Source: an uncultured beta proteobacterium
GTDB lineage: Bacteria; Pseudomonadota; Gammaproteobacteria; Burkholderiales; Burkholderiaceae
Length of the DNA: 64,000 nucleotides
Direction of reading: 5' to 3'
Assembly: GCA_903875135.1 (NCBI GenBank)
Contig: CAIQUZ010000037.1
Coordinates: 19,606 to 83,605 of the forward strand
The notes under the pieces were generated by a model. That model had not been told where the DNA came from and made no database searches. It saw only the letters and a program-made list of their open reading frames with translations. The position numbers and the translations under genes are program-made. Of this stretch, positions 1 to 64,000 are shown one piece after another (within the stretch, counting starts at the first letter, position 1; each line of letters begins with the position of its first letter).

Positions 1-821
1 TCTGTATGGAAGGTATGAATCGTTCGATTCTTAAACGCCCCAATTGTAGCTTCCACAAACCCTGACTCATTCAGAGTGTCTGTGTGAATAGCGACTTGAA
101 TATCCATTTCCTCTGCAACCGATAAACAACAATCAATAGCTGCTGGAGTGGTTCCCCAATCCTCATGCAGTTTTAAACCCATTGCTCCAGCTCTAACCTG
201 TTCGCGTAAAGGTTCAGGCAAACTTGCGTTACCTTTACCTAAAAAACCAAGGTTCATCGGAAACGCCTCTGCCGCGCTGAGCATACTGTACATATGCCAT
301 GGCCCTGGAGTGCAGGTCGTGGCAAAAGTTCCAGTAGCAGGTCCGGTACCTCCGCCAATCATGGTTGTGACACCACTCATGAGGGCTTCATCGATTTGTT
401 GAGGACAAATAAAGTGGATATGTGAATCTATCCCTCCCGCAGTAATAATCATTCCTTCAGCAGCGATCACTTCAGTTCCTGGGCCAATCACAATATCAAT
501 CGCTGACTGTATGTCAGGGTTACCGGCTTTACCGATACCAGCAATCATGCCATTTTTAATCCCAATATCCGCCTTGACAATACCCCAGTGATCGATGATG
601 AGTGCATTCGTAATCACGGTATCGACACAATCAATACTTAAGCGTTGACTTTGCCCCATACCATCGCGAATCACTTTACCACCACCAAATTTAACTTCTT
701 CACCATAGGTCGTGAAGTCTTTTTCTACCTGAACCCATAGGTCAGTATCCGCCAATCGAACCTGGTCACCAGTCGTTGGGCCAAACATTTCAGCATAGGC
801 TTTGCGAGAGATAGTTGCCAT
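1..821 (-). CDS. ureC: Urease alpha subunit (5' part; runs off the left edge)
   Basis: Not in the ORF track; my translation from ATG at 821 gives [28 protein letters not shown]...[14 protein letters not shown]...GLKLHEDWG...[11 protein letters not shown], the Ni-ligand motifs of UreC. Confidence 0.98.
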
Positions 822-870
822 TAAAATCCTTGTAAGTATTTATTATTGATTGCTATTGATTCTCTGCGAA

Positions 871-1176
871 TCACAATTTACCCATGACTAAACCATTAAA
901 ACCATAAACAGTTTTATCTCCGGCCACTTCAACAAGTTGTATCGTCTTTTTTTGACCCGGTTCAAACCGAACCGCAGTACCTGAGGCAATATTTAAACGG
1001 AATCCACGGCTGAGTTGCCGATCAAAGCTTAAAGAGGTATTAACCTCAAAAAAATGGTAATGCGATCCCACCTGAATCGGTCGATCACCGATATTTGAGA
1101 CAATGAGTTCTAGCGTCTTACGACCAACATTAATCTCAATATCCGGTCCAGATGTTCTAATTTCTCCAGGAATCAT
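871..1176 (-). CDS. ureB: Urease beta subunit
   Basis: MIPGEI...[17 protein letters not shown]...[14 protein letters not shown]; position in the urease operon. Confidence 0.98.
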
Positions 1177-1185
1177 CTCTGTTCC

Positions 1186-1758
1186 TTAGATCGATTGAGC
1201 AAATACTGTCGCCGCAAAAATACCCGAACAGATCGTCAAAGCCTTTAAGACCCATTCATGTTTTTTACTTACCGACATAGCCGCCAAGAATCCGATAACG
1301 TGAATCAACATAGTACTTAGTATTAATCCTGCAAGAACTGAGGATGAAGAAGCGTCCAGCTCAACACCGTGAGTTACCCCGTGCACAACGCCAATCAAAC
1401 CCATGAATAAAGAAACCATTGGAAATGATAATTTAGTCAATGCAACGTGAACTACAGGTAAAACCATGAGTGCCACTAATATCATTTGATTGAGCCGATG
1501 AAGTTGCTCTTCACCAACACCAAGGCCTGATGACAAAATAGCACTAAGCGTAAATGTACCAACAAAAATGGCCGGCAATATGACTCCTTTTTTAATAGGA
1601 AATTGATGCGCCATTACGCCAATAATGAGCATGGTGAGTAAATGATCCCATCCAGTAAGTGGATGTAACAAGGCACTAAAAATAGAGGTGTCGTGATTGG
1701 GATGAGCAAACACTTGGTTAGAAACCAATAAAGCGAATAAAACAAGCCATTTTTTCAT
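1186..1758 (-). CDS. ureJ: HupE/UreJ family Ni-related membrane protein
   Basis: Signal peptide then AHPNH, HPLTGWDHLLTM, HGVTHGVE motifs; hydrophobic; lies between ureA and ureB. Confidence 0.9.
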   Translation of the reverse strand: MKKWLVLFALLVSNQVFAHPNHDTSIFSALLHPLTGWDHLLTMLIIGVMAHQFPIKKGVILPAIFVGTFTLSAILSSGLGVGEEQLHRLNQMILVALMVLPVVHVALTKLSFPMVSLFMGLIGVVHGVTHGVELDASSSSVLAGLILSTMLIHVIGFLAAMSVSKKHEWVLKALTICSGIFAATVFAQSI

Positions 1759-1767
1759 ATTAAATCC

Positions 1768-2070
1768 TCATTGAATAGGTTGATGGACAGTGACTAATTT
1801 CGTACCATCTGGAAATGTAGCCTCAATTTGTATTTCAGGAATCATCTCAGGTATCCCCTCTAAAACATCAGAGGACTTTAGAATCGTTGTGCCAAAGGTC
1901 ATGAGTTCCGCAACAGTTCGCCCATCGCGGGCACCTTCCATAATCGCCGCAGAAATCAATGCGATCGACTCTGGGTAGTTGAGTTTTAAACCTCTAGCCA
2001 TACGACGCTCTGCAACGAGGGCCGCAGTAAAAATCAGTAACTTATCTTTTTCTCTTGGCGTTAATTCCAT
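1768..2070 (-). CDS. ureA: Urease gamma subunit (true start ATG 2070; the ORF track extends to 2151)
   Basis: [23 protein letters not shown]...LNYPE...[17 protein letters not shown], 100 aa. Confidence 0.98.
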
Positions 2071-2084
2071 AACTGATAACCTTT

Positions 2085-2963
2085 TTATGTCTTCCAAAGT
2101 CGAAGTGGTAAGGGCACAATTCCCGATACTTCTAACCGATGCCGCAACCACAAATTAATAAAACAATCTTTTAAATATTCTACTTCCGAAGATACTGCAC
2201 GTATGATCATTAAACCATTTTTTTGAGGTAAATTAATTCTCGTCGCACCAACTCTGAGAGTATCCGACCATAGCAAGGAATCCCTGACGGATTCAAGCAA
2301 TTCTTCACTCACCCGATAGCCACAAAACCACATCGTGCCCATGACGGAATAAGAACCAAGTTTCGCCATTGAACGAATCGATACATCATCTGAATCTAAA
2401 ACGCTAGACTCAATCCAATATTGTCGATGATTCATAGAAAGTTGCAATTCATTTCTCAGGTGCGCGTCTGACCAAATTTCCCCACTAGCTGTTCTACCTA
2501 ATTGAGCAATATCCCACCCAATCATTGTGGAATCCTCCTCTAACTGAATATGGATGAAATTATAGGCATTGGATGAATTGAAATATATATTTTCTTGTGG
2601 CAAGAAGTCAAGATGACTTCCCGCAGCGATAGACAAGCGAGTTTCTTGAGAAGATAAATGCCCATTGGATTTGTACCATTTCGTAGCCCCAGGAGTCGTA
2701 ATCACCGCTTTAGCATTTGGATACGTTTTGATGTCAATCTTTAGGTGATCACCACCTGCAATACCTGCCGGAGGATGTAAAATAACGGCATGACAAACTT
2801 CATCCCCTTCTGGATAAAGGGATTTCTGAATCAGTAAAGGACCAACATGATCTCTTCTTGATAAAATGGTTTTGGACGACTGATCTGATTTTGTAAACTC
2901 TAAACGCAGACTCGCATCCCAGCGTTTGGGTATTTGAAGTGGCTCTACAGTTGCGGTTTCCAT
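2085..2963 (-). CDS. ureD: Urease accessory protein UreD
   Basis: [48 protein letters not shown] motifs. Confidence 0.95.
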
Positions 2964-2991
2964 CCGTGAATTATGGCAGATGAAAGGGTTT

Positions 2992-3684
2992 TCAGACAGA
3001 AACTAAATGAGCAATGCCATCTTGATCCATCAGATCACCATCACCACTGGCAATAATTTCACCCCGACTCATCACCACATACTTGTCAGCAACCTCTCTA
3101 ATAAAATCAAGGTATTGTTCGACTAAAAGAATCGTCATGCCTTGCTCCCTGACGAGTTGGACCAAGGTTTTACCAATTTGTTGAATGATATTTGGCTGAA
3201 TACCCTCGGTAGGCTCATCCAAAATAATCATCTTGGGTTGACTCATTAAAGCCCTACCAATGGCTAATTGTTGCTGCTGACCACCAGATAAATCCCCTCC
3301 GTTGCGCGAAGACATATCTTTTAATATCGGTAATAAGTCATAGATATATTCAGGAATCTTTTTGGGTGCTTTATGAGAAGCTGCGCCTATCAAAAGATTT
3401 TCTTCTACTGTTAACCTCGGAAAAATCTCTCTGCCTTGAGGAACATAAGCAATCCCACAAGCTACTCTCTCATAGGAAGGTAATTGATTGATTAACTTGC
3501 CATCAAAAAAGATTTCTCCCTCTCGGATGGGTACAACCCCCATCAATGCTTTCACCATCGTAGTTTTACCAACGCCGTTTCTTCCCATCAAAACAGTTAA
3601 GGTTCCTTTCGGAACCTCAAAAGAAACATCTCGAAGGATATGACTACCCGCGTAATATTGATGAACATGTTGGACTTTTAACAT
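2992..3684 (-). CDS. urtE: Urea ABC transporter ATPase UrtE
   Basis: GRNGVGKTT Walker A, YVPQGREIFPRLTVEENL, LSGGQQQQLAIGRAL, LDEPTEGIQP. Confidence 0.95.
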   Translation of the reverse strand: MLKVQHVHQYYAGSHILRDVSFEVPKGTLTVLMGRNGVGKTTMVKALMGVVPIREGEIFFDGKLINQLPSYERVACGIAYVPQGREIFPRLTVEENLLIGAASHKAPKKIPEYIYDLLPILKDMSSRNGGDLSGGQQQQLAIGRALMSQPKMIILDEPTEGIQPNIIQQIGKTLVQLVREQGMTILLVEQYLDFIREVADKYVVMSRGEIIASGDGDLMDQDGIAHLVSV

Positions 3685-3686
3685 GA

Positions 3687-4535
3687 TTACCGACCCAAAT
3701 AAGATTCTATAACGAGGGAGTTACTTTTAATCTGTTCCATCGTACCTTCAGCCAATACAGCTCCCTCAGCGAGCACAGTGACTTTTCCATGTTCGCCAGA
3801 TAAGGCGCTCACAAACTCCATATCATGCTCAACAACCACAATCGAACAAGTACCCCTTAACGCATTTAACAAATCCACCAATTTCATCGTCTCTTCATCC
3901 GTCATACCGGCTACTGGCTCATCGAGCAACAATAGTTCTGGTTTTTGCATCAATAGCATACCAATCTCAAGTCGTTGTTTTTGGCCATGTGACAACAGCC
4001 CGGCTTCATCAAAGGCCTGCGCCTCCAAACCGACTTTTACGAGAGTCTCAGAAATTTGAAATTTTGTTTCAGCATCAATTTTGGCTGATAGTGAGAAACG
4101 CCAAGTTTTATCGGATTTTCTTGCTAACTCGACGTTTTCCCAAACTTTTAAATGTTCAAATACCGTCGGCTTTTGAAATTTTCGACCAATGCCAATTTGG
4201 GCGATTTTTGGCTCATTTAGTTTCAACAAATCAATGGTCTGCCCTAAAAAAACACTACCCGTCACATGCGCATTACGTGGACCTGTTTTCCCAGTTATCA
4301 CATCCATCATCGTCGTTTTACCAGCACCATTAGGGCCAATAATGCAACGTAATTCACCAGTACGAATATACAGATTTAAGCCATTAATCGCTTTAAATCC
4401 ATCAAAGGAAACCTGTAGATTTTCAATGTACAAAATATCGCCATGGGAACTATCTATTTTCCCTTTTTCATAAAAGTTTCCAGAGTCACGCTTTGCTGAA
4501 GCTACTGGTTCGAGAGATAATGTTTCGCTCATCAA
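3687..4535 (-). CDS. urtD: Urea ABC transporter ATPase UrtD
   Basis: VSFDGFKAIN, GPNGAGKTTMMDVITGKT, GIGRKFQKPTVFE, LLDEPVAGMTD. Confidence 0.95.
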   Translation of the reverse strand: MMSETLSLEPVASAKRDSGNFYEKGKIDSSHGDILYIENLQVSFDGFKAINGLNLYIRTGELRCIIGPNGAGKTTMMDVITGKTGPRNAHVTGSVFLGQTIDLLKLNEPKIAQIGIGRKFQKPTVFEHLKVWENVELARKSDKTWRFSLSAKIDAETKFQISETLVKVGLEAQAFDEAGLLSHGQKQRLEIGMLLMQKPELLLLDEPVAGMTDEETMKLVDLLNALRGTCSIVVVEHDMEFVSALSGEHGKVTVLAEGAVLAEGTMEQIKSNSLVIESYLGR

Positions 4536-5662
4536 GATTGATCCGTGATATTCGATGGTTTTTGCATAAAACGATCTTTGATAATGCCAACAATACCTTT
4601 AGGCAGATATAAAGTGACTACAACAAATAATCCACCTAAGATAAACAACCAATATTCTGGTGCTAGGCCGGTAAAGATGGTTTTAGCACCATTCACAACA
4701 AAAGCGCCAACAATAGGGCCAATTAAGGTCGCACGACCACCTACGGCCACCCAAACAGCTAACTCAATAGAGTTGGCAGGAGACATCTCTCCAGGGTTAA
4801 TAATACCAACTTGTGGAACATACAAAGCACCAGCAATACCACATAGAAAAGCAGAAAAAGTCCAAATAAACAATTTGTATCCAAGCGGGTCATAACCAGA
4901 AAACATCACACGATTCTCAGCATCACGAATCGCCATACACACCCTACCCAATTTAGACTGAACAATATATCGACAAACGATAAATGATAAGAGGAGTGCT
5001 GTAAAGCTAGCTAAAAAAAGGACCACACGCGTTGAGGGTTGGGTAATAGAAAAACCTAAAATTCTTTTAAAGTCAGTAAACCCATTATTCCCTCCGAAGC
5101 CTGTTTCGTTTCTAAAGAAAAGTAACATCGCTGCATAGGTAAATGCTTGGGTAATAATCGACAGATAAACGCCTTTAATTCTGGATCTAAAGGCAAAAAA
5201 CCCAAAAACAAATGCAATCAAACCGGGGATCAATAAAATGAATAAGAGCACTAACGGAAAATGATTCGTCCCCTCCCAGAACCAAGGTAATTGTTTCCAA
5301 TCAAGGAAAACCATAAAGTCGGGTAATTCTGAGTGATATACGCCCTCTGTGCCAATCGATCGCATCAAATACATGCCCATGATGTATCCACCAATCGCAA
5401 AAAATAAACTATGACCAAGACTTAAGATCCCACAAAATCCCCAGACAAGATCCAGAGCCAAAGCCGCAATAGCAAAGCACATGATCTTGCCAAAGAGTGT
5501 CAAAGAATAGGCGGACAAATGAAAGAAATTGCCCTCAGGTATAAAGAGAGCACAGAGCGGAACCAAAATATAAAAGGCTATGGCAAGCAAAATTAAACAC
5601 TTCCACCAAGTTTTTGACAGAATCGATTGTTGGGCTGGTAAATCAATATTAAAAGCTGTCAT
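4532..5662 (-). CDS. urtC: Urea ABC transporter permease UrtC (likely start ATG 5662)
   Basis: ALDLVWGFCGILSLGHSLFFAIGGY, ELPDFMVFL, FRNETGFGGNNGFTDF motifs; start lies 1 nt after the urtB stop. Confidence 0.95.
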   Translation of the reverse strand: MTAFNIDLPAQQSILSKTWWKCLILLAIAFYILVPLCALFIPEGNFFHLSAYSLTLFGKIMCFAIAALALDLVWGFCGILSLGHSLFFAIGGYIMGMYLMRSIGTEGVYHSELPDFMVFLDWKQLPWFWEGTNHFPLVLLFILLIPGLIAFVFGFFAFRSRIKGVYLSIITQAFTYAAMLLFFRNETGFGGNNGFTDFKRILGFSITQPSTRVVLFLASFTALLLSFIVCRYIVQSKLGRVCMAIRDAENRVMFSGYDPLGYKLFIWTFSAFLCGIAGALYVPQVGIINPGEMSPANSIELAVWVAVGGRATLIGPIVGAFVVNGAKTIFTGLAPEYWLFILGGLFVVVTLYLPKGIVGIIKDRFMQKPSNITDQS

Positions 5663-5663
5663 A

Positions 5664-7295
5664 TTAATTTTCTGCACTTCTACCCTTGAGGGCAAACATG
5701 CCTTGTGGGCGTTTTTGGATAAATAAAATAATCATGACGAGTAAACCAATCTTCGTCAGTACAGCCCCCATAAATGGCTCACTAAATTTACTCAAAATAC
5801 CCAAACCAAATGAACCAATAATGGTACCCGCTAGTTGTCCAACACCCCCAAGAACAACCGCCATAAATGAGTCAATAATATAGGACTGACCTAGGTCAGG
5901 ACCCACATTACCAATTTGAGATAAGGCACAACCACCTAAGCCAGCAATCCCTGCTCCAAAGGCAAATGCATAACTATCTACTCGGCGGGTTTTTACACCA
6001 ACACAACTTGCCATTGATCGATTTTGCGTGACCGCTCTTACAAAAAGACCCATTCTAGTTTTATTGAGAACTAACCAAGTCATAAAAACAATGGCTATAG
6101 CAAAGAAAAAGATTATTAAGCGGTTATAAGGTATTAGCAGTCCTGGAAAGAAATCTTGCAAAGGCGAAAAAGAACCACTCATCCATGATGGGTTACCGAC
6201 CTCCACATTCTGAGCACCAAAGACAACCCGAACAGCTTGCATCATTAACAAGCTCACCCCAAATGTTGCTAGAAGCGTTTCCAATGGGCGGCCATAGAGA
6301 TGGCGTAAGACTAAAAATTCCAAAATCAGACCAACAACTGCAGCCGATACAAAAGCGGCCGGAATCGCAAAAATTAAATAATAATCCTGATACTGCATGA
6401 AAAACGATCTAAAAATCGTCTGCACGATAAAGGTGGAGTATGCTCCCACCATTAAAAATTCACCATGAGCCATATTAATGACTCCAATTAATCCATAGGT
6501 AATCGCTAACCCAAGTGCGGCTAGCAATAAAATACTACCCAAGCTTAAGCCTGTAAAAATATTAGAAACAACTTCAGCCCGAAAACGGCGAGATTTAAAT
6601 TCATTGAGAGCCAACTCGATGGCTGGGAGAAGACTTTTATCTTTTTCAACGAAATTACCGGAGTCGTCTTTTTTCATTAAGTTCGCCAAAAAATTTTGTG
6701 CGCCCAATAAACTGGAGTTACCCAAAAGTTTTAGTAACTCTCGTTTTTTTGTTGCGTCTGCAGTTGCATAACTGACCATTGCATCTAAAGAAGCTAATTG
6801 CTTTTTAAGATGAGGATCTGTTTCAATCTCATATGCTTTTTTAATCAGCTCAGGCTTAATCTGACTAACATCATCGGATAAAGTATTCATCGCCTGAGTA
6901 CGAATCAGAAGATCTTTGGATAACAATTTATATTGACTAACGGCGGCTTCAATGTCAGATCGAATACTATTGTTTAATGTCGGTGACTCCAGTTTAGCCT
7001 CATCGACTGTTACGGTTATATTAGTAATGGCGTCCACATAAGCGTTTTTTACCTTCAGAACGACTAACTGATCAGTAGTCAAAAATACATTTTCATCTTG
7101 AAGAGCAAAGAAAATATTGGAAGCAATTTCAGGAGGTGCATCGACAACCTTTGCGACGGTCGATTGCTTCAGAGAAAAATCTTCCCCAAACAGATTTTTA
7201 AGATCCGCTTGAGAAAGATTGGATGCTAATACATAACTACTACATATAGTACTAATCAAAAAGCCAGATAATAATTTAAGCACAAGAATATTCAC
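5664..7295 (-). CDS. urtB: Urea ABC transporter permease UrtB with N-terminal periplasmic extension
   Basis: GLSLGSILLLAALGLAITYGLIGVINMAHGE, IIDSFMAVVLGGVGQL, IQKRPQGMF. Confidence 0.95.
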   Translation of the reverse strand: MNILVLKLLSGFLISTICSSYVLASNLSQADLKNLFGEDFSLKQSTVAKVVDAPPEIASNIFFALQDENVFLTTDQLVVLKVKNAYVDAITNITVTVDEAKLESPTLNNSIRSDIEAAVSQYKLLSKDLLIRTQAMNTLSDDVSQIKPELIKKAYEIETDPHLKKQLASLDAMVSYATADATKKRELLKLLGNSSLLGAQNFLANLMKKDDSGNFVEKDKSLLPAIELALNEFKSRRFRAEVVSNIFTGLSLGSILLLAALGLAITYGLIGVINMAHGEFLMVGAYSTFIVQTIFRSFFMQYQDYYLIFAIPAAFVSAAVVGLILEFLVLRHLYGRPLETLLATFGVSLLMMQAVRVVFGAQNVEVGNPSWMSGSFSPLQDFFPGLLIPYNRLIIFFFAIAIVFMTWLVLNKTRMGLFVRAVTQNRSMASCVGVKTRRVDSYAFAFGAGIAGLGGCALSQIGNVGPDLGQSYIIDSFMAVVLGGVGQLAGTIIGSFGLGILSKFSEPFMGAVLTKIGLLVMIILFIQKRPQGMFALKGRSAEN

Positions 7296-7309
7296 TGAAT
7301 AATCAGTGC

Positions 7310-8569
7310 TTATTTCACCTCATCTGGTTTACCTTCATTACCAGCAATGAATGGCGACCAAGGTTTCGCACGAATTGTTGTTGGGGTTTTCCAAACAACA
7401 TTAAACTGACCATCCGCTTTTACTTCACCAATCATGACAGGCTTATACAAGTGATGGTTATTACCCATCTCTAATGTAAACCCACTTGGTGCCGCCACTT
7501 TTTGACCATACATCGCTTTTCTAACCGCATTGACTTCAGTTGTTCCAGCTTTTTCAACTGCAGCCTTCCACATCTTCATACCAACAACAGTAGCTTCCAT
7601 TGGATCATTCGTCAGAGGCTTACTTGCCGTTGGTAAATTTTTAGATTTTGCATAAGCCGCCCACTCAGTCTTAAATGCATCATTGGCTGGATTTTTAACA
7701 GACATAAAATAATTCCATGCAGCAAGGTGTCCTACGAGTGGCTTTGTATCAACACCACGGAGTTCTTCTTCACCCACTGAGAAAGCTACTACTGGAACAT
7801 CTTTAGCCTTTAAGCCTGCATTGCCAAGCTCTTTGTAAAATGGCACGTTAGAGTCACCATTAATGGTGGAAATCACAGCTGTTTTACCACCTTGCGAGAA
7901 TTTTTTGACATCAGCAACGATGGTTTGATAATCAGAATGACCAAATGGTGTGTATTTCTCATCAATATCCTTCTCATCAACACCTTTTGATTTCAGGAAA
8001 GCTCTGAGAATCTTGTTGGTTGTTCTTGGATATACATAATCAGTACCTAATAGTACGAAACGCTTTGCACCACCACCCTCTTTACTCATTAAATACTCTA
8101 CAGCAGGAATCGCCTGTTGATTCGGAGCTGCTCCTGTATAAAACACATTCTTGGACATTTCTTCACCCTCATACTGCACAGGGTAAAACAGTAAACCATT
8201 GAGCTCTTCAAACACAGGAAGAACTGACTTACGTGATACCGATGTCCAGCAACCGAATACTACATCAACCTTATCTTTTGTTAATAATTGACGAGCTTTT
8301 TCTGCAAATAGTGGCCAATTAGACGCGGGATCAACCACCACAGGCTCTAATTTACGCCCCATAATTCCACCAGCCTTATTAATAGCCTCTATCTGCATGA
8401 GAGCTACATCTTTTAAAGCCGTCTCAGAAATCGCCATTGTGCCGGATAAAGAGTGCAAAATACCTACCTTAATCGGCGCCTTTGACTGTGCAATGGTTAG
8501 GTTTGAAAAACCAATCGTAGCTATTGCAGCACTAATGGCGGTTAATTTTAAAATTGATCTACGTTTCAT
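7310..8569 (-). CDS. urtA: Urea ABC transporter substrate-binding protein UrtA
   Basis: VGILHSLSGTMAISE, FGCWTSVSRKSV, FYPVQYEGEE, GTDYVYPRTTN. Confidence 0.96.
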   Translation of the reverse strand: MKRRSILKLTAISAAIATIGFSNLTIAQSKAPIKVGILHSLSGTMAISETALKDVALMQIEAINKAGGIMGRKLEPVVVDPASNWPLFAEKARQLLTKDKVDVVFGCWTSVSRKSVLPVFEELNGLLFYPVQYEGEEMSKNVFYTGAAPNQQAIPAVEYLMSKEGGGAKRFVLLGTDYVYPRTTNKILRAFLKSKGVDEKDIDEKYTPFGHSDYQTIVADVKKFSQGGKTAVISTINGDSNVPFYKELGNAGLKAKDVPVVAFSVGEEELRGVDTKPLVGHLAAWNYFMSVKNPANDAFKTEWAAYAKSKNLPTASKPLTNDPMEATVVGMKMWKAAVEKAGTTEVNAVRKAMYGQKVAAPSGFTLEMGNNHHLYKPVMIGEVKADGQFNVVWKTPTTIRAKPWSPFIAGNEGKPDEVK

Positions 8570-8647
8570 CGAGCATCCTTAAGGGTTAGAGTTAAATGAG
8601 AGTAATGACCCATACTAGAACGCAATAGAATGTTTCGAAACTCATAT

Positions 8648-8684
8648 AACACCTTTATGGTGCTAATTTCACCAAATTGGAGAA
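8648..8684. promoter_or_regulatory. Two tandem NtrC-like binding sites upstream of urtA
   Basis: aacacctttatggtgct (8648-8664) and ttcaccaaattggagaa (8668-8684) versus consensus TGCACCA-N3-TGGTGCA: 4 and 3 mismatches, centres 20 bp apart, upstream of a nitrogen-acquisition operon. Confidence 0.55.
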
Positions 8685-8796
8685 CTCGAAAGAGACTGGA
8701 GTGCCTTGAGTAGTTTTTAAATCCATTAAATGCCGACACAGAGGATAAAGCTGTAAAAAGTTTTTACTTACCTAAGGCTAACTTAATGCTTTGGCT

Positions 8797-9261
8797 CTAT
8801 TTAAGCCGATCATTAGCTAACTGTGTAGCCTTAACAATTCCGGAATATCCTGTGCAACGACAGAGATTTCCAGACAACTCATTACGAATTTGACTCTCTG
8901 AATTACATTTTTCTCGAATTATCATGTCTCTAACGGTGATGAGCATTCCGGGCGTACAAAAACCACATTGCAAGCCATGCGCTTCAGAAAAACATTCACG
9001 AATCACTTTCATCTTATGATCATCTTCAAAACCTTCAATCGTTTGAACCGACATACCAGATACGGAAGCAGCTAAAGTAATACAGGAGCGTATTGGTTCA
9101 TCATTGACCAAAACGGTACAAGAACCACAGACACCTAATTCACAAGCTAAATGAGTACCGGTAAGATGAAAAGTATTGCGAAGAAGATCAGCTAGCGTCA
9201 TTCGATCATCTATCTCTGTTTGAAAATATTGATGATTGACTTGAAGAGAAATTGAACTCAT
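8797..9261 (-). CDS. Molybdenum hydroxylase small subunit (2x[2Fe-2S], CoxS/XdhC-S like)
   Basis: CELGVCGSCTV...SC and QCGFCTPG...NLCRCTGY. Confidence 0.93.
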   Translation of the reverse strand: MSSISLQVNHQYFQTEIDDRMTLADLLRNTFHLTGTHLACELGVCGSCTVLVNDEPIRSCITLAASVSGMSVQTIEGFEDDHKMKVIRECFSEAHGLQCGFCTPGMLITVRDMIIREKCNSESQIRNELSGNLCRCTGYSGIVKATQLANDRLK

Positions 9262-10106
9262 TTTTTTAATGCCTCCATAACCGCTTTTTTTACAATAGAT
9301 CGATGCAAATTAAATTCATAAGATGATGACAGATGAAATGTGTTTTCAAGAAGATCACTGTCCAATAGATCATTCAAGTCTTTATCGAGATCAGCATTTT
9401 TGATGTTTGCTGAGGAGAGATACTTCGATAAGTGGGGTAATAAAACCGGCTTATCTCCTGCCGCACCTAAAATAGCATTAAAAATTCTCAACTCAGGATC
9501 AATAACAATTGCAGCTATGGAGTGTGCAAACTCTCCAACCTTATGACAAAACTTAACATAAGACCACTTAGCTTTTTCTGATAAAAAAGGTACGAAAACT
9601 CCTTTGACCAAATCAGTTTCTTTTAAACTCGTTTGCATGAGCCCGCACTGAAAATCTCCAATGGGCGTTTCTATCTCTTCAGCATGAGTCTTAATCATCA
9701 CACTTGCGCCAAGCGCTAGAAGCGCAGTGGGCCAATCAGCAGCAGGATCCGCATTGACGATACTACCACCTATGGTTCCTTTATTTCTTACCCCACGATA
9801 CGCAATACCTTGTGCGACGTGCTGAAGATATCCATGCGTCGGATCCTCAATCTTGCCATCCTCAATCATCGCATGCGTAACACCAGATCCTATAAAAAAA
9901 CGTTCTTTCGTCGCAAAACATTTTTTCAAATCTGGCAGTTGAGATATATCAATGACCTCTTCACTAAAAATTAAACGAAGACTCATCATCGGCATTAAGG
10001 ATTGACCCCCAGCCATATACTTAGCATTACCTTCATGAGTTTGATTGAGTGAGATAGCCTCATCGATGCCATTCACGATGTGATAATGTACCTTACCTAA
10101 TTTCAT
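9258..10106 (-). CDS. Molybdenum hydroxylase medium subunit (FAD, CoxM-like)
   Basis: AGGQSLMPMMSLR, VRNKGTIGGSIVNADPAADWP. Confidence 0.92.
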   Translation of the reverse strand: MKLGKVHYHIVNGIDEAISLNQTHEGNAKYMAGGQSLMPMMSLRLIFSEEVIDISQLPDLKKCFATKERFFIGSGVTHAMIEDGKIEDPTHGYLQHVAQGIAYRGVRNKGTIGGSIVNADPAADWPTALLALGASVMIKTHAEEIETPIGDFQCGLMQTSLKETDLVKGVFVPFLSEKAKWSYVKFCHKVGEFAHSIAAIVIDPELRIFNAILGAAGDKPVLLPHLSKYLSSANIKNADLDKDLNDLLDSDLLENTFHLSSSYEFNLHRSIVKKAVMEALKK

Positions 10107-12475
10107 GACATCACCTCAGACTTTTTAGTCAATTTTTCTCTAGCCTGCATAATTGCAGCGTAAACCCTCGGTGGAGTCATTGGCGTTTCATTCAATTCTG
10201 CACCTATCGATTTAAGTGCATCACGAATGGCATTGGCTATAGCCGCTGGTGGAGCAATAGCTCCACCTTCTCCCATTCCCTTCATGCCATATTCCGTATG
10301 CTCTGATGGTGTAACCATATGGCCTATTTTTATTGCCGGTATTTCAGTTGCTCCCGGAATTAAATAATCAGCTAAGGTAGTTGCTAAGGGTTGGCCAGTT
10401 GCATTATATGGAATCTCTTCATAGAGAGCAGTACCTATCCCTTGAGCAATACCACCAACAATTTGACCATCGACAATTAAAGGATTTACCACCGTGCCAC
10501 AATCTTCAACAATTGCGTAATCTAATATATCCACTTTTCCAGTATCAACATCAACAGCCACAACTGCGACTTGTGTTGCATAGGTAAATACTCCAGTATC
10601 AATCTTGGGTTCATAAGTCACAAGAACTTCAAGTAAAGGATCTAGACCTTTTGGCAAAGCCTCCTGCCTTAAATGAGCTATTCGAGCCACTTCTTTTAAT
10701 GCAATGGAACTTGTGGGACCATGAATCAAGTCATCTTCAAAACGTAAATCTACTAATGAACAACCGAGTAAATGCGCGGCAATGATGCCAATTTTACTTT
10801 TGAGAAGTCGGCAGGCTTTGGCAACTGCACCACCAGCCATGACCATACTTCTTGAGGCAAAGGTTCCCATCCCAAACGCACTAGTCTGAGTATCTCCATG
10901 TCGAATACTCACATGAATTGGATCAATTCCTAGCTCCTCACAGGCAACCTGAGCGAGAGAAGTTTCCATACCTTGACCATGAGAAACAATCCCTACTGAA
11001 ATAATCAATGAGCCATCTGTCATCATCCGAGCTGATGCCGTCTCATAGCCTGGAATCACAGGAACTCCGCGAGAAACCCATTCGCCACAACCATGCGCCG
11101 TCTGCTCTGTAAAAGAAGCAAACCCGACACCAATCAATCGACCATCAGATTCGCCTTTTTGCTGACGCAATCGAATCTGCTTGAATTCAATCAATTCTGC
11201 AGCGCGACGAACTGATTCTGCATAGTTACCACTATCAAATAATAGATTGGTGATGTTGCGATACGGCATCGCTTCTTCTGGTACCATATTTTCCATACGA
11301 ACTTCGTAAGGTTCACGGCCAACAGCATGAGCAATTTCATCAATAATTCTTTCGATTGTAAAACACGCTGCCGGTCTTGCAACACCGCGATAGGCTCCAA
11401 TTGGTGATTTATTAGTAGCTACTGTAAATGTTTTAACGCGATAGTTTGGAACGACATATGGTCCTGGAATATTCCTAGAAGCCATGCCAGTCTCCATAAA
11501 AGGTCCATTCGGCCAATGCGAATAGGCGCCAGCATCCACATGAATATCGACATCTAGCCCTAGAATTTTTCCTTGAGAATCGGCGTACGCGGTCACTTTA
11601 TGATGATGTTCCCGGCAATGAATCGCCGTCATTAAATGCTCTCGCTTATCATCAATCCACCGTACGGGCTTTTTCAGTTTTAATGCTAATGCAACAACCA
11701 TTAACTCCTCAGGATAGAGCACTCGTTTAGCACCAAAGGCACCACCCATATCCGGTGTAATTAAGTGTAATTGGTTTTCATCAATACCCAAAGCTTGAGC
11801 CATTCCCACTCGAGTTTGGTGTGGGGATTGAGATCCAATGTAAACAACTAACTCATTTAAACGGTGATCCCACATTGCCAAAATAGCACGTCCCTCCAAA
11901 GGGGCAGCTGACTGTCGATTCATTTTAAAACTTCTTTCAATCGTGACAGTTGCCATTTGCTTTGCTGTCTCTATATCTCCATACTGATTGTGTTTAGAAA
12001 CATAAATATTGTCACCCCATTCATCACGAATTAAGGGCGAATCAGTCCGAGTTGCCTCTAATAAATCGACAACCGCTGGTAATTCTTCTATATCTACTAA
12101 AACAGAATCAGCTATATCTTCAGCGATAGATCGATTTTCTCCAATTGCCATTGCAATAGGCTCTCCGGCGAATCTTACCCGGTCAGTAGCTAATGCGGGG
12201 TGCTCAGAGTATTTGAAACCTTCAACCTTTGGAACTGCAATAATTGGCTTTACATTGGGAAAGTCACTTGCCTGAAAAACTTGATCTTTAAACTCCTCAG
12301 GTATTTGTAAACTCTTAATAATGCCGTGAGCATAAGAACTTCTTACAAAAGCAACATCAATAATCCCTGGAATCTGAATATCAGAAACAAATTGACCCTT
12401 GCCATGAAGATGACGAGCATCTTCTTTCCTTAATATTCTTGCCCCAACACCTTTACCTGGTTTATCCAATTTCAC
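10103..12475 (-). CDS. Xanthine-dehydrogenase-family molybdopterin large subunit (CoxL-like, not form I CODH)
   Basis: RKEDARHLHGKGQFVSDI, DMGGAFGAK, AYRGVARP, GQGMETSLAQ, GMGTFASRS, GQIVGGIAQGIG, KGMGEGG; the form I CODH motif AYxCSFR is absent. Confidence 0.93.
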   Translation of the reverse strand: MKLDKPGKGVGARILRKEDARHLHGKGQFVSDIQIPGIIDVAFVRSSYAHGIIKSLQIPEEFKDQVFQASDFPNVKPIIAVPKVEGFKYSEHPALATDRVRFAGEPIAMAIGENRSIAEDIADSVLVDIEELPAVVDLLEATRTDSPLIRDEWGDNIYVSKHNQYGDIETAKQMATVTIERSFKMNRQSAAPLEGRAILAMWDHRLNELVVYIGSQSPHQTRVGMAQALGIDENQLHLITPDMGGAFGAKRVLYPEELMVVALALKLKKPVRWIDDKREHLMTAIHCREHHHKVTAYADSQGKILGLDVDIHVDAGAYSHWPNGPFMETGMASRNIPGPYVVPNYRVKTFTVATNKSPIGAYRGVARPAACFTIERIIDEIAHAVGREPYEVRMENMVPEEAMPYRNITNLLFDSGNYAESVRRAAELIEFKQIRLRQQKGESDGRLIGVGFASFTEQTAHGCGEWVSRGVPVIPGYETASARMMTDGSLIISVGIVSHGQGMETSLAQVACEELGIDPIHVSIRHGDTQTSAFGMGTFASRSMVMAGGAVAKACRLLKSKIGIIAAHLLGCSLVDLRFEDDLIHGPTSSIALKEVARIAHLRQEALPKGLDPLLEVLVTYEPKIDTGVFTYATQVAVVAVDVDTGKVDILDYAIVEDCGTVVNPLIVDGQIVGGIAQGIGTALYEEIPYNATGQPLATTLADYLIPGATEIPAIKIGHMVTPSEHTEYGMKGMGEGGAIAPPAAIANAIRDALKSIGAELNETPMTPPRVYAAIMQAREKLTKKSEVMS

Positions 12476-12562
12476 TATCCTTCAAAAGATTATTCAATGA
12501 CATCTGTTGCACACAGGAATTTTTCTTTACTTTATAACAATCGTAGATATTACATGGGCTCT

Positions 12563-13564
12563 TTACAAAGGCTTTAATCCCATTTCTTTTACTAATTTTC
12601 CATATTTTTCAATATCACTATGACGTAAAGCCTTAAATTCATCGGGTGTTGTCAAATAAACCTCTGCACCAAGAGGTTGAATATGTTGACGCATTTCAGG
12701 GGTATTCATCGCTTCTTTTAAAGCCAAATTCAGCCTGTATACAATTTCTTTGGGCAATTTGGCTGGTGCTTCAATACCCATCCAGAAATTCATAGTTGCT
12801 GAAGGAAATCCAGCTTCCTTTGCTGTTTGCACGCCTGGCAATGAGGGAGATCTCTTCTCAGACATCACGAGTAATGGTCGAACCAGTCCGCCACGAATAA
12901 ATCCAATGGCAGAAGGTAAGGAATCAAATACCATAGATACTTGTCCAGAAATAACATCGGGAAAAGCCTGGCCGGATGACTTATAGGGAACGTGGACCAT
13001 ATTTAGTCCCGTGGCATTCATTAATATTTGGCCAGATAAATGTCCGGTGCTTCCGGGACCTGCAGATGCAAAACTTAAGTTATTTCTTCCAGCTCCTTTA
13101 CCATAAGCTACCAAATCATCAAAAGTCTTAACAGATAAATTATTATTCACGACTAATACATTTGGTGTAACGATGATTGTCCCAATTGGCGTAAAGTCAT
13201 CTTCATTGTGATACGTTAAGTCCTTTAACAATACTGGCGCTACAGAAATCATAGGAGGACTTGTTAACAAGAGGGTGTAACCGTCGGCAGGTGCTTTAGC
13301 AACTGCCGCAGCACCTATAGTTCCTCCCGCACCACCTTTATTTTCAACAACAACAGCTTGTTTCAAAACATTTCCCAAACTTTGAGCAAGTACTCTGCCG
13401 ATCGTATCGGATACCCCACCAGTCGCATAAGGCACCACTAATTTAATGGGCTTTGATGGATATTCGCTTTGTGCAAGCACATTAAAACTCGAGAACAAAA
13501 AGGCACTAAAAATCATACAAAAAGCAATTGCAGGACACTTTATAAACCTCTGTAAATTCAACAT
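12563..13564 (-). CDS. Bug/TctC tripartite tricarboxylate transporter substrate-binding protein
   Basis: Signal peptide; YPSKPIKLVVPYATGGVSD, VENKGGAGGTIG, APADGYTLL, HVPYKS. Confidence 0.93.
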   Translation of the reverse strand: MLNLQRFIKCPAIAFCMIFSAFLFSSFNVLAQSEYPSKPIKLVVPYATGGVSDTIGRVLAQSLGNVLKQAVVVENKGGAGGTIGAAAVAKAPADGYTLLLTSPPMISVAPVLLKDLTYHNEDDFTPIGTIIVTPNVLVVNNNLSVKTFDDLVAYGKGAGRNNLSFASAGPGSTGHLSGQILMNATGLNMVHVPYKSSGQAFPDVISGQVSMVFDSLPSAIGFIRGGLVRPLLVMSEKRSPSLPGVQTAKEAGFPSATMNFWMGIEAPAKLPKEIVYRLNLALKEAMNTPEMRQHIQPLGAEVYLTTPDEFKALRHSDIEKYGKLVKEMGLKPL

Positions 13565-13595
13565 TTATTTCTCCAATTTTTTAATACATGATTAA

Positions 13596-13946
13596 CTAGA
13601 TAGCTGCCATCGCGGTTATTTCAATTAAACATTTAGGATCATTAAGCTCTACCTTGCCACAACACCTTGTTGGAGTTTCATTCGGTATGACCCATGCATC
13701 CCAAACACGATTCATTGCCGCAAAATCATCCATGGACTTTAACCAAATCTGTGCAGAAATTAAACGTGACTTTGTAGTTCCCGCCTGCTCAAGTAAAAGT
13801 TGAATCTTTTCCAAAACTTGGCGGGTTTGATCTTCAATAGTTGTAGTTCTATCATCAGGAACTTGACCAGAAATATAAACAATACCATTGTGAATTAATG
13901 CTCTACTACGCCTTGCATTTTGATCAATACGAATAAAATCACTCAT
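13596..13946 (-). CDS. Rid (YjgF/RidA superfamily, YoaB-like) imine/enamine deaminase
   Basis: HNGIVYISGQV, IEDQTRQVL, DFAAMNRVWDAW, PTRCC (active-site Arg), LIEITAMAA. Confidence 0.88.
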   Translation of the reverse strand: MSDFIRIDQNARRSRALIHNGIVYISGQVPDDRTTTIEDQTRQVLEKIQLLLEQAGTTKSRLISAQIWLKSMDDFAAMNRVWDAWVIPNETPTRCCGKVELNDPKCLIEITAMAAI

Positions 13947-14038
13947 CTTTTAAGTCCCTTAACGTTCAATTATTTAAAAAATTCTCTGTTCAATAACATT
14001 TCTAGTTCATCAATAAAGTAAAACGCATTAAGTAATGC

Positions 14039-15613
14039 TTAAATTCCATACGCTCCACCACCTGCGGTTTCCATTAAAACCACATCTCCAGGTTCGAGAG
14101 CTTTAGGTTCAGTAGGATCCACAGCAACGCCATTAATTAACAACCGCCCCTGTAATCCGCCACCTCCACCAGCAAGTCCCGACGGGACAGATTTGAGCTG
14201 AGTCATTAAAAATGAAGCCGTCACACTTTTCGCCTCTTTTAATAGTTCAAATTCAAAACTAATTCCATCACCACCATTATGTATTCCTCGACCGCCGCTA
14301 TCGCGACGTATTTCGCGCCGCAACACCCTAATTGGTGCAGAACTTTCCATAACCTCTACTGGCGTATTGCCTAAATTGCCAGGAAATGACATAGCAGAAA
14401 AACCAGCTCTGCGAGCAGTTGCTCCTTGCCCAGCATTTAAAAAATTAACGACAGCAAATCTCTTGCCATTCCATTCTCCAGACATAGTCATCGAAGAGTT
14501 TGGCGAACCACCTGCCCAAACCTTTTCTGGTAATACCTCAGCAAGTGCCTTAAAAACAGCGGCTGGGAGTAAATGTCCGATAGCGCTGCGACCGCCAGAT
14601 GCGGCAGGATATGTAGGATTAAATAAAGAGCCTAAAGGCGCAGAAGATGTAAATGGCATAAAGCAACCTTCGTTGTTGGGTATATCTGCACACAACAAAG
14701 CCTTTAATCCATAAACCGTATAGGCAAAGGTATAAATTGGGACAACGTTCACTGCCCGAGCAATCTGAGGACTTGATCCAGTGAAGTCGATATGAATACT
14801 GTCACCTTGAACATTTAATTGGCATTGAATAATGAGGGGCTCTTCAAAACCATCATGTTGAACCGTGGAACGATATATACCATCAGGTATTTTACGAATC
14901 GCATCTCGCATTGCTTTTTCAGAGCGCTTACGTAATTCTGCTCCAAGAATTTTTAAATCAATAACCTGTAGCAAATCTTGTAAACGTTGTGACATCATTT
15001 TACAAGCGGATACTTGTGCCCATATATCCCCCATCCCTTGATCTGGGACACGAATATTTTGAGTAATCATTTCTATCAGCACCTGATTAGGCTCACCCGC
15101 GTCAAGTAACTTCATCATTGGAATCTGAAGCCCCTCTTCATAAATCTCCCGAGAACTATTACTTCTTAGCTTTCCGCCAATATCCGGGAGGTGAGAAACA
15201 ACTGCGGCAAAAGCCACTAACTTATCGTGATAGAAAATAGGCCTAACCGTAGTCACATCGTGAATATGGCCGGAACCCTTCCATGGGTCATTCGTTATAT
15301 ACACGTCGCCAGAAACCATGGTTTCTGGCGGATACTTATTCAAAAAATGTCGGACAGTCGCCGGTAAACAACCAATGAATCCAGGCAAACTCATCGTCGA
15401 TTGGGCCAAAGATCGACCCTCTACATCCGTTAAAACAATCGCAAAATCGTTACCATCTCGAACCAAGGTAGAAAAACAGGTCCGAACGAAAGCTGCTGAG
15501 GCCTCATCAACGACGCTAATGAGTCTCTTCCACAATATTTCAAGTTCTATAGAACTTAAGTTGTTTTCTGGAAGGATTTCTTGATTAAAGTTGGTTTGAG
15601 GTAATCGGTTCAT
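14039..15613 (-). CDS. Hydantoinase B / 5-oxoprolinase family subunit
   Basis: TNDPWKGSGHIHD, SHLPDIGG, EIYEEGLQIP, NTPVEVME, ETAGGGAYG. Confidence 0.92.
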   Translation of the reverse strand: MNRLPQTNFNQEILPENNLSSIELEILWKRLISVVDEASAAFVRTCFSTLVRDGNDFAIVLTDVEGRSLAQSTMSLPGFIGCLPATVRHFLNKYPPETMVSGDVYITNDPWKGSGHIHDVTTVRPIFYHDKLVAFAAVVSHLPDIGGKLRSNSSREIYEEGLQIPMMKLLDAGEPNQVLIEMITQNIRVPDQGMGDIWAQVSACKMMSQRLQDLLQVIDLKILGAELRKRSEKAMRDAIRKIPDGIYRSTVQHDGFEEPLIIQCQLNVQGDSIHIDFTGSSPQIARAVNVVPIYTFAYTVYGLKALLCADIPNNEGCFMPFTSSAPLGSLFNPTYPAASGGRSAIGHLLPAAVFKALAEVLPEKVWAGGSPNSSMTMSGEWNGKRFAVVNFLNAGQGATARRAGFSAMSFPGNLGNTPVEVMESSAPIRVLRREIRRDSGGRGIHNGGDGISFEFELLKEAKSVTASFLMTQLKSVPSGLAGGGGGLQGRLLINGVAVDPTEPKALEPGDVVLMETAGGGAYGI

Positions 15614-17728
15614 TTATTCAAACTCCTTAATAACAATCGAGACTGTTAAGTCCGAAAGAATAGTGACCTCTGATGCAACGGGGACCACAATTGTCGATTC
15701 ACGTTCTTCTAAAATTAACGGACCATTAATGGTTTGCCCTGCTTTTAATGAATAACGATCATAGACTGATGCCAATCCATACGCTTTTTTAAGGGGGAGA
15801 TAAATACTTCTTGTTTTTAACTCTAGATCTGCAGCATGCGTACGATTGTCACCCCACTCAAAATGATGACCTTCAACTTTTTCACTTCCCGTTAATCTCC
15901 AGGTGATGATCTGTGGATTGGCATTTGGAACCAATCGACCATACAATTTTTGATATTGTTCTTCAAATAAATTGAGGATAAGGTTTCCGGTCTCAGGACT
16001 TAAAGCTTGCCAATCAATGGCAATGGATATATCAGCGCCTTGACCGTAATAGCGCATTTCAAGTCTAATTTGCCAATGAATATCTTTAGCATTGGCCATT
16101 TCTAACTCCTTCTCAGCATCAATTTTGAGAATAGTTAAAGATTTTTCTATGGTTTGCCAGTCACAATTGGCGAGTAATTGTGGATTAGACCATGCTCGGT
16201 CAGCGCGAGCTGGTGCAGCTAACATACCTAAACATGATCCAGCACCTGCGGCAATTGGAATCAATACCCTGGGGATCCGAAGATTTCTCGCTACCTCAAC
16301 AGCATGCACGGGACCAGCGCCTCCAGTAGCAACCATCGCAAAATCTCTGGGATCATAACCATTTTCTGCAATATGGATGCGGGCGGCACTGGCCATATTC
16401 TCATTCACCATGTTGTAAATACCCCAAGCAGCATCTGTTTGAGATACTTCTAACTGATCAGCTAAATGCGTCATTTCAACTTTAGCTTGATGAGTATTGA
16501 GTTTCATCTCACCACCTAAAAAATTATCTGCACTGAGATAACCTAAAATTAAATCAGCATCAGTCACTGTTATATTTTTTCCACCTTGGTCATAACATAC
16601 AGGTCCAGGAACTGACCCAGAAGATTCTGGACCTACATTCAGAAGTCCTAATCGATTGATATAAGCAATCGATCCACCCCCAGCACCAATTTCTATCAGT
16701 TCTATACTTGGAATAAGAATCGGCAAACCTGAACCACGTTTAAATCGCTGTACTCGTGCACATTCAAAAAAATGCGCTACAGGTGCTTGCCCATCCACTG
16801 CAACACAGGCTTTTGCGGTTGTTCCACCCATATCAAACGCTAATACATGTTGTACCCCATTTTGACGAGCCGTATTAAGAGCAGAAAGGACTCCAGCAGC
16901 TGGGCCAGATTCTAATAATAAAATAGGTGTCTGAGCTGCAGCTTTCGCTGAAGTAAAACCTCCACTAGAAACCATGACTCTTAAAGGAACATCTTTTTGT
17001 ATTTGCTGAATTCGATCTTCAAGCTCTTCAAGATAAGAAGCTACGATGGGTTTGACATAGGCACTAGCAACAACGGTTGAGGTCCGCTCATATTCTTTGA
17101 TTTCCGATGCCACTTCTGAGGATAAGGAAATAGCAATATTCGGAAGAGCTTTCTGTAGGAATTGTCCCATTCGTTGTTCATGACTATCGTTCATATACGA
17201 ATGCACAAAAGATACTGCGATAGATTCCACATGCATCTTTCTTAACTCTGCCACAACTCTTTCAATTTCTTCTTGGGTTAAAACCTCAATAACTTCTCCC
17301 TGAGAGTTCAATCGCTCTTTTACTTCAATATGACAATTTGAATCAACTAACGCTTGAGGTAACTCAATATCTAAATCGTAAATATCGTAACGCCATTCCC
17401 GTCCAATTTCCAGAATGTCGCCCATACCTGATGTGGTAACTAATGCTGTTTTGGTTCCTTTACGCTCAATTAATGTATTTGTAATTAATGTAGTTCCATG
17501 CACAATTTCGGATAACTGAGGCGGATCAGAATTTAATGAGTGACTTACTTGCTCCAATAAGTTAATGATGAGCTTTGAGACAGCTTCTCCAGGATCAGTA
17601 GGTGTTGTCGGAGTTTTTCCAACCCATATGAGACCATTTGAGGATAAAGTGGCAACTCCATCAGTAAATGTCCCGCCAATATCGACTGCTATACGTAATT
17701 GATGAAGAATACTAGAAGATTTGTTCAT
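15614..17728 (-). CDS. Hydantoinase A / 5-oxoprolinase family ATP-binding subunit
   Basis: AVDIGGTFTD, HGTTLITN, ESGPAAG, DMGGTTAK, IGAGGGS, GGAGPVHA. Confidence 0.93.
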   Translation of the reverse strand: MNKSSSILHQLRIAVDIGGTFTDGVATLSSNGLIWVGKTPTTPTDPGEAVSKLIINLLEQVSHSLNSDPPQLSEIVHGTTLITNTLIERKGTKTALVTTSGMGDILEIGREWRYDIYDLDIELPQALVDSNCHIEVKERLNSQGEVIEVLTQEEIERVVAELRKMHVESIAVSFVHSYMNDSHEQRMGQFLQKALPNIAISLSSEVASEIKEYERTSTVVASAYVKPIVASYLEELEDRIQQIQKDVPLRVMVSSGGFTSAKAAAQTPILLLESGPAAGVLSALNTARQNGVQHVLAFDMGGTTAKACVAVDGQAPVAHFFECARVQRFKRGSGLPILIPSIELIEIGAGGGSIAYINRLGLLNVGPESSGSVPGPVCYDQGGKNITVTDADLILGYLSADNFLGGEMKLNTHQAKVEMTHLADQLEVSQTDAAWGIYNMVNENMASAARIHIAENGYDPRDFAMVATGGAGPVHAVEVARNLRIPRVLIPIAAGAGSCLGMLAAPARADRAWSNPQLLANCDWQTIEKSLTILKIDAEKELEMANAKDIHWQIRLEMRYYGQGADISIAIDWQALSPETGNLILNLFEEQYQKLYGRLVPNANPQIITWRLTGSEKVEGHHFEWGDNRTHAADLELKTRSIYLPLKKAYGLASVYDRYSLKAGQTINGPLILEERESTIVVPVASEVTILSDLTVSIVIKEFE

Positions 17729-17764
17729 AAGATGAATGTTATTTTTTAATGTATGTACTAGATA

Positions 17765-19177
17765 TCAATATGCAATCGTAATTAAACGCTCTTCTGTCAT
17801 TTCACGAGTCGCATAGGCAGGCCCTTCTCGACCAAAACCACTATTTTTTACCCCACCAAATGGCATGACGTCAGCACGTGCACTAGATGCTTCATTAATA
17901 TGAATACCACCAAACCTTAATCTTCTAGCAGTCTGAAAAGCTGTGGAAAGGTTACTTGTAAATAGGCCTACAGCTAAACCAAACGGACTATCATTTGCGC
18001 GCATCACTGCTTCATCAATATGATCAAACTCTAAAATGCTAATCACCGGCGCAAATATCTCCTCACAATAAACACGCATATCATCTTTTACATTGATAAG
18101 AATTGTTGGCTCCATCACATTACCAACACAAGTCCCACCTGACAATAATTGGGCGCCTGATTCAATCGCCTCTTTAACAAAGGACATGGCGCGCATCGCA
18201 TGCGCATGACTGATTATTGGTCCAATGATCGTTGCCCGATCAGACGGATCTCCAGCTTTCGCAGCTTTAGCTGCAGCAATAAGTTTCGGTATCAATGTTG
18301 CTGAAATTCGACGATCAACTAATAATTTTTGTACTGACGTACAAACCTGCCCCGCCTTACGGAATCCAGCATTAATGATTTTAGGAATCGCCATATCGAT
18401 ATCAGCGTCATGACAAACAATCGTACTGGCGATACTTCCAAGCTCTAGTTGGAGACCTCTTAAACCCGCTGCTTTCTGAATCTCAAGCCCGACTCGTGTG
18501 CTTCCAGTGAAGGCATAATAAGCAATTCTTTGATCAAGTAACAACTGTCGACCAATCGTTTCTCCAGATCCATTGACTAAGGCCAATAATGAAGAGGGTA
18601 AACCTGCCTCGATGAGTATTTTAAATAGCTCTACGGAAGTTAATGGTGTAATTTCAGAGGGTTTTAAGATAACGGCATTTCCACCAGCTAACGCGGGACC
18701 TACTTTATGGGCAACGGTATTGAGTGGCGAATTAAAAGGAGTTATTGCACAAATAACACCCCGCGGCATTCTGATGGTGTATCCAATACGGTTTTTCATT
18801 CCAGATGCAACTTCCATTGGAATTAACTCCCCATTCAGGTGCTTTGCTGCCTCTGCAGATAATTCCAAGGTTTGTACACAGCGACGCACTTCATTCTCAG
18901 CGTCTGGCATAGTAAACCCTGCCTCATTTTTCATCAATTCAGACAAAATATGAATGCGTTCTTTTGTTAATCGTGATGCTTGCATGAGGATCTGATAACG
19001 ATCATAAGGACTTAACTGATTGGATTCAAACCCCTTTAACGCTCCATCAACTGCTTCTATGACCTGTTGAACAGATGCAACTGCCATCTGCCCATATTCT
19101 TTTTCATGATATTTATCTTTTAATACTTGTACTGACTCACCATCTACCCAGTGTCCATTGATGAGAAGTTTAGACAT
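17765..19177 (-). CDS. NAD(P)-dependent aldehyde dehydrogenase
   Basis: ITPFNSPL, KPSEITP, FTGST, LELGSIAS, AGQVCTS (catalytic Cys), EEIFAPV, PFGGVKNSGFGREG. Confidence 0.95.
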   Translation of the reverse strand: MSKLLINGHWVDGESVQVLKDKYHEKEYGQMAVASVQQVIEAVDGALKGFESNQLSPYDRYQILMQASRLTKERIHILSELMKNEAGFTMPDAENEVRRCVQTLELSAEAAKHLNGELIPMEVASGMKNRIGYTIRMPRGVICAITPFNSPLNTVAHKVGPALAGGNAVILKPSEITPLTSVELFKILIEAGLPSSLLALVNGSGETIGRQLLLDQRIAYYAFTGSTRVGLEIQKAAGLRGLQLELGSIASTIVCHDADIDMAIPKIINAGFRKAGQVCTSVQKLLVDRRISATLIPKLIAAAKAAKAGDPSDRATIIGPIISHAHAMRAMSFVKEAIESGAQLLSGGTCVGNVMEPTILINVKDDMRVYCEEIFAPVISILEFDHIDEAVMRANDSPFGLAVGLFTSNLSTAFQTARRLRFGGIHINEASSARADVMPFGGVKNSGFGREGPAYATREMTEERLITIAY

Positions 19178-19188
19178 ATATGTGCCTC

Positions 19189-19815
19189 TTATTGTTTTAA
19201 AGATAAGGCTTGCATGAAGCCTAGTCGAATTTTTACAGGATCACGATCGGTCGAAACAGTTGGGGTTTTATCGTCAATTCGTGTTGCAATAAAATGAGGG
19301 CCATCATTCGTCAAAGCTTCATCAATTAATTGTTCGAAGTGTGCCTCATCTCTTGCCCACCAACTTTGAGTGATTCCTGAACTGCGGGCAACACTCACTA
19401 AATCAACACAAGAGTCAGTCAAGGTAGGTTGCTTTCCAGTAATTTGATACATTCCATTATCAAAAACAATCATCGTTAGGTTTTTTAAAGGCGTTCTTGC
19501 GACAGTCCCAAGTGCTCCTAACTGCATTAAAAGAGAACCGTCCCCTTCTAAAGCAAAGACTCTTCGTTTAGGTTGAGCCAAGGCAACACCAAAGGCAATC
19601 GGAATCGTCAAACCCATGCTACCTAGCATGTAAAAATTTTCAGGACGTTGACCGTTCGCCCAAAGATCAAAATTATTATTACCAATACCACCTATCACTG
19701 CTTCTTTGGTATGCAATTTTGATACTAGCCTCTTCGTTAAATCAAATCGATTCATAACCTGTACGTTTTCACGTGTACTAGATGGTTGAGTTAAATTAGT
19801 CATAGTCAATTTCAA
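19189..19815 (-). CDS. Split ThDP decarboxylase beta subunit (sulfopyruvate decarboxylase ComE / phosphonopyruvate decarboxylase-like)
   Basis: NFYMLGSMG, EGDGSLLMQLG...FDNGMYQITGKQPT (ThDP-Mg motif). Confidence 0.85.
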   Translation of the reverse strand: MKLTMTNLTQPSSTRENVQVMNRFDLTKRLVSKLHTKEAVIGGIGNNNFDLWANGQRPENFYMLGSMGLTIPIAFGVALAQPKRRVFALEGDGSLLMQLGALGTVARTPLKNLTMIVFDNGMYQITGKQPTLTDSCVDLVSVARSSGITQSWWARDEAHFEQLIDEALTNDGPHFIATRIDDKTPTVSTDRDPVKIRLGFMQALSLKQ

Positions 19816-20348
19816 GCCGATCGTTTAGTCAATAGAGGCGACAAAATCATTGCCGCTGGTGCTTGTGTTGCAAATGCTTGCTTAATCATATTGTCAATAA
19901 TAAATTCAACATCATTAAGTCTTTCAATCGCATAATTTTCAATTCCTAACGTATTCAAAACAGGACGCATGGTTCTACAAACAATGGCTTGACCAACCTG
20001 AAACTCGCCTAAAGTTCCACGCTCTGAAATCATCATCAACACAGGAATCTGAAATGGCACCGCCAAAGAAGCAAGAACATTAGCTAAAGTAGCAAACCCA
20101 CTAGTTTGCATCAGGGTAATGCCTCGTAAACCAGCCATATAACTCCCAGCGATAATACCAATTGCTTCCTCTTCGCGCGCTGGGGCAATCACCGTAAAGT
20201 ATGGATCAGCATGTAATACTTTTATTAATGGGGCTAATACTTTATCTGGAACATACGTAATCAGAGATACGTCGTTACTCTTCAGAACTCGCAGTACGAT
20301 GTCATACCAGGTTTCTTGTAGAGTATTAGAGGATTTATCAGTAGTCAT
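19812..20348 (-). CDS. Split ThDP decarboxylase alpha subunit (ComD-like)
   Basis: YVPDKVL, REEEAIGIIAGSYMAG, LMQTSG, IPVLMMISERG..GE...Q. Confidence 0.85.
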   Translation of the reverse strand: MTTDKSSNTLQETWYDIVLRVLKSNDVSLITYVPDKVLAPLIKVLHADPYFTVIAPAREEEAIGIIAGSYMAGLRGITLMQTSGFATLANVLASLAVPFQIPVLMMISERGTLGEFQVGQAIVCRTMRPVLNTLGIENYAIERLNDVEFIIDNMIKQAFATQAPAAMILSPLLTKRSA

Positions 20349-20385
20349 GAGTTATTTAAATTATTTCATTTTTTTATAGTGTGGA

Positions 20386-20808
20386 TCAAGAGGACTTAGC
20401 ATTAACTTCAGGGACAGGCATTAAAAAGGTTCCTCGACCACTAGCAATTAGTTTGTCATCTAAATCATAAATATAAGCTTCACAAACGGAGAACTGTTTA
20501 CCCAACTTAATGGCTTTCCCTTTCACAATTAAATCTCCAGGTTTTGCCATACGGTGATAATCAATCCTTAAATCGATTGTAGGAACGGGCTTTCCTATCG
20601 TTTCGAATAACACAAAATCTGCAGCAAAATCAATTAAGGCAGCTAATATCCCACCCTGAGTCTGCATGAATTTCAGATTAGCTACCCATTCTTCACGCCA
20701 GGTAGCACGAACTTGGATCGTCTCTTTATCAATACTCAAGACTTTTAAACCTAACCAACTTAGGTAGGGACCTCGATCAATCACTTCTTGAACTTGCTCA
20801 ATACTCAT
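20386..20808 (-). CDS. PaaI-family hotdog-fold thioesterase
   Basis: QGGILAALIDFAAD, PTIDLRIDYHR, LIASGRGTF; Gln where PaaI usually has His in HGG. Confidence 0.85.
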   Translation of the reverse strand: MSIEQVQEVIDRGPYLSWLGLKVLSIDKETIQVRATWREEWVANLKFMQTQGGILAALIDFAADFVLFETIGKPVPTIDLRIDYHRMAKPGDLIVKGKAIKLGKQFSVCEAYIYDLDDKLIASGRGTFLMPVPEVNAKSS

Positions 20809-20817
20809 CTTTACCTT

Positions 20818-22368
20818 CTATGATTTTTTATTTGATGGTGATTCTGAAGAGTTTTCTTGACCTGCTAGATACATCTCAATCCCTTTTACCTCAAGAGTCT
20901 TGCGATCAATCTTACCAATAGTGTTTAGTGGAAGAGCGTCAACAAAAAATACTCTGCGAGGATATTGATACGGTGGCGCACTTTTCAAGGCATGCGCTTT
21001 AATATCTTCTTCTGTGAGAGAAGAACCTTTATTTAGAACAATAAAAGTAACAGGTAAGCGATATTTAATTTCATCAGGAACTGGCACAACGACCGCTTGA
21101 GCAATTTCAGGATGACGCTCAAGCATTAATTCAACCTCTAATGGATAAATATTGTGTCCACTAGAAACAAACATATCGTCAGAGCGCCCCACGAAAAAAT
21201 ACCAACCAGCATCATCCTTTCGAAGAATATCTCCAGTGTTATACCAACCATCTTGTAATTTTTTTTGAGTTTCCGCTGGATTGTTAACATAACCATTCAT
21301 CATGCCAGGACTTTTTACATATAAAACGCCCTGCATGTCATTCTCCCCTCCCACAAATTTAAATTCATTATCAGCAATTGGCCATCCGATGGAATGGCGA
21401 GGACGAATCAAATTGCTTTTGTGATTAGATCCAAATAAGGCGGAGCTTGCTTCAGTAATGCCATAAATTTTGACAATTTCCGCTTTTGGAAATTTGATTG
21501 CTACCTGATCGATTAGTACATCAGATGCTGGTGCCCCACCTAAAGTTGCAAGTCTTACAAAACTATAATCATTACCTTCCAATAACTCTTGTTGCTGCAT
21601 CATCATGGCAAACATCGTCGGCACACCTGAAACTACGGTTGAACGATATTGTGTAATGTACTCAACATATTTTTTTGCATCAAATTTACGCATTAAAATG
21701 ACCGTTGAACCACCAACGAGAACGCACTTGATTGAATTCATGGCATGCTTATGGTACAAAGGCGCAGCCACAATCATACGATCATCAGGACAAAAGTTGC
21801 GATCACGTGAAATAGTTTCTGCGACAAAAACATGAGCACGATGAGATAGGCTAACTCCTTTAGGGCGACCAGTTGATCCAGATGTGTATGCCTGAAAAGC
21901 TTCTTGGTTATATGTTGGAGTTAAAGCCGTAAATGCACCATAGTCTTTAAATGCTTCATATCCAGTTGGACCGCTATTATCGATTTCAATCAGTTTGATA
22001 TGAGCAGGACATTTATCCCTTGTTACTGATTCGCAAAATATTAGTTGCACATCAGAATTTTTAACCATCCATTCAATATTATCTTGTGTTTGTAGAATAT
22101 TTAAAAGAACAGGCACAATTCCTGCACGCATAGAGCCAAAGAAAATCTCTAAAAATTCTGCACGATTTCCTGACAAAATACCAATCCGAGCCCCCTCTTT
22201 GAGCCCTAATTTCAATAACCCTTTTGCTACTGCATCACAGGAAGCATGGTATTGCTGATATGTAATTTCCCGTTTATTTTCCGGATTGGTTAAATCAATA
22301 ATTACCGGATACGTTTTATCGCGAAACTCTGAAGATATACAGCCTAAATTTTGTATCAACATATTCAT
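20818..22368 (-). CDS. Acyl-CoA synthetase (class I adenylate-forming)
   Basis: YTSGSTGRPKGV, APLYH, YGITEAS, YNTGD, GRSDDM, LPLNTIGKIDR. Confidence 0.93.
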   Translation of the reverse strand: MNMLIQNLGCISSEFRDKTYPVIIDLTNPENKREITYQQYHASCDAVAKGLLKLGLKEGARIGILSGNRAEFLEIFFGSMRAGIVPVLLNILQTQDNIEWMVKNSDVQLIFCESVTRDKCPAHIKLIEIDNSGPTGYEAFKDYGAFTALTPTYNQEAFQAYTSGSTGRPKGVSLSHRAHVFVAETISRDRNFCPDDRMIVAAPLYHKHAMNSIKCVLVGGSTVILMRKFDAKKYVEYITQYRSTVVSGVPTMFAMMMQQQELLEGNDYSFVRLATLGGAPASDVLIDQVAIKFPKAEIVKIYGITEASSALFGSNHKSNLIRPRHSIGWPIADNEFKFVGGENDMQGVLYVKSPGMMNGYVNNPAETQKKLQDGWYNTGDILRKDDAGWYFFVGRSDDMFVSSGHNIYPLEVELMLERHPEIAQAVVVPVPDEIKYRLPVTFIVLNKGSSLTEEDIKAHALKSAPPYQYPRRVFFVDALPLNTIGKIDRKTLEVKGIEMYLAGQENSSESPSNKKS

Positions 22369-23384
22369 ATCTCAATAATCACTTTGCCAAAAACACGTCG
22401 CTCTTCTAATAGACGTAACCCCTCAGCTGCTTGATCTAGGGGAAATACTTGATCAATAACGGGATGTATTTGTTTATCTGCCACAAATTGAAGGCATGCT
22501 CGAATATCATCGGGCACATAAGCCCTAGAACCAATGATTTCCATCTCTCTGAACCATAAAAAACGAACATCAACGGTACACAGATGATCTACAGTCGATC
22601 CACACGTAAGAATTCGACCATTGACGGCCATGCTACGTTGTGTAGGTATCCAAGTATCACCGCCCGTAAAATTGATGGCAACATCGACACCTTTTTTACC
22701 AGTCGCAACCCATACCGCTTTAGAAAAATCAGGCTCATCAGCATAGTTGATAACATGATCAGCGCCAAGAGCTTTTAATTTTTGACTTTTTTCTTCACTA
22801 CTTGTACAAGCGTAAACTTCACACCCCGCCATCTTGGCAAACTGTAAGCAAGACACCCCAACACCGCCACTTGCACCGAGAATAAGAACTTTTTCTCCGG
22901 CCTTTAACCGCCCTCGAGTAAATAACATACGATGCGAAGTACCATAGGCAATCGGTAAAGCCGCCGCTTCAATATCATTGACGCCATCTGGAATTTCAAT
23001 TAATTGACGTTGATCGACACAAATAAATTCACAAAGGCCACCGTTTCCGTTCTCTCCTAGGACACCTCCCTCAGGAAAGCGTGGGAATAAGACGACTCTC
23101 TTTCCAAGCCAATCCTTAGAAACACCTTCACCAACCTCACGCACGATACCAACAACATCCCCACCCGGAATACGCGGCATCTTCGTTGGCATATCTGGCA
23201 TGCCATGAAGGACAAATACATCCATATAGTTCAGTCCGCAGGCTTTGACCTCAACAATGGCAAAGTTTGCTTTAACCTCTGGTTTAGGCCAATGATCGAA
23301 CTTCATCTGCTCTACACCACCATGTTGCTGAATCGCAACCACTCTCATCTGATCTATCATGCTAACCCTTAAATATTGATACAT
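22365..23384 (-). CDS. Medium-chain dehydrogenase/reductase, zinc-independent quinone/enoyl reductase type (start may be ATG 23348)
   Basis: ACGLNYMD and PGGDVVG in place of the Zn-ligand C-H/GHE motifs; GASGGVG NADPH motif; C-terminal GKVII. Confidence 0.85.
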   Translation of the reverse strand: MYQYLRVSMIDQMRVVAIQQHGGVEQMKFDHWPKPEVKANFAIVEVKACGLNYMDVFVLHGMPDMPTKMPRIPGGDVVGIVREVGEGVSKDWLGKRVVLFPRFPEGGVLGENGNGGLCEFICVDQRQLIEIPDGVNDIEAAALPIAYGTSHRMLFTRGRLKAGEKVLILGASGGVGVSCLQFAKMAGCEVYACTSSEEKSQKLKALGADHVINYADEPDFSKAVWVATGKKGVDVAINFTGGDTWIPTQRSMAVNGRILTCGSTVDHLCTVDVRFLWFREMEIIGSRAYVPDDIRACLQFVADKQIHPVIDQVFPLDQAAEGLRLLEERRVFGKVIIEI

Positions 23385-23534
23385 AGAACATTCACTATGA
23401 TCTAGTCTAATATTTTGGTTTAATCAGTGCAAATCAATTAATTACGCTTATTGTTCGTTTTTTTTAATAAATAGAATCTTACTGAAGGCATTGAGCAACA
23501 GATTCAACTTATAAATATCAAATTCGAGAAATGA

Positions 23535-24443
23535 TTAATTCAAATTGCCAATTGTTTCCATCAAAACATCAAGAATTCGCTTAGTGTTTGGTGAAAATGA
23601 TCTCAGATGTCTAGTGATCAGGCAGATTTCACGATGAATCACTGGCTCAGTTAACTCCGCAAATAAAAATTCCTGCATAGGGCCTGCTTTGGCTGCCAAA
23701 GAAGGTAGTACAGAGATCTTGCCACTTAACCTCAGCATGGCATATAAGGAGGTAGTACTTGAAGCATGATCATGAGGATCTGAGTTTTGTCCAAAAGAAA
23801 TTTCAGGGTAAGTTTCCAATAAGGCTCCAATCCCTGTATCTGAAGTAAGCCCTATATATGGATGATTCGCTAAATCAGACCACTTTAAAGGTCGATTCAT
23901 TTTCGACAAGACATGATCATGAGGCATGACAACCCCGAAGACATCATGAAGAACTGGACGATAGTCTAGCTCAGGATAGTTATGCAGACGACTCGTTAAT
24001 CCAAAATCAACTTCTCCATCTAGAACTGCACGCTCAATTTTTGCTGAACCCGCATCTTGGATTGAAATATTAACGTCAGGATACTGTTGACGAAATGTAA
24101 GTAACGCAGGAGAAAGTATATGGACGGCCATAGATGGGGCAGCAGCAATCCGAATTAAGCCTTGCTGACTTTTGGAAATTGCTTGCAAATCATTCAGTGC
24201 ATTATCAAAATCACGAATTATTTTTTCAGCTACAGGCTGGAACTTAATCGCATCCTCAGTCAATTCAACCCTTCGAGTTGATCGCTCAAAGAGTTTCAGT
24301 CCAATCTCTTCCTCAAATTGCTGAATCGTCGCAGTTAATGTCGATTGAGTTTGAAATAATTGGGCAGAGGCTAAAGTAAATGAACCTGTTTTTGCAACAG
24401 CTAAAAATGAACGCAGATGACGTAAGCTAATTTTTCTGATCAT
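23535..24443 (-). CDS. LysR-family transcriptional regulator
   Basis: LRHLRSFLAVAKTGSFTLASAQLFQTQSTLTATIQQFEEEIGLKLFERSTRRVELT. Confidence 0.95.
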   Translation of the reverse strand: MIRKISLRHLRSFLAVAKTGSFTLASAQLFQTQSTLTATIQQFEEEIGLKLFERSTRRVELTEDAIKFQPVAEKIIRDFDNALNDLQAISKSQQGLIRIAAAPSMAVHILSPALLTFRQQYPDVNISIQDAGSAKIERAVLDGEVDFGLTSRLHNYPELDYRPVLHDVFGVVMPHDHVLSKMNRPLKWSDLANHPYIGLTSDTGIGALLETYPEISFGQNSDPHDHASSTTSLYAMLRLSGKISVLPSLAAKAGPMQEFLFAELTEPVIHREICLITRHLRSFSPNTKRILDVLMETIGNLN

Positions 24444-24472
24444 AGTAAAGATGGGTGCTTTGTTTCGAACAT

Positions 24473-24784
24473 TTAACCACCACCTCTTCTTGTATACAAA
24501 TCAAATCGATCCATCACTACATTGATTTTAGATATACCGATCTTATTTTTGGAAAACAAAAGCTGTACTTTTAAAGTTGGTATTGACAATAAAGCGATCT
24601 GACGCGGCTTTTGAGTTGTTGCACAAACTTTGATCATTGCTTCTGTAATTTCTTGAAACTTCTTTTGATCAATCTCGATATCAGTTAGTACGTAGAGATC
24701 ACCTAAGGCATTAGGCAACCATCTCAACAACTCTTGTTTAGTACAACCCATGTTACGGGTAATGGCAATATCGTCAGATAACAC
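24473..24784 (-). CDS. Small conserved-looking hypothetical protein closing the aor operon (AorE-like position); likely GTG start at 24784, ORF track starts at 24814
   Basis: Intact ORF starting 5 nt after the moaD-like stop; RNMGCTKQELLRWLPNALG N-terminus; ends YTRRGGG. Confidence 0.7.
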   Translation of the reverse strand: MLSDDIAITRNMGCTKQELLRWLPNALGDLYVLTDIEIDQKKFQEITEAMIKVCATTQKPRQIALLSIPTLKVQLLFSKNKIGISKINVVMDRFDLYTRRGGG

Positions 24785-24789
24785 GCGAT

Positions 24790-25044
24790 TTATCCGCCTG
24801 CTACCGGGGGACAAATAGCTAAAGCATCATCTTCTTGCAAAATGTACCCCATTCTTAGGGCTGGCTCAATATATTTACCATTCACTAAAACTAAATGCGC
24901 TGACTTCTCAGGAATTTTATAAAGATGGATCACCGTTCCAATATTGGTCCCTTCAGGAACCTCAATTAAAGACTCAACATTACTAATTTTAGAAGCTGGT
25001 AAATATTGATTCAGGCTGGCGAACAGTTTTAAGGTAACTTGCAT
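24790..25044 (-). CDS. MoaD/ThiS-family sulfur carrier (AorD-like)
   Basis: MQVTLKLFASL...LVLVNG...PPVAGG, ubiquitin-like with C-terminal GG. Confidence 0.92.
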   Translation of the reverse strand: MQVTLKLFASLNQYLPASKISNVESLIEVPEGTNIGTVIHLYKIPEKSAHLVLVNGKYIEPALRMGYILQEDDALAICPPVAGG

Positions 25045-25053
25045 TGACCTATT

Positions 25054-26319
25054 TTACGTCTTCCAAGAGGCTTGTTCCTGGCCTTTTTCTAAATAAGCTT
25101 GCATCACCTTGGTTGGATCCCCAAGAAGCTTATCTTTCCAATGACCTAATTTCACTTTAGTTTGTATTAAACCCCGCATTGCACCAATATGATCAGTCAT
25201 GCCAAGGCTTGTGGCTCCAATTAAAATATCATCTGAAAATTCTAAATGAAGATACTTATAATTTAACTCATCAACCAACTCTGCGTGCTCACCACCATCG
25301 ATACCAGCCCAAAGACCAAAAGAAGAGGAAATCAAACCTAAGGTGTCCAACACATTCACTTGGAAACTTCCAGTGCTATTCGATACTCCACCACTCATAT
25401 TCACCGCAGCGATCGTCGCCTGATCCGCAGCATTGGGCTGTATCGCGTTAATCATTCGCTGCCCTGTTGAGAAATCAATACTTTCGGTAACGTCACCTGC
25501 GGCATAGATGTCAGGAATCGAAGTCTGCATATATTCATTGACGAAAATACCTTTTTCGCAATGGATTCCAGAGCCTTTTAAAAATTCAATATTCGCTTTT
25601 ATACCTGTAGCAGAAATAATCGTATCAACAATCAATGTCTCTCCATTGGAAAGACTGACTTTTAAAGCGTCACCCTCTTTAACAATTTTTTCTACTTTGG
25701 TTTGCGTAAAGACTTTGACGCCTTTTGACTCCACCCATTTTTTGATCATTTGACCGGCCGTTTGGGTCATCATGCGAGGCACCATCCGATTTTCCATTTC
25801 GACAACCGTCAGCTGAATATCTTTACTCGCAAGCGCTTCTAAAATAATACAACCAATAAAGCCCGCACCCATTTGTAAAACTCTTGTGCCTGAGTCTGTT
25901 TTTTCATGAATATTTCTTGCATCTTCCAACGTCCAGCAAGAGTAAATACCAGGTAAGTCCATTCCTTGAATCGGTGGACGAATCGGTGTAGAACCCGTCG
26001 CAATCAGCAATTTATCATATGCAAGTTCTTGCGTTTGACCATGAAGGTCAATGGTGATTTTTTTTAACTCGGGCAAAACCGAAATAACTTTAGCCTGAAG
26101 TAACTCAATGTTCAGTTTTTTAAAGTGGTCTTGATCTTTACGTAAATAGGTTCCTGACTCTTGAATGTTGCCAATCAATAAATAAGGAATGGCCATCCTT
26201 GAATAAGGAGGCTCTGACTCTGCTCCAATCAAAATGATTTGATCATGGGGTGAGCGTTTACGAATTGTCTCCGCAGCCACAACACCTGCTGGACCATTAC
26301 CGATAATGACATGTTTCAT
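25054..26319 (-). CDS. aorC: FAD/NAD oxidoreductase subunit of AOR
   Basis: IIGNGPAG, YDKLLIATGS, MGAGFIG, IYAAGD; 421 aa, directly after aorB. Confidence 0.85.
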   Translation of the reverse strand: MKHVIIGNGPAGVVAAETIRKRSPHDQIILIGAESEPPYSRMAIPYLLIGNIQESGTYLRKDQDHFKKLNIELLQAKVISVLPELKKITIDLHGQTQELAYDKLLIATGSTPIRPPIQGMDLPGIYSCWTLEDARNIHEKTDSGTRVLQMGAGFIGCIILEALASKDIQLTVVEMENRMVPRMMTQTAGQMIKKWVESKGVKVFTQTKVEKIVKEGDALKVSLSNGETLIVDTIISATGIKANIEFLKGSGIHCEKGIFVNEYMQTSIPDIYAAGDVTESIDFSTGQRMINAIQPNAADQATIAAVNMSGGVSNSTGSFQVNVLDTLGLISSSFGLWAGIDGGEHAELVDELNYKYLHLEFSDDILIGATSLGMTDHIGAMRGLIQTKVKLGHWKDKLLGDPTKVMQAYLEKGQEQASWKT

Positions 26320-26323
26320 GAAT

Positions 26324-28171
26324 TTACAAACCTAGACGAGTTCGAGTATCCGTCTTCAGCATTCCATCATGATCCCATCCACGTAACTCATAATATTCAG
26401 GCAACATCTTCTCTAAACCACTTACAGATCCTTTGCCAGGACCTGTTTTTGCCGCCTCAGTCATGAGTCGCTTTGGCAACTTATCATCTTTACTCGTGAA
26501 ACCGGCACGATTATTAAAGTCGCGTTCCATATTCCAAATACGCTCGCCAATTGTAGTGAGATTCTCTACCGTAAATTCATCACCACATGCGGCCTGCAGT
26601 TGTGGAGCAACATCAGCTAACGTCCAAGCAAAGCTAGTGAAAATACAAATACCCGCAGAGTCAAACGCGGCAGTTGCATCTTGGAAGGCTTTGACTAAGC
26701 CGGGCTTACCAACAGTATCCGCAGGTTCAGTTTTAACAGGAATACCTAAAACTTCTGAAGCAATCGTATAGCCACGTAAATGGCATGCGCCACGATTTGA
26801 TGTGGCATAAGCTAAGCCAATGCCTTGAATCACTCGACCATCATAAGCTGGGAATTCTTGCCCCTTTACACTCATTGATAAATCTGGCTGCCCATATTTA
26901 GCGGTGAGTCTGGCTGAGCCTAATGCAATTTCTTTACCAAAGCCTTCGCCTTTAGCAGTAATCTCGACAAAATGACAGAGTGCTTGTGCAGAACCAAACT
27001 TTGCATCAATACCAAGCTGTTCTTTAGTGAGAAGGCCCATTTCGTAGAGCTCCATAACAGCGCCAACCGTTGCGCCAAACGTAATTGGATCAAAGCCATC
27101 TTCATTACAAATCATATTAGCGTATTGCAATGCCTCTAAATCATTCACACCATTGGCAGCACCAAGCGCCCAGGCCGCTTCATATTCAAGCCCACCAGAT
27201 GCGCCAAAATACTGAGGTTTATTTTGAATGGAAAAATGCGACTCATCAATTTTAGAAATTCGACCGCAGGCAATAGTACAACCAAAACAAGCCTGATTCG
27301 TTACCAACTGCGCTTTGCCATCACTCGCTCTAGGCGCTGCCATGGCTTCCGCAGAAATATCTTTAGCACCTTCGAATTGAACATCACGATGATTACGAGT
27401 TGGTAATGCGCCAACTTCATTAATCACATTCATCAGTACCTGAGTACCAAAAGTTGGCAATCCTTGACCAGTCACAGCATTGCCTGCAAGCACCGCTTTA
27501 GCGGCTTTTGTTGCAGCCATAAAAGCTTTAGGATTCTTAAAGTTACCTACTCCTTTGGTTCCTCTGACGGCAATGGCTTTAAGATTTTTGCTACCCATTA
27601 CAGCACCTACACCAGATCGACCAGCTGCACGGTGTAAATCATTAACCACAGCAGCAAATAAAACTTGGTTTTCGCCAGCACGACCAATACACGAAACACG
27701 AATTTGTGGATCCTGGTGCTTAGCTTTAATGGCTGGTTCTGTTTCCCAAACAGACTTACCCCATAAATCCGTTGCGTCGATCAAACGAACGTCATCGTCC
27801 TCGATCAATAGATATACCGGCTTTGGTGACTTGCCTTCAAAAATAACCATATCCCAACCAGCCATTTTTAGCTCTGCTCCCCAGTAACCGCCAGAGTTAG
27901 AACAGGCTATTGCGCCAGTGAGCGGTCCCTTTGTTATAACTGTGTAACGACCACCGGTAGAAGCCATCGTTCCTGTTAATGGACCAGTTGCCCAAATCAT
28001 CTTATTTTCTGGTGAAAGAGGATCAACATTAGCATCCATCTCTTCAACTAAATATTTAGTACCTAAGCCCCTTGAACCTAAATAATCTTTTGCCCATTGC
28101 ATATTGGTCGCTTCAGATTGGCAAGTACCTTGAGTAAGGTTAACGCGTAGTAATTTTCCGGCCCATGACAT
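26324..28171 (-). CDS. aorB: Tungsten-cofactor aldehyde oxidoreductase catalytic subunit
   Basis: SNSGGYWGAELKMAGWD, AAGRSGVGAVMGSKNLKAIAV, CFGCTIACGR, LEYEAAWALG, ATSNRGACH, PEYYELRGWD; 615 aa AOR family. Confidence 0.95.
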   Translation of the reverse strand: MSWAGKLLRVNLTQGTCQSEATNMQWAKDYLGSRGLGTKYLVEEMDANVDPLSPENKMIWATGPLTGTMASTGGRYTVITKGPLTGAIACSNSGGYWGAELKMAGWDMVIFEGKSPKPVYLLIEDDDVRLIDATDLWGKSVWETEPAIKAKHQDPQIRVSCIGRAGENQVLFAAVVNDLHRAAGRSGVGAVMGSKNLKAIAVRGTKGVGNFKNPKAFMAATKAAKAVLAGNAVTGQGLPTFGTQVLMNVINEVGALPTRNHRDVQFEGAKDISAEAMAAPRASDGKAQLVTNQACFGCTIACGRISKIDESHFSIQNKPQYFGASGGLEYEAAWALGAANGVNDLEALQYANMICNEDGFDPITFGATVGAVMELYEMGLLTKEQLGIDAKFGSAQALCHFVEITAKGEGFGKEIALGSARLTAKYGQPDLSMSVKGQEFPAYDGRVIQGIGLAYATSNRGACHLRGYTIASEVLGIPVKTEPADTVGKPGLVKAFQDATAAFDSAGICIFTSFAWTLADVAPQLQAACGDEFTVENLTTIGERIWNMERDFNNRAGFTSKDDKLPKRLMTEAAKTGPGKGSVSGLEKMLPEYYELRGWDHDGMLKTDTRTRLGL

Positions 28172-28204
28172 AGTGTGTTTCCTCGATGAATTCGTTAAGT
28201 TATA

Positions 28205-28678
28205 TTAAGCGTTCGTTTGATTACCTAGTTTTGCAGCCCAGGTACGCATTTTGTCTAAACCTGTCCAATCAGCATCCACATAGGTGATGGCGCCAGTTGG
28301 GCATGCATCAGCACAAGCAGGGTCTCCTCCACATAAATCACATTTTTGTACTTTGCCAGTTTCCTGAACATAATTGACTGTACCAAATGGGCAAGAAATA
28401 GTGCAGACTTTACATCCTACACAAACGTCCTCTATAACCACTTTTGCTCCAGTAGCAGCATCAATTCGGATCGCATCAACAGGACAAGCTTTTAAGCACC
28501 AAGCCTCATCACATTGTGTGCACGTATAGGGAACTTTTTTACCTGTTTCATGAAAATCAAATACCTTGATTCTGGATTTGGCAGGATTAAATACTCCGTA
28601 ATTCTCAAAACTACAAGCCATCTCGCACTGTAAACAACCAGTACATTTATCCGCATTAATATGAAGTGATTTCTGCAT
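28205..28678 (-). CDS. aorA: 4x[4Fe-4S] polyferredoxin subunit of AOR
   Basis: CTGCLQCEMAC, CTQCDEAWCLKACP, CVGCKVCTISCP, KCDLCGGDPACADACP; C-terminal helix WTGLDKMRTWAAKL. Confidence 0.9.
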   Translation of the reverse strand: MQKSLHINADKCTGCLQCEMACSFENYGVFNPAKSRIKVFDFHETGKKVPYTCTQCDEAWCLKACPVDAIRIDAATGAKVVIEDVCVGCKVCTISCPFGTVNYVQETGKVQKCDLCGGDPACADACPTGAITYVDADWTGLDKMRTWAAKLGNQTNA

Positions 28679-28741
28679 GTAAAGTCCCTAGCAATAAAAA
28701 GGTTATTGATAAGATTCTACTATTTTCTTATTTCAAGAAGG

Positions 28742-28757
28742 TTAGGGTTTTCCCTAA
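28742..28757. promoter_or_regulatory. Palindromic candidate operator TTAGGG-TTTT-CCCTAA in the aorA/bug divergent promoter
   Basis: Perfect 6-4-6 inverted repeat in an AT-rich intergenic region; regulator unknown. Confidence 0.45.
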
Positions 28758-28943
28758 AACTTAACAATTTCAACTCTCAAGTTAGACTAATTCCTTTAAT
28801 CTAGTAAATTATTTCCATAAAATCTTTTTTATTAAAAACATCATATTTAAATTAAATAAAACGCCCTCAAAAGGGTATTTAAGAGAATCTATCAACAAAA
28901 AGACTAAGTTCTTTGAAATTGAAAATATCTCCAGGAGAAAAAG

Positions 28944-29912
28944 ATGTCTCGCTATCTGTCAATAATCGGAATGTGCTTCGCTCTAGTCTTTGCAATATCT
29001 TCGCAAGCGCAAAATACGTCTTACCCAGCTCGCGCTGTCAAATTTATCGTTCCAATCACGCCTGGGGGGAGTAATGATGTCGTAGCCCGAGTAATCGCTC
29101 AAAAATTGAGTGAGCAATGGGGACAACCCGTGACAGTAGATAACCGCCCTGGTGCTGGTATGAATTTAGGTGCGGATATTGTTGCAAAGAGCCCCGCTGA
29201 TGGATATACCTGGCTACTTGGGGCAAATAATATTTTCGTCACCAACCCTCATATGGGAAAAATGCCTTTTGATGTATTCAAAGACTTTACGCCAATCAGT
29301 CAAGTCGCTTTAGTACCTTTCGTTTTAGTTGTTCATCCTTCAGTCCCAGCCAAAACCGTTACTGAATTAGTAGCTTATGCAAAGGCGAACCCAGATAAAC
29401 TCAATTTTGGTTCATCTGGAAATGGATCCCCTCAGCAACTCGCAACAGAAATGTTAAATCACGCTGCAGGTATTCAAATGCAGCATGTTCCCTATAAGGG
29501 TGCTTTGCCAGTTATTACTGATTTAATCGGCGGTCGACTTCAAGTCTTTATTGGAGCCGTGAATTCTCTACTTCCTCATATTAAAGATGGTAAGCTGCGT
29601 TTAATTGCCAGCGCTGGTGGGAAACGGATCTCATCTTTTCCAGATTTACCAACTATTGCCGAAACAATCCCTGGTGTAGAGTTAGATGTTTGGCTTGGTG
29701 TATTCATGCCAGCTGGAGTACCGAAAGATATCATCAATAAAGTGAATGGTGATATCGTTCGAGTTCTTCAACTGCCCGAGGTGAAATCAAACTTGAATGG
29801 GCAAGGTATTGAAGCAGCGCCAAGCACTCCAGAGGCACTCACCAATACCATCAAAGAGGACTATGCCCGCTGGGGTAAAGTCATTAAAGAAGCCAACATT
29901 AAAGCAGAATAA
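28944..29912 (+). CDS. Bug/TctC substrate-binding protein
   Basis: YPARAVKFIVPITPGGSND, DNRPGAG, SPADGYT, HVPYKG. Confidence 0.93.
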   Translation: MSRYLSIIGMCFALVFAISSQAQNTSYPARAVKFIVPITPGGSNDVVARVIAQKLSEQWGQPVTVDNRPGAGMNLGADIVAKSPADGYTWLLGANNIFVTNPHMGKMPFDVFKDFTPISQVALVPFVLVVHPSVPAKTVTELVAYAKANPDKLNFGSSGNGSPQQLATEMLNHAAGIQMQHVPYKGALPVITDLIGGRLQVFIGAVNSLLPHIKDGKLRLIASAGGKRISSFPDLPTIAETIPGVELDVWLGVFMPAGVPKDIINKVNGDIVRVLQLPEVKSNLNGQGIEAAPSTPEALTNTIKEDYARWGKVIKEANIKAE

Positions 29913-29914
29913 AG

Positions 29915-31693
29915 ATGATTAATCACGATACCCCAACTCCAAACACTCAGCCCTCAACTTATTGGGGTAGCGACTCTATTGCGGATTGCCTGCATGAAAT
30001 GCAGGTACCCTATATCGCCCTCAATCCTGGTGCAAGTTATCGGGGTTTACATGATAGCCTCGTGAACCACTTAGGTAACCAAGCTCCGCAAATGCTATTG
30101 TGCTTACACGAAGAAGTGGCTATCGCCATTGCTCAAGGATTTGCCAAAGCCTCAGGCAAGATGATGGGAGCTTTGGTGCACTCAAACGTTGGTTTGATGC
30201 ATGCAACGATGGCTGTCTTCAATGCTTGGTGTGATCGGATGCCAATCTTAATGTTAGGTGCTACCGGTCCTTGGGATGCTGCACGTCGTCGTCCCTGGAT
30301 AGATTGGATTCATACTTCTAGCGATCAAGGTGCTTTAGTGAGAGACTTCACCAAGTGGGATAACCAGCCAGGTTCAATACCTGCAGCTATAGAAGCACTT
30401 CTGCGAGGGAGTCAAATAGCACAAACCGCGCCTCGTGGTCCGGTATATATCAATCTTGATGCAGCATTGCAAGAAAGCAAAATGGAAGGTTTAATGGCCA
30501 TCCCAGATGCAACTCGCTTTGCAGCGCCAAAATCCTCACCACCCTCTACAAATGATGTTGAGCGAGCAGCTCAATTACTTTCTCATGCAAAAAATCCCGT
30601 TATCTTGATGGGACGAATGTCTCGTAATTTATCGGATTGGGATACGCGAGTACAGTTATCTGAAAAACTTCAAGCCGCGGTAATTACCGACCTTAAAAAT
30701 GCAGCCAGTTTTCCGACAGACCACCCACAACATGTCGGATCACCATCTTACTTTATGTCTGCAGAAGCTTGTGCAGCAGTTCGTGAAGCGGATGTGATTT
30801 TAATGTTGGACTGGGTCGATCCAGGAGGTGCTTTTAAACAGGCTCTTCAAAATAAACCATGCCAAGCTCAAATTATTAATGTCTCTTTGGACATGCATAG
30901 TCATCGTGGATGGAGTATGGATGGTGGTAGTTTGCCTGCGGTTGATATCTACATGCTTTGCGAACCTGATGATGCCATTGGTGCTTTAAATAAAGTGATC
31001 TCAGCTCAATCTCAAAAATCTTGGCCCGTTAAAAATACTCTTCCGATAATGCCCGATGATGATGTTGTTAGCCTTCGCGCACTGTCTGATGTGCTTCAAG
31101 AATGTACTAAAGATCTCGATATTTGTTTAGCTCGACTTCCTCTAGGTTGGAATGGTGCTTATCGGCATTTTCGACATCCAATGGATTATCTAGGCGCAGA
31201 TGGCGGCGGAGGTGTTGGTGCTGGCCCAGGAAATACGGTAGGTGTAGCTCTTGCATTAAGAGATATTCAATCTACCCGAGTTCCAGTAGCACTTCTTGGA
31301 GATGGCGATTTTTTAATGAGCAATACTGCCATATGGACAGCAGTCCACTACGGAATACCCTTATTAATCATTGTCTGTAATAACCATTCATACTTTAATG
31401 ATGAGCTCCATCAAGAACGTGTCGCAAAAGAGCGTCTGCGTCCCACAGAAAATAAATGGATTGGTCAACGTATGAGTGAACCTGAAATTGACATTGCACA
31501 AATGACACGCTCTATGGGAGCCGAAGGTATCGGTCCAGTTCGTCGAGCTCAAGATCTTCAAGCCGCAATAACAGAAGGATTACGACTCGTACAAATGGGA
31601 AAAGTCTGCGTCATTGATGCTTGCGTTGCCCCAGGATACGATGCCAATATGAGTGGAAACGCCAGCAACAACTCAGCAGTCCATAAACGTTAA
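29915..31693 (+). CDS. ThDP-dependent enzyme (benzoylformate decarboxylase / ALS-like family)
   Basis: LNPGASYRGLHDS, CLHEEVA, GDGDFLM...NNHSY ThDP motif. Confidence 0.9.
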   Translation: MINHDTPTPNTQPSTYWGSDSIADCLHEMQVPYIALNPGASYRGLHDSLVNHLGNQAPQMLLCLHEEVAIAIAQGFAKASGKMMGALVHSNVGLMHATMAVFNAWCDRMPILMLGATGPWDAARRRPWIDWIHTSSDQGALVRDFTKWDNQPGSIPAAIEALLRGSQIAQTAPRGPVYINLDAALQESKMEGLMAIPDATRFAAPKSSPPSTNDVERAAQLLSHAKNPVILMGRMSRNLSDWDTRVQLSEKLQAAVITDLKNAASFPTDHPQHVGSPSYFMSAEACAAVREADVILMLDWVDPGGAFKQALQNKPCQAQIINVSLDMHSHRGWSMDGGSLPAVDIYMLCEPDDAIGALNKVISAQSQKSWPVKNTLPIMPDDDVVSLRALSDVLQECTKDLDICLARLPLGWNGAYRHFRHPMDYLGADGGGGVGAGPGNTVGVALALRDIQSTRVPVALLGDGDFLMSNTAIWTAVHYGIPLLIIVCNNHSYFNDELHQERVAKERLRPTENKWIGQRMSEPEIDIAQMTRSMGAEGIGPVRRAQDLQAAITEGLRLVQMGKVCVIDACVAPGYDANMSGNASNNSAVHKR

Positions 31694-31719
31694 TTTTTTC
31701 TATAATTGAGTAACTCCAC

Positions 31720-33183
31720 ATGTCAGATACCAATAACTACTTACAACTTCTTCCTAAACATCGTGACCTTTATTATGGAGGATCTTGGCATCAACCGATG
31801 GGTGGTTATCTAGAAACCATGAACCCAGCGACTGGCGAATCTTTAGGCTTATGCGCTGAAGCAAATGCACAAGATGTAGATGCAGCAGTTCAAGCTGCAC
31901 ACGCAGGTTTTTCTGTATGGAAAAAATTCAAACCCCTAGAACGTGCTGCTCTATTAAAAAAGGTGGCGGTAGTACTTCGTGAAAATGCTTTTGAACTAGC
32001 TATGATCGACGCAGCTAATTGTGGTAACCCGATTAGTGAAATGCAACGAGATGCACTCATCGCTGCAGCTCAAATCGATTTTTATGCTGGCTTAGCCACA
32101 GAAATCAAAGGCGAAACCTTACCAATGGGAGATGATATTCTGAATTATTCGGTACGGGAGCCTTATGGTGTTTGTGCACGTATTGTTGCGTATAACCACC
32201 CGATTATGTTTACAGCCGCAAAAATGGCGCCGCCATTAATTGCGGGCAATACAGTCATTATGAAGCCTCCTTATCAGGCTCCTTTATCAAGCTATCGTAT
32301 GATGGAACTGATTGACGGAATTCTCCCACCAGGTGTTCTTAACATCATTAGCTCAGGTGCTATAGGCGGACAAGCACTCGTCACTCATCCATTAGTCCCG
32401 CGTTTATCGCTGATTGGTAGCGTTCCTACTGGACGCGCTATAGCAAAAGCAGCGGCCGATCAGCTCAAACACGTCACTCTTGAATTGGGTGGTAAAAATG
32501 CCTGCATTATTTATCCTGATGCTGATCTCAGTAAAGCAATTACAGGCGCCATTAATGGGATGAACTTTACATGGTGTGGTCAAAGCTGTGGTTCTACATC
32601 ACGCCTATTTGTTCACTCCTCAATCTATAAACAAGTCATAGACGGTCTTCTTCAAGCTGTAAAACATTACAAACCGGGCATACCGACTGATATGGCCACC
32701 ACAATGGGGTCTATAGTTTCTAAAGCCCAATGGGGGAAAATTATGAACTATATCGAGATCGCAAAACAAGACGGTGCACAACTCATTTATGGTGGAAATG
32801 TACCAAGCACACCCTCACTAGCAAATGGTTGGTTTATTGAACCCACTATTTTTACTGGGGTTACTCAGAATATGCGAATTGCTAATGAAGAAGTTTTCGG
32901 CCCTATATTGTCTGTCATACAGTGGGATGATGAGGACCAAATGTTCGATCAAGTAAATGCTGTTGAATATGGTTTAACAGCCTCTATTTGGACCACAAAT
33001 CTATCAAAAGCACATCGTGCGGCTAGTCGTGTTCAAGCCGGGTATATCTGGGTTAATCACTCTAGTAGTCATTTTATTGGAGCATCTTTTGGAGGCTACA
33101 AACAATCTGGCATCGGTCGTGAAGAAGGCTTTGATGAATTATTTAGCTACTCACAACACAAAAACGTCCATGTAGTTTTGTAA
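31720..33183 (+). CDS. Aldehyde dehydrogenase, PhdK (2-carboxybenzaldehyde dehydrogenase)-like subfamily
   Basis: LELGGKNA, GMNFTWCGQSCGSTSRLFVH, EEVFGP, FGGYKQSGIGRE. Confidence 0.9.
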   Translation: MSDTNNYLQLLPKHRDLYYGGSWHQPMGGYLETMNPATGESLGLCAEANAQDVDAAVQAAHAGFSVWKKFKPLERAALLKKVAVVLRENAFELAMIDAANCGNPISEMQRDALIAAAQIDFYAGLATEIKGETLPMGDDILNYSVREPYGVCARIVAYNHPIMFTAAKMAPPLIAGNTVIMKPPYQAPLSSYRMMELIDGILPPGVLNIISSGAIGGQALVTHPLVPRLSLIGSVPTGRAIAKAAADQLKHVTLELGGKNACIIYPDADLSKAITGAINGMNFTWCGQSCGSTSRLFVHSSIYKQVIDGLLQAVKHYKPGIPTDMATTMGSIVSKAQWGKIMNYIEIAKQDGAQLIYGGNVPSTPSLANGWFIEPTIFTGVTQNMRIANEEVFGPILSVIQWDDEDQMFDQVNAVEYGLTASIWTTNLSKAHRAASRVQAGYIWVNHSSSHFIGASFGGYKQSGIGREEGFDELFSYSQHKNVHVVL

Positions 33184-33194
33184 TTAATGTTGAG

Positions 33195-34595
33195 TTACTC
33201 ATTAAAAAAAGAAAGTATCCACTCGTTCGTTTTTAGCGGTAAGTGTGGATTCTTTTCTAACTGCTCGCCCAAAGACACAACAGATTTTTGTAGGTTGGGT
33301 GCTAAATCTTTAGATAATAAGGAGATCTTTTCTAAGACTGTATGACGTTCTAATGGTCTTGCAGAACTCCCTAGAGCTGCCTCACAAAACTCAGAAATCT
33401 TGTCTCCATTCTTTAATTCAATGGTAACTTTAGCAGGGCGATCATAAGGCCAAGGACGTACATCTTTCATTTCTTGCATCACCACTTTATTTCTGACATT
33501 GGCAATGAGAGAATTCGACATACTTTCATGTAAAAAATTTTCTGTAGCGCTTGCACCGTTAATAATAGTGGCAGCTACAGCATGAGGGATCGAAAACTTC
33601 GCCGCCAGGGTTGTGACAGGATTGACATTATTAAAGTTCATTCCCATTTTAGAAACTTCTATGAGTACAGAGTGAATCGTATCTCCTCCGCGAAGATTGG
33701 GATGTGCTTTAAAGATGGTTTCTATGGCTTCCATGGATGCATGCGCATGATGACAAGAACCATACAATTTATGATAGCCAGCAGTAATCGTCCATTCTGT
33801 ACCCAAGTCCATACAAAGCTGATCTGGCTTCGAAGTTGCTCCAAAACCCATCTGATAAACATCATATGGGCCAGTGGGTGTTCCGTAAATATTAGCTTGA
33901 GCCATCTCGCAAGCAAAGTGTCCTAACCAAGCGCCAGCTGCAGGCCAAGCATTTCGAATTAAGGCCCCTTGAATCGGATGACTATAAGGCCCAGGTGAAA
34001 CCATTGTGCAAGCACCAGTCAATGCATTCATGAAAAGTGTTTTATCAAATTTCATTAGAGCAGCATATCCAGCAGCCGCACAAACTGTATTAAATACCCC
34101 ATGAGGGTGCAACCTTGGTAAAGTCTCAGGCCAAGACCTTGCAAAGCGCGTTCCAATTTCATAAGCAACAACTACTGCCCTTAACATCTCTTGTACAGAT
34201 ATATCATTCGCTTGAGCAGCAGCTAAAATAAGGGGTTGACTGAGCGCCCCTGGATGGACTGCAGTTCTAGTGTATCCATCATCTAACTCGTTCCAAGTAA
34301 TCGCTAATCCATTAGCAAGCGCCGCATTCATTAAAGAAGTCTTTGGCCCACCCTTACGAAAAACTGTTGCTGTCTCATCACTTTTTTGACCCAATAATTG
34401 GCTGTGATAAGTATTTACTTCAGGTTCATTAGATGCAGATAAGGTAGCAGCAATGTTGTCACCCAAAATCAAAACAGCGTGTTGTATCACCTGATTTGGA
34501 ATATCCTCATAGCGAAGACTCGTTGCCCAATCTGATAACTTTAATAAATTTTCTGCAACACTATTTTTAATATCGAGCTGATTAACTACATTCAT
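33195..34595 (-). CDS. MmgE/PrpD-family protein (not clearly canonical PrpD); start ATG 34595 overlaps the upstream TGA
   Basis: ALANGLAITWNELDDG...VHPG, AVVVAYEIG, YHKLYGSCHHAHA, AKFSIPHAVA. Confidence 0.85.
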   Translation of the reverse strand: MNVVNQLDIKNSVAENLLKLSDWATSLRYEDIPNQVIQHAVLILGDNIAATLSASNEPEVNTYHSQLLGQKSDETATVFRKGGPKTSLMNAALANGLAITWNELDDGYTRTAVHPGALSQPLILAAAQANDISVQEMLRAVVVAYEIGTRFARSWPETLPRLHPHGVFNTVCAAAGYAALMKFDKTLFMNALTGACTMVSPGPYSHPIQGALIRNAWPAAGAWLGHFACEMAQANIYGTPTGPYDVYQMGFGATSKPDQLCMDLGTEWTITAGYHKLYGSCHHAHASMEAIETIFKAHPNLRGGDTIHSVLIEVSKMGMNFNNVNPVTTLAAKFSIPHAVAATIINGASATENFLHESMSNSLIANVRNKVVMQEMKDVRPWPYDRPAKVTIELKNGDKISEFCEAALGSSARPLERHTVLEKISLLSKDLAPNLQKSVVSLGEQLEKNPHLPLKTNEWILSFFNE

Positions 34596-36982
34596 ACTGT
34601 AACTTTTCTGAGTGCATGCCAAATTTTATTCGAGGTAAATGGCATTTCTACACCCTTCACACCAATCGAGCCCAGAGCATCGATCATGGCGCTGGTGATT
34701 GCCGCAGGGGCGCCAATAGTTCCCGATTCGCCACAACCCTTAACCCCTAAAGGGTTGTGTGTACATGGCTGAGATTCATCTGCCTCAGAAATAAAATCTG
34801 GCAATATGTCGGCCCTAGGCATCGCATAATCCATAAAAGAACCCGTCATGATTTGACCAGAGTCCGGCTCATAAACGGCACTTTCAAATAGAGCTTGGCC
34901 AATACCCTGAGCTATTGCGCCATGCACTTGCCCTTCAACAATCATTGGATTAATCACTGTTCCTACATCATCGATGGCTATGTAAGATAACAATTTCGTC
35001 ACACCAGTTTGTGGATCAATTTCTATTTCACAAGCTTGTGCTCCATTGGACCATGTTAAATTAGGTGGATCAAAAAAAGCATTTTCGTGGAGAACCGGCT
35101 CCATTCCAATCGGCAAATTATGAGCATAGGTAGCAGCGCGTGAAACCTGATACCAATCTAATTTTTCTTGCGTTGTTTTGCAAACGAAATGACCTAGGTT
35201 ATCAATAATCTGATGTTCCACATCGGCAACATCACAAGCAAGAAGGTGAGCCGCAAGTAATTTTGATTTATTCAAAATTTTCGTGCAAGACATCGTAATC
35301 GCTCCACCAGCAATCACCATTGATCTTGATCCAAAAGTTCCAGTTCCATATGGAACTCTGCCTGTATCCCCTTCAACTAACTCAATCATAGATAAAGGTA
35401 GCCCTATATGTGAAGCAATGACTTGCGGAAATGTCGTCGCATGTGCTTGACCATGACTGTGCGTACCACACATTAAAAGAATACTTCCATCGGCAGATAC
35501 TCGGATATCGGCCGAATCAAAAAAACCTGCCCGAGCGCCAAACATTCCGGCATATTTAGAAGGTGCGACTCCAGAACTTTCTAGAAAATAACAAATACCA
35601 AAACCGCGTATCATGCCATTTACTTTTGAAAGTGCACGACGTTTTTCAAAACCAGCAAAATCAGAAACAACAAGCGCTCTGTCAAATAGCCGTTGAAAAT
35701 CTCCACTATCGTAAATTGGACCTAACGGTGTAGAGTAAGGCATTTCACTCGATTTGATGAAATTTTTACGACGCAGTTCCATGCGGTCCATACCCGTTTG
35801 CACCGCAGCTTCTTCGATTAATCGCTCTAATACAAAACATGCTTCAGGACGCCCTGCGCCACGATACGCATCCGTTGGAACCGTATTGGTGAACATCGCA
35901 TCAACCTCTGCGAAAACTGCAGGAATCTTATAAGGACCAGATAAAACCGCAGTGTAAACCGTTGTTGGAACTGCCGCCCCAACAGTAGATATGTATGCCC
36001 CAACAGCAGCATAGGTCTTCACTCGAACACCTAAAATATAACCCTTGTCATCAAGAGCCATTTCCGCGGTGGTCATATGATCACGAGCTTGATAGTCACT
36101 AATAAATGCTTCACTTCTCGTTGAAGTCCACTTTACGGTGATCTTTAGTTTCTTACAAGCCCAGGCTAAAAGTGTTTCTTCAGGATATAACTTACCCTTC
36201 GTACCAAAACCACCACCAACATCAGGTGCAATTACACGTATTGAGTTTTCCGGTAGATTTAATTGCTCCGATGTGAGCTTGCGAATATGGTGCGGAACTT
36301 GTGTGGCGGACCAAATTGTGAGCTCATGACCATCATCTCCAAGAGAGGGAGATACCTGTGCAACAACAGCTCTTGGTTCGATGGCAGCACAAACAATCCG
36401 ATGATTTTTAATTTCTACACGAATCTGGTGCGCCGCCTTTGCAAAGGCAGCATCAACAGGCTCTTTAGAGCCACGGTGAAATCTTACACAAAGATTATTT
36501 GGCGCTTGTGAATGAAGCTGTGGGGCAGTTGCAAGTGCTGCTTTCTCAACATTGACTACTGCATCTAATACTTCAAAATCTACTTCTATCAATTCAGTAG
36601 CATCAATAGCTTGATGAACAGTCTTGGCGATGACCATCGCCACTATTTCACCAACGTGACGCACGCGATCCACCGTCATGGAATATCGTGGAGGTTCATT
36701 CATTTGCGTGCCATTTGCCCCAGGAATCATCCATAGTGGCGTCATCTTACCGACACCATCATTAAATAAGTCTTCCCCAGTTAACACAGCAATTACGCCT
36801 AGAGACATTTGCGCCGCAGAAACATCAATGCTCTTAATAAGTGCATGCGCGTGAGGCGATCTTAAAAAAGCACAGTAATATGTGTTTTCAGGAAGAATAT
36901 CGGCGACAAATTGACCACGTCCTTTTAATAGACGATTATCTTCTCTTCTTAAAACCGTTTTACCAATTCCTTGTGGATGCAT
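34592..36982 (-). CDS. Xanthine-dehydrogenase-family molybdopterin large subunit (form II CoxL-like)
   Basis: RREDNRLLKGRGQFVAD, DVGGGFGTKG, AYRGAGRPEA, HSHGQAHAT, GTFGSRS, GQVHGAIAQGIGQ, KGCGESG. Confidence 0.93.
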   Translation of the reverse strand: MHPQGIGKTVLRREDNRLLKGRGQFVADILPENTYYCAFLRSPHAHALIKSIDVSAAQMSLGVIAVLTGEDLFNDGVGKMTPLWMIPGANGTQMNEPPRYSMTVDRVRHVGEIVAMVIAKTVHQAIDATELIEVDFEVLDAVVNVEKAALATAPQLHSQAPNNLCVRFHRGSKEPVDAAFAKAAHQIRVEIKNHRIVCAAIEPRAVVAQVSPSLGDDGHELTIWSATQVPHHIRKLTSEQLNLPENSIRVIAPDVGGGFGTKGKLYPEETLLAWACKKLKITVKWTSTRSEAFISDYQARDHMTTAEMALDDKGYILGVRVKTYAAVGAYISTVGAAVPTTVYTAVLSGPYKIPAVFAEVDAMFTNTVPTDAYRGAGRPEACFVLERLIEEAAVQTGMDRMELRRKNFIKSSEMPYSTPLGPIYDSGDFQRLFDRALVVSDFAGFEKRRALSKVNGMIRGFGICYFLESSGVAPSKYAGMFGARAGFFDSADIRVSADGSILLMCGTHSHGQAHATTFPQVIASHIGLPLSMIELVEGDTGRVPYGTGTFGSRSMVIAGGAITMSCTKILNKSKLLAAHLLACDVADVEHQIIDNLGHFVCKTTQEKLDWYQVSRAATYAHNLPIGMEPVLHENAFFDPPNLTWSNGAQACEIEIDPQTGVTKLLSYIAIDDVGTVINPMIVEGQVHGAIAQGIGQALFESAVYEPDSGQIMTGSFMDYAMPRADILPDFISEADESQPCTHNPLGVKGCGESGTIGAPAAITSAMIDALGSIGVKGVEMPFTSNKIWHALRKVTV

Positions 36983-37108
36983 GTAATTCTCTCAATTAAT
37001 AATGGGACCTAAAAATATGTTAGCTTAATAACCTAAAGATTCAAAATAATGTTATCTTAGTTTTTATTTCCTCACAAGGAATTCCAAAATTTATAAATCG
37101 GAGCTTTT

Positions 37109-38077
37109 ATGAACTTCAAGAAAAACTGTTTAATCTCTTTAATCATATTGTTGCTAGCTAGTTTTTCGTCTTTAAGTATGGCCCAACAAAAAATGAAAAT
37201 GGGGCTTTTTATTGCATCTTCAGCTCTCCCATATTTTATTGCTAAAGAAAGAGGTTACTTTGCTGCAGAGGGTCTTGACGTTGAGGGAATACCCTTAGCA
37301 ACACAACCTTTGGTTGTTCAAGGAATTGTTACTGGTGATTTAGATGCTGGCTCTAACCTGCTCTCACTAGAAGGTGCAAATATCAACGCCTTGAGACCAG
37401 ATACATTGAAGTACATCTCTTTAAATTGTCAAAATGTAAAATATCAACTCGAAGCTTACGTCGTTCCAGTCAATAGCACTATTAAAACCTTAGCTGAGTT
37501 GAAGGGCAAACGCATTATGTCTGCCCCAGGCCCGGGTAACCTTTTTGTGGCAAAAGGCGTGCTTAAAGCAGTTGGTCTTGATGAAAAAGATTATCAGATG
37601 CAAGAACAACAAATGAGCGTTCACATTGGTGGTCTTCAGTCTGGTCAATTTGATGCCGCATATACTCTTGAACCGATCGTGAGCATGATGGTTTCTCAAG
37701 GAGTTGGTCGTAAACTCGAAAGTGGTGTAATTGCAAAATACATGCTTGGCAGACCCGATGCCTGTGCGGTACTTGGTGGTGGCGTTCTCAGTTCTAAATT
37801 TATCAAAGAATATCCACAAGCGGCAGAACGATTTGCTAGAGCATGGGCCAAGGCATTAAATGACGGTAATAACGATCCTAAGGCTCGCGATCTCCTAGTG
37901 AAGTATATGAATACATCAGCAAGCATTGCTCAAACTGTACCGCTATCTCACTACAACATGATCCGTGATTTAAAACCTCAAGATCTTGCTGACTTTCAGA
38001 ACTTAATTGATCAGGCAACAGCTTATGGGTTGGTCAAAGAAAAAATTGATGCTAAATCATTTTTAAAAGTCTATTAA
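37109..38077 (+). CDS. NitT/TauT (NMT1/SsuA-like) ABC substrate-binding protein
   Basis: Signal peptide; LPYFIAKERGYFAAEGLDVE, LAELKGKRI, GQFDAAYTLEP. Confidence 0.88.
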   Translation: MNFKKNCLISLIILLLASFSSLSMAQQKMKMGLFIASSALPYFIAKERGYFAAEGLDVEGIPLATQPLVVQGIVTGDLDAGSNLLSLEGANINALRPDTLKYISLNCQNVKYQLEAYVVPVNSTIKTLAELKGKRIMSAPGPGNLFVAKGVLKAVGLDEKDYQMQEQQMSVHIGGLQSGQFDAAYTLEPIVSMMVSQGVGRKLESGVIAKYMLGRPDACAVLGGGVLSSKFIKEYPQAAERFARAWAKALNDGNNDPKARDLLVKYMNTSASIAQTVPLSHYNMIRDLKPQDLADFQNLIDQATAYGLVKEKIDAKSFLKVY

Positions 38078-38083
38078 TATCCG

Positions 38084-38857
38084 ATGAGTTTGATGCCGTA
38101 TAAAAAATATCTGGAGCCTCTAGTTCCCTTAATTGGGGCTCTAGTTTTTGTCTTAATCTGGTGGCTTAGCACCACGTTAAAATTGGTAGATCCTTTCTTA
38201 TTGCCCTCTCCACTCGCCGCAGGAAAAGCAATGTGGACCGGCATAACCAGTGGGACCTTATCTCTCGATATGATCATCACGATCCGTCGAACGATTTATG
38301 CCTTTTTAATTGCTGTGGTGATCTGCGTTCCACTTGGACTTATTTTAGGTAGTTCTGAGCGTCTCTATCGATCCTGCGAATTTGTGATTGATTTCTTTCG
38401 CTCAACGCCTGCTTCAGCTTTATTCCCCCTCTTTTTAGTCATATTAGGTGTTGGAGAAAATACCAAAATTGCAGTAGCCGCTTTTGGCGCCGGACTTTTG
38501 ATTTTGTTCAATACCGCATACGGAGTCATGAACGCCAGAAAAGTACGGCAAGCTGCAGCAAGGGTCATGGGGGCCTCAAGCCTGAAGATTCTATATGGTG
38601 TAACTCTACTTGAATCACTCCCTCAAACATTTGTAGGAATGCGTTCCGGAATTTCCTTTTCACTAGTGATTGTGATTGTTGCAGAGATGTTTATCGGCTC
38701 TACAGATGGCTTAGGCCAACGTGTGATTAATGCTCAAATGATTTTTAATATGCCGGAAATGTACGCTACGATTTTTAGTGCCGGAGCATTAGGTTACGGA
38801 TTAAATCTTCTCTTCATTCTCGCGGAAAGACACTTCGTCCATTGGGGTGGAAAATAA
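38084..38857 (+). CDS. NitT/TauT ABC permease
   Basis: FLLPSP, DFFRSTPASALFPLF, LESLPQTFVGMR, IVIVAEMF. Confidence 0.9.
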   Translation: MSLMPYKKYLEPLVPLIGALVFVLIWWLSTTLKLVDPFLLPSPLAAGKAMWTGITSGTLSLDMIITIRRTIYAFLIAVVICVPLGLILGSSERLYRSCEFVIDFFRSTPASALFPLFLVILGVGENTKIAVAAFGAGLLILFNTAYGVMNARKVRQAAARVMGASSLKILYGVTLLESLPQTFVGMRSGISFSLVIVIVAEMFIGSTDGLGQRVINAQMIFNMPEMYATIFSAGALGYGLNLLFILAERHFVHWGGK

Positions 38858-38881
38858 ACGTGTATTTCCAAATTTAATTAA

Positions 38882-39649
38882 TTGATTATGACAGCACATA
38901 TCCAAATTCGTGGGTTGAGTAAAACTTTTGCTGGGCAAACGCTATATTCAAATTTTAATCTCGATTTTTCTCATGGGAAAATCACATCGATCTTTGGTCC
39001 GAATGGTTGCGGAAAATCGACGTTGATTAATATGATTTCTGGACTAACCCCAATGGATGCTGGAGAAGTTCTGTTTGATGGTAAAACCCTAGCTCAAACG
39101 GTTATCGGCTACGTCTTTCAAAACTACCGAGACGCTCTTTTCCCATGGAAAAAAGCCATCGACAATATCAAATATCCTCTCCAAATTGCAAAACAGTCTA
39201 TCGGTGAGATTGAAGCTAGAACCCAAGAATTAATTCAGTCGTTTGATGTCCGCTTTGATCTCAACCGATATCCCTACGAATTATCAGGTGGACAGCAACA
39301 ATTAATTTCCATTATGAGAGCTCTAGCTCCAAATCCAGAAGTACTTTTTTTGGATGAGCCATTTTCTGCACTCGATTATGAAATGACCCTGTTTATGCGG
39401 GATAAACTACAGGCGATTTTTGAAGCGACTAAAACCACCATGATTCTTGTCTCTCATGATCTCGATGAAGCAGTGTATTTATCAGACCACATTCTGATGT
39501 TGACTCGAAGGCCTACTCAAATCGCGCGTGAAATTGAATTTAATGCGCCAAGACCCCGTCAACCCCTCACTCTCACATCAGAACTATTTAATCAAGTAAA
39601 AGGTCAATGTCTTGAAATCTTCCAAAAAGAAATCAAAATAATCGATTAG
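38882..39649 (+). CDS. NitT/TauT ABC ATPase
   Basis: GPNGCGKST, VFQNYRDALFPW, YPYELSGGQQQ, LDEPFSALD, VSHDLDEA. Confidence 0.93.
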   Translation: MIMTAHIQIRGLSKTFAGQTLYSNFNLDFSHGKITSIFGPNGCGKSTLINMISGLTPMDAGEVLFDGKTLAQTVIGYVFQNYRDALFPWKKAIDNIKYPLQIAKQSIGEIEARTQELIQSFDVRFDLNRYPYELSGGQQQLISIMRALAPNPEVLFLDEPFSALDYEMTLFMRDKLQAIFEATKTTMILVSHDLDEAVYLSDHILMLTRRPTQIAREIEFNAPRPRQPLTLTSELFNQVKGQCLEIFQKEIKIID

Positions 39650-39682
39650 AATTAATTCATATTTTAAAAAAGGAGATGATCT

Positions 39683-40159
39683 ATGAGCATCCAAGTATCG
39701 ATGATCATTAATGGCCAATCTGTTCAACATGAAGTGGAAGAGCGAACACTCTTGGTAAATTTTATCCGCGATTATTGTCGCTTAACAGGCACTCATGTTG
39801 GCTGCGATACAGCACAATGCGGTGCGTGCACAATCCATTTAAATGGTCGAGCCATCAAAAGTTGCAGCATTCTAGCGATGCAAGCAGAAGGTGCAACTAT
39901 TACAACAATTGAAGGAGTTTCATCGGATGATCAATTACATCCAATGCAAGAAGCCTTTAAAACACATCATGGGCTACAGTGTGGCTATTGCACTCCCGGA
40001 ATGATTATGAGTGCGATTGACCTTGTCAATCAATTTCCTAATCCCAGTAAGGAACTCATCCGGGAACAACTCGATGGCAACTTATGCCGTTGCACTGGTT
40101 ATCACAATATCGTAATTGCCATTCAAGAGGCGGCCAAAGTTATGAGCCCTTCTAACTAA
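39683..40159 (+). CDS. Molybdenum hydroxylase small subunit (2x[2Fe-2S], CoxS-like)
   Basis: [15 protein letters not shown]...[19 protein letters not shown]. Confidence 0.94.
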
Positions 40160-40176
40160 ATTTCTCGGAGCGATTT

Positions 40177-40971
40177 ATGTATCCATTTTCATTTCATCAC
40201 ACTCAAAAAATTACTGACACTGTCTCTTTAAAAAAAGAATCTCCAGAGGGAAAATATATCGCTGGTGGTCAAAGTTTAATTGGGGTAATGAAGCTAAGAC
40301 TTGATAAACCGTCCGAATTAATTAACCTAGGATCCATTCCTGAACTTACCGGCATTTGTGTAGATGGGAAGACCTTAACAATCGGAGCAATGGCGAGACA
40401 TGCCGAAGTTGCCGCATCTGCTGATGTGAAAAATTGCATCCCTGGTCTATCCCAACTCGCGGGCCTCATTGCCGATAGAATGGTGCGCAATATGGGGACA
40501 ATCGGCGGCTCTGTCGCTAACAATGATCCTTCTGCGGATTATCCTGCTGGCTTGTTGGGATTAAATGCCACCATCATTACCAATCAACGTGAAATCAAAG
40601 CGGATGATTTTTTTCTCGGGATGTTTGAAACCGCTCTAGAGCCAAGTGAATTGATCCAATCGATTCGTTTTACAGCACCGATTCAATCTGCCTATGCTAA
40701 ATTCAAACACCCCGCCTCTAGATACGCCGTCGTCGGTGTTTTTGTCGCTCAATTTCCGGGCGAAGTCAGAGTGGCTGTCACAGGAGCCGGCGCATCAGTT
40801 TTCCGACTCACAGAAGTTGAAAAAGCTCTTTCTAACAACTTCTCTGCCAGTGCATTAGATCCAATACATATTTCTGCTGATGGGCTTAACTCAGACTTTT
40901 TTGCAGATTCAGAATACCGAGCCCATTTAATCAAATTAATGGCAATACAAGCAGTTAACCAAGCACAATAA
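40177..40971 (+). CDS. Molybdenum hydroxylase medium subunit (FAD, CoxM-like)
   Basis: [48 protein letters not shown]. Confidence 0.93.
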
Positions 40972-40988
40972 CTCTCTTAGGAATTGCT

Positions 40989-42083
40989 ATGTCAATTGAT
41001 GTCGTTAAAGTTGAAATTAAAAGTGTATCGGATGCCTCAGGGCTATTACAACATATAGAATCTGGAAGATTTAAGGCTGATGACGTCATCGCTATTATTG
41101 GAAAAACTGAGGGTAATGGTGGAGTAAATGATTTCACAAGAATCTTATCAGATCATGCTTTTCGAGACGTTTTATTGAAACACGGCACGCGGACTACAGA
41201 GCAGATTCGGGAAATCCCGATGGTTTGGTCAGGTGGTTGTGATGGCGTCATCACACCACATGCCACTATTTTTACTCAAGTTAACGATACTTCAAGTTCA
41301 AAAGAAAGTCGTCTAGTAATTGGTACAGCACTTAGCCCGCGTATTTATCCAGAAGATATTGGTCGTTTGTCAATGGTAGAAAAAGTGCGTCAAGGTGTGC
41401 TGTTAGCAATGAAAAATGCAGGGATTGATGATCCAAAAGATGTGCATTACGTGCAGACAAAAACACCACTGCTGACCATTGAATCTGTCCTTGATGCCAA
41501 ATCACGTGGAAAGACTCTAGCCTGCGAAGTTCACGACTCCATGGGTGTTTCCAATGGCACTACGGCCCTAGGAATTGCGGTTGCACTAGGCGAAATCTCA
41601 ATGCCAACAGAAGAAGATATCTGCGAGAATCACGCCTTGTTTTCTTCAGTAGCATCCTGCTCTTCTGGCGTTGAATTAGATTTCGCACAAATTGTTTTAC
41701 TCGGCAATAAAACTGGCGCAGGAGGAAAATTTAGGATCGGTCACGGCATTATGAGAGATGCTATTGATATCGATGGTATCTATGATGCGATTCGGTCCGC
41801 TGGCTTAACCTTACCTGAGCGCCCCAGAGCAAGCGACTTAAACGGCAAACTAGTTAACTGCTTCATTAAATGTGAGGCGGATCAAACTGGTAAGCTTCGT
41901 GGTCGTCGACAAATTATGTTAGATGACTCCGATGTGCATCATCATCGACACTCTAAAGCTGCCGTTGGTGGAGTAGCTGCTGCCGCGATTGGTGATCCCG
42001 CTGTCTTCGTATCTGTTGATGCTATGCACCAAGGTCCGCACGGTGGCGGTCCCGTTATCGCGATTGTTGATTTGGGGACTTAA
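40989..42083 (+). CDS. bar: Ring-opening amidohydrolase of the AtzD/barbiturase (Toblerone-fold) family, barbiturase-like
   Basis: [40 protein letters not shown] (Asn189 where cyanuric acid hydrolases have Arg), [36 protein letters not shown]; collinear end to end with Rhodococcus barbiturase as I recall it. Confidence 0.88.
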
Positions 42084-42092
42084 ACAGTTTTC

Positions 42093-42572
42093 TTATTGAT
42101 AGATTTTCTGATCAAAGAAACTCATACCTGCAATATAGCGGCTACCATCAGACATGTCCGGGAGTGGTCCCTTCTCGATTTTTCCTTCAAAGGTTAATTC
42201 GAGTTGGACACCGCTTGGATCATAAATAAATAGTTGCCAAATCGTCGTGTTCGGCACTAAAAATTCACGAAAAGGTAATTTCATGTCAATAAATTTTTGA
42301 CGGTACTCATGGTAACCCGAGCAAGAAAATGAGATATGATCAATCGCTGCAGTCCCTAATACTGTCTTACCATCTTCACCAAGCGCTGGTCCACCAGCGT
42401 AACAATGTAATATCGCTTGCCCACCAGGAATCGGAGCAGCAAGCCACGCTCCCGGAAAACCAAAGTCCGGACGATAAATATCAATCAAACCTAATACCTT
42501 AGTATAAAAATCTTTAGTTGCCTCTAAATTATTCGTTTTAACTGCAATATGAAACAAACCATTCGTAATCAT
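42093..42572 (-). CDS. VOC / glyoxalase-family metalloprotein
   Basis: FHIAV...FYTKVLGL, GAWL, LHCY, IDHISF, YDPSGVQLEL (His/His/His/Glu metal set). Confidence 0.88.
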   Translation of the reverse strand: MITNGLFHIAVKTNNLEATKDFYTKVLGLIDIYRPDFGFPGAWLAAPIPGGQAILHCYAGGPALGEDGKTVLGTAAIDHISFSCSGYHEYRQKFIDMKLPFREFLVPNTTIWQLFIYDPSGVQLELTFEGKIEKGPLPDMSDGSRYIAGMSFFDQKIYQ

Positions 42573-42585
42573 GAACTATTCCTGT

Positions 42586-42969
42586 TTAAATTTTATCGAT
42601 CAAACTAACATGGGCTGAAACAATTCTCCAACCTTCAGGTGTCCTTACCCAAGTTTGCGATTGACGCCCCAATTTTCCTGGAACAGTATCTCTTTCAAAT
42701 AAGGTATTCGCTGTTGCCAAGTCATTTCCAAAAGTAGTAATTACTGTTTTACTGATACTTCTTAATAAACCTTTCGACGGTCTTGCGGCTCGAAAAGCTG
42801 CTATTTCGTCAAAACCATATAAGTTTTCATTCATGCCATAACGGATAACTAATGGATTATTCCAAAATGAGTTATCTAAAACATCAATCTTATTGTGAAT
42901 CAAGGCGTCCTCATATTGATCAAAAAGAGCTTGAACTTCTGCGTGGATATTAGGGATGTTAATTTGCAT
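42586..42969 (-). CDS. AtzH/HpxZ-like (DUF3225, NTF2-like) protein
   Basis: FDQYEDALIHN...FW...IRYG..ENLYGFDEIAAFRAAR...GRQSQTWVR.PEGWRIVSAHVS. Confidence 0.9.
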   Translation of the reverse strand: MQINIPNIHAEVQALFDQYEDALIHNKIDVLDNSFWNNPLVIRYGMNENLYGFDEIAAFRAARPSKGLLRSISKTVITTFGNDLATANTLFERDTVPGKLGRQSQTWVRTPEGWRIVSAHVSLIDKI

Positions 42970-43193
42970 GGGATATTCTCAAATTCATTAGGTATTAATA
43001 GTTGATTCTAGTATAAGCCGAATAGAAATACGATAGCTCCCCTACGAATAAACCTCCATTGATTTTCTCCACAAAAGGCACTAAGCTCATCTTGAGTGAG
43101 ATATTCAGATAGAAATGGACAAAGCCTTGATCACCTAGTTCATCTGATCAATCAAATCTCTTCAATGACTTAAATAATGAATGGGGAACATCA

Positions 43194-44228
43194 ATGCAAC
43201 AACAAATAATAAAAATTATTCTTGGCTTGAGTGTAGTCATTATTGGAAACGTGTTAGCCCAAATCAAACCACTTGAGATGAACATCGCTCAAGTTGACTC
43301 CTTCCATATTGGTGGGCGATTAGTTGAAATCTCAGGCAAACCGATTAAAGAAGTTGTCTTTAGCCCAGGCAGTGCCCCAGCAAAGATTGATCCTAACGGA
43401 AAATACCTCGTTGAACAAATGTACGTTCAGTACTTTATTCCAAAAGATGTCAAGCATCAATTACCCATCCTCCTCTGGCATGGTGGTGGCCTCACGGGGG
43501 TCACGTATGAAACAACTCCGGATGGTAGACCTGGTTGGCAACAATACTTTATTAGTCAGGGTTGGAAAACTTACGTTTCAGATGCTGTTGAACGAGGGCG
43601 TTCAGGTTGGGCGTCGCCAGATATTTGGCCTTCAGATCCACAATTCTTAACGATTGATAACCCATGGCAACGATTTAGAATTGGCGCAAATCCATGGAGT
43701 GATGACCCAGTTAAAAGAGCTCAACACCCAGGCAGTCAGTTTCCTGCTGAAGGTTATGTCAATTTTATGCGTCAAGTCGTTCCACGCTGGACAACCACAG
43801 ATGAGGCCAGTATAGCCGCCTATACGGAATTAGTTGACAAAGTCTGCCCCTGCGTTGTTTTAGTTCATAGCCAAGGAGGTCAGTTTGGTCAAAAAGTTGC
43901 CCAAGCCCGTCCTGATAAAGTGAAAGCATTAATTTTGGTTGAACCTGCGGGATTTGGTGACCCAGCAAAGGCGAGTGCAATGAAAAATATACCGATACTT
44001 ACCGTGTATGGCGACAATATTGATCTTGATTCTCGCTGGCCAAAAATCCGACAAACACAACTAGATTTGAATCAAAAATATATTACAGCAGGAGCTAGTG
44101 TCGATGTGATTAACCTACCAGAAATAGGCATTAAAGGTAACTCACACATGATGATGATGGATCGTAACAATCTGCAAATTGCCGGCATCATCGAAGAATG
44201 GCTAAAGAAAAAAGGTTTTAAAGACTGA
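43194..44228 (+). CDS. Putative exported alpha/beta-hydrolase (esterase/lactonase-like)
   Basis: Signal peptide; LWHGGGLTG..YETTPDGRPGW, VHSQGG nucleophile elbow, GD, GNSHMMM catalytic His. Confidence 0.85.
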   Translation: MQQQIIKIILGLSVVIIGNVLAQIKPLEMNIAQVDSFHIGGRLVEISGKPIKEVVFSPGSAPAKIDPNGKYLVEQMYVQYFIPKDVKHQLPILLWHGGGLTGVTYETTPDGRPGWQQYFISQGWKTYVSDAVERGRSGWASPDIWPSDPQFLTIDNPWQRFRIGANPWSDDPVKRAQHPGSQFPAEGYVNFMRQVVPRWTTTDEASIAAYTELVDKVCPCVVLVHSQGGQFGQKVAQARPDKVKALILVEPAGFGDPAKASAMKNIPILTVYGDNIDLDSRWPKIRQTQLDLNQKYITAGASVDVINLPEIGIKGNSHMMMMDRNNLQIAGIIEEWLKKKGFKD

Positions 44229-44259
44229 TGATTCGATCTATCGAATGCACCTTGATGAG

Positions 44260-45135
44260 TTATTTAAATAACTCATCAAGGTGTTTCTCGTAATCGTAAT
44301 AATTGATACTTTCGTATAACTCATTTCTCGTTTGCATTTGCCCAATCAAATTTTTTTGTGTTCCCTCAGACCGAATGGTTTGATAAACATGCTCTGCTGC
44401 TTTATTCATCGCTCTAAAAGCTGATAATGGGTAAAGTGCCATGCTGACTCCAACTGACCTCAATTCATCGATAGTGAACAATGGCGTTGATCCAAACTCA
44501 GTAATATTGGCTAAAACTGGAACTTTGGTCTTTTCGACAAATTGTTGATATTGACCTAGTTCAGTAACTGCTTCTGGAAACAACATATCTGCACCCGCCT
44601 CAACATAAGCAAGCACTCTATCTATGCAAGCATTGATACCTTCTGCTGCTAAAGAGTCGGTTCTTGCCATCACCACAAAATCCTCACTCGACTTAGCATC
44701 AATAGCTGCTTTGATACGATCGACCATTTCTGCACAACTCACAATTTGTTTATTGGGTCGATGACCACAACGTTTAGCACCAACTTGATCTTCAATATGA
44801 ATCGCTGCCACCCCAGCTTTTTCTAATGAACGAACCGTCCTAGCCACATTAAATGCCGATGACCCAAATCCTGTATCCACATCAACTAGCAAAGGTAAAG
44901 TACAAATATCGGTGATTCTTCTGGCATCAATCAGCACATCTTCTAAGTTAGAAATTCCAAGATCAGGCAAGCCTAAAGATCCCGCAGACACTCCCCCGCC
45001 AGATAAATAAATAGCTTTGTAACCAGCTCGCTGAGCCAGTAACGCATGGTTACCATTCACTGCACCAATGACTTGAAGTGGTGATTCATTCAAAATTGCT
45101 TGACGAAACAAACTACCCGGAGATACTCGACTCAT
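44260..45135 (-). CDS. prpB: 2-methylisocitrate lyase
   Basis: [54 protein letters not shown]. Confidence 0.92.
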
Positions 45136-45162
45136 ATTTACACCTTATTTTTGCCTGATCAA

Positions 45163-46125
45163 TTAATCATCTTTCATATTCGACTTTTTGATAATTGGAG
45201 CAAGCCTTCCTTTTTCTTCAGCCAAAAATTTCACAAAATCTGTAATCGACCCTGGGATTGGTTCGATACCTTGAGGTACTAATCGATTCGTTACCGCTTC
45301 CGTTTTAAGACCAGCATTAATTGCTTGATTCATTTTCTCTAAAACATCGTCTGGTGTTCCCTTTGGGGCATATAAACCTGCCCAGTGACCAATAAAAACC
45401 TCTGGATAACCTAATTCTTTTGCTGTTGGGACATTTGGTAGCGCAGAAATTCTTTTGTTCCAAGTCGATGCAATGGCTTTTAGTTTACCGCCCTGAATTT
45501 GTGGAATCACAACCGGACTTGCCTCAGAAGTAGCATCAACTTGACTAGAAATTACGGCAAGCATCCCTTCAGATCCACTCTTATAGGGAATTACTTCATA
45601 TTTACCACCAGTATTTAATTTCAGCATTTCTACCACAAAATGCGGTGTGCTGCCTGTTCCTGCGGTTGAGAAGTTAAGCCCCTTTGACTCTTTTGACAAA
45701 GCCACTAAATCTTTTAACTGATTCATTTTAGAGTTGGCTGCCACCACAATGATGGAAGGGCTAACTGCCAAAAATCCTACTGGAACTAAGTCCCCTTCTT
45801 TATAAGGCATCGAGGATTTGATGAGTGCATTAGTAAGAGTTCCACTTGCCCCAACAAAAAAGGTATATCCATCATTGGCACTTTTAGCAACATAATCAGC
45901 ACCCAAAACAGATCCAGCACCTGGCTTGTTCTCTACAATAATTGTTTGACCTAATTGTTTGGAGGCGGCTTCAGCAGCAACTCTTGCCACTAAATCATTC
46001 GCTCCGCCAGGACCAAAACCAACTACAAATTTAATCGTATGATTTGGCCAAGGCTCAGCGGCAATTACGCCACACATCATCATGGCACTTAAAAGCAGGC
46101 AGGATAAAGATCGTCTTATTTTCAT
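45163..46125 (-). CDS. Bug/TctC substrate-binding protein (likely start ATG 46125)
   Basis: MKIRRSLSCLLL signal; WPNHTIKFVVGFGPGGAND, VENKPGAG, IPYKSG. Confidence 0.92.
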   Translation of the reverse strand: MKIRRSLSCLLLSAMMMCGVIAAEPWPNHTIKFVVGFGPGGANDLVARVAAEAASKQLGQTIIVENKPGAGSVLGADYVAKSANDGYTFFVGASGTLTNALIKSSMPYKEGDLVPVGFLAVSPSIIVVAANSKMNQLKDLVALSKESKGLNFSTAGTGSTPHFVVEMLKLNTGGKYEVIPYKSGSEGMLAVISSQVDATSEASPVVIPQIQGGKLKAIASTWNKRISALPNVPTAKELGYPEVFIGHWAGLYAPKGTPDDVLEKMNQAINAGLKTEAVTNRLVPQGIEPIPGSITDFVKFLAEEKGRLAPIIKKSNMKDD

Positions 46126-46219
46126 AGTTTTCTTTCTGTGGACATTCTGTATCAAATTGTAGTCGTGAATCAGAGTCATTCGCCATTACTTACCATATTA
46201 AATGAATCTTCCTTCATAA

Positions 46220-48541
46220 CTACGCCTTGACTGGACCAAACTGTGGGGGAGGAACTCGTCTTTTAGAAGCTGCTTCATAAGCAGAAGCCACTCTGATTAA
46301 ACGGTCTTCCATTCCCGGCTCCACCCGAAATACCAAAGAAAATGGTAAGCCAGCACCTTCTAATTTTGTCGGGGTTTGGCTCGTTTTTCCGAGATATTTT
46401 TTTCGATCTTCAGATAACTCAAAAACTGCATCGTAGGCTATATCAACAAATCCCGCAGGCACTAAAACTTCCGTAAGTCCAGCATTGGGTCCGTACAGTA
46501 ATTCGTTACGAAGGTCAGTAATTTCACCAGGCTCATCAGGCCATCCAATCTTCGCAGGTGGCAAAGGCGTATGGAGCCTTACCAAAACATCAAGTTTGTT
46601 TTCAAGAATCACCATCATATCGACTCTTCGCAGTAGCTCTCTGAGCATAATGCGCTCATTAATCCCTTGTCTGCCACCTAAAGGATTCCTGGGATCCGTC
46701 GTCTCTTCCCAATTTTTAAAAGCTGATCGCTGATCATCACCCCAAAATTTGGAGCGTTGATTTAATGTCGGCCAATCGATGAGCGACTCTTTAAATCCAA
46801 GAACATTCCAATCCTGCGCTCGGCGACTCAAATATTGCTTGATGTGATAGCGAAAAGAGTTGGCTAATATTTGATGTTGAACTGTAGCAATCGTTAAATT
46901 TTGGGGTGGCTGGATATTGAGATCAGCCAACTCCACACAATAATCAATCGCCGTCATTTTTCCGGAGCCAAAGATTTTTCCTGGGGCAAATTCAGTCGGC
47001 ATAATTTGCTCAGCAAACTCAGGAAATACCGGCTGCCTGGCTTCATTTAATCGAAATAAAATATCTGGCATAAAGACTGGGACTAACCTTGCTAGGGCTT
47101 TCGTAAAATCAATTCCCATTTGTTCTATTGTGTTATCTCTTTGCCAAAGAGTATGCGATGACTCCACTAAAGTCGCACCAAGATGATTACCAAGTATCTC
47201 TTTAATCTCTAGGCTTGCCTTAGTAATGATCGGTTCTACTGATTTAATTCCGGGGTTTATCATGGATTCACGGATCACCCCAATACGGGTTCCTTTTAAA
47301 AGGCCCACGGTATTCCCTTTAATCACATGATCGAGATAGCGTGTTTGTAAGACAGAGGATCGCGGGACAGTTGTGTAGGGGTCTCTAGGATCGTAATACC
47401 CATTGTCATCATCTTTAAGCGCATCCAAAATACGTGTGCAGTCTTCCAAAGTGCGACTTAAGATTCCCGTTCGATCACAATAGATATCCGCACCAATAGC
47501 CCCACCATCAAAACCTAGCATTGCCTTATGGGGCAAAATCAATGCTAATGCATTATGGTTGGCAGGACCTCTTGTCGACATCCGTGTTTCTTCACCTAAA
47601 CTAGCCATCACCAAATTAGCACTAACCGATACGCCTGATCCCGAACTAGAACCTAAGGATGCTGAGCGCGTTGTGTCATAGGGATTCGATGGATTACCAC
47701 CCCAAGTAGAGCGTTGATAACCATGTACGGATGGCAAGATCTGGTGAGGTTGGTTTTTACCTCCTGGATCACCTGCACGACCGTTATATTCTGTCATGAC
47801 CGCTTTGGCGAAAATAATCGCCCCTTTTTGACGAAGCTGGTCGACTAAAAGATGATCTCTGGCCGGAAAGTCGATATCGTAAGCAGCATCACCACCTCCC
47901 GTAGAACGCATGTCTTTCGTATCAAAAGCATCTTTGAAGGAAAATGTCACGCCATATAAAGGTAACTTTTCAAGATCGGGTTGTTGGCCATACTGCGCAT
48001 CTAAAGCCGCTGCTTGCTCAAGAGCGTCCGGATATTGCCGAAATAATTCACACATCGGAGGAGCACCTTTAGGCAAGGGCCCTTTTGAAGGATGCAAATC
48101 ATAATCACCACGACAAGTAACTGATCGTTCTCCACGTAGATTAATCGTTGATAAAGCATTGAGTTGACCAGCATTGGGTTTGCCTACAATCATTCCGAAC
48201 TGTTGGTAAATACTAGGGTCTGAGGCGGTTGACTCCATTCTGCCAAACTCAATGTCTGGACCAATATATCGATCTAAGTTTGGCAATAACTTAGAAGCAT
48301 TTAAGGTCTCTTGATCAAACCGTATCGGCTGACCACCACGTAAAACACCTGTGTGAGCAGGAATTTGGCTACCATCCCTTGTCACCAGCAAGCTTGAGGG
48401 TCCATTAAACTGCCGTATACGAGCCAGATATTGCTGAACTACTGCCACACAACTGGTTCTCCCCTCTTGAATTGCAAGATGCAGATCTGAAATTGTTGCT
48501 TCTTCAACTTGAAAGGGAATATTAGACTGACTTTGCGACAC
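46220..48541 (-). CDS. Amidase-signature family protein, unusually long (773 aa)
   Basis: VEEATISDL, PLYGVTFSFKD (catalytic Lys), NPYD, GSSSGSG (cis-Ser), GEETRMSTRGPA (nucleophile Ser), C-terminal EDRLIRVASAYE.ASKRRVPP. Confidence 0.88.
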   Translation of the reverse strand: MSQSQSNIPFQVEEATISDLHLAIQEGRTSCVAVVQQYLARIRQFNGPSSLLVTRDGSQIPAHTGVLRGGQPIRFDQETLNASKLLPNLDRYIGPDIEFGRMESTASDPSIYQQFGMIVGKPNAGQLNALSTINLRGERSVTCRGDYDLHPSKGPLPKGAPPMCELFRQYPDALEQAAALDAQYGQQPDLEKLPLYGVTFSFKDAFDTKDMRSTGGGDAAYDIDFPARDHLLVDQLRQKGAIIFAKAVMTEYNGRAGDPGGKNQPHQILPSVHGYQRSTWGGNPSNPYDTTRSASLGSSSGSGVSVSANLVMASLGEETRMSTRGPANHNALALILPHKAMLGFDGGAIGADIYCDRTGILSRTLEDCTRILDALKDDDNGYYDPRDPYTTVPRSSVLQTRYLDHVIKGNTVGLLKGTRIGVIRESMINPGIKSVEPIITKASLEIKEILGNHLGATLVESSHTLWQRDNTIEQMGIDFTKALARLVPVFMPDILFRLNEARQPVFPEFAEQIMPTEFAPGKIFGSGKMTAIDYCVELADLNIQPPQNLTIATVQHQILANSFRYHIKQYLSRRAQDWNVLGFKESLIDWPTLNQRSKFWGDDQRSAFKNWEETTDPRNPLGGRQGINERIMLRELLRRVDMMVILENKLDVLVRLHTPLPPAKIGWPDEPGEITDLRNELLYGPNAGLTEVLVPAGFVDIAYDAVFELSEDRKKYLGKTSQTPTKLEGAGLPFSLVFRVEPGMEDRLIRVASAYEAASKRRVPPPQFGPVKA

Positions 48542-48564
48542 GATGTGACTCCTCTATACTAGGT

Positions 48565-48589
48565 CAATTGTTGAAAAATTGAACAATTG
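48565..48589. promoter_or_regulatory. 8-9-8 inverted repeat CAATTGTT-N9-AACAATTG in the amidase/pLGIC divergent intergenic region
   Basis: Perfect 8-bp arms 24 nt upstream of the amidase start; function unknown. Confidence 0.3.
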
Positions 48590-48740
48590 TGGATAACTAT
48601 TCATTAAAATAAAATCATCGATCATCTGAAGTTATTTAGTGAAGAGTATAAAACGAATAGTCTCAATGAATGTTAATTAAAAGAACTGTAATAAGATAGT
48701 ATCAGTGCCGATAACATTACAAAATAAGTTAGGTTACCTC

Positions 48741-49709
48741 ATGCTAAAAAAGTCTCTCATCCTTCTGTTATCTTTCCTTTCAATTTTCCTGCCCCTAGAT
48801 TCCTTTGCTAAAAAACAAGAACCATCAAAGGTCTATGTGGGACTCTATGTCGAAGGCATTCGGTCACTTTCTTACAATCAAGAAAATTTTACCGGTGATT
48901 TAACAGTATGGTTTCGATGGAAAGATAACGATATTCAACCCAGTAAAACATTTAAATTAAAACATGCCAAAATTAATTCTCAAAAAGTGGTTTTTAGTGG
49001 AATGATTAATCAAGGTGAAGATCATTTAGAAATTATTGATATTTCAGCAACCTTCTTTACAAAATGGGATATTACACATTTTCCATTTGATAACCAAATA
49101 CTTAAAATTCAAATCGAAGAAGATGAAGATGACCCTAACATTGAGGTGCTCTATGTTAGTGATGACCAAAACATTCGGCCTAGTACAGATGTAGAAATTG
49201 CGAGTTGGAAAATTCGTGATGAAAAAAGTTATGTCACTTGCAATCAATTTCATTCCAATTACGGCAACCCTGCCACGAATATAGAAGATGCCTGTTCAAC
49301 ACAATTTAATCACTTCATTGAAATTGAAAAGAAATCCGAACTCATTGGATTTAAGCTATTAATCTGCCCAATTGTGGCTATTTTGCTATTAGCGCTTGGG
49401 CTTTTATTACCGCCGTCAGAAGGCGCAAGAATCGGTATACCAACCACCGCTGCTTTTTTATTAATCTCCTCACAATTTATTCTGAATAATCTTTTACCAC
49501 CCTCCATTGGTTATTCCTTCGCTGAAAAATTAATTTCCTTTGGATTACTTCAATGTCTACTGTTGGTCATCTTTACGGTCTTATCCGTCAGATATTATAA
49601 AAATAACCAGCTAGAACTCTCAGCAAAAATTGATAAAAATTTATTAAGATTTGCTATCATATTGGACCTTGCATTTACTATCTACACGGCGTATGTGATT
49701 AGCTTATAA
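48741..49709 (+). CDS. Prokaryotic pentameric ligand-gated ion channel (GLIC/ELIC-like); likely start ATG 48741
   Basis: Signal peptide; VYVGLYV...FTGDLTVWFRWKD, HFPFDNQ (Pro loop), four C-terminal TM helices with ARIG at the start of M2 and LLP after M2. Confidence 0.88.
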   Translation: MLKKSLILLLSFLSIFLPLDSFAKKQEPSKVYVGLYVEGIRSLSYNQENFTGDLTVWFRWKDNDIQPSKTFKLKHAKINSQKVVFSGMINQGEDHLEIIDISATFFTKWDITHFPFDNQILKIQIEEDEDDPNIEVLYVSDDQNIRPSTDVEIASWKIRDEKSYVTCNQFHSNYGNPATNIEDACSTQFNHFIEIEKKSELIGFKLLICPIVAILLLALGLLLPPSEGARIGIPTTAAFLLISSQFILNNLLPPSIGYSFAEKLISFGLLQCLLLVIFTVLSVRYYKNNQLELSAKIDKNLLRFAIILDLAFTIYTAYVISL

Positions 49710-49739
49710 AGCTCAAGTCATTGAAAGACTTTACGTGTT

Positions 49740-52586
49740 TTAGTGACTATATCCAATGTTGGCATAGGGAACCCCACCTTTTTTCACTGAAACAGCACAA
49801 AATTTAAATTCTGGTATCTTGCCAAAAGGATCTAGTGCTGGATTGGTCATCAAATTTGCAGCTGCTTCAAAATAGGCAAATGGAATAAAAATTGACCCAT
49901 TGGGCGTGCCATCATCTACCCGAACATGGATGGCAACTTCTCCTCGCCTTGAAGCAATCGTCACAACATCACCAGCAACTAAGTTCAATTTGTTCATATC
50001 GCAAGAGTTGATTGCGACTGTTGCCATCGGCTCAAGGGCATCGAGGATCGTAGCCCTTCTCGTCATACTTCCTGTGTGCCAATGCTCTAATTGTCGACCA
50101 GTAATCAGGACAAAGGGATACTCTTGATCAGGCATTTCATTGGCGGGAATAATGTCTACTGGAACTAAATGCACCCGACCATCGCTGGTTGGAAAATGAT
50201 CTGTAAAGACGATCGGTTGACCAGGGTCATCGTCACTGAGACAAGGATAGGTGACGCTAGATTCTTTTTCTATACGACCCCAACTAATTCCATGGATGAC
50301 CTCATGCATCGTTTGGCGCATTTCTTCATAAACCTGTGCGACTCCAAATTCTGGCCCTTGATAATCCCACGTCAGCCCCATCCGCTGAGCCAACTGCTGA
50401 ATGATCCATAAATCGCCACGCGCCTCACCCGGCGGAGACAATGCTTTTTTTCCAAGTTGTATCATGCGATCCGTGTTACTCACTGTTCCCATTTTTTCTG
50501 GCCACGCACTTGACGGAAGTACCACGTCAGCTAACCAAGCAGTCTCTGTCATAAAGATATCTTGCACAACTAAATGCTCTAAAGAGGCTAAAGCATGTCG
50601 TGCGTGGTTTAAGTTGGGGTCACTCATGGCTGGGTTTTCACCCATAATATACATTCCACGTATCTTATGAGGATCGGTATCTGGCGCCAATATCTTGCCC
50701 ATAATTTCTACCACCGTATAACCAGGTACTCTATCTAATGGGGTCTGCCAAAAATTTTCAAACCACAGATGGACAGCTTCATTATCTACCCGCTGATAAT
50801 TTGGAAACATCATGGGAATCAAACCCGCATCACTCGCACCTTGGACATTATTTTGTCCTCTAAGAGGATGGAGTCCAGACCCAGGCTTGCCAATTTGTCC
50901 AGTAATCGTCGCCAATGCAATCAAGCATCTTGCATTGTCCGTGCCGTGAATATGCTGACTAATTCCCATGCCCCACAAAATCATAGCAGATTTTGCTTGT
51001 GAATAAGCACGAGCAACTTCACGAATTAATACAGCCTCAACACCACAAATTGGCGCCATGAGTTCAGGACTATATTTTTGAACATTATTTTTCAGAGCCG
51101 TAAAGTTGATTGATCGCAAATCAATAAATTCTTTATCGATCAAGTCCTCCTCAATAATCGTATAAATCATGGCATTCAAAAGAGCCACATCCGTATCTGG
51201 ATGAAACTGCATAGTTCGCCAAGCTTGCTTACTAATCTCTGTCATTCTTGGATCTGCTAGAACAATTTTTGCGCCGTTCTTAGCGGCATTTTTTAACCAT
51301 GTAGCGGCTACCGGATGATTTGAAGTTGGATTGGATCCAATCAAAAAGATCAACTCTGAATGCTCAACATCATTGACCTGATTACTCACCGCTCCTGATC
51401 CAACCCCTTCTAACAAAGCAGCAACACTAGAGGCATGGCACAAACGAGTACAGTGATCCACATTATTACTACCAAAACCCGTTCTAACTAATTTCTGAAA
51501 TAAGTATGCCTCTTCGTTACTGCCTTTGGCAGACCCAAACCCAGCCAATACTTTATGACCATAAGTCTTTTTTAAATGATTCAACTTTCCACCAACCAAA
51601 TCGAGTGCTTCTTCCCAAGAGGCTTCTCTAAAAACATCCGAAATCTGTTGATGAACAGTATCACTATCCAATACCTTTGCTACTCCCTCTTTACGGATTA
51701 ATGGTTTAGTAAGGCGCTGGGAATGATGCACATAATCAAAACCAAATCGACCCTTAACACATAAGCGACTTGAATTAGCTGGGCCATCCCGCCCATCCAC
51801 ACTCAGAATTTTTTCATCCTTAATGTTGTAGGTAATCAAACAACCGACCCCACAAAATGGGCAGACAGAATCAACTTTACGATCGACTACTTGATTCCCA
51901 ATATGTAATTTAGGCATTAATGCACCGGTAGGACAAGCTTGTACACATTCGCCACAAGCCACACAGGAACTGTCTCCCATGGAATCATTCATATCAAAAA
52001 CAATTTGACTATGATGACCACGCATCGCATATCCAATTACATCATTGACCTGTTCTTCACGGCAGGCTCTTACGCAGCGATTGCATTGAATACAAGCATC
52101 CAAGTTAACAGCCATCGCCGGATGAGTATCATCCGACGGAACGGGCTCACGCTTTAACGCTTCAAGAGCCGGTCGAACTTGCACACCGCATTCATTTGCC
52201 CAATAAGAAAGCTCCCCATGTCCTAAATCTTCATTTCCATCAACCCACTTCAAGCCTTCTTTGGGCATATCGGACAGTAATAACTCCAATACCATGTTTT
52301 GATTATTGATTGCTTTTTGACTATTGGAGTGAACCCTCATCCCTTCTTTAACGGTTCGACAACAACTCGGGGCAAGCGTTCTTTCTCCATCAATCTCAAT
52401 CACACACGCCCGACAATTACCATCAGGACGATAGCCCTCTTTAAAACACAAATGAGGTATCTCTACCCCTTCACGTTTTGCAGCTGACAAAATAGTTTCG
52501 CCGACATATGCCTGAATCAATTTGTCGTTTAGTGAAAATTCAAGCGTTTGACGAAGCTCATTTTTTAGATGTTTAGGTGCGTTCAT
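49740..52586 (-). CDS. fdh1A: NAD-linked formate dehydrogenase alpha subunit, Fdh1A-type (probably tungsten)
   Basis: GYRPDGNCRAC, CIQCNRCVRAC, CVACGECVQACP, CPFCGVGC...RLCVKG, DHCTRLCHASS (Cys-His active site), LRGQNNVQG; lacks the His/Cys-ligated cluster motif of FdsA. Confidence 0.88.
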   Translation of the reverse strand: MNAPKHLKNELRQTLEFSLNDKLIQAYVGETILSAAKREGVEIPHLCFKEGYRPDGNCRACVIEIDGERTLAPSCCRTVKEGMRVHSNSQKAINNQNMVLELLLSDMPKEGLKWVDGNEDLGHGELSYWANECGVQVRPALEALKREPVPSDDTHPAMAVNLDACIQCNRCVRACREEQVNDVIGYAMRGHHSQIVFDMNDSMGDSSCVACGECVQACPTGALMPKLHIGNQVVDRKVDSVCPFCGVGCLITYNIKDEKILSVDGRDGPANSSRLCVKGRFGFDYVHHSQRLTKPLIRKEGVAKVLDSDTVHQQISDVFREASWEEALDLVGGKLNHLKKTYGHKVLAGFGSAKGSNEEAYLFQKLVRTGFGSNNVDHCTRLCHASSVAALLEGVGSGAVSNQVNDVEHSELIFLIGSNPTSNHPVAATWLKNAAKNGAKIVLADPRMTEISKQAWRTMQFHPDTDVALLNAMIYTIIEEDLIDKEFIDLRSINFTALKNNVQKYSPELMAPICGVEAVLIREVARAYSQAKSAMILWGMGISQHIHGTDNARCLIALATITGQIGKPGSGLHPLRGQNNVQGASDAGLIPMMFPNYQRVDNEAVHLWFENFWQTPLDRVPGYTVVEIMGKILAPDTDPHKIRGMYIMGENPAMSDPNLNHARHALASLEHLVVQDIFMTETAWLADVVLPSSAWPEKMGTVSNTDRMIQLGKKALSPPGEARGDLWIIQQLAQRMGLTWDYQGPEFGVAQVYEEMRQTMHEVIHGISWGRIEKESSVTYPCLSDDDPGQPIVFTDHFPTSDGRVHLVPVDIIPANEMPDQEYPFVLITGRQLEHWHTGSMTRRATILDALEPMATVAINSCDMNKLNLVAGDVVTIASRRGEVAIHVRVDDGTPNGSIFIPFAYFEAAANLMTNPALDPFGKIPEFKFCAVSVKKGGVPYANIGYSH

Positions 52587-54382
52587 GACATTAACTCATG
52601 GGCAAAATATTTCTGAATACATTCAATCGAATTAGGCGCCGCTTGTCCTAAACCACAAATGGATGAGTCTTTCATGACCATCGATAAATCATTTAATACG
52701 CCATGATCCCAATGACGCTCTTCCATGAGTCGACTTGCTTTTGCAGTTCCTACTCGACAAGGCGTACATTGACCACAACTTTCGTGCTCAAAGAATTTCA
52801 TGACATTCAGAGCCGCATCTTTGGCTTTGTCATGCTGACTGAGGATCATCACAGCTGCTGAACCAATAAAACATCCGTAGGGCTGAAGGGTATCAAAATC
52901 GAGAGGAACTTGATTGAGCGATGCGGGCAATATTCCACCAGAGGCCCCACCCGGCAAATACGCATAGAACTTGTGACCTTCTATCATTCCCCCACAAAAC
53001 TCATCAATGAGTTCTTGTACCGTAATACCCGCAGGGGCAAGTTTGACACCAGGATAGTTGACACGACCACTGACGCTAAAACTCCTCAACCCCTTACGAC
53101 CATTTCGTCCAAAAGAAGAGAACCAATCTGCCCCCTGCTCCAGTACATCTCTGACCCAATACAGTGTTTCGAAATTATGTTCTAAAGTGGGCTTACCAAA
53201 TAAACCCACCTCAGCAATATATGGCGGTCGCATTCTTGGCTCACCGCGCTTGCCTTCAATACTTTCAATCATGGCCGACTCTTCACCACAAATATACGCC
53301 CCTGCTCCACGGCGCAACTCAATGAAAGGCAAAGGTTGGGGATGATGCAATTTTAGAACTTCAAGTTCCTTTTCTAATAACTCACGACAACCATGATATT
53401 CATCACGTAAATAGATATAACACGCATCAATACCAACCACATGTGCCGCAATTAAAACGCCTTCAATAAAACGATGTGGATCTCGCTCTAAATATGTTCG
53501 GTCTTTAAATGTTCCGGGCTCACCCTCATCAATATTGACCGCCATGAGCCTTGGTGCATCAAAACCACGAACAATACGCCATTTTTTCCCTGCTGGAAAA
53601 CCTGCACCGCCCAAACCACGTAAACCTGACTTTTCCATCTCATCTAAAACCGACTCAACAGATTGAGCACCTGATTGAAGTTGACCGAGTAATTGATAAC
53701 CACCATGTTGTTTGTAGGTTTCATAACCACAATAAGATGGGCTGATATTGTTATCATGCTTTGGGGAAATACTCGACTCAATATGTTCCTTGGGATCAAA
53801 ATGACTTTGATGATTAGGTAACGGGTGTTTCATCAACTCTTGATGAACGATAGATTGAACTTGATCTAAATTAGCGAAAGCAATCGGATGTTGATGGATC
53901 ACCACAGATGGTGCCTGCTCACATCGTCCGATACAAGGCACTGCCTCTACATGGATTTCTTTTTGTGGAAAAGCTGCCGACACTTGCTGTAGCAATTTTT
54001 TAGAACCTTCCAATTCACAAGAAACACTATTGCAAACCCGGATCGTGATGGTTGGCGCTAACTGATCGTCCTCAAGGACTTTAAAATGATGGTAAAAAGT
54101 GGCGACTTCATACACCTCTGCCATCGAAATTTTCATTAATTTACCAAGTGCGGCAAGATGTCGCTGGTATAAACACAAATAAACATCATTTAATCGATGC
54201 AGATTTTCAATTAAATACTCTCTAGCTAAGTAATGAGAAGGTATTAAATTTTCAACTTCACCAGATGAAATAACGTCAACTTGTCGACCCTTGAGCTTAC
54301 TTTTTTTCCTCAGCAACTCCTGCATCTGGGTAGATGTTGCGAGTGTCACGGGCGGTATAGTTGATGATGTATTTTTACTCAT
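52583..54382 (-). CDS. fdh1B: Formate dehydrogenase beta subunit, fused NuoE+NuoF diaphorase (start ATG 54382)
   Basis: EVATFYHHF, RVCNSVSC...CIGRC (2Fe-2S); GLRGLGGAGFP, DEGEPGTFKDR, GAGAYICGEES, CGQCTPCR, SICGLG. Confidence 0.88.
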   Translation of the reverse strand: MSKNTSSTIPPVTLATSTQMQELLRKKSKLKGRQVDVISSGEVENLIPSHYLAREYLIENLHRLNDVYLCLYQRHLAALGKLMKISMAEVYEVATFYHHFKVLEDDQLAPTITIRVCNSVSCELEGSKKLLQQVSAAFPQKEIHVEAVPCIGRCEQAPSVVIHQHPIAFANLDQVQSIVHQELMKHPLPNHQSHFDPKEHIESSISPKHDNNISPSYCGYETYKQHGGYQLLGQLQSGAQSVESVLDEMEKSGLRGLGGAGFPAGKKWRIVRGFDAPRLMAVNIDEGEPGTFKDRTYLERDPHRFIEGVLIAAHVVGIDACYIYLRDEYHGCRELLEKELEVLKLHHPQPLPFIELRRGAGAYICGEESAMIESIEGKRGEPRMRPPYIAEVGLFGKPTLEHNFETLYWVRDVLEQGADWFSSFGRNGRKGLRSFSVSGRVNYPGVKLAPAGITVQELIDEFCGGMIEGHKFYAYLPGGASGGILPASLNQVPLDFDTLQPYGCFIGSAAVMILSQHDKAKDAALNVMKFFEHESCGQCTPCRVGTAKASRLMEERHWDHGVLNDLSMVMKDSSICGLGQAAPNSIECIQKYFAHELMS

Positions 54383-54393
54383 AAATACCAAGT

Positions 54394-54418
54394 TTCGACC
54401 TCAAGACATGAGGTCGAA
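54394..54418. other. Intercistronic hairpin (10-bp perfect stem, 5-nt loop) between the MFS gene and fdh1B
   Basis: ttcgacctca-agaca-tgaggtcgaa; no U-tract on the coding (minus) strand. Confidence 0.6.
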
Positions 54419-54433
54419 TATAGAATAATAAAG

Positions 54434-56077
54434 TTAGCTAAACAACTTCAATGCACTCAAGGCGGTTCGATAAACTCCCCAAGCTAACGGTACACCAACA
54501 AATCCCCAAGATAAGTAAACTTGCAGGGCACTTGTATTGGAGCTTTGCGAAGAAGACAAGACATTTACTTCACTTCCTATGGCTTTTTCATGCGCCAGAC
54601 GCTTTTCTTCAGCAAGTTCTGCATCCGTCATAAACCAATGATCAGCAACAGGTTTAATCAACCAATTACAAATCAATCCAATGACTAACATGCCTACCAA
54701 AATATACATAGTCTGGTTATACACTTGACTCTTCGGCAATCCAAGACTTAGTTGATAGTCACGCATATAGTTCACGACCACTGGCCCTAATATTCCGGCA
54801 GTAGACCACGCAGTAAGTAATCGACCATGGATCGCGCCAACCATTTGTGTCCCAAAAAGATCCGCTAAATATGCCGGAACCGTAGCAAAACCACCGCCAT
54901 ACATACTTAAGATAATACAAAACGCCAGGACGAAAAAGATCAAATTACCAGAGTTTGAACTAGATGGAACACTAAAGTATAGGAGACCGCCAAGCACAAA
55001 GAACACTGTGTAGGTTAGCTTACGGCCAAATTTGTCAGATAAGCTTGCCCAAAAGAAACGACCACCAATATTAAATAAACTGAGCAATGCAGTAAACCCA
55101 GCGGCAACTGCCGCAATCGAAGTCAACTGGGCTTTGTCTAATTCATTATATTTAAGATCTAAGCCAATTAAGCTTCCTGCAAAGACTTCTTGTAGCATCG
55201 GTGACGCCATACCAATCACACCAATACCTGCCGATACATTCATCGTTAAAACCATCCACACTAACCAAAATTGTGGAATGCCCCAAATCTTTTTGACATG
55301 TACACTCTTTTTCGTAATCATGGCGTTCGTTTGCAAAGTAGGTGAAGGAGTCCATCCTTCTGGCTTCCAATCACTACTTGGAATGCGATAACTCATTGCA
55401 CCGACCAACATATAAACAATGTAAATCAAACCCATCACGACAAATGTTTGGGCAACGCCAACACTCGTCTCTGTGGCAAAACTTTTCATCAAAGTAGCCG
55501 CTAATGGAGATCCAATCATCGCGCCACCACCAAAACCCATAATAGCCATGCCCGTTGCCATACCACGGCGATCTGGAAACCATTTAATCAATGTCGAAAC
55601 GGGTGAAATATACCCAAGACCTAAGCCTATCCCACCAATGACACCTGAACCTAAAATCATGATCCAAAACTGATGGGTATAAACACCAAAAGCGGATATC
55701 AACATACCGCCACCCCAACAAAAAGCAGCTACAACACCCGCTTTACGAGGACCCGCACGCTCTAACCAACCACCCCAAATTGCAGCAGAAACACCTAAAA
55801 AGACAAAAAATAAGGTGTACATCCAACCGAGAGTAGATATTTTCCAATCACAACTCGTCGTAAATAACTCCTGAAAGAAACCAACATCTGCACTACATTT
55901 AATCGCCTCTGTTAGACCTTGTGACACTGCTAATGATTTCGATAGGGGTATCCAAAAGACAGAAAATCCATAAGCCATACCAATGCAAAGATGGATCGCA
56001 AGCGCTGCTGGCGGTACTAACCAACGATTAAATCCTTTTCCAGCGATCGTGCGTTCTTTACTTAAGAAGTCAAACAT
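54434..56077 (-). CDS. MFS transporter, oxalate/formate antiporter (OFA) family
   Basis: FNRWLVPPAALAIHLCIGMAYGFSVFW, GYISPVSTLIKWFPDRRGMATGMAIMGFGGG, MYGGGFATVPAYLADLFG. Confidence 0.9.
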   Translation of the reverse strand: MFDFLSKERTIAGKGFNRWLVPPAALAIHLCIGMAYGFSVFWIPLSKSLAVSQGLTEAIKCSADVGFFQELFTTSCDWKISTLGWMYTLFFVFLGVSAAIWGGWLERAGPRKAGVVAAFCWGGGMLISAFGVYTHQFWIMILGSGVIGGIGLGLGYISPVSTLIKWFPDRRGMATGMAIMGFGGGAMIGSPLAATLMKSFATETSVGVAQTFVVMGLIYIVYMLVGAMSYRIPSSDWKPEGWTPSPTLQTNAMITKKSVHVKKIWGIPQFWLVWMVLTMNVSAGIGVIGMASPMLQEVFAGSLIGLDLKYNELDKAQLTSIAAVAAGFTALLSLFNIGGRFFWASLSDKFGRKLTYTVFFVLGGLLYFSVPSSSNSGNLIFFVLAFCIILSMYGGGFATVPAYLADLFGTQMVGAIHGRLLTAWSTAGILGPVVVNYMRDYQLSLGLPKSQVYNQTMYILVGMLVIGLICNWLIKPVADHWFMTDAELAEEKRLAHEKAIGSEVNVLSSSQSSNTSALQVYLSWGFVGVPLAWGVYRTALSALKLFS

Positions 56078-56087
56078 GGATTAGCTC

Positions 56088-56310
56088 CTGTAACTGATCA
56101 AGGTTTCAATTTAATGAAATTCACAGATATTGCATATAGACTACAACCCTAATATAAGGTCTCTTCTTGAATTCCATCTAAAAAAAACATTATTAACCCT
56201 ATGATTTTATTTAACTTATGTAAATGAACAAGATATAACTTATGGCACTGTAACTACAGCGGATGTAAGAAACGCGATCCATTTTGATTCCGAACTTATT
56301 CAAGTTACAG
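56088..56310. repeat. Three copies of CTGTAACT in the leader of the OFA-fdh operon (two direct, one inverted)
   Basis: ctgtaact at 56088-56095 and 56248-56255; agttacag at 56303-56310. Confidence 0.6.
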
Positions 56311-56353
56311 AAAACTTAAGCTGATCTTCTTTTTATGACATTGAACCAGACGC

Positions 56354-56734
56354 TCATGACTGATCTTTAAACGGACTGGTAATGACTAAAAAAACCAGAC
56401 TTTCTAGACCCGTATTATGTAATTCGTGAACCACTCCAGGAGGAATATAGGCTACATCATGCTCATGCATGATGTATTTTTGATCATCCACGATGAGTAA
56501 TCCTTCACCACTCAAGAAATGATAAATCTGTTCTTGAACTTGATGAACATGACTTTCTACAAACGCGCCAGGTTGATAAGTAGAGATTCGGTAATCGAAG
56601 ATTTTGCTATCTGTAGTGTTCGGAGAAACAATCTCTTTCGATAGCGCCCGGTCATAATGCCCCGGATATTGAATCCATGGCAACTCTGCAATATTACGGA
56701 TGACAGCTTGACGTTTTTTTTGATTTTTTTTCAT
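56354..56734 (-). CDS. Single-domain cupin with complete metal motif (likely start ATG 56734)
   Basis: PGAFVESHVHQVQEQIY and YIPPGVVHELHN (H-H-E-H). Confidence 0.87.
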   Translation of the reverse strand: MKKNQKKRQAVIRNIAELPWIQYPGHYDRALSKEIVSPNTTDSKIFDYRISTYQPGAFVESHVHQVQEQIYHFLSGEGLLIVDDQKYIMHEHDVAYIPPGVVHELHNTGLESLVFLVITSPFKDQS

Positions 56735-56747
56735 AGAGTTTTTCTGA

Positions 56748-58535
56748 CTAGGGTTGCCAAGGTTGACCAAAGATAGGTTCTTTATAAGGGATTGGTGGCA
56801 GTTGCCAAGTACCTGTTGAAGGCGGTCTAATCTCGGCACTGACGTGAACATCAATCACTGTAGGGCGACGATTCTGAATCGCTTGAGCCAAGACTCCCCG
56901 GAAATCTTCACTACGGGTTACAGTAAAGCCATCAGCTCCACAAGCTTTAGCCCACATTGCAAAATCAGGGTTATAACGTTCACCACCAGGGCCCTGAGTG
57001 CCCTTATAAAATGCAGTGCCAATCTCTCGACCCTCAAACATACCAATTTGAATATCTCGAATTGCTGACCAAGCAAAATTATTCCAAACTACCCAGATAC
57101 AAGGTAAGTTGTATTCAACAGCCGTTGCCACTACATGGGGAGCCATCATAAAACCACCATCACCCACCACCGCAATACAGGTTCTTTCTGGAGCTGCAAG
57201 CTGAGCACCAAGGACCCCACAAACTCCGAATCCCATCGAAGAATATCCCCAACTATTGAGCATGCTTTGCGGTCTCTTTGGCTTCCAAAATTGCATAAAC
57301 CAATTATGATGTACGCCAGAATCTAATAATAGGATCAAATCATCTGGAGCAACATCTTGGATGCCACGAACGATATACTCAGGTCGAATCGGAGTTTCAA
57401 TCTTCGAAAATTGAGGGTTGATAAATTGTCCCCACTCATCTTGCCAAACTTTAATGTCTGTATGCCACTGTTGATACGTTTGTTGTTGAATTTTCTTTTG
57501 CTGTGCTAGACCCTGAAGTAATTGTTGTGCAAAGATTTTTGCATCAGCAATCAAGCCAATGGTGGGTAAATAGTTTCTGCCAAGTTCCGTGGGGTCAATG
57601 TCTACCTGAATTAATTTAGTGATCGGAAAATTCCAAGAGTAACCAGGATACCACGAAGAGGAAGATCGATCATCAAATCGCGTACCAACACAAATTACCA
57701 AATCGGCATGACGACCTGCCTGATTGGCTGGATATGCGCCGTTACGACCAATGAAGCCGAGGGTTAAATCATCATCCGCAGGTACACACCCCATGCCATT
57801 CGGAGAAGTAATTACTGGAATCCCATACTCTTTTGATAACTGAGAAATTTCTGGCCCAGCTTCAGAAAGACTAACCCCTTGGCCAATAAAAAAAACCGGC
57901 CGTTGGGAACTCTGAATAAGTTCAATCACCTTGGCGATATCCTGCTGGTTTGCCCCTGGTCGATATTCTCCTAAGCGATGTGAAAGTTCTGGCACTTCCA
58001 CATCATCCGACTCTTGAAAAACATTATAAGGAATATCTAAATTGACAGGTCCAGGACGTCCTGTCAACATCGTATCAAATGACTGACGCAGTGCTAAAGG
58101 CAACATATCAACCCGTGATGGCTGAAAAGTTCTTTTCACAACAGGTCGTAAGACTTGAGCAAAATCAGCTTGATTATGGGTATATAGTTCTTGAAATGGC
58201 GCACGATTGGCTTGTGACGTGGGGACGTTCGCTGTGATGGCCAAAAACGCAGAAGAATCCGAAAGCGCAGTGGCTAAAGACATCACAATATTTGCCGACC
58301 CGGGGCCGGTTGAGGTTAAGGTTGCGACAGGTTGATGCTTCACTCGGAAATAAGCATCTGCCATGTGTCCTGCCGCTTGTTCATGCCTTGGTGAGATCAA
58401 GGTAATTTTGTCTTTTAGTTGATATAAGGCGTCTAAGATACCAACATTACCGTGTCCACAAATTCCAAAAATAAAGGGGACCTTTTGCTTAACTAAATAC
58501 TCAGCAATGACCTCCCCACCTTTCATCTTAGCCAT
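56748..58535 (-). CDS. ThDP-dependent enzyme, ALS-like/IolD-related
   Basis: FGICGHGNVG, RHEQAAGHMADAY, STGPGSAN, GDGGFMM...WNN. Confidence 0.9.
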   Translation of the reverse strand: MAKMKGGEVIAEYLVKQKVPFIFGICGHGNVGILDALYQLKDKITLISPRHEQAAGHMADAYFRVKHQPVATLTSTGPGSANIVMSLATALSDSSAFLAITANVPTSQANRAPFQELYTHNQADFAQVLRPVVKRTFQPSRVDMLPLALRQSFDTMLTGRPGPVNLDIPYNVFQESDDVEVPELSHRLGEYRPGANQQDIAKVIELIQSSQRPVFFIGQGVSLSEAGPEISQLSKEYGIPVITSPNGMGCVPADDDLTLGFIGRNGAYPANQAGRHADLVICVGTRFDDRSSSSWYPGYSWNFPITKLIQVDIDPTELGRNYLPTIGLIADAKIFAQQLLQGLAQQKKIQQQTYQQWHTDIKVWQDEWGQFINPQFSKIETPIRPEYIVRGIQDVAPDDLILLLDSGVHHNWFMQFWKPKRPQSMLNSWGYSSMGFGVCGVLGAQLAAPERTCIAVVGDGGFMMAPHVVATAVEYNLPCIWVVWNNFAWSAIRDIQIGMFEGREIGTAFYKGTQGPGGERYNPDFAMWAKACGADGFTVTRSEDFRGVLAQAIQNRRPTVIDVHVSAEIRPPSTGTWQLPPIPYKEPIFGQPWQP

Positions 58536-58671
58536 ACCATCTCCATCTATCTATGTTTTCTTTTCAATAGAATAACTGATTCTTCTTGTTGTTAAAGATT
58601 TACCAGGAGAAATATCTACGCTTTTCTTTTTCAAGATGTGCTAATCTGAAAGAAAAAATGAGGAGACATCA

Positions 58672-59643
58672 ATGCAAGGTCATTGGATAAGAAAGTTCGC
58701 TTTTTTGCTATTGTTATTGCTACTTTCATTTTGGGGAAATGCTCAAGAATTTCCCAATAAAACAATTCGTATTATTGTTCCATTTGCTCCAGGTGGTTCT
58801 AATGATGTGGTGATGCGATTACTTGCGCCTTCACTCTCTGAGGAGCTTGGTCAAGCTGTCGTTGTAGAAAATCGTCCTGGTGGAGGTGCGACCATCGGCA
58901 TGGATGTTGTCGCCAAATCAAAACCTGATGGCTATACCTTAGGTGTTGCCAATACCTCATTTGGTGCAAATCCATTTGTAATGGGCAAAATGCCCTTTGA
59001 CACCTTAAAGGACTTTACTCCTGTTTGTCTTGTCGGCAAAGTACCGCTCGTCGTTGTTGTTAACCCAGCGCTACCGGTTAAAAATATCAAAGAATTAATC
59101 GACTTCGCCAAAAAAAATCCTGACGCCATTAATTACGGATCTGCGGGAAATGCCAGTGCGCCACACTTGGCTGGTGCTTTATTTGAATATGTAACTGGCG
59201 CCAAGATGACCCACATCCCTTATAAAAGCGGTGGCGAGGCTACTGCAGCGTTACTCGGCAATGTCACGCAATTACAATTTGCTGCAGTTCCTTCCGCTAT
59301 TCAACAAATCCGGTCTAACCGTTTAATCCCCCTTGCAGTAACCACTCTCGATCGCGATGAAAGCCTACCTGAAGTACCAACCGTAGATCAATCTGGGGTA
59401 AAGGATTTTGATATGGCCGACTGGATTGGTATCGTAGTGCCTAACGGGACCCCAGATCCAATCGTTAAAAGACTCAATGAAGCCTTTACTAAAGCGCTTC
59501 TTAAACCTGAAAATCGTGCCAATTTATCTAAAGCTGGCACACGCCCGATTGGCGGATCTCCTGAGGACTTAAAAGCTTTCATCAACAAGGAATTAAATAC
59601 GTGGCAAAAAGTTGTTAAAGCAGCAAATATTAAAATTAATTAA
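58672..59643 (+). CDS. Bug/TctC substrate-binding protein
   Basis: FPNKTIRIIVPFAPGGSND, VENRPGGG, SKPDGYTL, HIPYKSG. Confidence 0.93.
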   Translation: MQGHWIRKFAFLLLLLLLSFWGNAQEFPNKTIRIIVPFAPGGSNDVVMRLLAPSLSEELGQAVVVENRPGGGATIGMDVVAKSKPDGYTLGVANTSFGANPFVMGKMPFDTLKDFTPVCLVGKVPLVVVVNPALPVKNIKELIDFAKKNPDAINYGSAGNASAPHLAGALFEYVTGAKMTHIPYKSGGEATAALLGNVTQLQFAAVPSAIQQIRSNRLIPLAVTTLDRDESLPEVPTVDQSGVKDFDMADWIGIVVPNGTPDPIVKRLNEAFTKALLKPENRANLSKAGTRPIGGSPEDLKAFINKELNTWQKVVKAANIKIN

Positions 59644-59658
59644 TAAGGATGAGTCAAA

Positions 59659-60372
59659 ATGCATCGAATTGGCATGTTATTACCAGCAACAAACATTGCT
59701 GTTGAAATTGAACTAAATCGTGTTTTACCAAAAAATTATCAACTCTTTATTTCAAGACTCAAAGTCAGTTCAGTCGATGAAAATGGCTGGAAAGAGCACG
59801 ATGCTGACATGGACTACCAAACCGAGTTAATTGCAACCATCAAGCCAGAAGTGATTGTGATGCTTCAAACTGCCGCCAGCTTCTATGGCGATGGTAACTA
59901 CGATGCTGATGTCGTCAAAAGAATTTCTGCAATCGCCAAGATACCTGCCATCACTACCGCTCATGCAATTGGCAGAGCTCTGAATGCTTTAGGTGCCAAA
60001 AAAATCGCCATGCTCTCCCCCTACAACGGAAATCTCGTGAGTCGTGCCCAAGAATACTATCGACGCATCCACCATCTTGACATTGTGAATGCTGAATTTT
60101 TTAATATGACAGATGTCAAAAAAATTATCGAATTAGGGCCTGAACCAGCTGCAATTGCAATCGAAAAATTAGCCCTAACAAAACCTGATGCCATTATTTT
60201 AGCTGGCGGTGCGTATCAAATCATGGACCAGATTGACACTTGGGAAAAGAAATTTGGATGCAACATCGTCTCAACCAACCAAGCCGCTATCTGGGGCTCC
60301 ATACAAGCTTTGGGTGGTACAGAAAAAATTTCAGGTTACGGAAAAATCCTTGAGATGATGCCTCGGGGTTAA
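59659..60372 (+). CDS. Asp/Glu racemase-superfamily protein (maleate isomerase / arylmalonate decarboxylase-like) lacking both catalytic Cys
   Basis: RIGMLLPATN..VEIE, ALNALGAKKIAMLSPY, VSTNQAAIW; Gln70 and Gly183 at the usual Cys positions. Confidence 0.85.
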   Translation: MHRIGMLLPATNIAVEIELNRVLPKNYQLFISRLKVSSVDENGWKEHDADMDYQTELIATIKPEVIVMLQTAASFYGDGNYDADVVKRISAIAKIPAITTAHAIGRALNALGAKKIAMLSPYNGNLVSRAQEYYRRIHHLDIVNAEFFNMTDVKKIIELGPEPAAIAIEKLALTKPDAIILAGGAYQIMDQIDTWEKKFGCNIVSTNQAAIWGSIQALGGTEKISGYGKILEMMPRG

Positions 60373-60394
60373 AAATAATGGGCGAGCTTGTCGA

Positions 60395-61471
60395 CTAAAG
60401 TGGTAAGCGAACAGATTGACCAGTCGCAACTGCTTTTTCGATGGCTAAGGTCGTTTCCAGGTTTTTTCGCGCCTGTATAGGTGTGCAGTGAACAGTCTTT
60501 TTCCCAGTCACCAATTGATCAAGCCAGGACCTTGTCTCATTCCCAAGAGATCCCCAAAAATCACCACATGCCCAGTCACCTGCAGTGTTACTCCCTAAGA
60601 AAGCCATATTGACGGCATGATCAGGCACATAAGCATGAGGTATCCCTCGATCCGAAAACAAAATGTGATCCATATGATCATCATCAATGATCATGGTTCC
60701 TTCAAGCCCTAACAACTCCAGTCGATCCGATTGCCCTAAGGTTGGATATGTCGCAGGTAAGGCATAACTAATACCTAAATTAATCACCGCCCCATCCGAA
60801 AAGGTAATAATGGCCCAAGTGACGTCATCCGCACCAAAGCCTGCGGCTTTAAAAATACCTGATTGACCGCGTGCAACAATCTCAACTGGATAACATTGAT
60901 CCTCGAGTAACCAGCACATTAAATCAACGTAATACGTCAACACATCAACGACTGGGGTAGCATGAGGATCTCTTTTTAAGATCGAAAATGCTTGTGATCG
61001 AGAGTTATAAACTCGTGCAGTTCCACCCACAATCTTTCCCAACCGCTGATGGAGCATTTGTTCTTTAGCACGCAAATAGCACTCTTTAAACCTGCGGCTA
61101 TAGCCAATATGTAAGCTGCCATTAGTTTCTTGCAAAACTTTTAAGATTCGATCTGCGTCTTGTAAATTCATCGCAAGAGGTTTTTCTACGAGCACGGGTT
61201 TACCCAACTCTAAGGCCTTGATAATCGGTGCTACATGATGATTTTCTGGCGTAGAAACAAACACTGCATTCACTTGAGGATGCCCAATAATCTCTTCATT
61301 ATTGGTCGAGTAATAATCGGCTTCAGATAGTTCCGCTAACTTTTTAGCCTGACTGATATCTTGATCAGAAATCGCCAAAAAATCGACGCAAGGATGTTGT
61401 GAGGCTAAGCGAGCCCGTAATGTCCCTATACGACCTGAACCGATCACTCCAATGCCTAATGGCTTACTCAT
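60395..61471 (-). CDS. Gfo/Idh/MocA-family oxidoreductase
   Basis: GIGVIGSGRIG, VFVSTPENHH, VLVEKPLA, IGYSRRF. Confidence 0.92.
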   Translation of the reverse strand: MSKPLGIGVIGSGRIGTLRARLASQHPCVDFLAISDQDISQAKKLAELSEADYYSTNNEEIIGHPQVNAVFVSTPENHHVAPIIKALELGKPVLVEKPLAMNLQDADRILKVLQETNGSLHIGYSRRFKECYLRAKEQMLHQRLGKIVGGTARVYNSRSQAFSILKRDPHATPVVDVLTYYVDLMCWLLEDQCYPVEIVARGQSGIFKAAGFGADDVTWAIITFSDGAVINLGISYALPATYPTLGQSDRLELLGLEGTMIIDDDHMDHILFSDRGIPHAYVPDHAVNMAFLGSNTAGDWACGDFWGSLGNETRSWLDQLVTGKKTVHCTPIQARKNLETTLAIEKAVATGQSVRLPL

Positions 61472-61623
61472 CCCGACCTCCTATCGAATCCTAGAATATT
61501 AACACCTCCCTCAAGGACAATCTTCGCAATAAGATGCTGATTGGATTATTTAATATAATTGTAAAGAATTTAATAATAAATACATATGGAGACATTCAAT
61601 CAACACTTCCTCAAGTGCTGATG

Positions 61624-61641
61624 AGATGTTATATAGCATCT
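61624..61641. promoter_or_regulatory. 18-bp near-perfect palindrome AGATGTTATATAGCATCT (candidate operator, GntR-like shape)
   Basis: One mismatched pair; 20 nt upstream of the bug ATG in a divergent intergenic region. Confidence 0.45.
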
Positions 61642-61661
61642 GACAACCTTAAAGGCCTTTT

Positions 61662-62627
61662 ATGAAATGGATCTTTAGTATTACATTGGCTGTTCAATCA
61701 TTTTTTTTAACTCCGATCTTTGCTGCAGATCCTTTCCCAAATAAGCCTCTTCGAATCATTGTTCCTTTAGCTCCAGGCGCAACCGCAGATTACCTAGCAA
61801 GATCACTCTCCGTTGAATTAAGTAAGTCGCTTGGTCAAACGGTCATTGTCGAAAACAAACCTGGTGGCAATCAAATCATCGGAACCAATGAACTGGCCAA
61901 ATCCAATCCCGATGGTTACACCATGGGACTGGCGATTACATCATTAATGATCAATCCTTACGTGGCAAAAAACATCCCCTACGATGCCATGAAAGACCTC
62001 ATCCCACTAGCGATGTTAGGCGTTATGCCAGGCCTAGTCACTGTGCATCCAAGTATTCCTGTAAAAAACATCACCGAACTCGTTGCTTACGCAAAAGCAC
62101 ACCCAGGAGAGCTTGCTTATGGACAGCCGGGTGGATTATCTTCTGGACATCTTACGATGGAGTTTTTAAAAAAAGAAGCCGGTATCGATCTTTTAAGTGT
62201 TCCCTATAAGGGTGGTGGGCCTGCTTTAACCGATCTTCTTGCCGGACGATTCCAAGTCTTTATCAATAGCCCAACTGCCACCCTTCCGTATGTAAAATCT
62301 GGCAACATTCGAGCGATTGCAACAACAGGATCCATGCGCCCAGTTGCTTTATCAGATATTCCAACGATCGCTGAATCGGGTTACCCCAATGTTGTCACGA
62401 ACGAATGGTACGCTTTGTTTCTTCCAGCAAAAACCCCCACACCAATCGTAAATCAACTGAATGCAGAAATTGTAAAAATTATGAATGGTCCCATCATGCA
62501 AAAACGACTCACTGATATTGGCGCGGAAACATTTACCGACAATCCAGAACAATTTGCTAAATTTATTGCCAAAGAAGATCAATTTTGGGGCAAACTCATC
62601 AAATCCCTAAACATCAAACCTGAATAA
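61662..62627 (+). CDS. Bug/TctC substrate-binding protein
   Basis: FPNKPLRIIVPLAPGATAD, VENKPGG, SNPDGYT, VPYKGGGPA. Confidence 0.93.
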   Translation: MKWIFSITLAVQSFFLTPIFAADPFPNKPLRIIVPLAPGATADYLARSLSVELSKSLGQTVIVENKPGGNQIIGTNELAKSNPDGYTMGLAITSLMINPYVAKNIPYDAMKDLIPLAMLGVMPGLVTVHPSIPVKNITELVAYAKAHPGELAYGQPGGLSSGHLTMEFLKKEAGIDLLSVPYKGGGPALTDLLAGRFQVFINSPTATLPYVKSGNIRAIATTGSMRPVALSDIPTIAESGYPNVVTNEWYALFLPAKTPTPIVNQLNAEIVKIMNGPIMQKRLTDIGAETFTDNPEQFAKFIAKEDQFWGKLIKSLNIKPE

Positions 62628-62636
62628 AATATATCT

Positions 62637-63413
62637 ATGACCCCCATTTACCCTGACTTAAAAAATAAAGTTGTCCTCGTTACCGGTGGTTCTAAGGGAA
62701 TCGGCTTTGCTATTGCCAGTGCATTTGCAGCGCAGGGCTGTGCGCTTCGTTTAGTCGCTAGAGATTCCGTTTCATTAGAGCAAGCACATCAAAAAATAAC
62801 AAAAGAATATGGTGTCGAAGTGAAGTCAATGGCGGTGAATTTATCGAATGACGCAAATATTGATCAATTAGCGCCTTTTTTTCCTGAGATAGATATCTTG
62901 ATCAACTCAGCAGGTGCGATGGGTCGTGGCAACCTTCAAGAAATTAATCCAGAAAAGTTTCGGGATGCTTGGGAAGGTAAGGTGATGTCCACCATCTTCT
63001 TAACGCGAAGAATTTATCCATTGATGAAGCAACGTCCCGATGGTGGCGCTATTGTTAACATTATTGGTATTGCCGCAGATCGCTTGAACTTTAAATCCAT
63101 CGGAACAACAACAGCGAACGCCGCCCTTGTTGCTTTTACTAAAGCAATGGGCTCAGAGAGTACGAATGACAATATACGGATTAATGGTATCAATCCAGGT
63201 TTAATCAGGACACCAAGAACAGAAGTACTAATCAATCCAACCTCGGATGCAGATCGTAAAGCGTATGAAAACCTCATGAAGAACTTACCCTACGGAAGAA
63301 TGGGCGAAGCTTCAGAAATTGCTAGCCTTGCGGTTTTTCTGGCGTCAAAACAAGCCTCTTATATTAGTGGAGATGTCATCACAGTTGATGGCGGCTCACG
63401 CTATCGTTATTGA
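62637..63413 (+). CDS. Short-chain dehydrogenase/reductase with atypical catalytic motif
   Basis: TGGSKGIG, LINSAG, RINGINPG, YISGDVITVDGG; GTTANAAL replaces YxxxK. Confidence 0.9.
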   Translation: MTPIYPDLKNKVVLVTGGSKGIGFAIASAFAAQGCALRLVARDSVSLEQAHQKITKEYGVEVKSMAVNLSNDANIDQLAPFFPEIDILINSAGAMGRGNLQEINPEKFRDAWEGKVMSTIFLTRRIYPLMKQRPDGGAIVNIIGIAADRLNFKSIGTTTANAALVAFTKAMGSESTNDNIRINGINPGLIRTPRTEVLINPTSDADRKAYENLMKNLPYGRMGEASEIASLAVFLASKQASYISGDVITVDGGSRYRY

Positions 63414-63444
63414 ACTATTACCACCTATTTGAAAGAAGATTATT

Positions 63445-64000
63445 ATGAAATATCGCTTACTTGGCCCCACCGGTTTATATGTCTCCGAACTATGTCTAGG
63501 AACAATGACATTTGGTAACCAAGGTCATTGGTCCGTTATGGGCGGCTTGCAACAAAAAGAAGTTAATACACTCGTACATACTGCTTTTGATCAAGGTATT
63601 AATTTTATTGATACTGCCAATGTGTACTCCTTCGGCGAGTCAGAGTCTTATTTAGGACAAGCCTTAAAAGACTGTCAATTGCCAAGAGATCAGATCATTA
63701 TTGCCACTAAGTCGACGGGCATTATGAATGAAACACCGAACGGTCGTGGCCAATCACGCCACCATATTTTTAATGAAGTCGACGCGAGTTTAAAAAGACT
63801 TCAACTCGACTATATCGACCTCTATCAATTTCATGGCTTTGATCCGCTCACCCGATTAGAAGAATCTTTAGCTGCATTAAATGACCTCGTACGCAGCGGT
63901 AAGATCCGATACATAGGACTTTGTAATATGGCAGCTTGGCAAATCATGAAAGCCTTAGGTATTTCACGAGCCAAAAACTACAGCGAATTTATTAGCGTAC
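63445..64000 (+). CDS. Aldo/keto reductase (5' part; runs off the right edge)
   Basis: Not in the ORF track; my translation from ATG 63445 gives MKYRLLGPTGLYVSELCLGTMTFG...GINFIDTANVYSFGESE...IATK...SLKRLQLDYIDLYQFHGFD...GKIRYIG. Confidence 0.95.
   Translation, partial: MKYRLLGPTGLYVSELCLGTMTFGNQGHWSVMGGLQQKEVNTLVHTAFDQGINFIDTANVYSFGESESYLGQALKDCQLPRDQIIIATKSTGIMNETPNGRGQSRHHIFNEVDASLKRLQLDYIDLYQFHGFDPLTRLEESLAALNDLVRSGKIRYIGLCNMAAWQIMKALGISRAKNYSEFISV

Follow-up and report, generated by a model that had tools for sequence, protein, structure and literature searches.

The classical oxidative route of pyrimidine breakdown runs through uracil/thymine dehydrogenase (EC 1.17.99.4), barbiturase and ureidomalonase (EC 3.5.1.95). 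To our knowledge the genes for the first and the last of these enzymes have no assignment to sequences, and searches of the literature for ureidomalonase, uracil dehydrogenase and barbiturases of Proteobacteria yielded no relevant paper. The barbiturase of Rhodococcus erythropolis JCM 3132 (Bar, EC 3.5.2.1; structures 5HWE, 5HXU, 5HXZ and 5HY1) has the Toblerone fold and belongs to Group VI of the family, for which the signature at AtzD positions 195/321/325/345/346 is Asn/His/Lys/Val/Ser or Ala (Peat 2013, PMC3758960). The cyanuric acid hydrolases (CAHs) of the same fold, among them AtzD, TrzD and the Moorella enzyme (4BVQ, 5T13, 6BUM), are marked by Arg at AtzD positions 194 and 324 and by the motif SGGxExQGPxGGGP (PMC9118981). 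In AtzD the Ser-Lys dyads are K42/S85, K162/S233 and K296/S344, accompanied by R54, and the metal ligands are the side chain of Glu298 and the carbonyls of Ala347, Gln350, Pro352 and Gly355. In the Moorella CAH structure Glu351 forms a salt bridge with the domain-2 Arg193, and Gly348 lies 3.2 Å from C5 of bound barbiturate. The assayed barbiturases named in the literature that we searched are actinobacterial, and no assayed member of the proteobacterial clade described below was found there.

The hydrolase gene and its family

The gene studied here encodes a barbiturase-type ring-opening amidohydrolase and lies on the forward strand at 40989..42083 of the window, by which we mean the whole 64,000-nucleotide stretch of DNA, from an uncultured beta proteobacterium, that was analysed. 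It begins with an ATG at 40989 and stops at 42083, giving an intact frame for a protein of 364 aa; an AGGA sequence lies 8 nt upstream of the start, and the reverse strand of 40989-42083 is full of stops. A scan for promoters and terminators returned sites that were not enriched over shuffled sequence. The protein gives a full-length family match to PF09663 (464 bits, E 4e-139, residues 5-361) and scores 470 bits with TIGR02714. In HMMER alignments to PDB chains its best solved relative is the Rhodococcus barbiturase 5HWE (497 bits, E 3e-148), with the CAHs at 301 bits or less (Moorella CAH, the best of them, at 301 bits). A Foldseek search likewise has 5HXZ and 5HWE at the top, at an identity of 63-64% as measured in the Foldseek alignment, and the CAHs next at 38-42%; all matches at E<1e-24 are family members. 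These scores bear out the original prediction, made from the letters alone, of a barbiturase-type hydrolase of the Toblerone fold. The AlphaFold2 model submitted to Foldseek was built from a 29-sequence alignment and has a pTM of 0.70 and a pLDDT <50 over residues 289-354 (domain C). It was used for the Foldseek ranking alone. Because of the low pLDDT over that segment, nothing said below on the position of Asp344 and the histidines is drawn from it; these residues are placed by homology to the published CAH structures.

Catalytic and specificity residues

Three Ser-Lys dyads are present in the protein (K39/S81, K158/S225 and K294/S342). It also has R51 and R320 and, in the metal loop, E296, A345, Q348, P350 and G353, and every one of the residues named is invariant in the proteobacterial clade to which it belongs. 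The fold, the catalytic Ser/Lys set and the metal loop are common to the Rhodococcus enzyme and to the CAHs (~38-45% identical to the hydrolase), and the protein is predicted to be a catalytically competent barbiturase-type cyclic-amide hydrolase.

Asn189 (codon 41553..41555, + strand) replaces the domain-B Arg of the CAHs (AtzD Arg194/195). As the original prediction had it, this residue lies in an SNG triplet (188-190), which aligns opposite S-R-G of Moorella CAH and has the Asn of Rhodococcus barbiturase at its centre. Residue counts were made in 200 close relatives, mostly from Alpha- and Betaproteobacteria (120 database matches at 76-97% identity, taken from at least 8000, and 80 genome loci, taken from at least 525 relatives). 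Position 189 is Asn in 199 of the 200, as it is in the Bar relatives from actinobacteria; the references (AtzD, TrzD, R. leguminosarum and A. caldus) have Arg there. In domain C the segment [13 protein letters not shown] (residues 316-328; 41934..41972, + strand) includes the Bar signature residues His319 and Lys323, which map to AtzD Thr321 and Arg325 following PMC3758960. It also includes His318 and His321, which are specific to the proteobacterial clade and are replaced by Trp and Gln, respectively, in the actinobacterial relatives. Closer to the C-terminus, SVDAMHQGP (residues 342-350; 42012..42038, + strand) contains the active-site Ser342, the Bar-type Val343 and the clade-specific Asp344 and Met346, and the metal-binding loop begins within it (Ala345, Gln348, Pro350). 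The strings that had been read in this part of the protein are all in place (the domain-C segment at 316-328, VSVDAMH at 341-347 and VDAMHQGP at 343-350), and the Rhodococcus strings given for comparison, vhwhrqikscvgg and vsvsaah, are those found in the PDB-chain alignment.

The hydrolase therefore agrees with the Group VI signature at four of its five positions (Asn189, His319, Lys323 and Val343). At the fifth (AtzD 346) the hydrolase and all 200 close relatives have Asp344, and the actinobacterial relatives have Ala (Nonomuraea and Embleya) or Ser (P0122). Four more positions depart from the Group VI enzymes: 318 is His where they have Trp, 321 is His where they have Gln, 322 is Ser where they have Ile, and 346 is Met where they have Ala or Val. 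Among ~100 full-length family representatives the N-H-K-V combination is confined to two clades, the actinobacterial Bar clade and the proteobacterial one. Residue 189 and the C-terminal loop had both been called barbiturase-like; this is true of Asn189 and Val343 but not of Asp344 and Met346, which match neither the Gly and Glu of the CAHs nor the Ser/Ala and Ala/Val of the actinobacterial proteins. Neither CAH marker is present in the hydrolase, which has Asn189 and Lys323 at the two arginine positions and reads [14 protein letters not shown] in the motif region. Like the Rhodococcus enzyme it has lost the Glu that pairs with the domain-B Arg in CAHs, and the Arg193-Glu351 salt bridge of the Moorella protein is replaced by Asn189 and Met346.

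Phylogenetic placement and distribution

Two trees, one of 101 sequences and a more careful one of 52, agree. The proteobacterial clade (28 sequences, including the hydrolase) has support of 99/98 and the actinobacterial barbiturase clade 100/97; the two are joined as sisters with 87/50, and together with a small divergent clade they are set apart from all CAH references (AtzD, TrzD-like, Rhizobium AtzD and the Acidithiobacillus group IV protein) with 100/100. The hydrolase thus lies outside the clade of the characterised Rhodococcus enzyme (Group VI) and in its sister clade, where it groups with freshwater Burkholderiaceae MAGs at 90-96% identity and is nested among Alphaproteobacteria at 72-80%. 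On its sequence it is classed as barbiturase-type and assigned to a sister clade that is uncharacterised and lies outside Group VI, from whose signature it departs at the fifth position. The original prediction had left a choice between a proteobacterial barbiturase and a sister clade of shifted specificity, and the sister-clade placement (99/98 against 100/97) upholds both alternatives as far as phylogeny goes. A shift in specificity is not a matter that sequence can settle, and the retention of four of five specificity residues and the molybdenum hydroxylase subunits encoded in the operon favour barbiturate.

Database names point elsewhere. The NCBIfam equivalog NF052395, 'cyanuric acid amidohydrolase', gives the hydrolase 443 bits against a cut-off of 360, many close relatives are so named by JGI and UniRef, and an AtzH-like gene adjoins the hydrolase gene, all of which would fit a CAH that opens cyanuric acid to carboxybiuret. 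We nevertheless hold this function to be highly improbable, as both defining arginines are replaced (N189, K323), SGGxExQGP reads SVDAMHQGP, the protein is placed away from AtzD, TrzD and Rhizobium AtzD in the tree, and no BiuH, AtzE/AtzG or AtzF is found among the annotated neighbours. NF052395 was tested on P0122, L082:11989-13080, L086:262-1344 and window 40989-42083, and it gives 443-469 bits for barbiturase-type proteins and 372 bits, just passing, for the Acidithiobacillus protein, whose group IV signature is unlike that of CAHs or Bar (Peat 2013, PMC3758960). The highest of these scores, 469 bits, belongs to P0122, a near-copy of the Rhodococcus barbiturase (685 bits against 5HWE, and so effectively a Rhodococcus-type enzyme). 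Since the model passes P0122 as well as the hydrolase, its cut-off does not separate barbiturases from CAHs; NF052395 over-calls CAH, and the name 'cyanuric acid amidohydrolase' on close relatives is no evidence of their function.

The proteobacterial clade is large, with at least 525 relatives among the candidate stretches of a species-genome collection. At least 8000 candidates were scored in the protein database, every one of them significant, and the whole barbiturase group falls into essentially one full-length cluster at 50% identity. Neither the 28 genomes sampled from the same genus nor the 300 from the same family yielded a Bar-type copy, and four of them have CAH-like genes at 41-44% identity; the Bar-type gene is an accessory gene in its host genome. 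That genome measures 2.7 Mb, compared with 1.7-2.2 Mb for the sampled congeners, none of which has the gene, and the locus would seem to belong to an accessory catabolic island. Absence from so many sampled genomes could also be accommodated by a decayed or non-catalytic accessory gene on an acquired island. This is barely credible, however, for a gene with an intact frame and with all of its catalytic and metal-loop residues conserved, and which is 96% identical to its counterparts in three distinct MAG species that have this operon as well; such identity, with the intact frame and residues, indicates purifying selection.

Clade signature and the tunnel mouth

Asp344, Met346, His319, His321, Lys323 and Val343 are each invariant in the 200 close relatives, and His318 is found in 198 of them, so the unusual residues are a signature of the clade and not a peculiarity of this one gene. 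The corresponding residues of Nonomuraea, Embleya and P0122 are Trp318, Gln321, Ile322, Ser/Ala344 and Ala/Val346; the actinobacterial side of this comparison consists of three or four sequences only, with P0122 standing in for the Rhodococcus enzyme. Within the proteobacterial clade 208 positions reach an invariance of 97% or more, and 159 of these are identical in all the actinobacterial relatives. Ten fixed differences separate the two clades, six of them in domain C, and positions 322, 344 and 346 differ as well, with variation on the actinobacterial side. The variant third domain that had been noticed in the sequence is real in this sense, but it is a modest variation and one that is clade-wide.

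The residues at the tunnel mouth of Moorella CAH were mapped onto the hydrolase by the PDB-chain alignment, and what follows is placed by homology. Moorella Tyr186 corresponds to His182, which does not differ between the two barbiturase clades, and Lys187 to Asp183, which is not a fixed difference (it is Glu in Rhodococcus). The other three mouth positions do differ between the clades: Ala190 corresponds to Gly186 (Gly vs Asp), His323 to His318 (His vs Trp) and Glu351 to Met346 (Met vs Ala/Val). Arg193, which corresponds to Asn189, and Gly348, which corresponds to Val343 beside C5, show no difference between clades. The mouth differences would fit either a compensation in packing (Trp+Ala vs His+Met) or a retuned entrance.

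Some of these residues sit awkwardly with barbiturate as the substrate. Asp344 stands where Ser or Ala would be expected, three of the five mouth positions are unlike those of the actinobacterial enzymes, and one would not expect an acidic side chain next to a substrate that is an anion. It is conceivable, though we doubt it, that the same fold and chemistry act here on another compound, such as 5-methylbarbiturate, a 5-hydroxy- or other 5-substituted barbiturate, or another trioxo/ureide heterocycle. The ring would be made by the neighbouring hydroxylase or imported directly, with Asp344, His318, His321 and Met346 adapting the pocket entrance. Asp344 lies at one of the specificity positions of Peat 2013 (PMC3758960), and the Foldseek listing gives a Frankia member of the family, PDB 5HY0, the title of orotic acid hydrolase. 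Set against this, Val343 (the residue beside C5 of barbiturate in the CAH complex), Asn189, His319 and Lys323 are unchanged, the shared 159 of 208 invariant positions leave much of the protein alike in the two clades, and the Trp+Ala/Val vs His+Met pairs at 318/346 could be the packing compensation mentioned above. The title of 5HY0 is also a hint, in its own right, of a third substrate class in the Toblerone fold. A bolder proposal, and in our judgement an unlikely one, is that His318, His321, Asp344 and Met346 together with His182 and Asp183 are no product of neutral drift. They would make up a new functional site where the pocket opens, whether as a gate, as an acid/base relay or by binding a second metal, and would retune the enzyme to a substrate other than barbiturate, either 5-methylbarbiturate derived from thymine or a ring supplied by HyuA/HyuB, deaminase and importer modules like those described below. 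Were it true, this widespread clade would represent a third class of activity in the Toblerone fold.

Operon structure and surroundings

The hydrolase gene is the last of six forward-strand genes that follow one another with gaps of 35 nt or less. The first three encode an ABC importer, namely its NMT1/THI5-type binding protein (37109-38077), permease (38084-38857) and ATPase (38882-39649). They are followed by genes for the [2Fe-2S] small subunit (39683..40159; PF01799, 111 bits) and the FAD-binding medium subunit (40177..40971; PF00941, 144 bits) of a molybdenum hydroxylase, the latter ending 17 nt before the hydrolase start. The molybdopterin large subunit of the hydroxylase is encoded on the reverse strand (34592..36982), divergent from the operon across a spacer of 126 nt; it has an AYRGAGRP motif and scores below every equivalog cut-off. 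An MmgE/PrpD-family gene (33195..34622, reverse strand; PF03972, PF19305) shares 31 nt (34592-34622) with the 3' end of the large-subunit gene, an overlap that suggests coupled expression of the two. A PrpB-type methylisocitrate lyase gene lies nearby (44260-45135), and it and the MmgE/PrpD-family gene might conceivably relate to a methylmalonate/propionate branch from thymine. The window holds two separate three-subunit molybdenum hydroxylases, at 8797-12475 and 34592-40971, whose large subunits are 33% identical and whose active-site loops read AYRGVARP and AYRGAGRP, respectively.

Downstream, and convergent with the operon, lies a pair of reverse-strand genes (42093..42969) that encode a VOC/glyoxalase-fold protein (42093-42572, ending 9 nt past the hydrolase stop) and the HpxZ/AtzH-like protein (42586-42969); the pair matches PF11533 with 184 bits and NF033625 with 186 bits against a cut-off of 135. 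A urease and a branched-chain-type ABC importer are encoded at 1-8569 of the window, the importer possibly being for urea, and a malonyl-CoA decarboxylase gene is present on another contig of the same genome. RutA was not found in this 93%-complete genome, nor was a dihydropyrimidinase above cut-off, which leaves the hydrolase locus as the one recognisable means of pyrimidine ring cleavage that was found.

Gene context in relatives

In the 80 related loci compared, the exact operon arrangement is common only to four closely related, near-identical MAG loci (L002-L005), and the VOC and HpxZ/AtzH-like pair is likewise linked to the hydrolase gene only in these four. Importer orthologues are much more constant companions, adjoining the hydrolase gene in ~45 of the 80 (binding protein ~42%, permease 63% and ATPase 59% identical), and a 473-aa amidase-signature enzyme follows the hydrolase in 35 of the 80. 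Such an order, with the amidase after a ring-opening enzyme, would be expected of a barbiturase and its ureidomalonase; an orthologue of this amidase was not found in the host genome, where the best match is 34% identical. A molybdenum hydroxylase lies within 10 kb in ~15 of the 80 loci, and the large subunit described here is 33-36% identical to those beside other Bar genes.

Two other layouts recur. One is an alphaproteobacterial module in which a LysR gene precedes HyuA-HyuB-hydrolase-NMT1 binding protein-ATPase-permease-473-aa amidase (L006, L007, L009, L020, L026, L046, L065, L069 and others), the HyuA-HyuB pair upstream of the barbiturase-type gene being of the ATP-dependent hydantoinase/oxoprolinase type. 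HyuA/HyuB genes and the second molybdenum hydroxylase of the window were considered as orthologues of those beside the alphaproteobacterial genes and were rejected, being only 28-36% identical. In the other layout (L043, L047, L048, L049, L074), cytosine-deaminase-like, ABC transporter and dihydropyrimidinase-like genes precede the hydrolase-amidase pair, and a 377-aa protein without an NCBIfam match is also encoded. Actinobacterial neighbourhoods are different again. In Embleya sp. NBC_00888 (L095:10956-11912 and L095:19039-23458) a gene of the amino-acid/carbamate-kinase family lies directly upstream of the Bar-like gene, and genes for a CN-hydrolase, CoxG and a 933-aa molybdenum hydroxylase subunit are found 7-10 kb downstream. 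This subunit, 8 kb from the Bar gene, is 36% identical to the one in the window and shares the YRGAGRP motif. No pathway neighbours were seen around the Bar-like gene of the Nonomuraea locus. The operon partners of the hydrolase studied here are the ABC importer and the hydroxylase subunits; in the two actinobacterial loci examined the neighbouring genes are others.

The company kept by the relatives bears on the substrate. In most of the 80 loci the importer is present and a hydroxylase is missing from the surrounding 10 kb, so what the hydrolase opens could be the very compound that is imported, and the partners of these relatives (importer, HyuA/HyuB, cytosine-deaminase-like and dihydropyrimidinase-like proteins, with a hydroxylase of the uracil type much rarer) lend further weight to a substrate other than barbiturate.

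Proposed pathway

The likeliest function of the hydrolase, and one that we consider probable, is the opening of the barbiturate ring in a pathway for the oxidation of imported pyrimidines. From its family, fold, catalytic residues, clade placement and operon structure, we infer the substrate, roles for the hydroxylase and the transporter, and candidates for the enzyme that takes ureidomalonate further, as follows. A pyrimidine, either uracil or thymine, would enter through the NMT1-type ABC importer, and the substrate is probably made in the cell, where the Mo/FAD/FeS hydroxylase would oxidise the pyrimidine to barbiturate. The three-domain Toblerone fold has a central pocket, in which a Ser-Lys dyad would attack a ring carbonyl of barbiturate, and the ring would be opened to 3-oxo-3-ureidopropanoate (ureidomalonate), as in EC 3.5.2.1. 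For the ureidomalonate step the HpxZ/AtzH-like protein, the VOC protein, a 344-aa hydrolase and a 773-aa amidase are candidates. Later steps would lead to urea and malonate, which may be met by the urease of the window and by the malonyl-CoA decarboxylase encoded elsewhere in the genome.

This scheme resembles the classical oxidative pathway in having a Mo/FAD/FeS hydroxylase and a barbiturase-type gene in one locus, with urease and malonyl-CoA decarboxylase available. It differs from it in lacking a recognisable ureidomalonase orthologue and in having the VOC and HpxZ/AtzH-like pair and a dedicated ABC importer attached, and its hydroxylase is a candidate for the dehydrogenase.

Significance

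Because its gene lies in an operon that also encodes an importer and subunits of an oxidising enzyme, the hydrolase probably serves in pyrimidine breakdown and is probably not a new kind of enzyme; the finding is sound rather than surprising, and its practical value lies in correcting annotation and in giving a handle on the hydroxylase gene. Surveys of cyanuric-acid and triazine degradation that rely on 'cyanuric acid amidohydrolase' names will overcount. The FeS and FAD subunit genes directly upstream of a barbiturase-type gene offer a direct, clonable candidate for uracil/thymine dehydrogenase, and a single assay in the proteobacterial sister clade would annotate thousands of genes.

Follow-up and report, generated by a model that had tools for sequence, protein, structure and literature searches.

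The ten genes at positions 33195-42969 of the window (by which we mean the whole 64,000-nucleotide stretch of DNA analysed here) would form a catabolic unit for a pyrimidine-like cyclic ureide, with a small AtzH-like protein and a metalloenzyme of the VOC superfamily as working members. Gene neighbourhoods and the chemistry reported for relatives suggest that the AtzH-like protein belongs to this pathway as an accessory decarboxylase of the AtzH/TrtB/HpxZ family, a reading that we favour with modest confidence. The VOC protein may act on the hydroxylated ring or on its immediate product, and the AtzH-like protein would then strip CO2 from a carboxylated acyl-urea produced once the ring has been opened, a decarboxylation that would speed a step otherwise slow or leading to a dead end. 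We found no earlier description of the cluster context of the AtzH-like protein.

The AtzH/TrtB/HpxZ-family gene (42586..42969, minus strand, 127 aa) is the first of a two-gene unit and leads in the direction of transcription, followed after a spacer of 13 nt by the VOC gene (42093..42572, minus strand, 159 aa, PF00903). This unit converges on the gene of a barbiturase-type ring-opening amidohydrolase of the AtzD family (40989..42083, plus strand, 364 aa, PF09663 464 bits), the two stop codons being separated by 9 nt (42084-42092), and the open reading frames were exactly those given in a preliminary description of this region. Since they lie on opposite strands, the AtzH-VOC pair is not co-transcribed with the barbiturase-type gene. 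A scan of positions 41800-43400 gave no promoter-like sites above shuffled sequences, and the terminator-like matches in the same interval were set aside as they lie inside coding sequence. The prediction of a complex between the AtzH-like and VOC proteins (score 0.02, mark 0.32) counts neither way. The dN/dS ratios of the AtzH-like, VOC and barbiturase-type genes were between 0.035 and 0.10 (0.05-0.10 for the AtzH-like gene alone), with similar values for the neighbouring genes of the cluster, and both genes of the pair are thus under purifying selection.

The left end of the block is formed by the gene of an MmgE/PrpD-family protein (33195..34622, minus strand, 475 aa), next to that of a Mo-hydroxylase large subunit (34592..36982, minus strand, 796 aa, with MoCoBD_1, MoCoBD_2 and Ald_Xan_dh_C matches). 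The latter is divergent from the genes of an NMT1/TauT-type ABC importer whose binding protein, permease and ATPase were recognised by profile matches (37109..39649, plus strand), and these are followed by the small (FeS, 158 aa) and medium (FAD, 264 aa) subunits of the hydroxylase (39683..40971, plus strand, Fer2_2 and FAD_binding_5). Within the genus, the block kept both its ends, from the PrpD-like to the AtzH-like gene, in at least four flank contexts: one common to the window, G198 and G173, and one each in G156, G033 and G066. The spacer upstream of the AtzH-VOC unit (42970..43193) marks the right boundary, at which synteny with the window, G198 and G173 is lost in the last three genomes. 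The block of G066 is inverted relative to that of the window, its AtzH end facing the LysR gene that is the left flank in the latter. The PrpD-like gene was kept in synteny with the block throughout the genus genomes and also in other genera. A 773-aa amidase encoded 3.2 kb to the right (46220-48541) was considered as the missing amidase of the block and rejected, as it lies outside the conserved part; it was missing from the block flank in G156 and G033 and was found on other contigs in the five genus genomes tested (5/5), including G004 and G189, which have no AtzD-family gene.

An AtzH-like gene was present in 13 of the 201 genus genomes and an AtzD-family gene in 6 of the 201, and in all six of the latter the AtzH-VOC pair was adjacent to the AtzD-family gene. 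The adjacency of the pair to the barbiturase-type gene exceeds chance. A sister lineage (G189 and metagenome contigs L142-L145) carried the same block with the AtzH-VOC pair and without the barbiturase-type gene, the large subunit being intact (795 aa) in the barbiturase-less block of contig L143. In G189, G004 and G020, no AtzD-family gene was detected anywhere in the genome. The barbiturase-less blocks have a spacer of 166 bp that showed no similarity to a barbiturase-type remnant, insertion and deletion being indistinguishable in this comparison. The retention of the AtzH-VOC pair in the G189 lineage without an AtzD-family gene argues against ureidomalonate as the only substrate on which the AtzH-like protein acts.

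The AtzH-like protein matched PF11533 (formerly DUF3225) with 184.5 bits for a cut-off of 27, over positions 1-124 of 126; the match exceeds the curated threshold and spans the entire domain, which is about 125 aa long. It also matched the HpxZ model NF033625 (186.5 bits, cut-off 135) and, over its full length, the AtzH structure 6BJT (E 1.6e-41). The AtzH pocket is rich in arginine and comprises the catalytic Tyr22 and Arg46 together with Arg63, Arg66, Arg73, Phe94, Arg96, Gln106 and Gln108 (PMC6219798). All nine pocket residues listed in that study were conserved in the window protein (Y19, R43, R60, R63, R70, F91, R93, Q103 and Q105, window numbering plus 3 giving AtzH numbering). The same nine residues occurred in 21 further AtzH-like proteins drawn from all the contexts examined, whereas two divergent genus copies (34-37% identical) varied at one pocket site. 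Being the same across contexts, the pocket cannot distinguish between substrates.

The genome carries a single AtzH-like copy. Its nearest relative outside the genus (75% identical) was a solitary gene and the next nearest (70-71%) were located inside AtzF/G-AtzE-AtzH modules, whereas G004 and G020 had AtzH-like genes (78-88% identical) standing alone in unrelated contexts. In a small tree that included no TrtB reference, the window protein grouped with a clade whose non-genus members adjoin AtzE (support 99/94), and the AtzE-free AtzH-like proteins of VOC clusters branched outside this clade. The substrate reported for the AtzE-adjacent clade is a dicarboxylate made by AtzE, and no AtzE-class amidase was detected in six genus genomes, an observation that runs against the decarboxylase reading.

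In the window genome as assembled (2.7 Mb, 92.8% complete), no AtzE was present over cut-off, the best TIGR02715 score being 250 bits for a cut-off of 425.75, nor was any allophanate hydrolase (AtzF) over cut-off. An AtzE-class amidase over cut-off was likewise lacking in five other genus genomes that carry the AtzH-like gene. No AtzG-like match (PF13318) was obtained in the genome, a weak negative as the control was also silent. An AtzH or HpxZ in the strict sense is encoded alongside an AtzG/AtzE or HpxX/HpxY pair, and the window gene has no such pair beside it. The preliminary description had proposed an AtzH/HpxZ-like protein with no atzE or atzG partner, and both parts of this proposal stood, the second with the weaker control for AtzG. 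The ten-gene block contains no amidase. A urease and a urea importer are encoded in the window (3-8569) and a malonyl-CoA decarboxylase elsewhere in the genome.

The three studied relatives, TrtB, AtzH and HpxZ, are reported as N-carboxyl decarboxylases of a single family (PMC6219798, PMC7948467, PMC12625717). Urea and malonate release is thus not the reaction expected of the window protein. AtzH is a decarboxylating 1,3-dicarboxyurea amidohydrolase, as deduced from pathway reconstitution and not from direct measurement, and its pocket accommodates the C-carboxylate analogue 1,3-dicarboxyacetone (PMC6219798). It resembles the window protein in its nine pocket residues and in the AtzD-family gene adjacent to it (Pseudomonas sp. 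ADP, structures 6BJT/6BJU/6D63). The two differ in that the window genome has no detected AtzE, AtzG or AtzF, and in that the partner gene is a VOC gene within a Mo-hydroxylase/importer block. TrtB, treated as a homologue of AtzH and HpxZ, is reported to convert 1-carboxybiuret, which cyanuric acid hydrolase yields directly, to biuret by decarboxylation without AtzE, and to co-occur with AtzD and TrtA (Aukema et al., 2020, via PMC7948467; PMC12625717 Fig. S11). The Herbaspirillum TrtB is of the same family as the window protein (about 126 aligned positions), and the ring-opened or hydrolysed compound released by an AtzD-family enzyme or by TrtA is its direct substrate, no AtzE being required. 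Its neighbours are a biuret hydrolase, an allophanate hydrolase and often a Bmp-type importer, whereas no allophanate hydrolase over cut-off was found in the window genome. The carboxyl of its substrate is bound to nitrogen, whereas that of the product of the barbiturase-type partner in the window is bound to carbon; moreover, the window protein grouped with AtzE-linked copies and not with the AtzE-free ones, in the tree without a TrtB reference. HpxZ of the Klebsiella hpxWXYZ cluster is likened to the window protein by the NF033625 score over cut-off, but the window gene lacks hpxX/hpxY (AtzG/AtzE-like) neighbours and no purine or allantoin genes were seen in the block. As this score exceeds the cut-off, automatic annotation would assign the HpxZ name, and "oxalurate catabolism protein HpxZ" is probably a wrong name for the window copy.

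The VOC protein scored 30.1 bits against PF00903 (cut-off 20.6) and fits the definition of the VOC superfamily by its fold, made of paired beta-alpha-beta-beta-beta modules, and by its His/Glu metal-ligand positions. Its structural model (pLDDT 80.6) matched VOC proteins with a probability of 1.00; the fold search against the PDB and a protein atlas returned generic VOC/glyoxalase-I-like matches only and no functional lead. None of the NCBIfam models was matched over cut-off, and the protein falls outside the curated definition of glyoxalase I. Compared with E. coli glyoxalase I (GloA, 1F9Z), it shares the VOC fold (TM about 0.55-0.66), and H8, H56, H79 and E125 align with GloA H5, E56, H74 and E122. 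Thus H8, H79 and E125 occupy the metal-ligand positions of glyoxalase I and H56 substitutes for E56, a histidine in place of the first glutamate ligand. These four residues were invariant across 28 sequences of the VOC subfamily. The two proteins differ further by an identity of about 26%, by a conserved C-terminal extension of the VOC protein and by the context of the latter, which is one of heterocycle hydroxylases and not of methylglyoxal detoxification. Members of this tight subfamily, 61-70% identical, were found in non-genus proteobacteria and in cyanobacteria; several proteobacterial genera and one cyanobacterium have the VOC gene next to a hydroxylase of the Mo or FAD type. The VOC gene is widespread without AtzH, and most VOC loci lack the latter. 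The VOC gene is the core hydroxylase-linked gene, to which the AtzH-like and barbiturase-type genes are add-ons in the genus.

Beyond the genus, the VOC neighbourhoods fell into a few related architectures. In the Mo-hydroxylase type, present in several genera without AtzH, the PrpD-like and large-subunit genes point away from those of the importer and of the small and medium subunits; the VOC gene is convergent on the medium subunit or directly follows it, and immediately past the PrpD-like gene come an FAD monooxygenase and an AtzD-family gene of the cyanuric-acid-hydrolase-like kind. The FAD-monooxygenase type comprises a cyanuric-acid-hydrolase-like gene, an optional amidase, the FAD monooxygenase, the VOC gene, an importer and an optional AtzH-like gene, the importers 3' of the VOC gene being homologous to that of the window (binding protein 39-57%). 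Outside the two block types of the genus, the AtzH-like gene and the VOC subfamily shared a locus in 11 of 75 metagenome loci. The order was VOC, binding protein, ATPase, permease, AtzH in nine of the 11, seven of which had upstream an FAD monooxygenase and a cyanuric-acid-hydrolase-like gene (an amidase being present or not), the left side being cut off in the other two; in the remaining two of the 11, AtzH directly preceded VOC. Canonical cyanuric acid operons closing with the VOC gene had the order atzD-atzF-atzG-atzE-atzH-VOC in Comamonas sp. CAH-2 and atzG-atzE-atzH-VOC in the metagenome locus L219, and G478 had a Bmp-type importer followed by VOC and AtzH. AtzH was found directly beside VOC in four independent architectures (the genus; Comamonas CAH-2 and L219; L213; G478), and the idea that the pair is confined to the genus was rejected once the VOC protein used as query had retrieved it in other architectures. 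In the cyanobacterium Leptolyngbya, a stop/start overlap joins the FAD monooxygenase gene to the VOC gene, and the 8 kb shown on each side contain no AtzD-family gene.

In a sample of 400 genomes of the order, the AtzH-like gene was present in 25 of the 25 AtzD-family-positive genomes (9 genera) and in 33 of the 375 others, and 14 of the 15 VOC-positive genomes carried both AtzD-family and AtzH-like genes, counts that overstate independence since the genomes sampled are related. Location of AtzD and AtzH within 20 kb of each other was rare (2 of the 25 AtzD-family-positive genomes). The preliminary description had linked the pair to the barbiturase pathway. A functional tie of the pair to the cluster is borne out by the conserved block, by the recurrent association of the two genes and by the strong co-occurrence across genomes, though not as a dedicated pair, VOC without AtzH being common.

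The barbiturase-type protein itself scored 496.6 bits against the barbiturase 5HWE and at most 301 bits against cyanuric acid hydrolases. A scan of one genome per species with this protein gave 80 loci, 4 in the same genus and 76 outside. The four same-genus loci (90-96% identical) were the only ones of the 80 with AtzH and VOC; neither gene was found within 10 kb of the 76 non-genus barbiturase-type genes (0/76), even at relaxed thresholds. These 76 relatives were 72-80% identical and mostly from Alphaproteobacteria, and an AtzH-like gene was present anywhere in the genome in 5 of the 10 sampled, never adjacent to the barbiturase-type gene. From these two counts, barbiturase-type enzymes are not generally accompanied by an AtzH-like protein. 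A check for co-occurrence of DUF3225 with barbiturase-type genes, as suggested in the preliminary description, thus came out divided, positive for the AtzD family across the order and negative for the barbiturase-type loci. A short contig (L220) exhibited the same convergent barbiturase-type/VOC layout as the window, with 72% and 61% identity. Other genes recurred near the non-genus loci: in 36 of the 76, the barbiturase-type gene and importer were followed downstream by the same conserved amidase-signature amidase (about 473 aa), 43 had any amidase-like match within 12 kb, 20-24 had hydantoinase A/B-like genes upstream and 6 had a RutB/BiuH-like isochorismatase. A ureidomalonase activity (EC 3.5.1.95) giving urea and malonate was described in Rhodococcus erythropolis JCM 3132 (Soong et al., 2001, via PMC3758960). 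In the searchable literature, we found no gene or sequence for ureidomalonase or for uracil/thymine dehydrogenase. The barbiturase-linked amidase would be a better candidate for the classical ureidomalonase than the AtzH-like protein, and its best match in the window genome was only 32% identical.

The preliminary description had seen in the AtzH-like protein a candidate for the missing ureidomalonate step. If this step is a hydrolysis, the AtzH-like protein, alone or with VOC, would be the missing ureidomalonase, occupying the same slot directly after barbiturase and converting ureidomalonate to urea and malonate. Several observations are consistent with such an activity: the block has no amidase, whereas 36 of the 76 barbiturase-type loci elsewhere carry one, and the genome offers only the distant match just mentioned; both products would be usable, given the urease and urea importer in the window and the malonyl-CoA decarboxylase in the genome; and ureidomalonate is isosteric with known substrates of the family. 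However, the three studied members are reported to decarboxylate N-carboxyl groups and not to hydrolyse the acyl-urea bond inside the molecule (PMC6219798, PMC7948467, PMC12625717), the window protein has the same pocket as AtzH, and the AtzH-like gene is kept where the AtzD-family gene is missing and is itself missing from 76 barbiturase-type loci. We thus regard this activity as very improbable. The broader proposal, that the protein processes the barbiturase product in some way, fared better, with the precedent of TrtB acting on an AtzD-family product, but is weakened by the AtzH-VOC pairs kept without an AtzD-family gene. A link to the pathway could also be lacking altogether, the AtzH-like protein being a stand-alone scavenger of unstable N-carboxy-ureides, or what is left of an AtzG-AtzE-AtzH module, placed by chance at the block edge. 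The solitary state of the nearest outside relative (75%) and of the close copies in unrelated contexts (G004, G020), the AtzF/G-AtzE-AtzH modules of the next-nearest relatives (70-71%), and the position of the gene at the block edge, in a separate transcription unit with VOC, would all fit this explanation. We nevertheless consider it unlikely, as the gene is maintained in the block in the six barbiturase-positive genus genomes (6/6), in G189 and in the related metagenome contigs L141-L145 across changing flanks, is under strong purifying selection and has, in other architectures, an independent association with AtzD-family genes and the VOC subfamily.

The pair could alternatively serve a branch independent of barbiturase, in which the VOC protein, as a dioxygenase or isomerase, would open or rearrange a hydroxylated pyrimidine with O2; the AtzH-like protein would decarboxylate the resulting N-carboxylated acyl-urea, and the barbiturase-type enzyme would provide a parallel hydrolytic route. 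We consider this scenario as a whole unlikely. The blocks without AtzD-family gene that retain AtzH-VOC, the overlap of FAD monooxygenase and VOC in Leptolyngbya with no AtzD-family gene shown within 8 kb, the VOC genes adjoining the medium subunit of the Mo-hydroxylase in several genera, the complete and invariant set of metal ligands (three His, one Glu) and the direct AtzH-VOC neighbourhood in four independent architectures argue for it. Against it, a VOC enzyme cleaving a pyrimidine ring has no biochemical precedent, the fold matches are generically glyoxalase-I-like, AtzH is missing from most VOC loci, and the Comamonas CAH-2 VOC gene lies in a cyanuric acid operon although cyanuric acid has no C-C bond.

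We return to the reading of the AtzH-like protein as an accessory decarboxylase within the pathway, for which three substrates can be envisaged. Ureidomalonate is isosteric with 1-carboxybiuret, the CH2 of the former replacing the NH of the latter. The protein might convert this isostere of the TrtB substrate to acetylurea and CO2, in place of the classical ureidomalonase step, a suggestion that we make only tentatively. No member of the AtzH/TrtB/HpxZ family is known to carry out the C-decarboxylation of a malonyl group, a point against this suggestion. Somewhat less plausible would be an N-carboxylated ring-opened product of the hydroxylase/VOC branch. N-carboxymalonamate, arising after deamidation of ureidomalonate by an unlinked amidase, seems improbable.

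Biochemical knowledge of the oxidative pyrimidine pathway dates back to the 1950s, and the block with the wider set of clusters provides a compact list of candidate genes for it. The same two accessory proteins recur with both cyanurate- and barbiturate-type ring-opening amidohydrolases. Should ureidomalonate be a substrate of the AtzH-like protein, the chemistry of this protein family would widen from N-carboxyl to C-carboxyl groups. The VOC subfamily and its consistent pairing with a hydroxylase near ring-opening amidohydrolases are the more novel element, and the function of the VOC protein is a more interesting question than that of the AtzH-like protein. It is conceivable, if unlikely, that the two proteins together constitute an undescribed oxidative route for the pyrimidine ring, beside or instead of the barbiturase route, and ring processing by the VOC protein, if it takes place, would add a new reaction to nucleobase breakdown.

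At the barbiturase-type loci outside the genus, we found that an amidase-signature amidase of about 473 aa was conserved in 36 of the 76 cases, lying immediately 3' of the barbiturase-type gene or of its importer (for instance L019, 9088-10509, and L047, 11104-12513). This amidase belonged to the generic PRK07486-like class and not to the AtzE class. As a candidate for the ureidomalonase gene, whose product would release urea and malonate directly after barbiturase, it is preferable to the AtzH-like gene of the window, for which the preliminary description had suggested a possible role at that step. Hydantoinase A/B-like gene pairs of the oxoprolinase or caprolactamase type were present immediately 5' of the barbiturase-type genes at 20-24 loci (L043, 8070-9956; L031, 5960-8080; and about 20 further loci), suggesting an ATP-dependent step, either ring-opening or carboxylation, in these clusters.

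Also encoded in the window (46220-48541) is a protein of 773 aa whose amidase domain is partial. It was kept in all five genus genomes tested, with 74-81% identity, including two that have no AtzD-family gene of any kind. We rejected it as a pathway gene and regard it as a general gene of the genus.

We observed a recurrent operon in which a cyanuric-acid-hydrolase-like AtzD-family gene is followed by an optional amidase gene, a FAD_binding_3 monooxygenase gene, a VOC gene, an NMT1-type importer and, optionally, an AtzH-like gene (loci L163, L174, L176, L179, L188, L190, L202, L215, L218, and L124). The last of these, from Aquabacterium sp. J223 (CP088297.1), had no AtzH-like gene, and its AtzD-family member scored 305 bits to cyanuric acid hydrolases versus 234 bits to barbiturase. 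In the cyanobacterium Leptolyngbya ohadii (L225, NKFP01000001.1, 6691-8510), the gene for the FAD monooxygenase shared 7 nt with the VOC gene, and AtzD-family, importer, and AtzH genes were all absent from the 8 kb shown on each side; the hydroxylase-VOC pair may occur here in its minimal form. In three clusters of the Mo-hydroxylase/importer/VOC type from other genera (L222-L224; genomes G590, G356, and G440), a FAD monooxygenase gene and a cyanuric-acid-hydrolase-like AtzD-family gene were located immediately past the PrpD-like gene, and both kinds of hydroxylase therefore occur in these clusters.

In Comamonas sp. CAH-2 (L125, VSWF01000031.1, 2100-7513), a VOC gene closed the canonical atzD-atzF-atzG-atzE-atzH operon, followed downstream by transposase and replicase genes. 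Its product was of the same subfamily as the window VOC (65% identical); the index of the collection places this VOC protein in 62 blocks, and 23 of the contigs that carry it were read.

Within the genus, the MAG G189 had five ORFs in place of one Mo-hydroxylase large subunit gene (L103, 5856-8238), and an intact 795-aa gene was present in the copy of the G189 block on a metagenome contig (L143). The split points either to a pseudogene confined to this strain or to an error in the assembly. An AtzH-like gene adjoined the topoisomerase IV subunit A gene, parC, in G020 (L102, 9820-12578) and in G478 (L132, 10390-13200), two genomes that are unrelated; the genes were convergent in one and on the same strand in the other.

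About 34 kb from the block, at 3-8569, the window carries the genes of a urea ABC importer, urtA and urtB among them, along with the first part of the urease operon, coding for the beta and alpha subunits; urea from any route could therefore be used.

What the first reader, a model, noticed from the sequence alone, without database searches (positions are those of the whole stretch)
59659..60372. Racemase/isomerase-fold protein missing both catalytic cysteines
Seen: Gln70 (VMLQTAAS) and Gly183 (ILAGGAY) occupy the positions of the two-Cys pair; the only Cys (201) is outside both motifs; the ORF is intact and 15 nt behind a bug gene. Known: maleate isomerase and Asp/Glu racemases use two Cys, and arylmalonate decarboxylase uses one. 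Inference: new chemistry (e.g. cofactor-free decarboxylation using only the dioxyanion hole, relevant to malonate-type products) or a ligand-binding pseudoenzyme.
Basis: partly seen in the sequence, partly recalled or inferred. Interest (0 to 1): 0.55.

Follow-up and report, generated by a model that had tools for sequence, protein, structure and literature searches.

The report
Cysteine-free maleate-isomerase/AMDase-fold protein clade
This intact gene encodes a well-conserved relative of maleate isomerase and arylmalonate decarboxylase that has glutamine and glycine where those enzymes need cysteines. It is nearly always encoded directly behind its own nutrient-binding protein, so it is probably a thiol-free organic-acid enzyme whose chemistry nobody has tested.

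Summary
ORF 59659-60372 (237 aa) is a full-length PF17645 protein. Its model has pLDDT 95 and TM 0.90-0.94 to maleate isomerase. Gln70 and Gly183 align with the two catalytic positions (maleate isomerase Cys76/Cys194, AMDase Gly74/Cys188). The only cysteine, Cys201, is not conserved.

It is not a decayed copy. Gln/Gly is fixed in a distinct clade (FastTree support 98) reaching down to about 25% identity, and dN/dS is 0.05-0.09.

The clade keeps the family's non-thiol scaffold. The close orthologues also keep AMDase's dioxyanion-hole and hydrophobic-pocket positions.

The one constant neighbour is a co-evolving Bug/TctC binding protein, directly upstream in 29 of 34 close loci. Frequent neighbours are an orphan ThDP enzyme plus cupin, hydroxyacid dehydrogenases, MmgE/PrpD, and a one-cysteine paralogue.

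Best reading (about 0.35 for the chemistry): a cytoplasmic, thiol-independent enzyme, most likely a decarboxylase of a beta-oxo or malonate-type acid. Rivals are other thiol-free chemistry, a non-catalytic binder, or a partner of the one-Cys paralogue.

I found no link to the window's pyrimidine/malonate island. I found no paper on such proteins.

This scan has noted cysteine-free branches of this fold on other DNA (e1-5138428 and others). It also noted this gene module in a related genome (e1-5233433).

The parts
59659..60372 (+). Cysteine-free (Gln70/Gly183) member of the maleate isomerase / arylmalonate decarboxylase branch of the Asp/Glu racemase superfamily. 237 aa; no N-terminal extension before the first strand, so cytoplasmic is inferred.
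   Evidence: PF17645 E 5e-23. PDB alignments. AF2 pLDDT 95.2. Foldseek TM 0.90-0.94 to 2xec/2xed/4fq5 and 0.86-0.90 to 3dg9/3ixl. dN/dS 0.05-0.09.
59866..59868 (+). Codon CAA = Gln70, at the position of maleate isomerase Cys76 / AMDase Gly74.
   Evidence: Invariant in all 28 clade members of alignment A2.
60205..60210 (+). Codons GGC GGT = Gly183-Gly184. Gly183 is at the position of maleate isomerase Cys194 / AMDase Cys188; Gly184 is at AMDase Gly189 (dioxyanion hole).
   Evidence: Both are invariant in the Gln/Gly clade, whereas the two-cysteine relatives have Cys-Thr.
60259..60261 (+). Codon TGC = Cys201, the only cysteine. Not conserved and not at a catalytic position.
58672..59643 (+). bug1: Bug/TctC-family periplasmic solute-binding protein. 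It is the cognate partner, 15 nt upstream of the target.
   Evidence: PF03401 E 3e-73. Best solved relatives are BugE 2dvz, Bug27, TphC and BugD. An orthologue (53-97% identity) lies directly upstream in 29 of 34 close loci. Its dN tracks that of the target.
59644..59658 (+). 15-nt spacer with the AAGGA ribosome-binding motif. The pair probably forms one transcript.
   Evidence: No terminator-like site lies between the genes.
56748..58535 (-). Acetolactate-synthase-like ThDP enzyme (N-terminal FGICGHGN motif), divergent from bug1. A frequent but not obligatory neighbour.
   Evidence: Pfam TPP_enzyme_N/M/C. No NCBIfam model reaches its cut-off. Best PDB matches are BbmA 8x3x at 5e-73 and plant ALS at about 1e-71. 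Present with the cupin in 13 of 34 close loci, including rearranged ones in Pigmentiphaga (L007) and a Comamonadaceae MAG (L008).
56354..56734 (-). Small metal-type cupin (HxHxxxE ... PxGxxHxxxN) directly behind the ThDP gene. The likely start is ATG 56734; the listed TTG start at 56854 overlaps the ThDP gene.
   Evidence: Cupin_2 E 1e-17. Sequence. Start candidates. Orthologues are 125-128 aa.
60395..61471 (-). Gfo/Idh/MocA oxidoreductase, convergent, 22 nt from the target's stop. It is a neighbour only in the Polynucleobacter-like group.
61662..64000 (+). Second Bug protein (61662-62627), SDR (62637-63413) and aldo/keto reductase (63445 onward, running off the window). This is lineage-specific context.

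Best explanation
The gene encodes a functional cytoplasmic protein of a distinct Gln/Gly clade within the maleate isomerase / arylmalonate decarboxylase branch of the Asp/Glu racemase superfamily. It is co-transcribed with a dedicated periplasmic Bug (TctC-family) binding protein. That protein presumably hands a small carboxylic acid to the genome's single TctA transporter.

Inside the cell, the protein binds that acid, or its oxidised product, with the family's retained carboxylate-binding scaffold. It then catalyses a step that needs no enzyme thiol.

The step I think most likely is cofactor-free decarboxylation of a beta-oxo or malonate-type (di)carboxylate. In this picture the enolate or enediolate is held by the oxyanion hole (T71, the backbone NH of residue 72, Y122, G184, possibly the Gln70 amide). 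The leaving carboxylate sits in the hydrophobic pocket (V36, V39, W44, V/P153, I156). Protonation comes from solvent. The substrate would be supplied by neighbouring hydroxyacid dehydrogenases, and the product would go on to ThDP/aldehyde-dehydrogenase chemistry.

Shown: the fold, the register, fixation of Gln/Gly in the clade, purifying selection, and linkage to the Bug gene.
Inferred: that it is an enzyme, the type of reaction, and the kind of substrate.
For: Fold and register.

Clade-wide fixation: Gln70, Gly183 and Gly184 are fixed, with further clade-specific positions Gln54, Asp50, Tyr81, Arg88 and Thr206. The family-wide non-thiol scaffold is kept (Asn12, Glu16, Arg33, Thr71, Ser74, Thr99, Pro121, Asn207, Trp212). 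The clade is one side of a branch with 98% SH-like support.

Selection: dN/dS is 0.05-0.09, like the neighbouring bug gene.

AMDase criteria: of the 12 published criteria (PMC4996985 Table 4), the dioxyanion-hole positions T75, Y126 and G189 are kept as T71, Y122 and G184; S76 is A72. All five hydrophobic-pocket positions are hydrophobic (V36, V39, W44, V153, I156; mapped on the alignment, posterior 8-9 in that loop). They are uniformly so in the 18 close orthologues, while two-Cys relatives often have polar residues there.

Context: the Bug gene is directly upstream in 29 of 34 close loci. Hydroxyacid-oxidising enzymes are the commonest other neighbours:
- HIBADH-type dehydrogenase just before bug1 in L010, L100 and L101.
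- SDRs in L001, L003, L005, L008, L097-L099 and L121.
- Gfo/Idh/MocA in the Polynucleobacter-like group.
- Also MmgE/PrpD, CMD-family decarboxylase, ThDP enzyme, ALDH and cupin.
Against: No member of the clade has been assayed, and I found no paper on it.

In AMDase, Cys188 is described as the only proton donor (PMC4996985). A site with Gly there and Gln opposite has no obvious general acid.

In the more distant half of the Gln/Gly clade, Tyr122 is Phe in 5 of 10 sequences and the pocket positions vary. The AMDase-like pocket argument therefore holds only for the close orthologues.

I could not inspect model coordinates, so which conserved side chains (Asp48, Tyr53, Tyr186) face the pocket is unknown.

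The neighbourhood varies apart from the Bug gene. The ThDP/cupin module usually occurs without this protein: 19 fetched loci of other Burkholderiales with a 59-72% ThDP orthologue, none with the Gln/Gly protein. No fixed pathway therefore pins down the reaction.
Confidence: 0.35

Rival explanations
1. It is an enzyme, but with other thiol-independent chemistry on a di- or tricarboxylate: keto-enol tautomerisation, a 1,3-proton shift, hydration/dehydration, or epimerisation. A clade-specific residue would act as acid/base, for example Asp48/Asp50/Tyr53 of the conserved HDADxDYQ helix, or Tyr122.
For: The clade has its own conserved acidic/polar helix (Asp48, Asp50, Tyr53, Gln54), which is variable in two-Cys relatives. 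This helix begins at Trp44, the counterpart of AMDase pocket residue Tyr48.

More distant clade members sit beside an aconitase-family hydro-lyase, an RraA-like aldolase and TRAP/Bug transporters (L019, L013). Closer ones sit beside MmgE/PrpD. These enzyme types act on unsaturated or hydroxylated tricarboxylates.
Against: Whether any of these residues reaches the substrate is untested, because no coordinates were available.

Asp48 and Tyr53 are kept in only 7 of 10 distant members.

The known isomerisation mechanism of this branch needs a nucleophilic Cys, as seen in the covalent succinyl-cysteine intermediate of 2xed (title).
Confidence: 0.25
2. It is a non-catalytic pseudoenzyme. It would act as a cytoplasmic ligand-binding protein (a sink, chaperone or sensor) for the acid imported through its Bug partner.
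For: Both catalytic residues are gone and no evident acid/base replaces them. The binding scaffold is conserved. The only universal neighbour is a binding protein, not an enzyme. The fold is related to periplasmic binding proteins (weak Foldseek matches).
Against: It sits in catabolic operons in the usual position of an enzyme gene. It has no DNA-binding or signalling domain. The replacement Gln and its partner Gln54 are invariant rather than merely tolerated, which suggests a specific role at the reaction centre. I know of no precedent for such a cytoplasmic partner of TTT uptake systems (from memory).
Confidence: 0.2
3. It works only together with the one-cysteine paralogue (Ala/Leu at position 70, Cys at 183). 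It would be either a subunit of a hetero-oligomer or the enzyme for the adjacent step.
For: The one-Cys paralogue follows or neighbours the gene in L007, L008, L011, L012, L104 and L110.

An orthologue (47-70% identical) is in the window's own genome, 73 kb upstream. Orthologues are also in 3 of 5 further genomes that carry the Gln/Gly gene. By contrast it occurs in 18 of 401 sampled Burkholderiales. All 4 sampled genomes with a Gln/Gly gene have it (one of them, G205, is unpublished).
Against: In the Polynucleobacter-like genomes the two genes are unlinked, and each has its own Bug gene. It was not found in G404 and G405 (completeness not reported).

Related genomes are not independent, and large catabolic genomes carry many such genes. 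The one-Cys family also pairs with two-Cys paralogues (L087, L091), so tandem paralogues are a general habit of the family.
Confidence: 0.15
4. It is a recently degenerated copy of a maleate isomerase or AMDase, or the alignment register is wrong.
For: None beyond the absence of the cysteines.
Against: The register agrees between HMMER, MAFFT and the structure model. Gln/Gly is fixed in a deep clade. dN/dS is 0.05-0.09.
Confidence: 0.02

Closest known systems
Maleate cis-trans isomerase (EC 5.2.1.1; Nocardia farcinica 2xec/2xed, Pseudomonas putida S16 Iso 4fq5/4fq7)
   Same: It is the closest solved fold (TM 0.90-0.94, rmsd 1.7-2.2 A, 20-22% identity). The length is the same. The N-terminal P-x-x-N-x-x-x-E loop, Arg33, Thr71, Tyr122, the T/S-N-Q loop and Trp212 are shared.
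   Different: Both catalytic cysteines are replaced: Cys76 by Gln70 and Cys194 by Gly183. The residue after the second Cys is Gly, not Thr. The position I map to the second substrate-binding Asn of maleate isomerase (Asn163, role from memory) is Val/Pro in the close orthologues. A covalent thiol mechanism is impossible.
Arylmalonate decarboxylase (AMDase, EC 4.1.1.76; Bordetella bronchiseptica 3dg9, 3ip8, 3dtv, 2vlb)
   Same: It is the best Pfam and NCBIfam match, with TM 0.86-0.90. Dioxyanion-hole positions T75, Y126 and G189 are kept. All five hydrophobic-pocket positions are hydrophobic. The Gly-Gly after the strand resembles AMDase's C-G-G. AMDase genes also commonly neighbour TTT/Bug genes (PMC4996985).
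   Different: It lacks the proton donor Cys188 (Gly183) and has Gln instead of Gly74. The aryl-pocket residues Pro15 and Gly190 are Ala10 and Ala185. The NCBIfam arylmal_decarb score is 72.5 against a cut-off of 225. It branches apart from the two-Cys and one-Cys relatives sampled.
Ectoine utilisation protein EutA (TIGR02990)
   Same: It is the second-best curated family match, over the full length (E 4e-17). EutA is also an uncharacterised AMDase-like protein in a catabolic cluster (PMC3187862).
   Different: The score is 62.5 against a cut-off of 318. No eutBCDE-type neighbours are present.
Other cysteine-free or one-cysteine branches of the same fold noted by this scan (e1-5138428, e1-5180601, e1-2277464, e1-2271509)
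   Same: They show the same phenomenon: conserved, uncharacterised branches without the catalytic thiols. One of them is described as usually lying next to binding-protein genes.
   Different: I could not compare the sequences, so whether any is this Gln/Gly clade is unknown. Some carry His/Gly and travel with flavoenzymes instead.

Membership tests
Asp/Glu racemase superfamily, maleate isomerase/AMDase branch (Pfam PF17645) | Full-length match to the family profile above the curated cut-off | tested here: met
   82.4 bits against a cut-off of 25.9; residues 4-230 match profile positions 1-227 of 228.
Asp/Glu racemase superfamily, maleate isomerase/AMDase branch (Pfam PF17645) | Two-domain alpha/beta fold superposable on solved members | tested here: met
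   AF2 pLDDT 95.2, pTM 0.92. TM 0.90-0.94 to maleate isomerase and 0.86-0.90 to AMDase.
Asp/Glu racemase superfamily, maleate isomerase/AMDase branch (Pfam PF17645) | One or two catalytic cysteines, as stated for the fold in bioRxiv 10.64898/2026.01.14.699310 | tested here: not met
   Gln70 and Gly183 occupy both positions. The only Cys (201) is unconserved.
Maleate cis-trans isomerase (EC 5.2.1.1) | Nucleophilic Cys76 and acid/base Cys194 (N. farcinica numbering) | tested here: not met
   Gln70 and Gly183.
Maleate cis-trans isomerase (EC 5.2.1.1) | Isomerisation of maleate to fumarate | not testable with these tools
   This needs an enzyme assay.
Arylmalonate decarboxylase (12 criteria of PMC4996985 Table 4) | Criterion 10: Gly74 and Cys188 | tested here: not met
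   Gln70 and Gly183.
Arylmalonate decarboxylase (12 criteria of PMC4996985 Table 4) | Criteria 2-4: dioxyanion hole T75, S76, Y126, G189 | tested here: inconclusive
   T71, Y122 and G184 are kept. S76 is Ala72, so the side-chain OH is lost while the backbone NH remains.
Arylmalonate decarboxylase (12 criteria of PMC4996985 Table 4) | Criteria 5-9: hydrophobic pocket L40, V43, Y48, V156, M159 | tested here: met
   V36, V39, W44, V153 and I156 are identical or physicochemically similar, which the authors allow. The mapping was done by hand on the HMMER alignment.
Arylmalonate decarboxylase (12 criteria of PMC4996985 Table 4) | Criterion 1: P14 P15 of the large aryl pocket; criteria 11-12: motifs LMGTSLSF and ILLSCGGL | tested here: not met
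   P9-A10; the motifs read MLQTAASF and IILAGGAY.
Arylmalonate decarboxylase (NCBIfam NF052327 equivalog) | Score above the curated cut-off | tested here: not met
   72.5 bits against 225.
EutA (TIGR02990 equivalog) | Score above the curated cut-off | tested here: not met
   62.5 bits against 318.

The most novel reading that the evidence does not exclude
The Gln/Gly clade is a natural, cofactor-free and thiol-free decarboxylase (or other carbanion-handling enzyme) of the Asp/Glu racemase fold. It would stabilise an enolate or enediolate with only the oxyanion hole plus an invariant Gln. That would be a catalytic solution not described for this superfamily, acting on an unidentified freshwater organic acid captured by a dedicated Bug protein.
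Probability: 0.3. Interest if true: 0.65.

Novelty: new variant of a known kind. Interest (0 to 1): 0.42.

Why it matters
The maleate isomerase/AMDase branch is studied as a source of cofactor-free biocatalysts, and its chemistry is described as resting on one or two cysteines. AMDase's own natural substrate is still unknown.

A conserved natural clade that keeps the oxyanion hole and hydrophobic pocket but has no thiol would matter in one of two ways. It would either show a second way to run carbanion chemistry on this scaffold, or be a clear case of an enzyme fold turned into a binder.

The gene is welded to a specific Bug binding protein. Finding that protein's ligand would give the substrate directly. 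It would also give a first ligand for one of the many orphan Bug proteins, and a handle on the widespread orphan ThDP-cupin module.

Without an assay it remains an annotation-level finding.

Tried and rejected
Neighbourhoods were therefore rebuilt from genome and metagenome loci with my own ORF calling, BLAST clustering and Pfam scans.
- Literature searches for cysteine-free, AMDase-like or maleate-isomerase-like proteins and for PF17645 found nothing on such proteins. Structural papers on maleate isomerase are not in the library, so the role of its Asn residues is from memory.
- The ESM Atlas search gave only generic 'maleate isomerase/decarboxylase family' clusters.
- NCBIfam named none of the neighbours above cut-off: ThDP enzyme, ALDH, SDRs, HIBADH, MmgE/PrpD, AKR. 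No known pathway could be assigned.
- I tested whether the ThDP-cupin module defines the function and rejected it as obligatory. In 19 fetched loci of other Burkholderiales with a 59-72% ThDP orthologue, the Gln/Gly gene never appears. In most of those long enough to judge, the module is ThDP-ALDH-cupin; in the one locus I annotated (L063) it also holds a NAD-dependent epimerase and a Liv-type binding protein. Some close Gln/Gly loci lack the ThDP module (L010, L100-L102).
- A link to the window's barbiturase/pyrimidine island was rejected because there is no conserved association.
- Cys201 as a displaced catalytic residue was rejected.
- The maximum-likelihood tree with the default method did not finish in time; FastTree was used instead, and the root is not established.

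Full report
**Observation**

The ORF at 59659-60372 (+) is intact and encodes 237 aa. It matches Pfam PF17645 (Amdase) over its whole length at E 5e-23. It is weaker than the curated cut-offs of the two nearest NCBIfam equivalogs: arylmalonate decarboxylase 72.5 against 225, and EutA 62.5 against 318.

phmmer alignments to solved structures place Gln70 opposite Gly74 of arylmalonate decarboxylase (AMDase) and the first catalytic Cys of Nocardia farcinica maleate isomerase. They place Gly183 opposite AMDase Cys188 and the second maleate isomerase Cys. Two independent MAFFT alignments give the same register.

An AlphaFold2 model built on 121 family sequences is confident: mean pLDDT 95.2, pTM 0.92. 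It superposes on maleate isomerase (TM 0.90-0.94) and AMDase (TM 0.86-0.90).

The protein has a single cysteine, Cys201. It is Cys only in the closest orthologues and Gly/Val/Ile/Lys/Leu elsewhere, and it lies just before strand 202-205. The upstream gene is a TctC/Bug binding protein ending 15 nt before the start codon, with an AAGGA motif in the spacer.

**Not a decayed copy**

Among 28 homologues of 42-88% identity, Gln70 is invariant and Gly183 is 90% or more conserved.

An exhaustive search of 1.84 billion representatives found 1867 relatives. Of the 150 near-full-length sequences examined:
- 85 have Cys/Cys.
- 39 have Gln/Gly, plus 4 truncated sequences that have Gln.
- The rest show other combinations.

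In a FastTree phylogeny the 28 Gln/Gly sequences form one side of a branch with 98% SH-like support. The root is not established.

Pairwise dN/dS against the two orthologues with unsaturated dS is 0.05 and 0.09. This is like the neighbouring bug gene at 0.03-0.07.

**What the clade keeps and changes**

Across the whole Gln/Gly clade, down to about 25% identity, the family-wide non-thiol positions are retained: Asn12, Glu16, Arg33, Thr71, Ser74, Thr99, Pro121, Asn207 and Trp212.

The clade-specific fixed positions are Gln70, Gly183, Gly184 (Thr in two-Cys relatives), Thr206 (Ser), Gln54 (Ala), Asp50, Tyr81 and Arg88.

I mapped the twelve published AMDase criteria (PMC4996985, Table 4) by hand onto the alignment:

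| AMDase criterion | AMDase residues | This protein | Result |
|---|---|---|---|
| Dioxyanion hole | T75, S76, Y126, G189 | T71, A72, Y122, G184 | three kept, S76 lost |
| Hydrophobic pocket | L40, V43, Y48, V156, M159 | V36, V39, W44, V153, I156 | all hydrophobic |
| Catalytic pair | G74, C188 | Q70, G183 | not met |
| Aryl pocket | P14, P15 | P9, A10 | partly lost |

The five pocket positions are uniformly hydrophobic in the 18 close orthologues. They are often polar in two-Cys relatives.

In the distant half of the clade the picture is looser. Tyr122 is Phe in 5 of 10 sequences and the pocket positions vary.

A clade-specific acidic helix (H-D-A-D-x-D-Y-Q, residues 47-54) starts at Trp44, the counterpart of an AMDase pocket residue.

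**Genomic context**

I gathered 19 loci from species genomes and 34 from metagenomes. I classified the neighbours by BLAST against the window's genes and by Pfam.

Among the 34 loci of the close clade (53% identity or more, window included):
- An orthologue of the upstream Bug protein (53-97% identity) lies directly in front of the gene in 29.
- The ThDP enzyme plus small cupin found divergently upstream in the window recur in 13. This includes rearranged operons in Pigmentiphaga soli (L007) and a Comamonadaceae MAG (L008), where an aldehyde dehydrogenase lies between the cupin and the ThDP gene.
- Other recurrent neighbours are SDRs, HIBADH-type beta-hydroxyacid dehydrogenases (immediately before the Bug gene in L010, L100 and L101), Gfo/Idh/MocA, MmgE/PrpD, a CMD-family protein and further Bug genes.
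- More distant clade members sit by aconitase-family and RraA-like genes with TRAP and Bug transporters (L019, L013), or by a luciferase-like monooxygenase (L015 by Pfam; L014 and L018 by BLAST clustering with it).

The genome has one TctA, so the Bug proteins are orphan receptors sharing one membrane unit.

**The ThDP-cupin pair is a module of its own**

In an even sample of 401 Burkholderiales genomes, 28 carry a close ThDP orthologue.

In 19 fetched loci of other genomes with a 59-72% ThDP orthologue, neither the Gln/Gly gene nor its Bug partner was nearby. In most of those long enough to judge, the ThDP gene is followed by an ALDH and a cupin. In the one locus I annotated in full (L063), a NAD-dependent epimerase and a Liv-type binding protein also belong to the string, and two FAD_binding_2 flavoproteins lie divergently upstream.

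The Gln/Gly gene itself is rare: 4 of 401 genomes, only the window's own at high identity. One of the four, G205, is an unpublished genome, so that count and the next one rest partly on it.

No NCBIfam equivalog names any neighbour. The pathway is therefore unassigned.

**A one-cysteine paralogue**

A paralogue with Ala/Leu at position 70 and Cys at 183 follows or neighbours the Gln/Gly gene in L007, L008, L011, L012, L104 and L110.

- Its orthologue (47-70% identity) is in the window's own genome at contig C37:6018-6749. It lies behind a CMD-family gene and a Bug gene, and converges on a FAD_binding_2 flavoprotein.
- It is also found in 3 of 5 other carrier genomes tested.
- By contrast it occurs in 18 of 401 sampled Burkholderiales.

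This suggests a shared pathway or partnership. However, related genomes are not independent, the two genes are unlinked in the Polynucleobacter-like group, and the one-Cys family also pairs with two-Cys paralogues.

**Interpretation**

Several things are shown. This is a functional, selected, cytoplasmic-type protein of a distinct Gln/Gly clade. It retains the carboxylate-binding scaffold of its family. It cannot use the thiol mechanisms of maleate isomerase or AMDase. It is genetically tied to one Bug binding protein.

The reaction is inferred. My ranking is:
1. Thiol-independent decarboxylation of a beta-oxo or malonate-type acid, about 0.35. Two observations favour it: the oxyanion hole and hydrophobic pocket are kept in the close orthologues, and hydroxyacid dehydrogenases that would generate beta-oxo acids are the commonest enzymatic neighbours.
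2. Other thiol-free proton-transfer chemistry using the clade-specific acidic helix, 0.25.
3. A non-catalytic binder, 0.2.
4. Obligate partnership with the one-Cys paralogue, 0.15.

**Novelty and literature**

Papers in the library describe the fold as defined by one or two catalytic cysteines (bioRxiv 10.64898/2026.01.14.699310) and Cys188 as AMDase's only proton donor (PMC4996985). PMC4996985 notes that many database 'AMDases' lack essential features, but does not describe a cysteine-free clade. I found no paper on such proteins.

This scan has already reported cysteine-free and one-cysteine branches of the fold on other DNA. It also noted the same gene module in a related genome. The finding is therefore one more, well-delimited case of a recurring phenomenon: a new variant of a known kind, of moderate interest until an assay is done.

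Noticed in passing
window 56354-58535 (-); L053-L069, L063: The ThDP enzyme (N-terminal FGICGHGN) plus small metal cupin is a widespread orphan module. Close ThDP orthologues occur in 28 of 401 sampled Burkholderiales. In most fetched loci the string is ThDP-ALDH-cupin; in L063 it also holds a NAD-dependent epimerase and a Liv-type binding protein, with two FAD_binding_2 flavoproteins divergently upstream. No curated family names any of these genes.
   Followed up: partly
outside the window: G000 contig C37:6018-6749 (-), locus L078: A one-cysteine paralogue (Leu at position 70, Cys at 183) lies behind a CMD-family gene and its own Bug gene. It converges on a 575-aa FAD_binding_2 flavoprotein and a GFA-family gene. 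Its orthologues sit next to the Gln/Gly gene in other taxa.
   Followed up: partly
outside the window: G000 contig C109:86149-86931 (ORF 1225-2007 of locus L022; Pfam match at 86425-86916): A third family paralogue has His and Gly at the two catalytic positions (HGHSIHS ... HVGTNLP). This is another cysteine-free type in the same genome.
   Followed up: no
window 56734-56854: The longest cupin ORF starts at TTG 56854 and overlaps the ThDP gene by 107 nt. Orthologues are 125-128 aa, so ATG 56734 (126 aa), 14 nt after the ThDP stop, is the likelier start.
   Followed up: partly
window 60372-60395; L001, L003, L005, L097-L099: The target and the convergent Gfo/Idh/MocA gene are only 22 nt apart, with no terminator-like hairpin found. 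In L001, L003 and L099 an SDR, an MmgE/PrpD gene and another Bug gene lie between them. L005 shows the same three genes before its contig ends, and L097 and L098 show at least the SDR. The window therefore carries a shorter form of the cluster.
   Followed up: partly
G000 contig C114:167989-169245: Only one TctA membrane component was found in the 2.7-Mb genome, although this window and the 20 kb upstream of it on the same contig hold several Bug genes. The Bug proteins are orphan receptors that must share it.
   Followed up: no
alignment A2: P0034, P0057, P0058: The earliest-branching Gln/Gly sequences read C-Q-T/S, with a Cys immediately before the invariant Gln. Eight of 73 two-Cys relatives also have Cys at that position, so it may be without meaning.
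   Followed up: no
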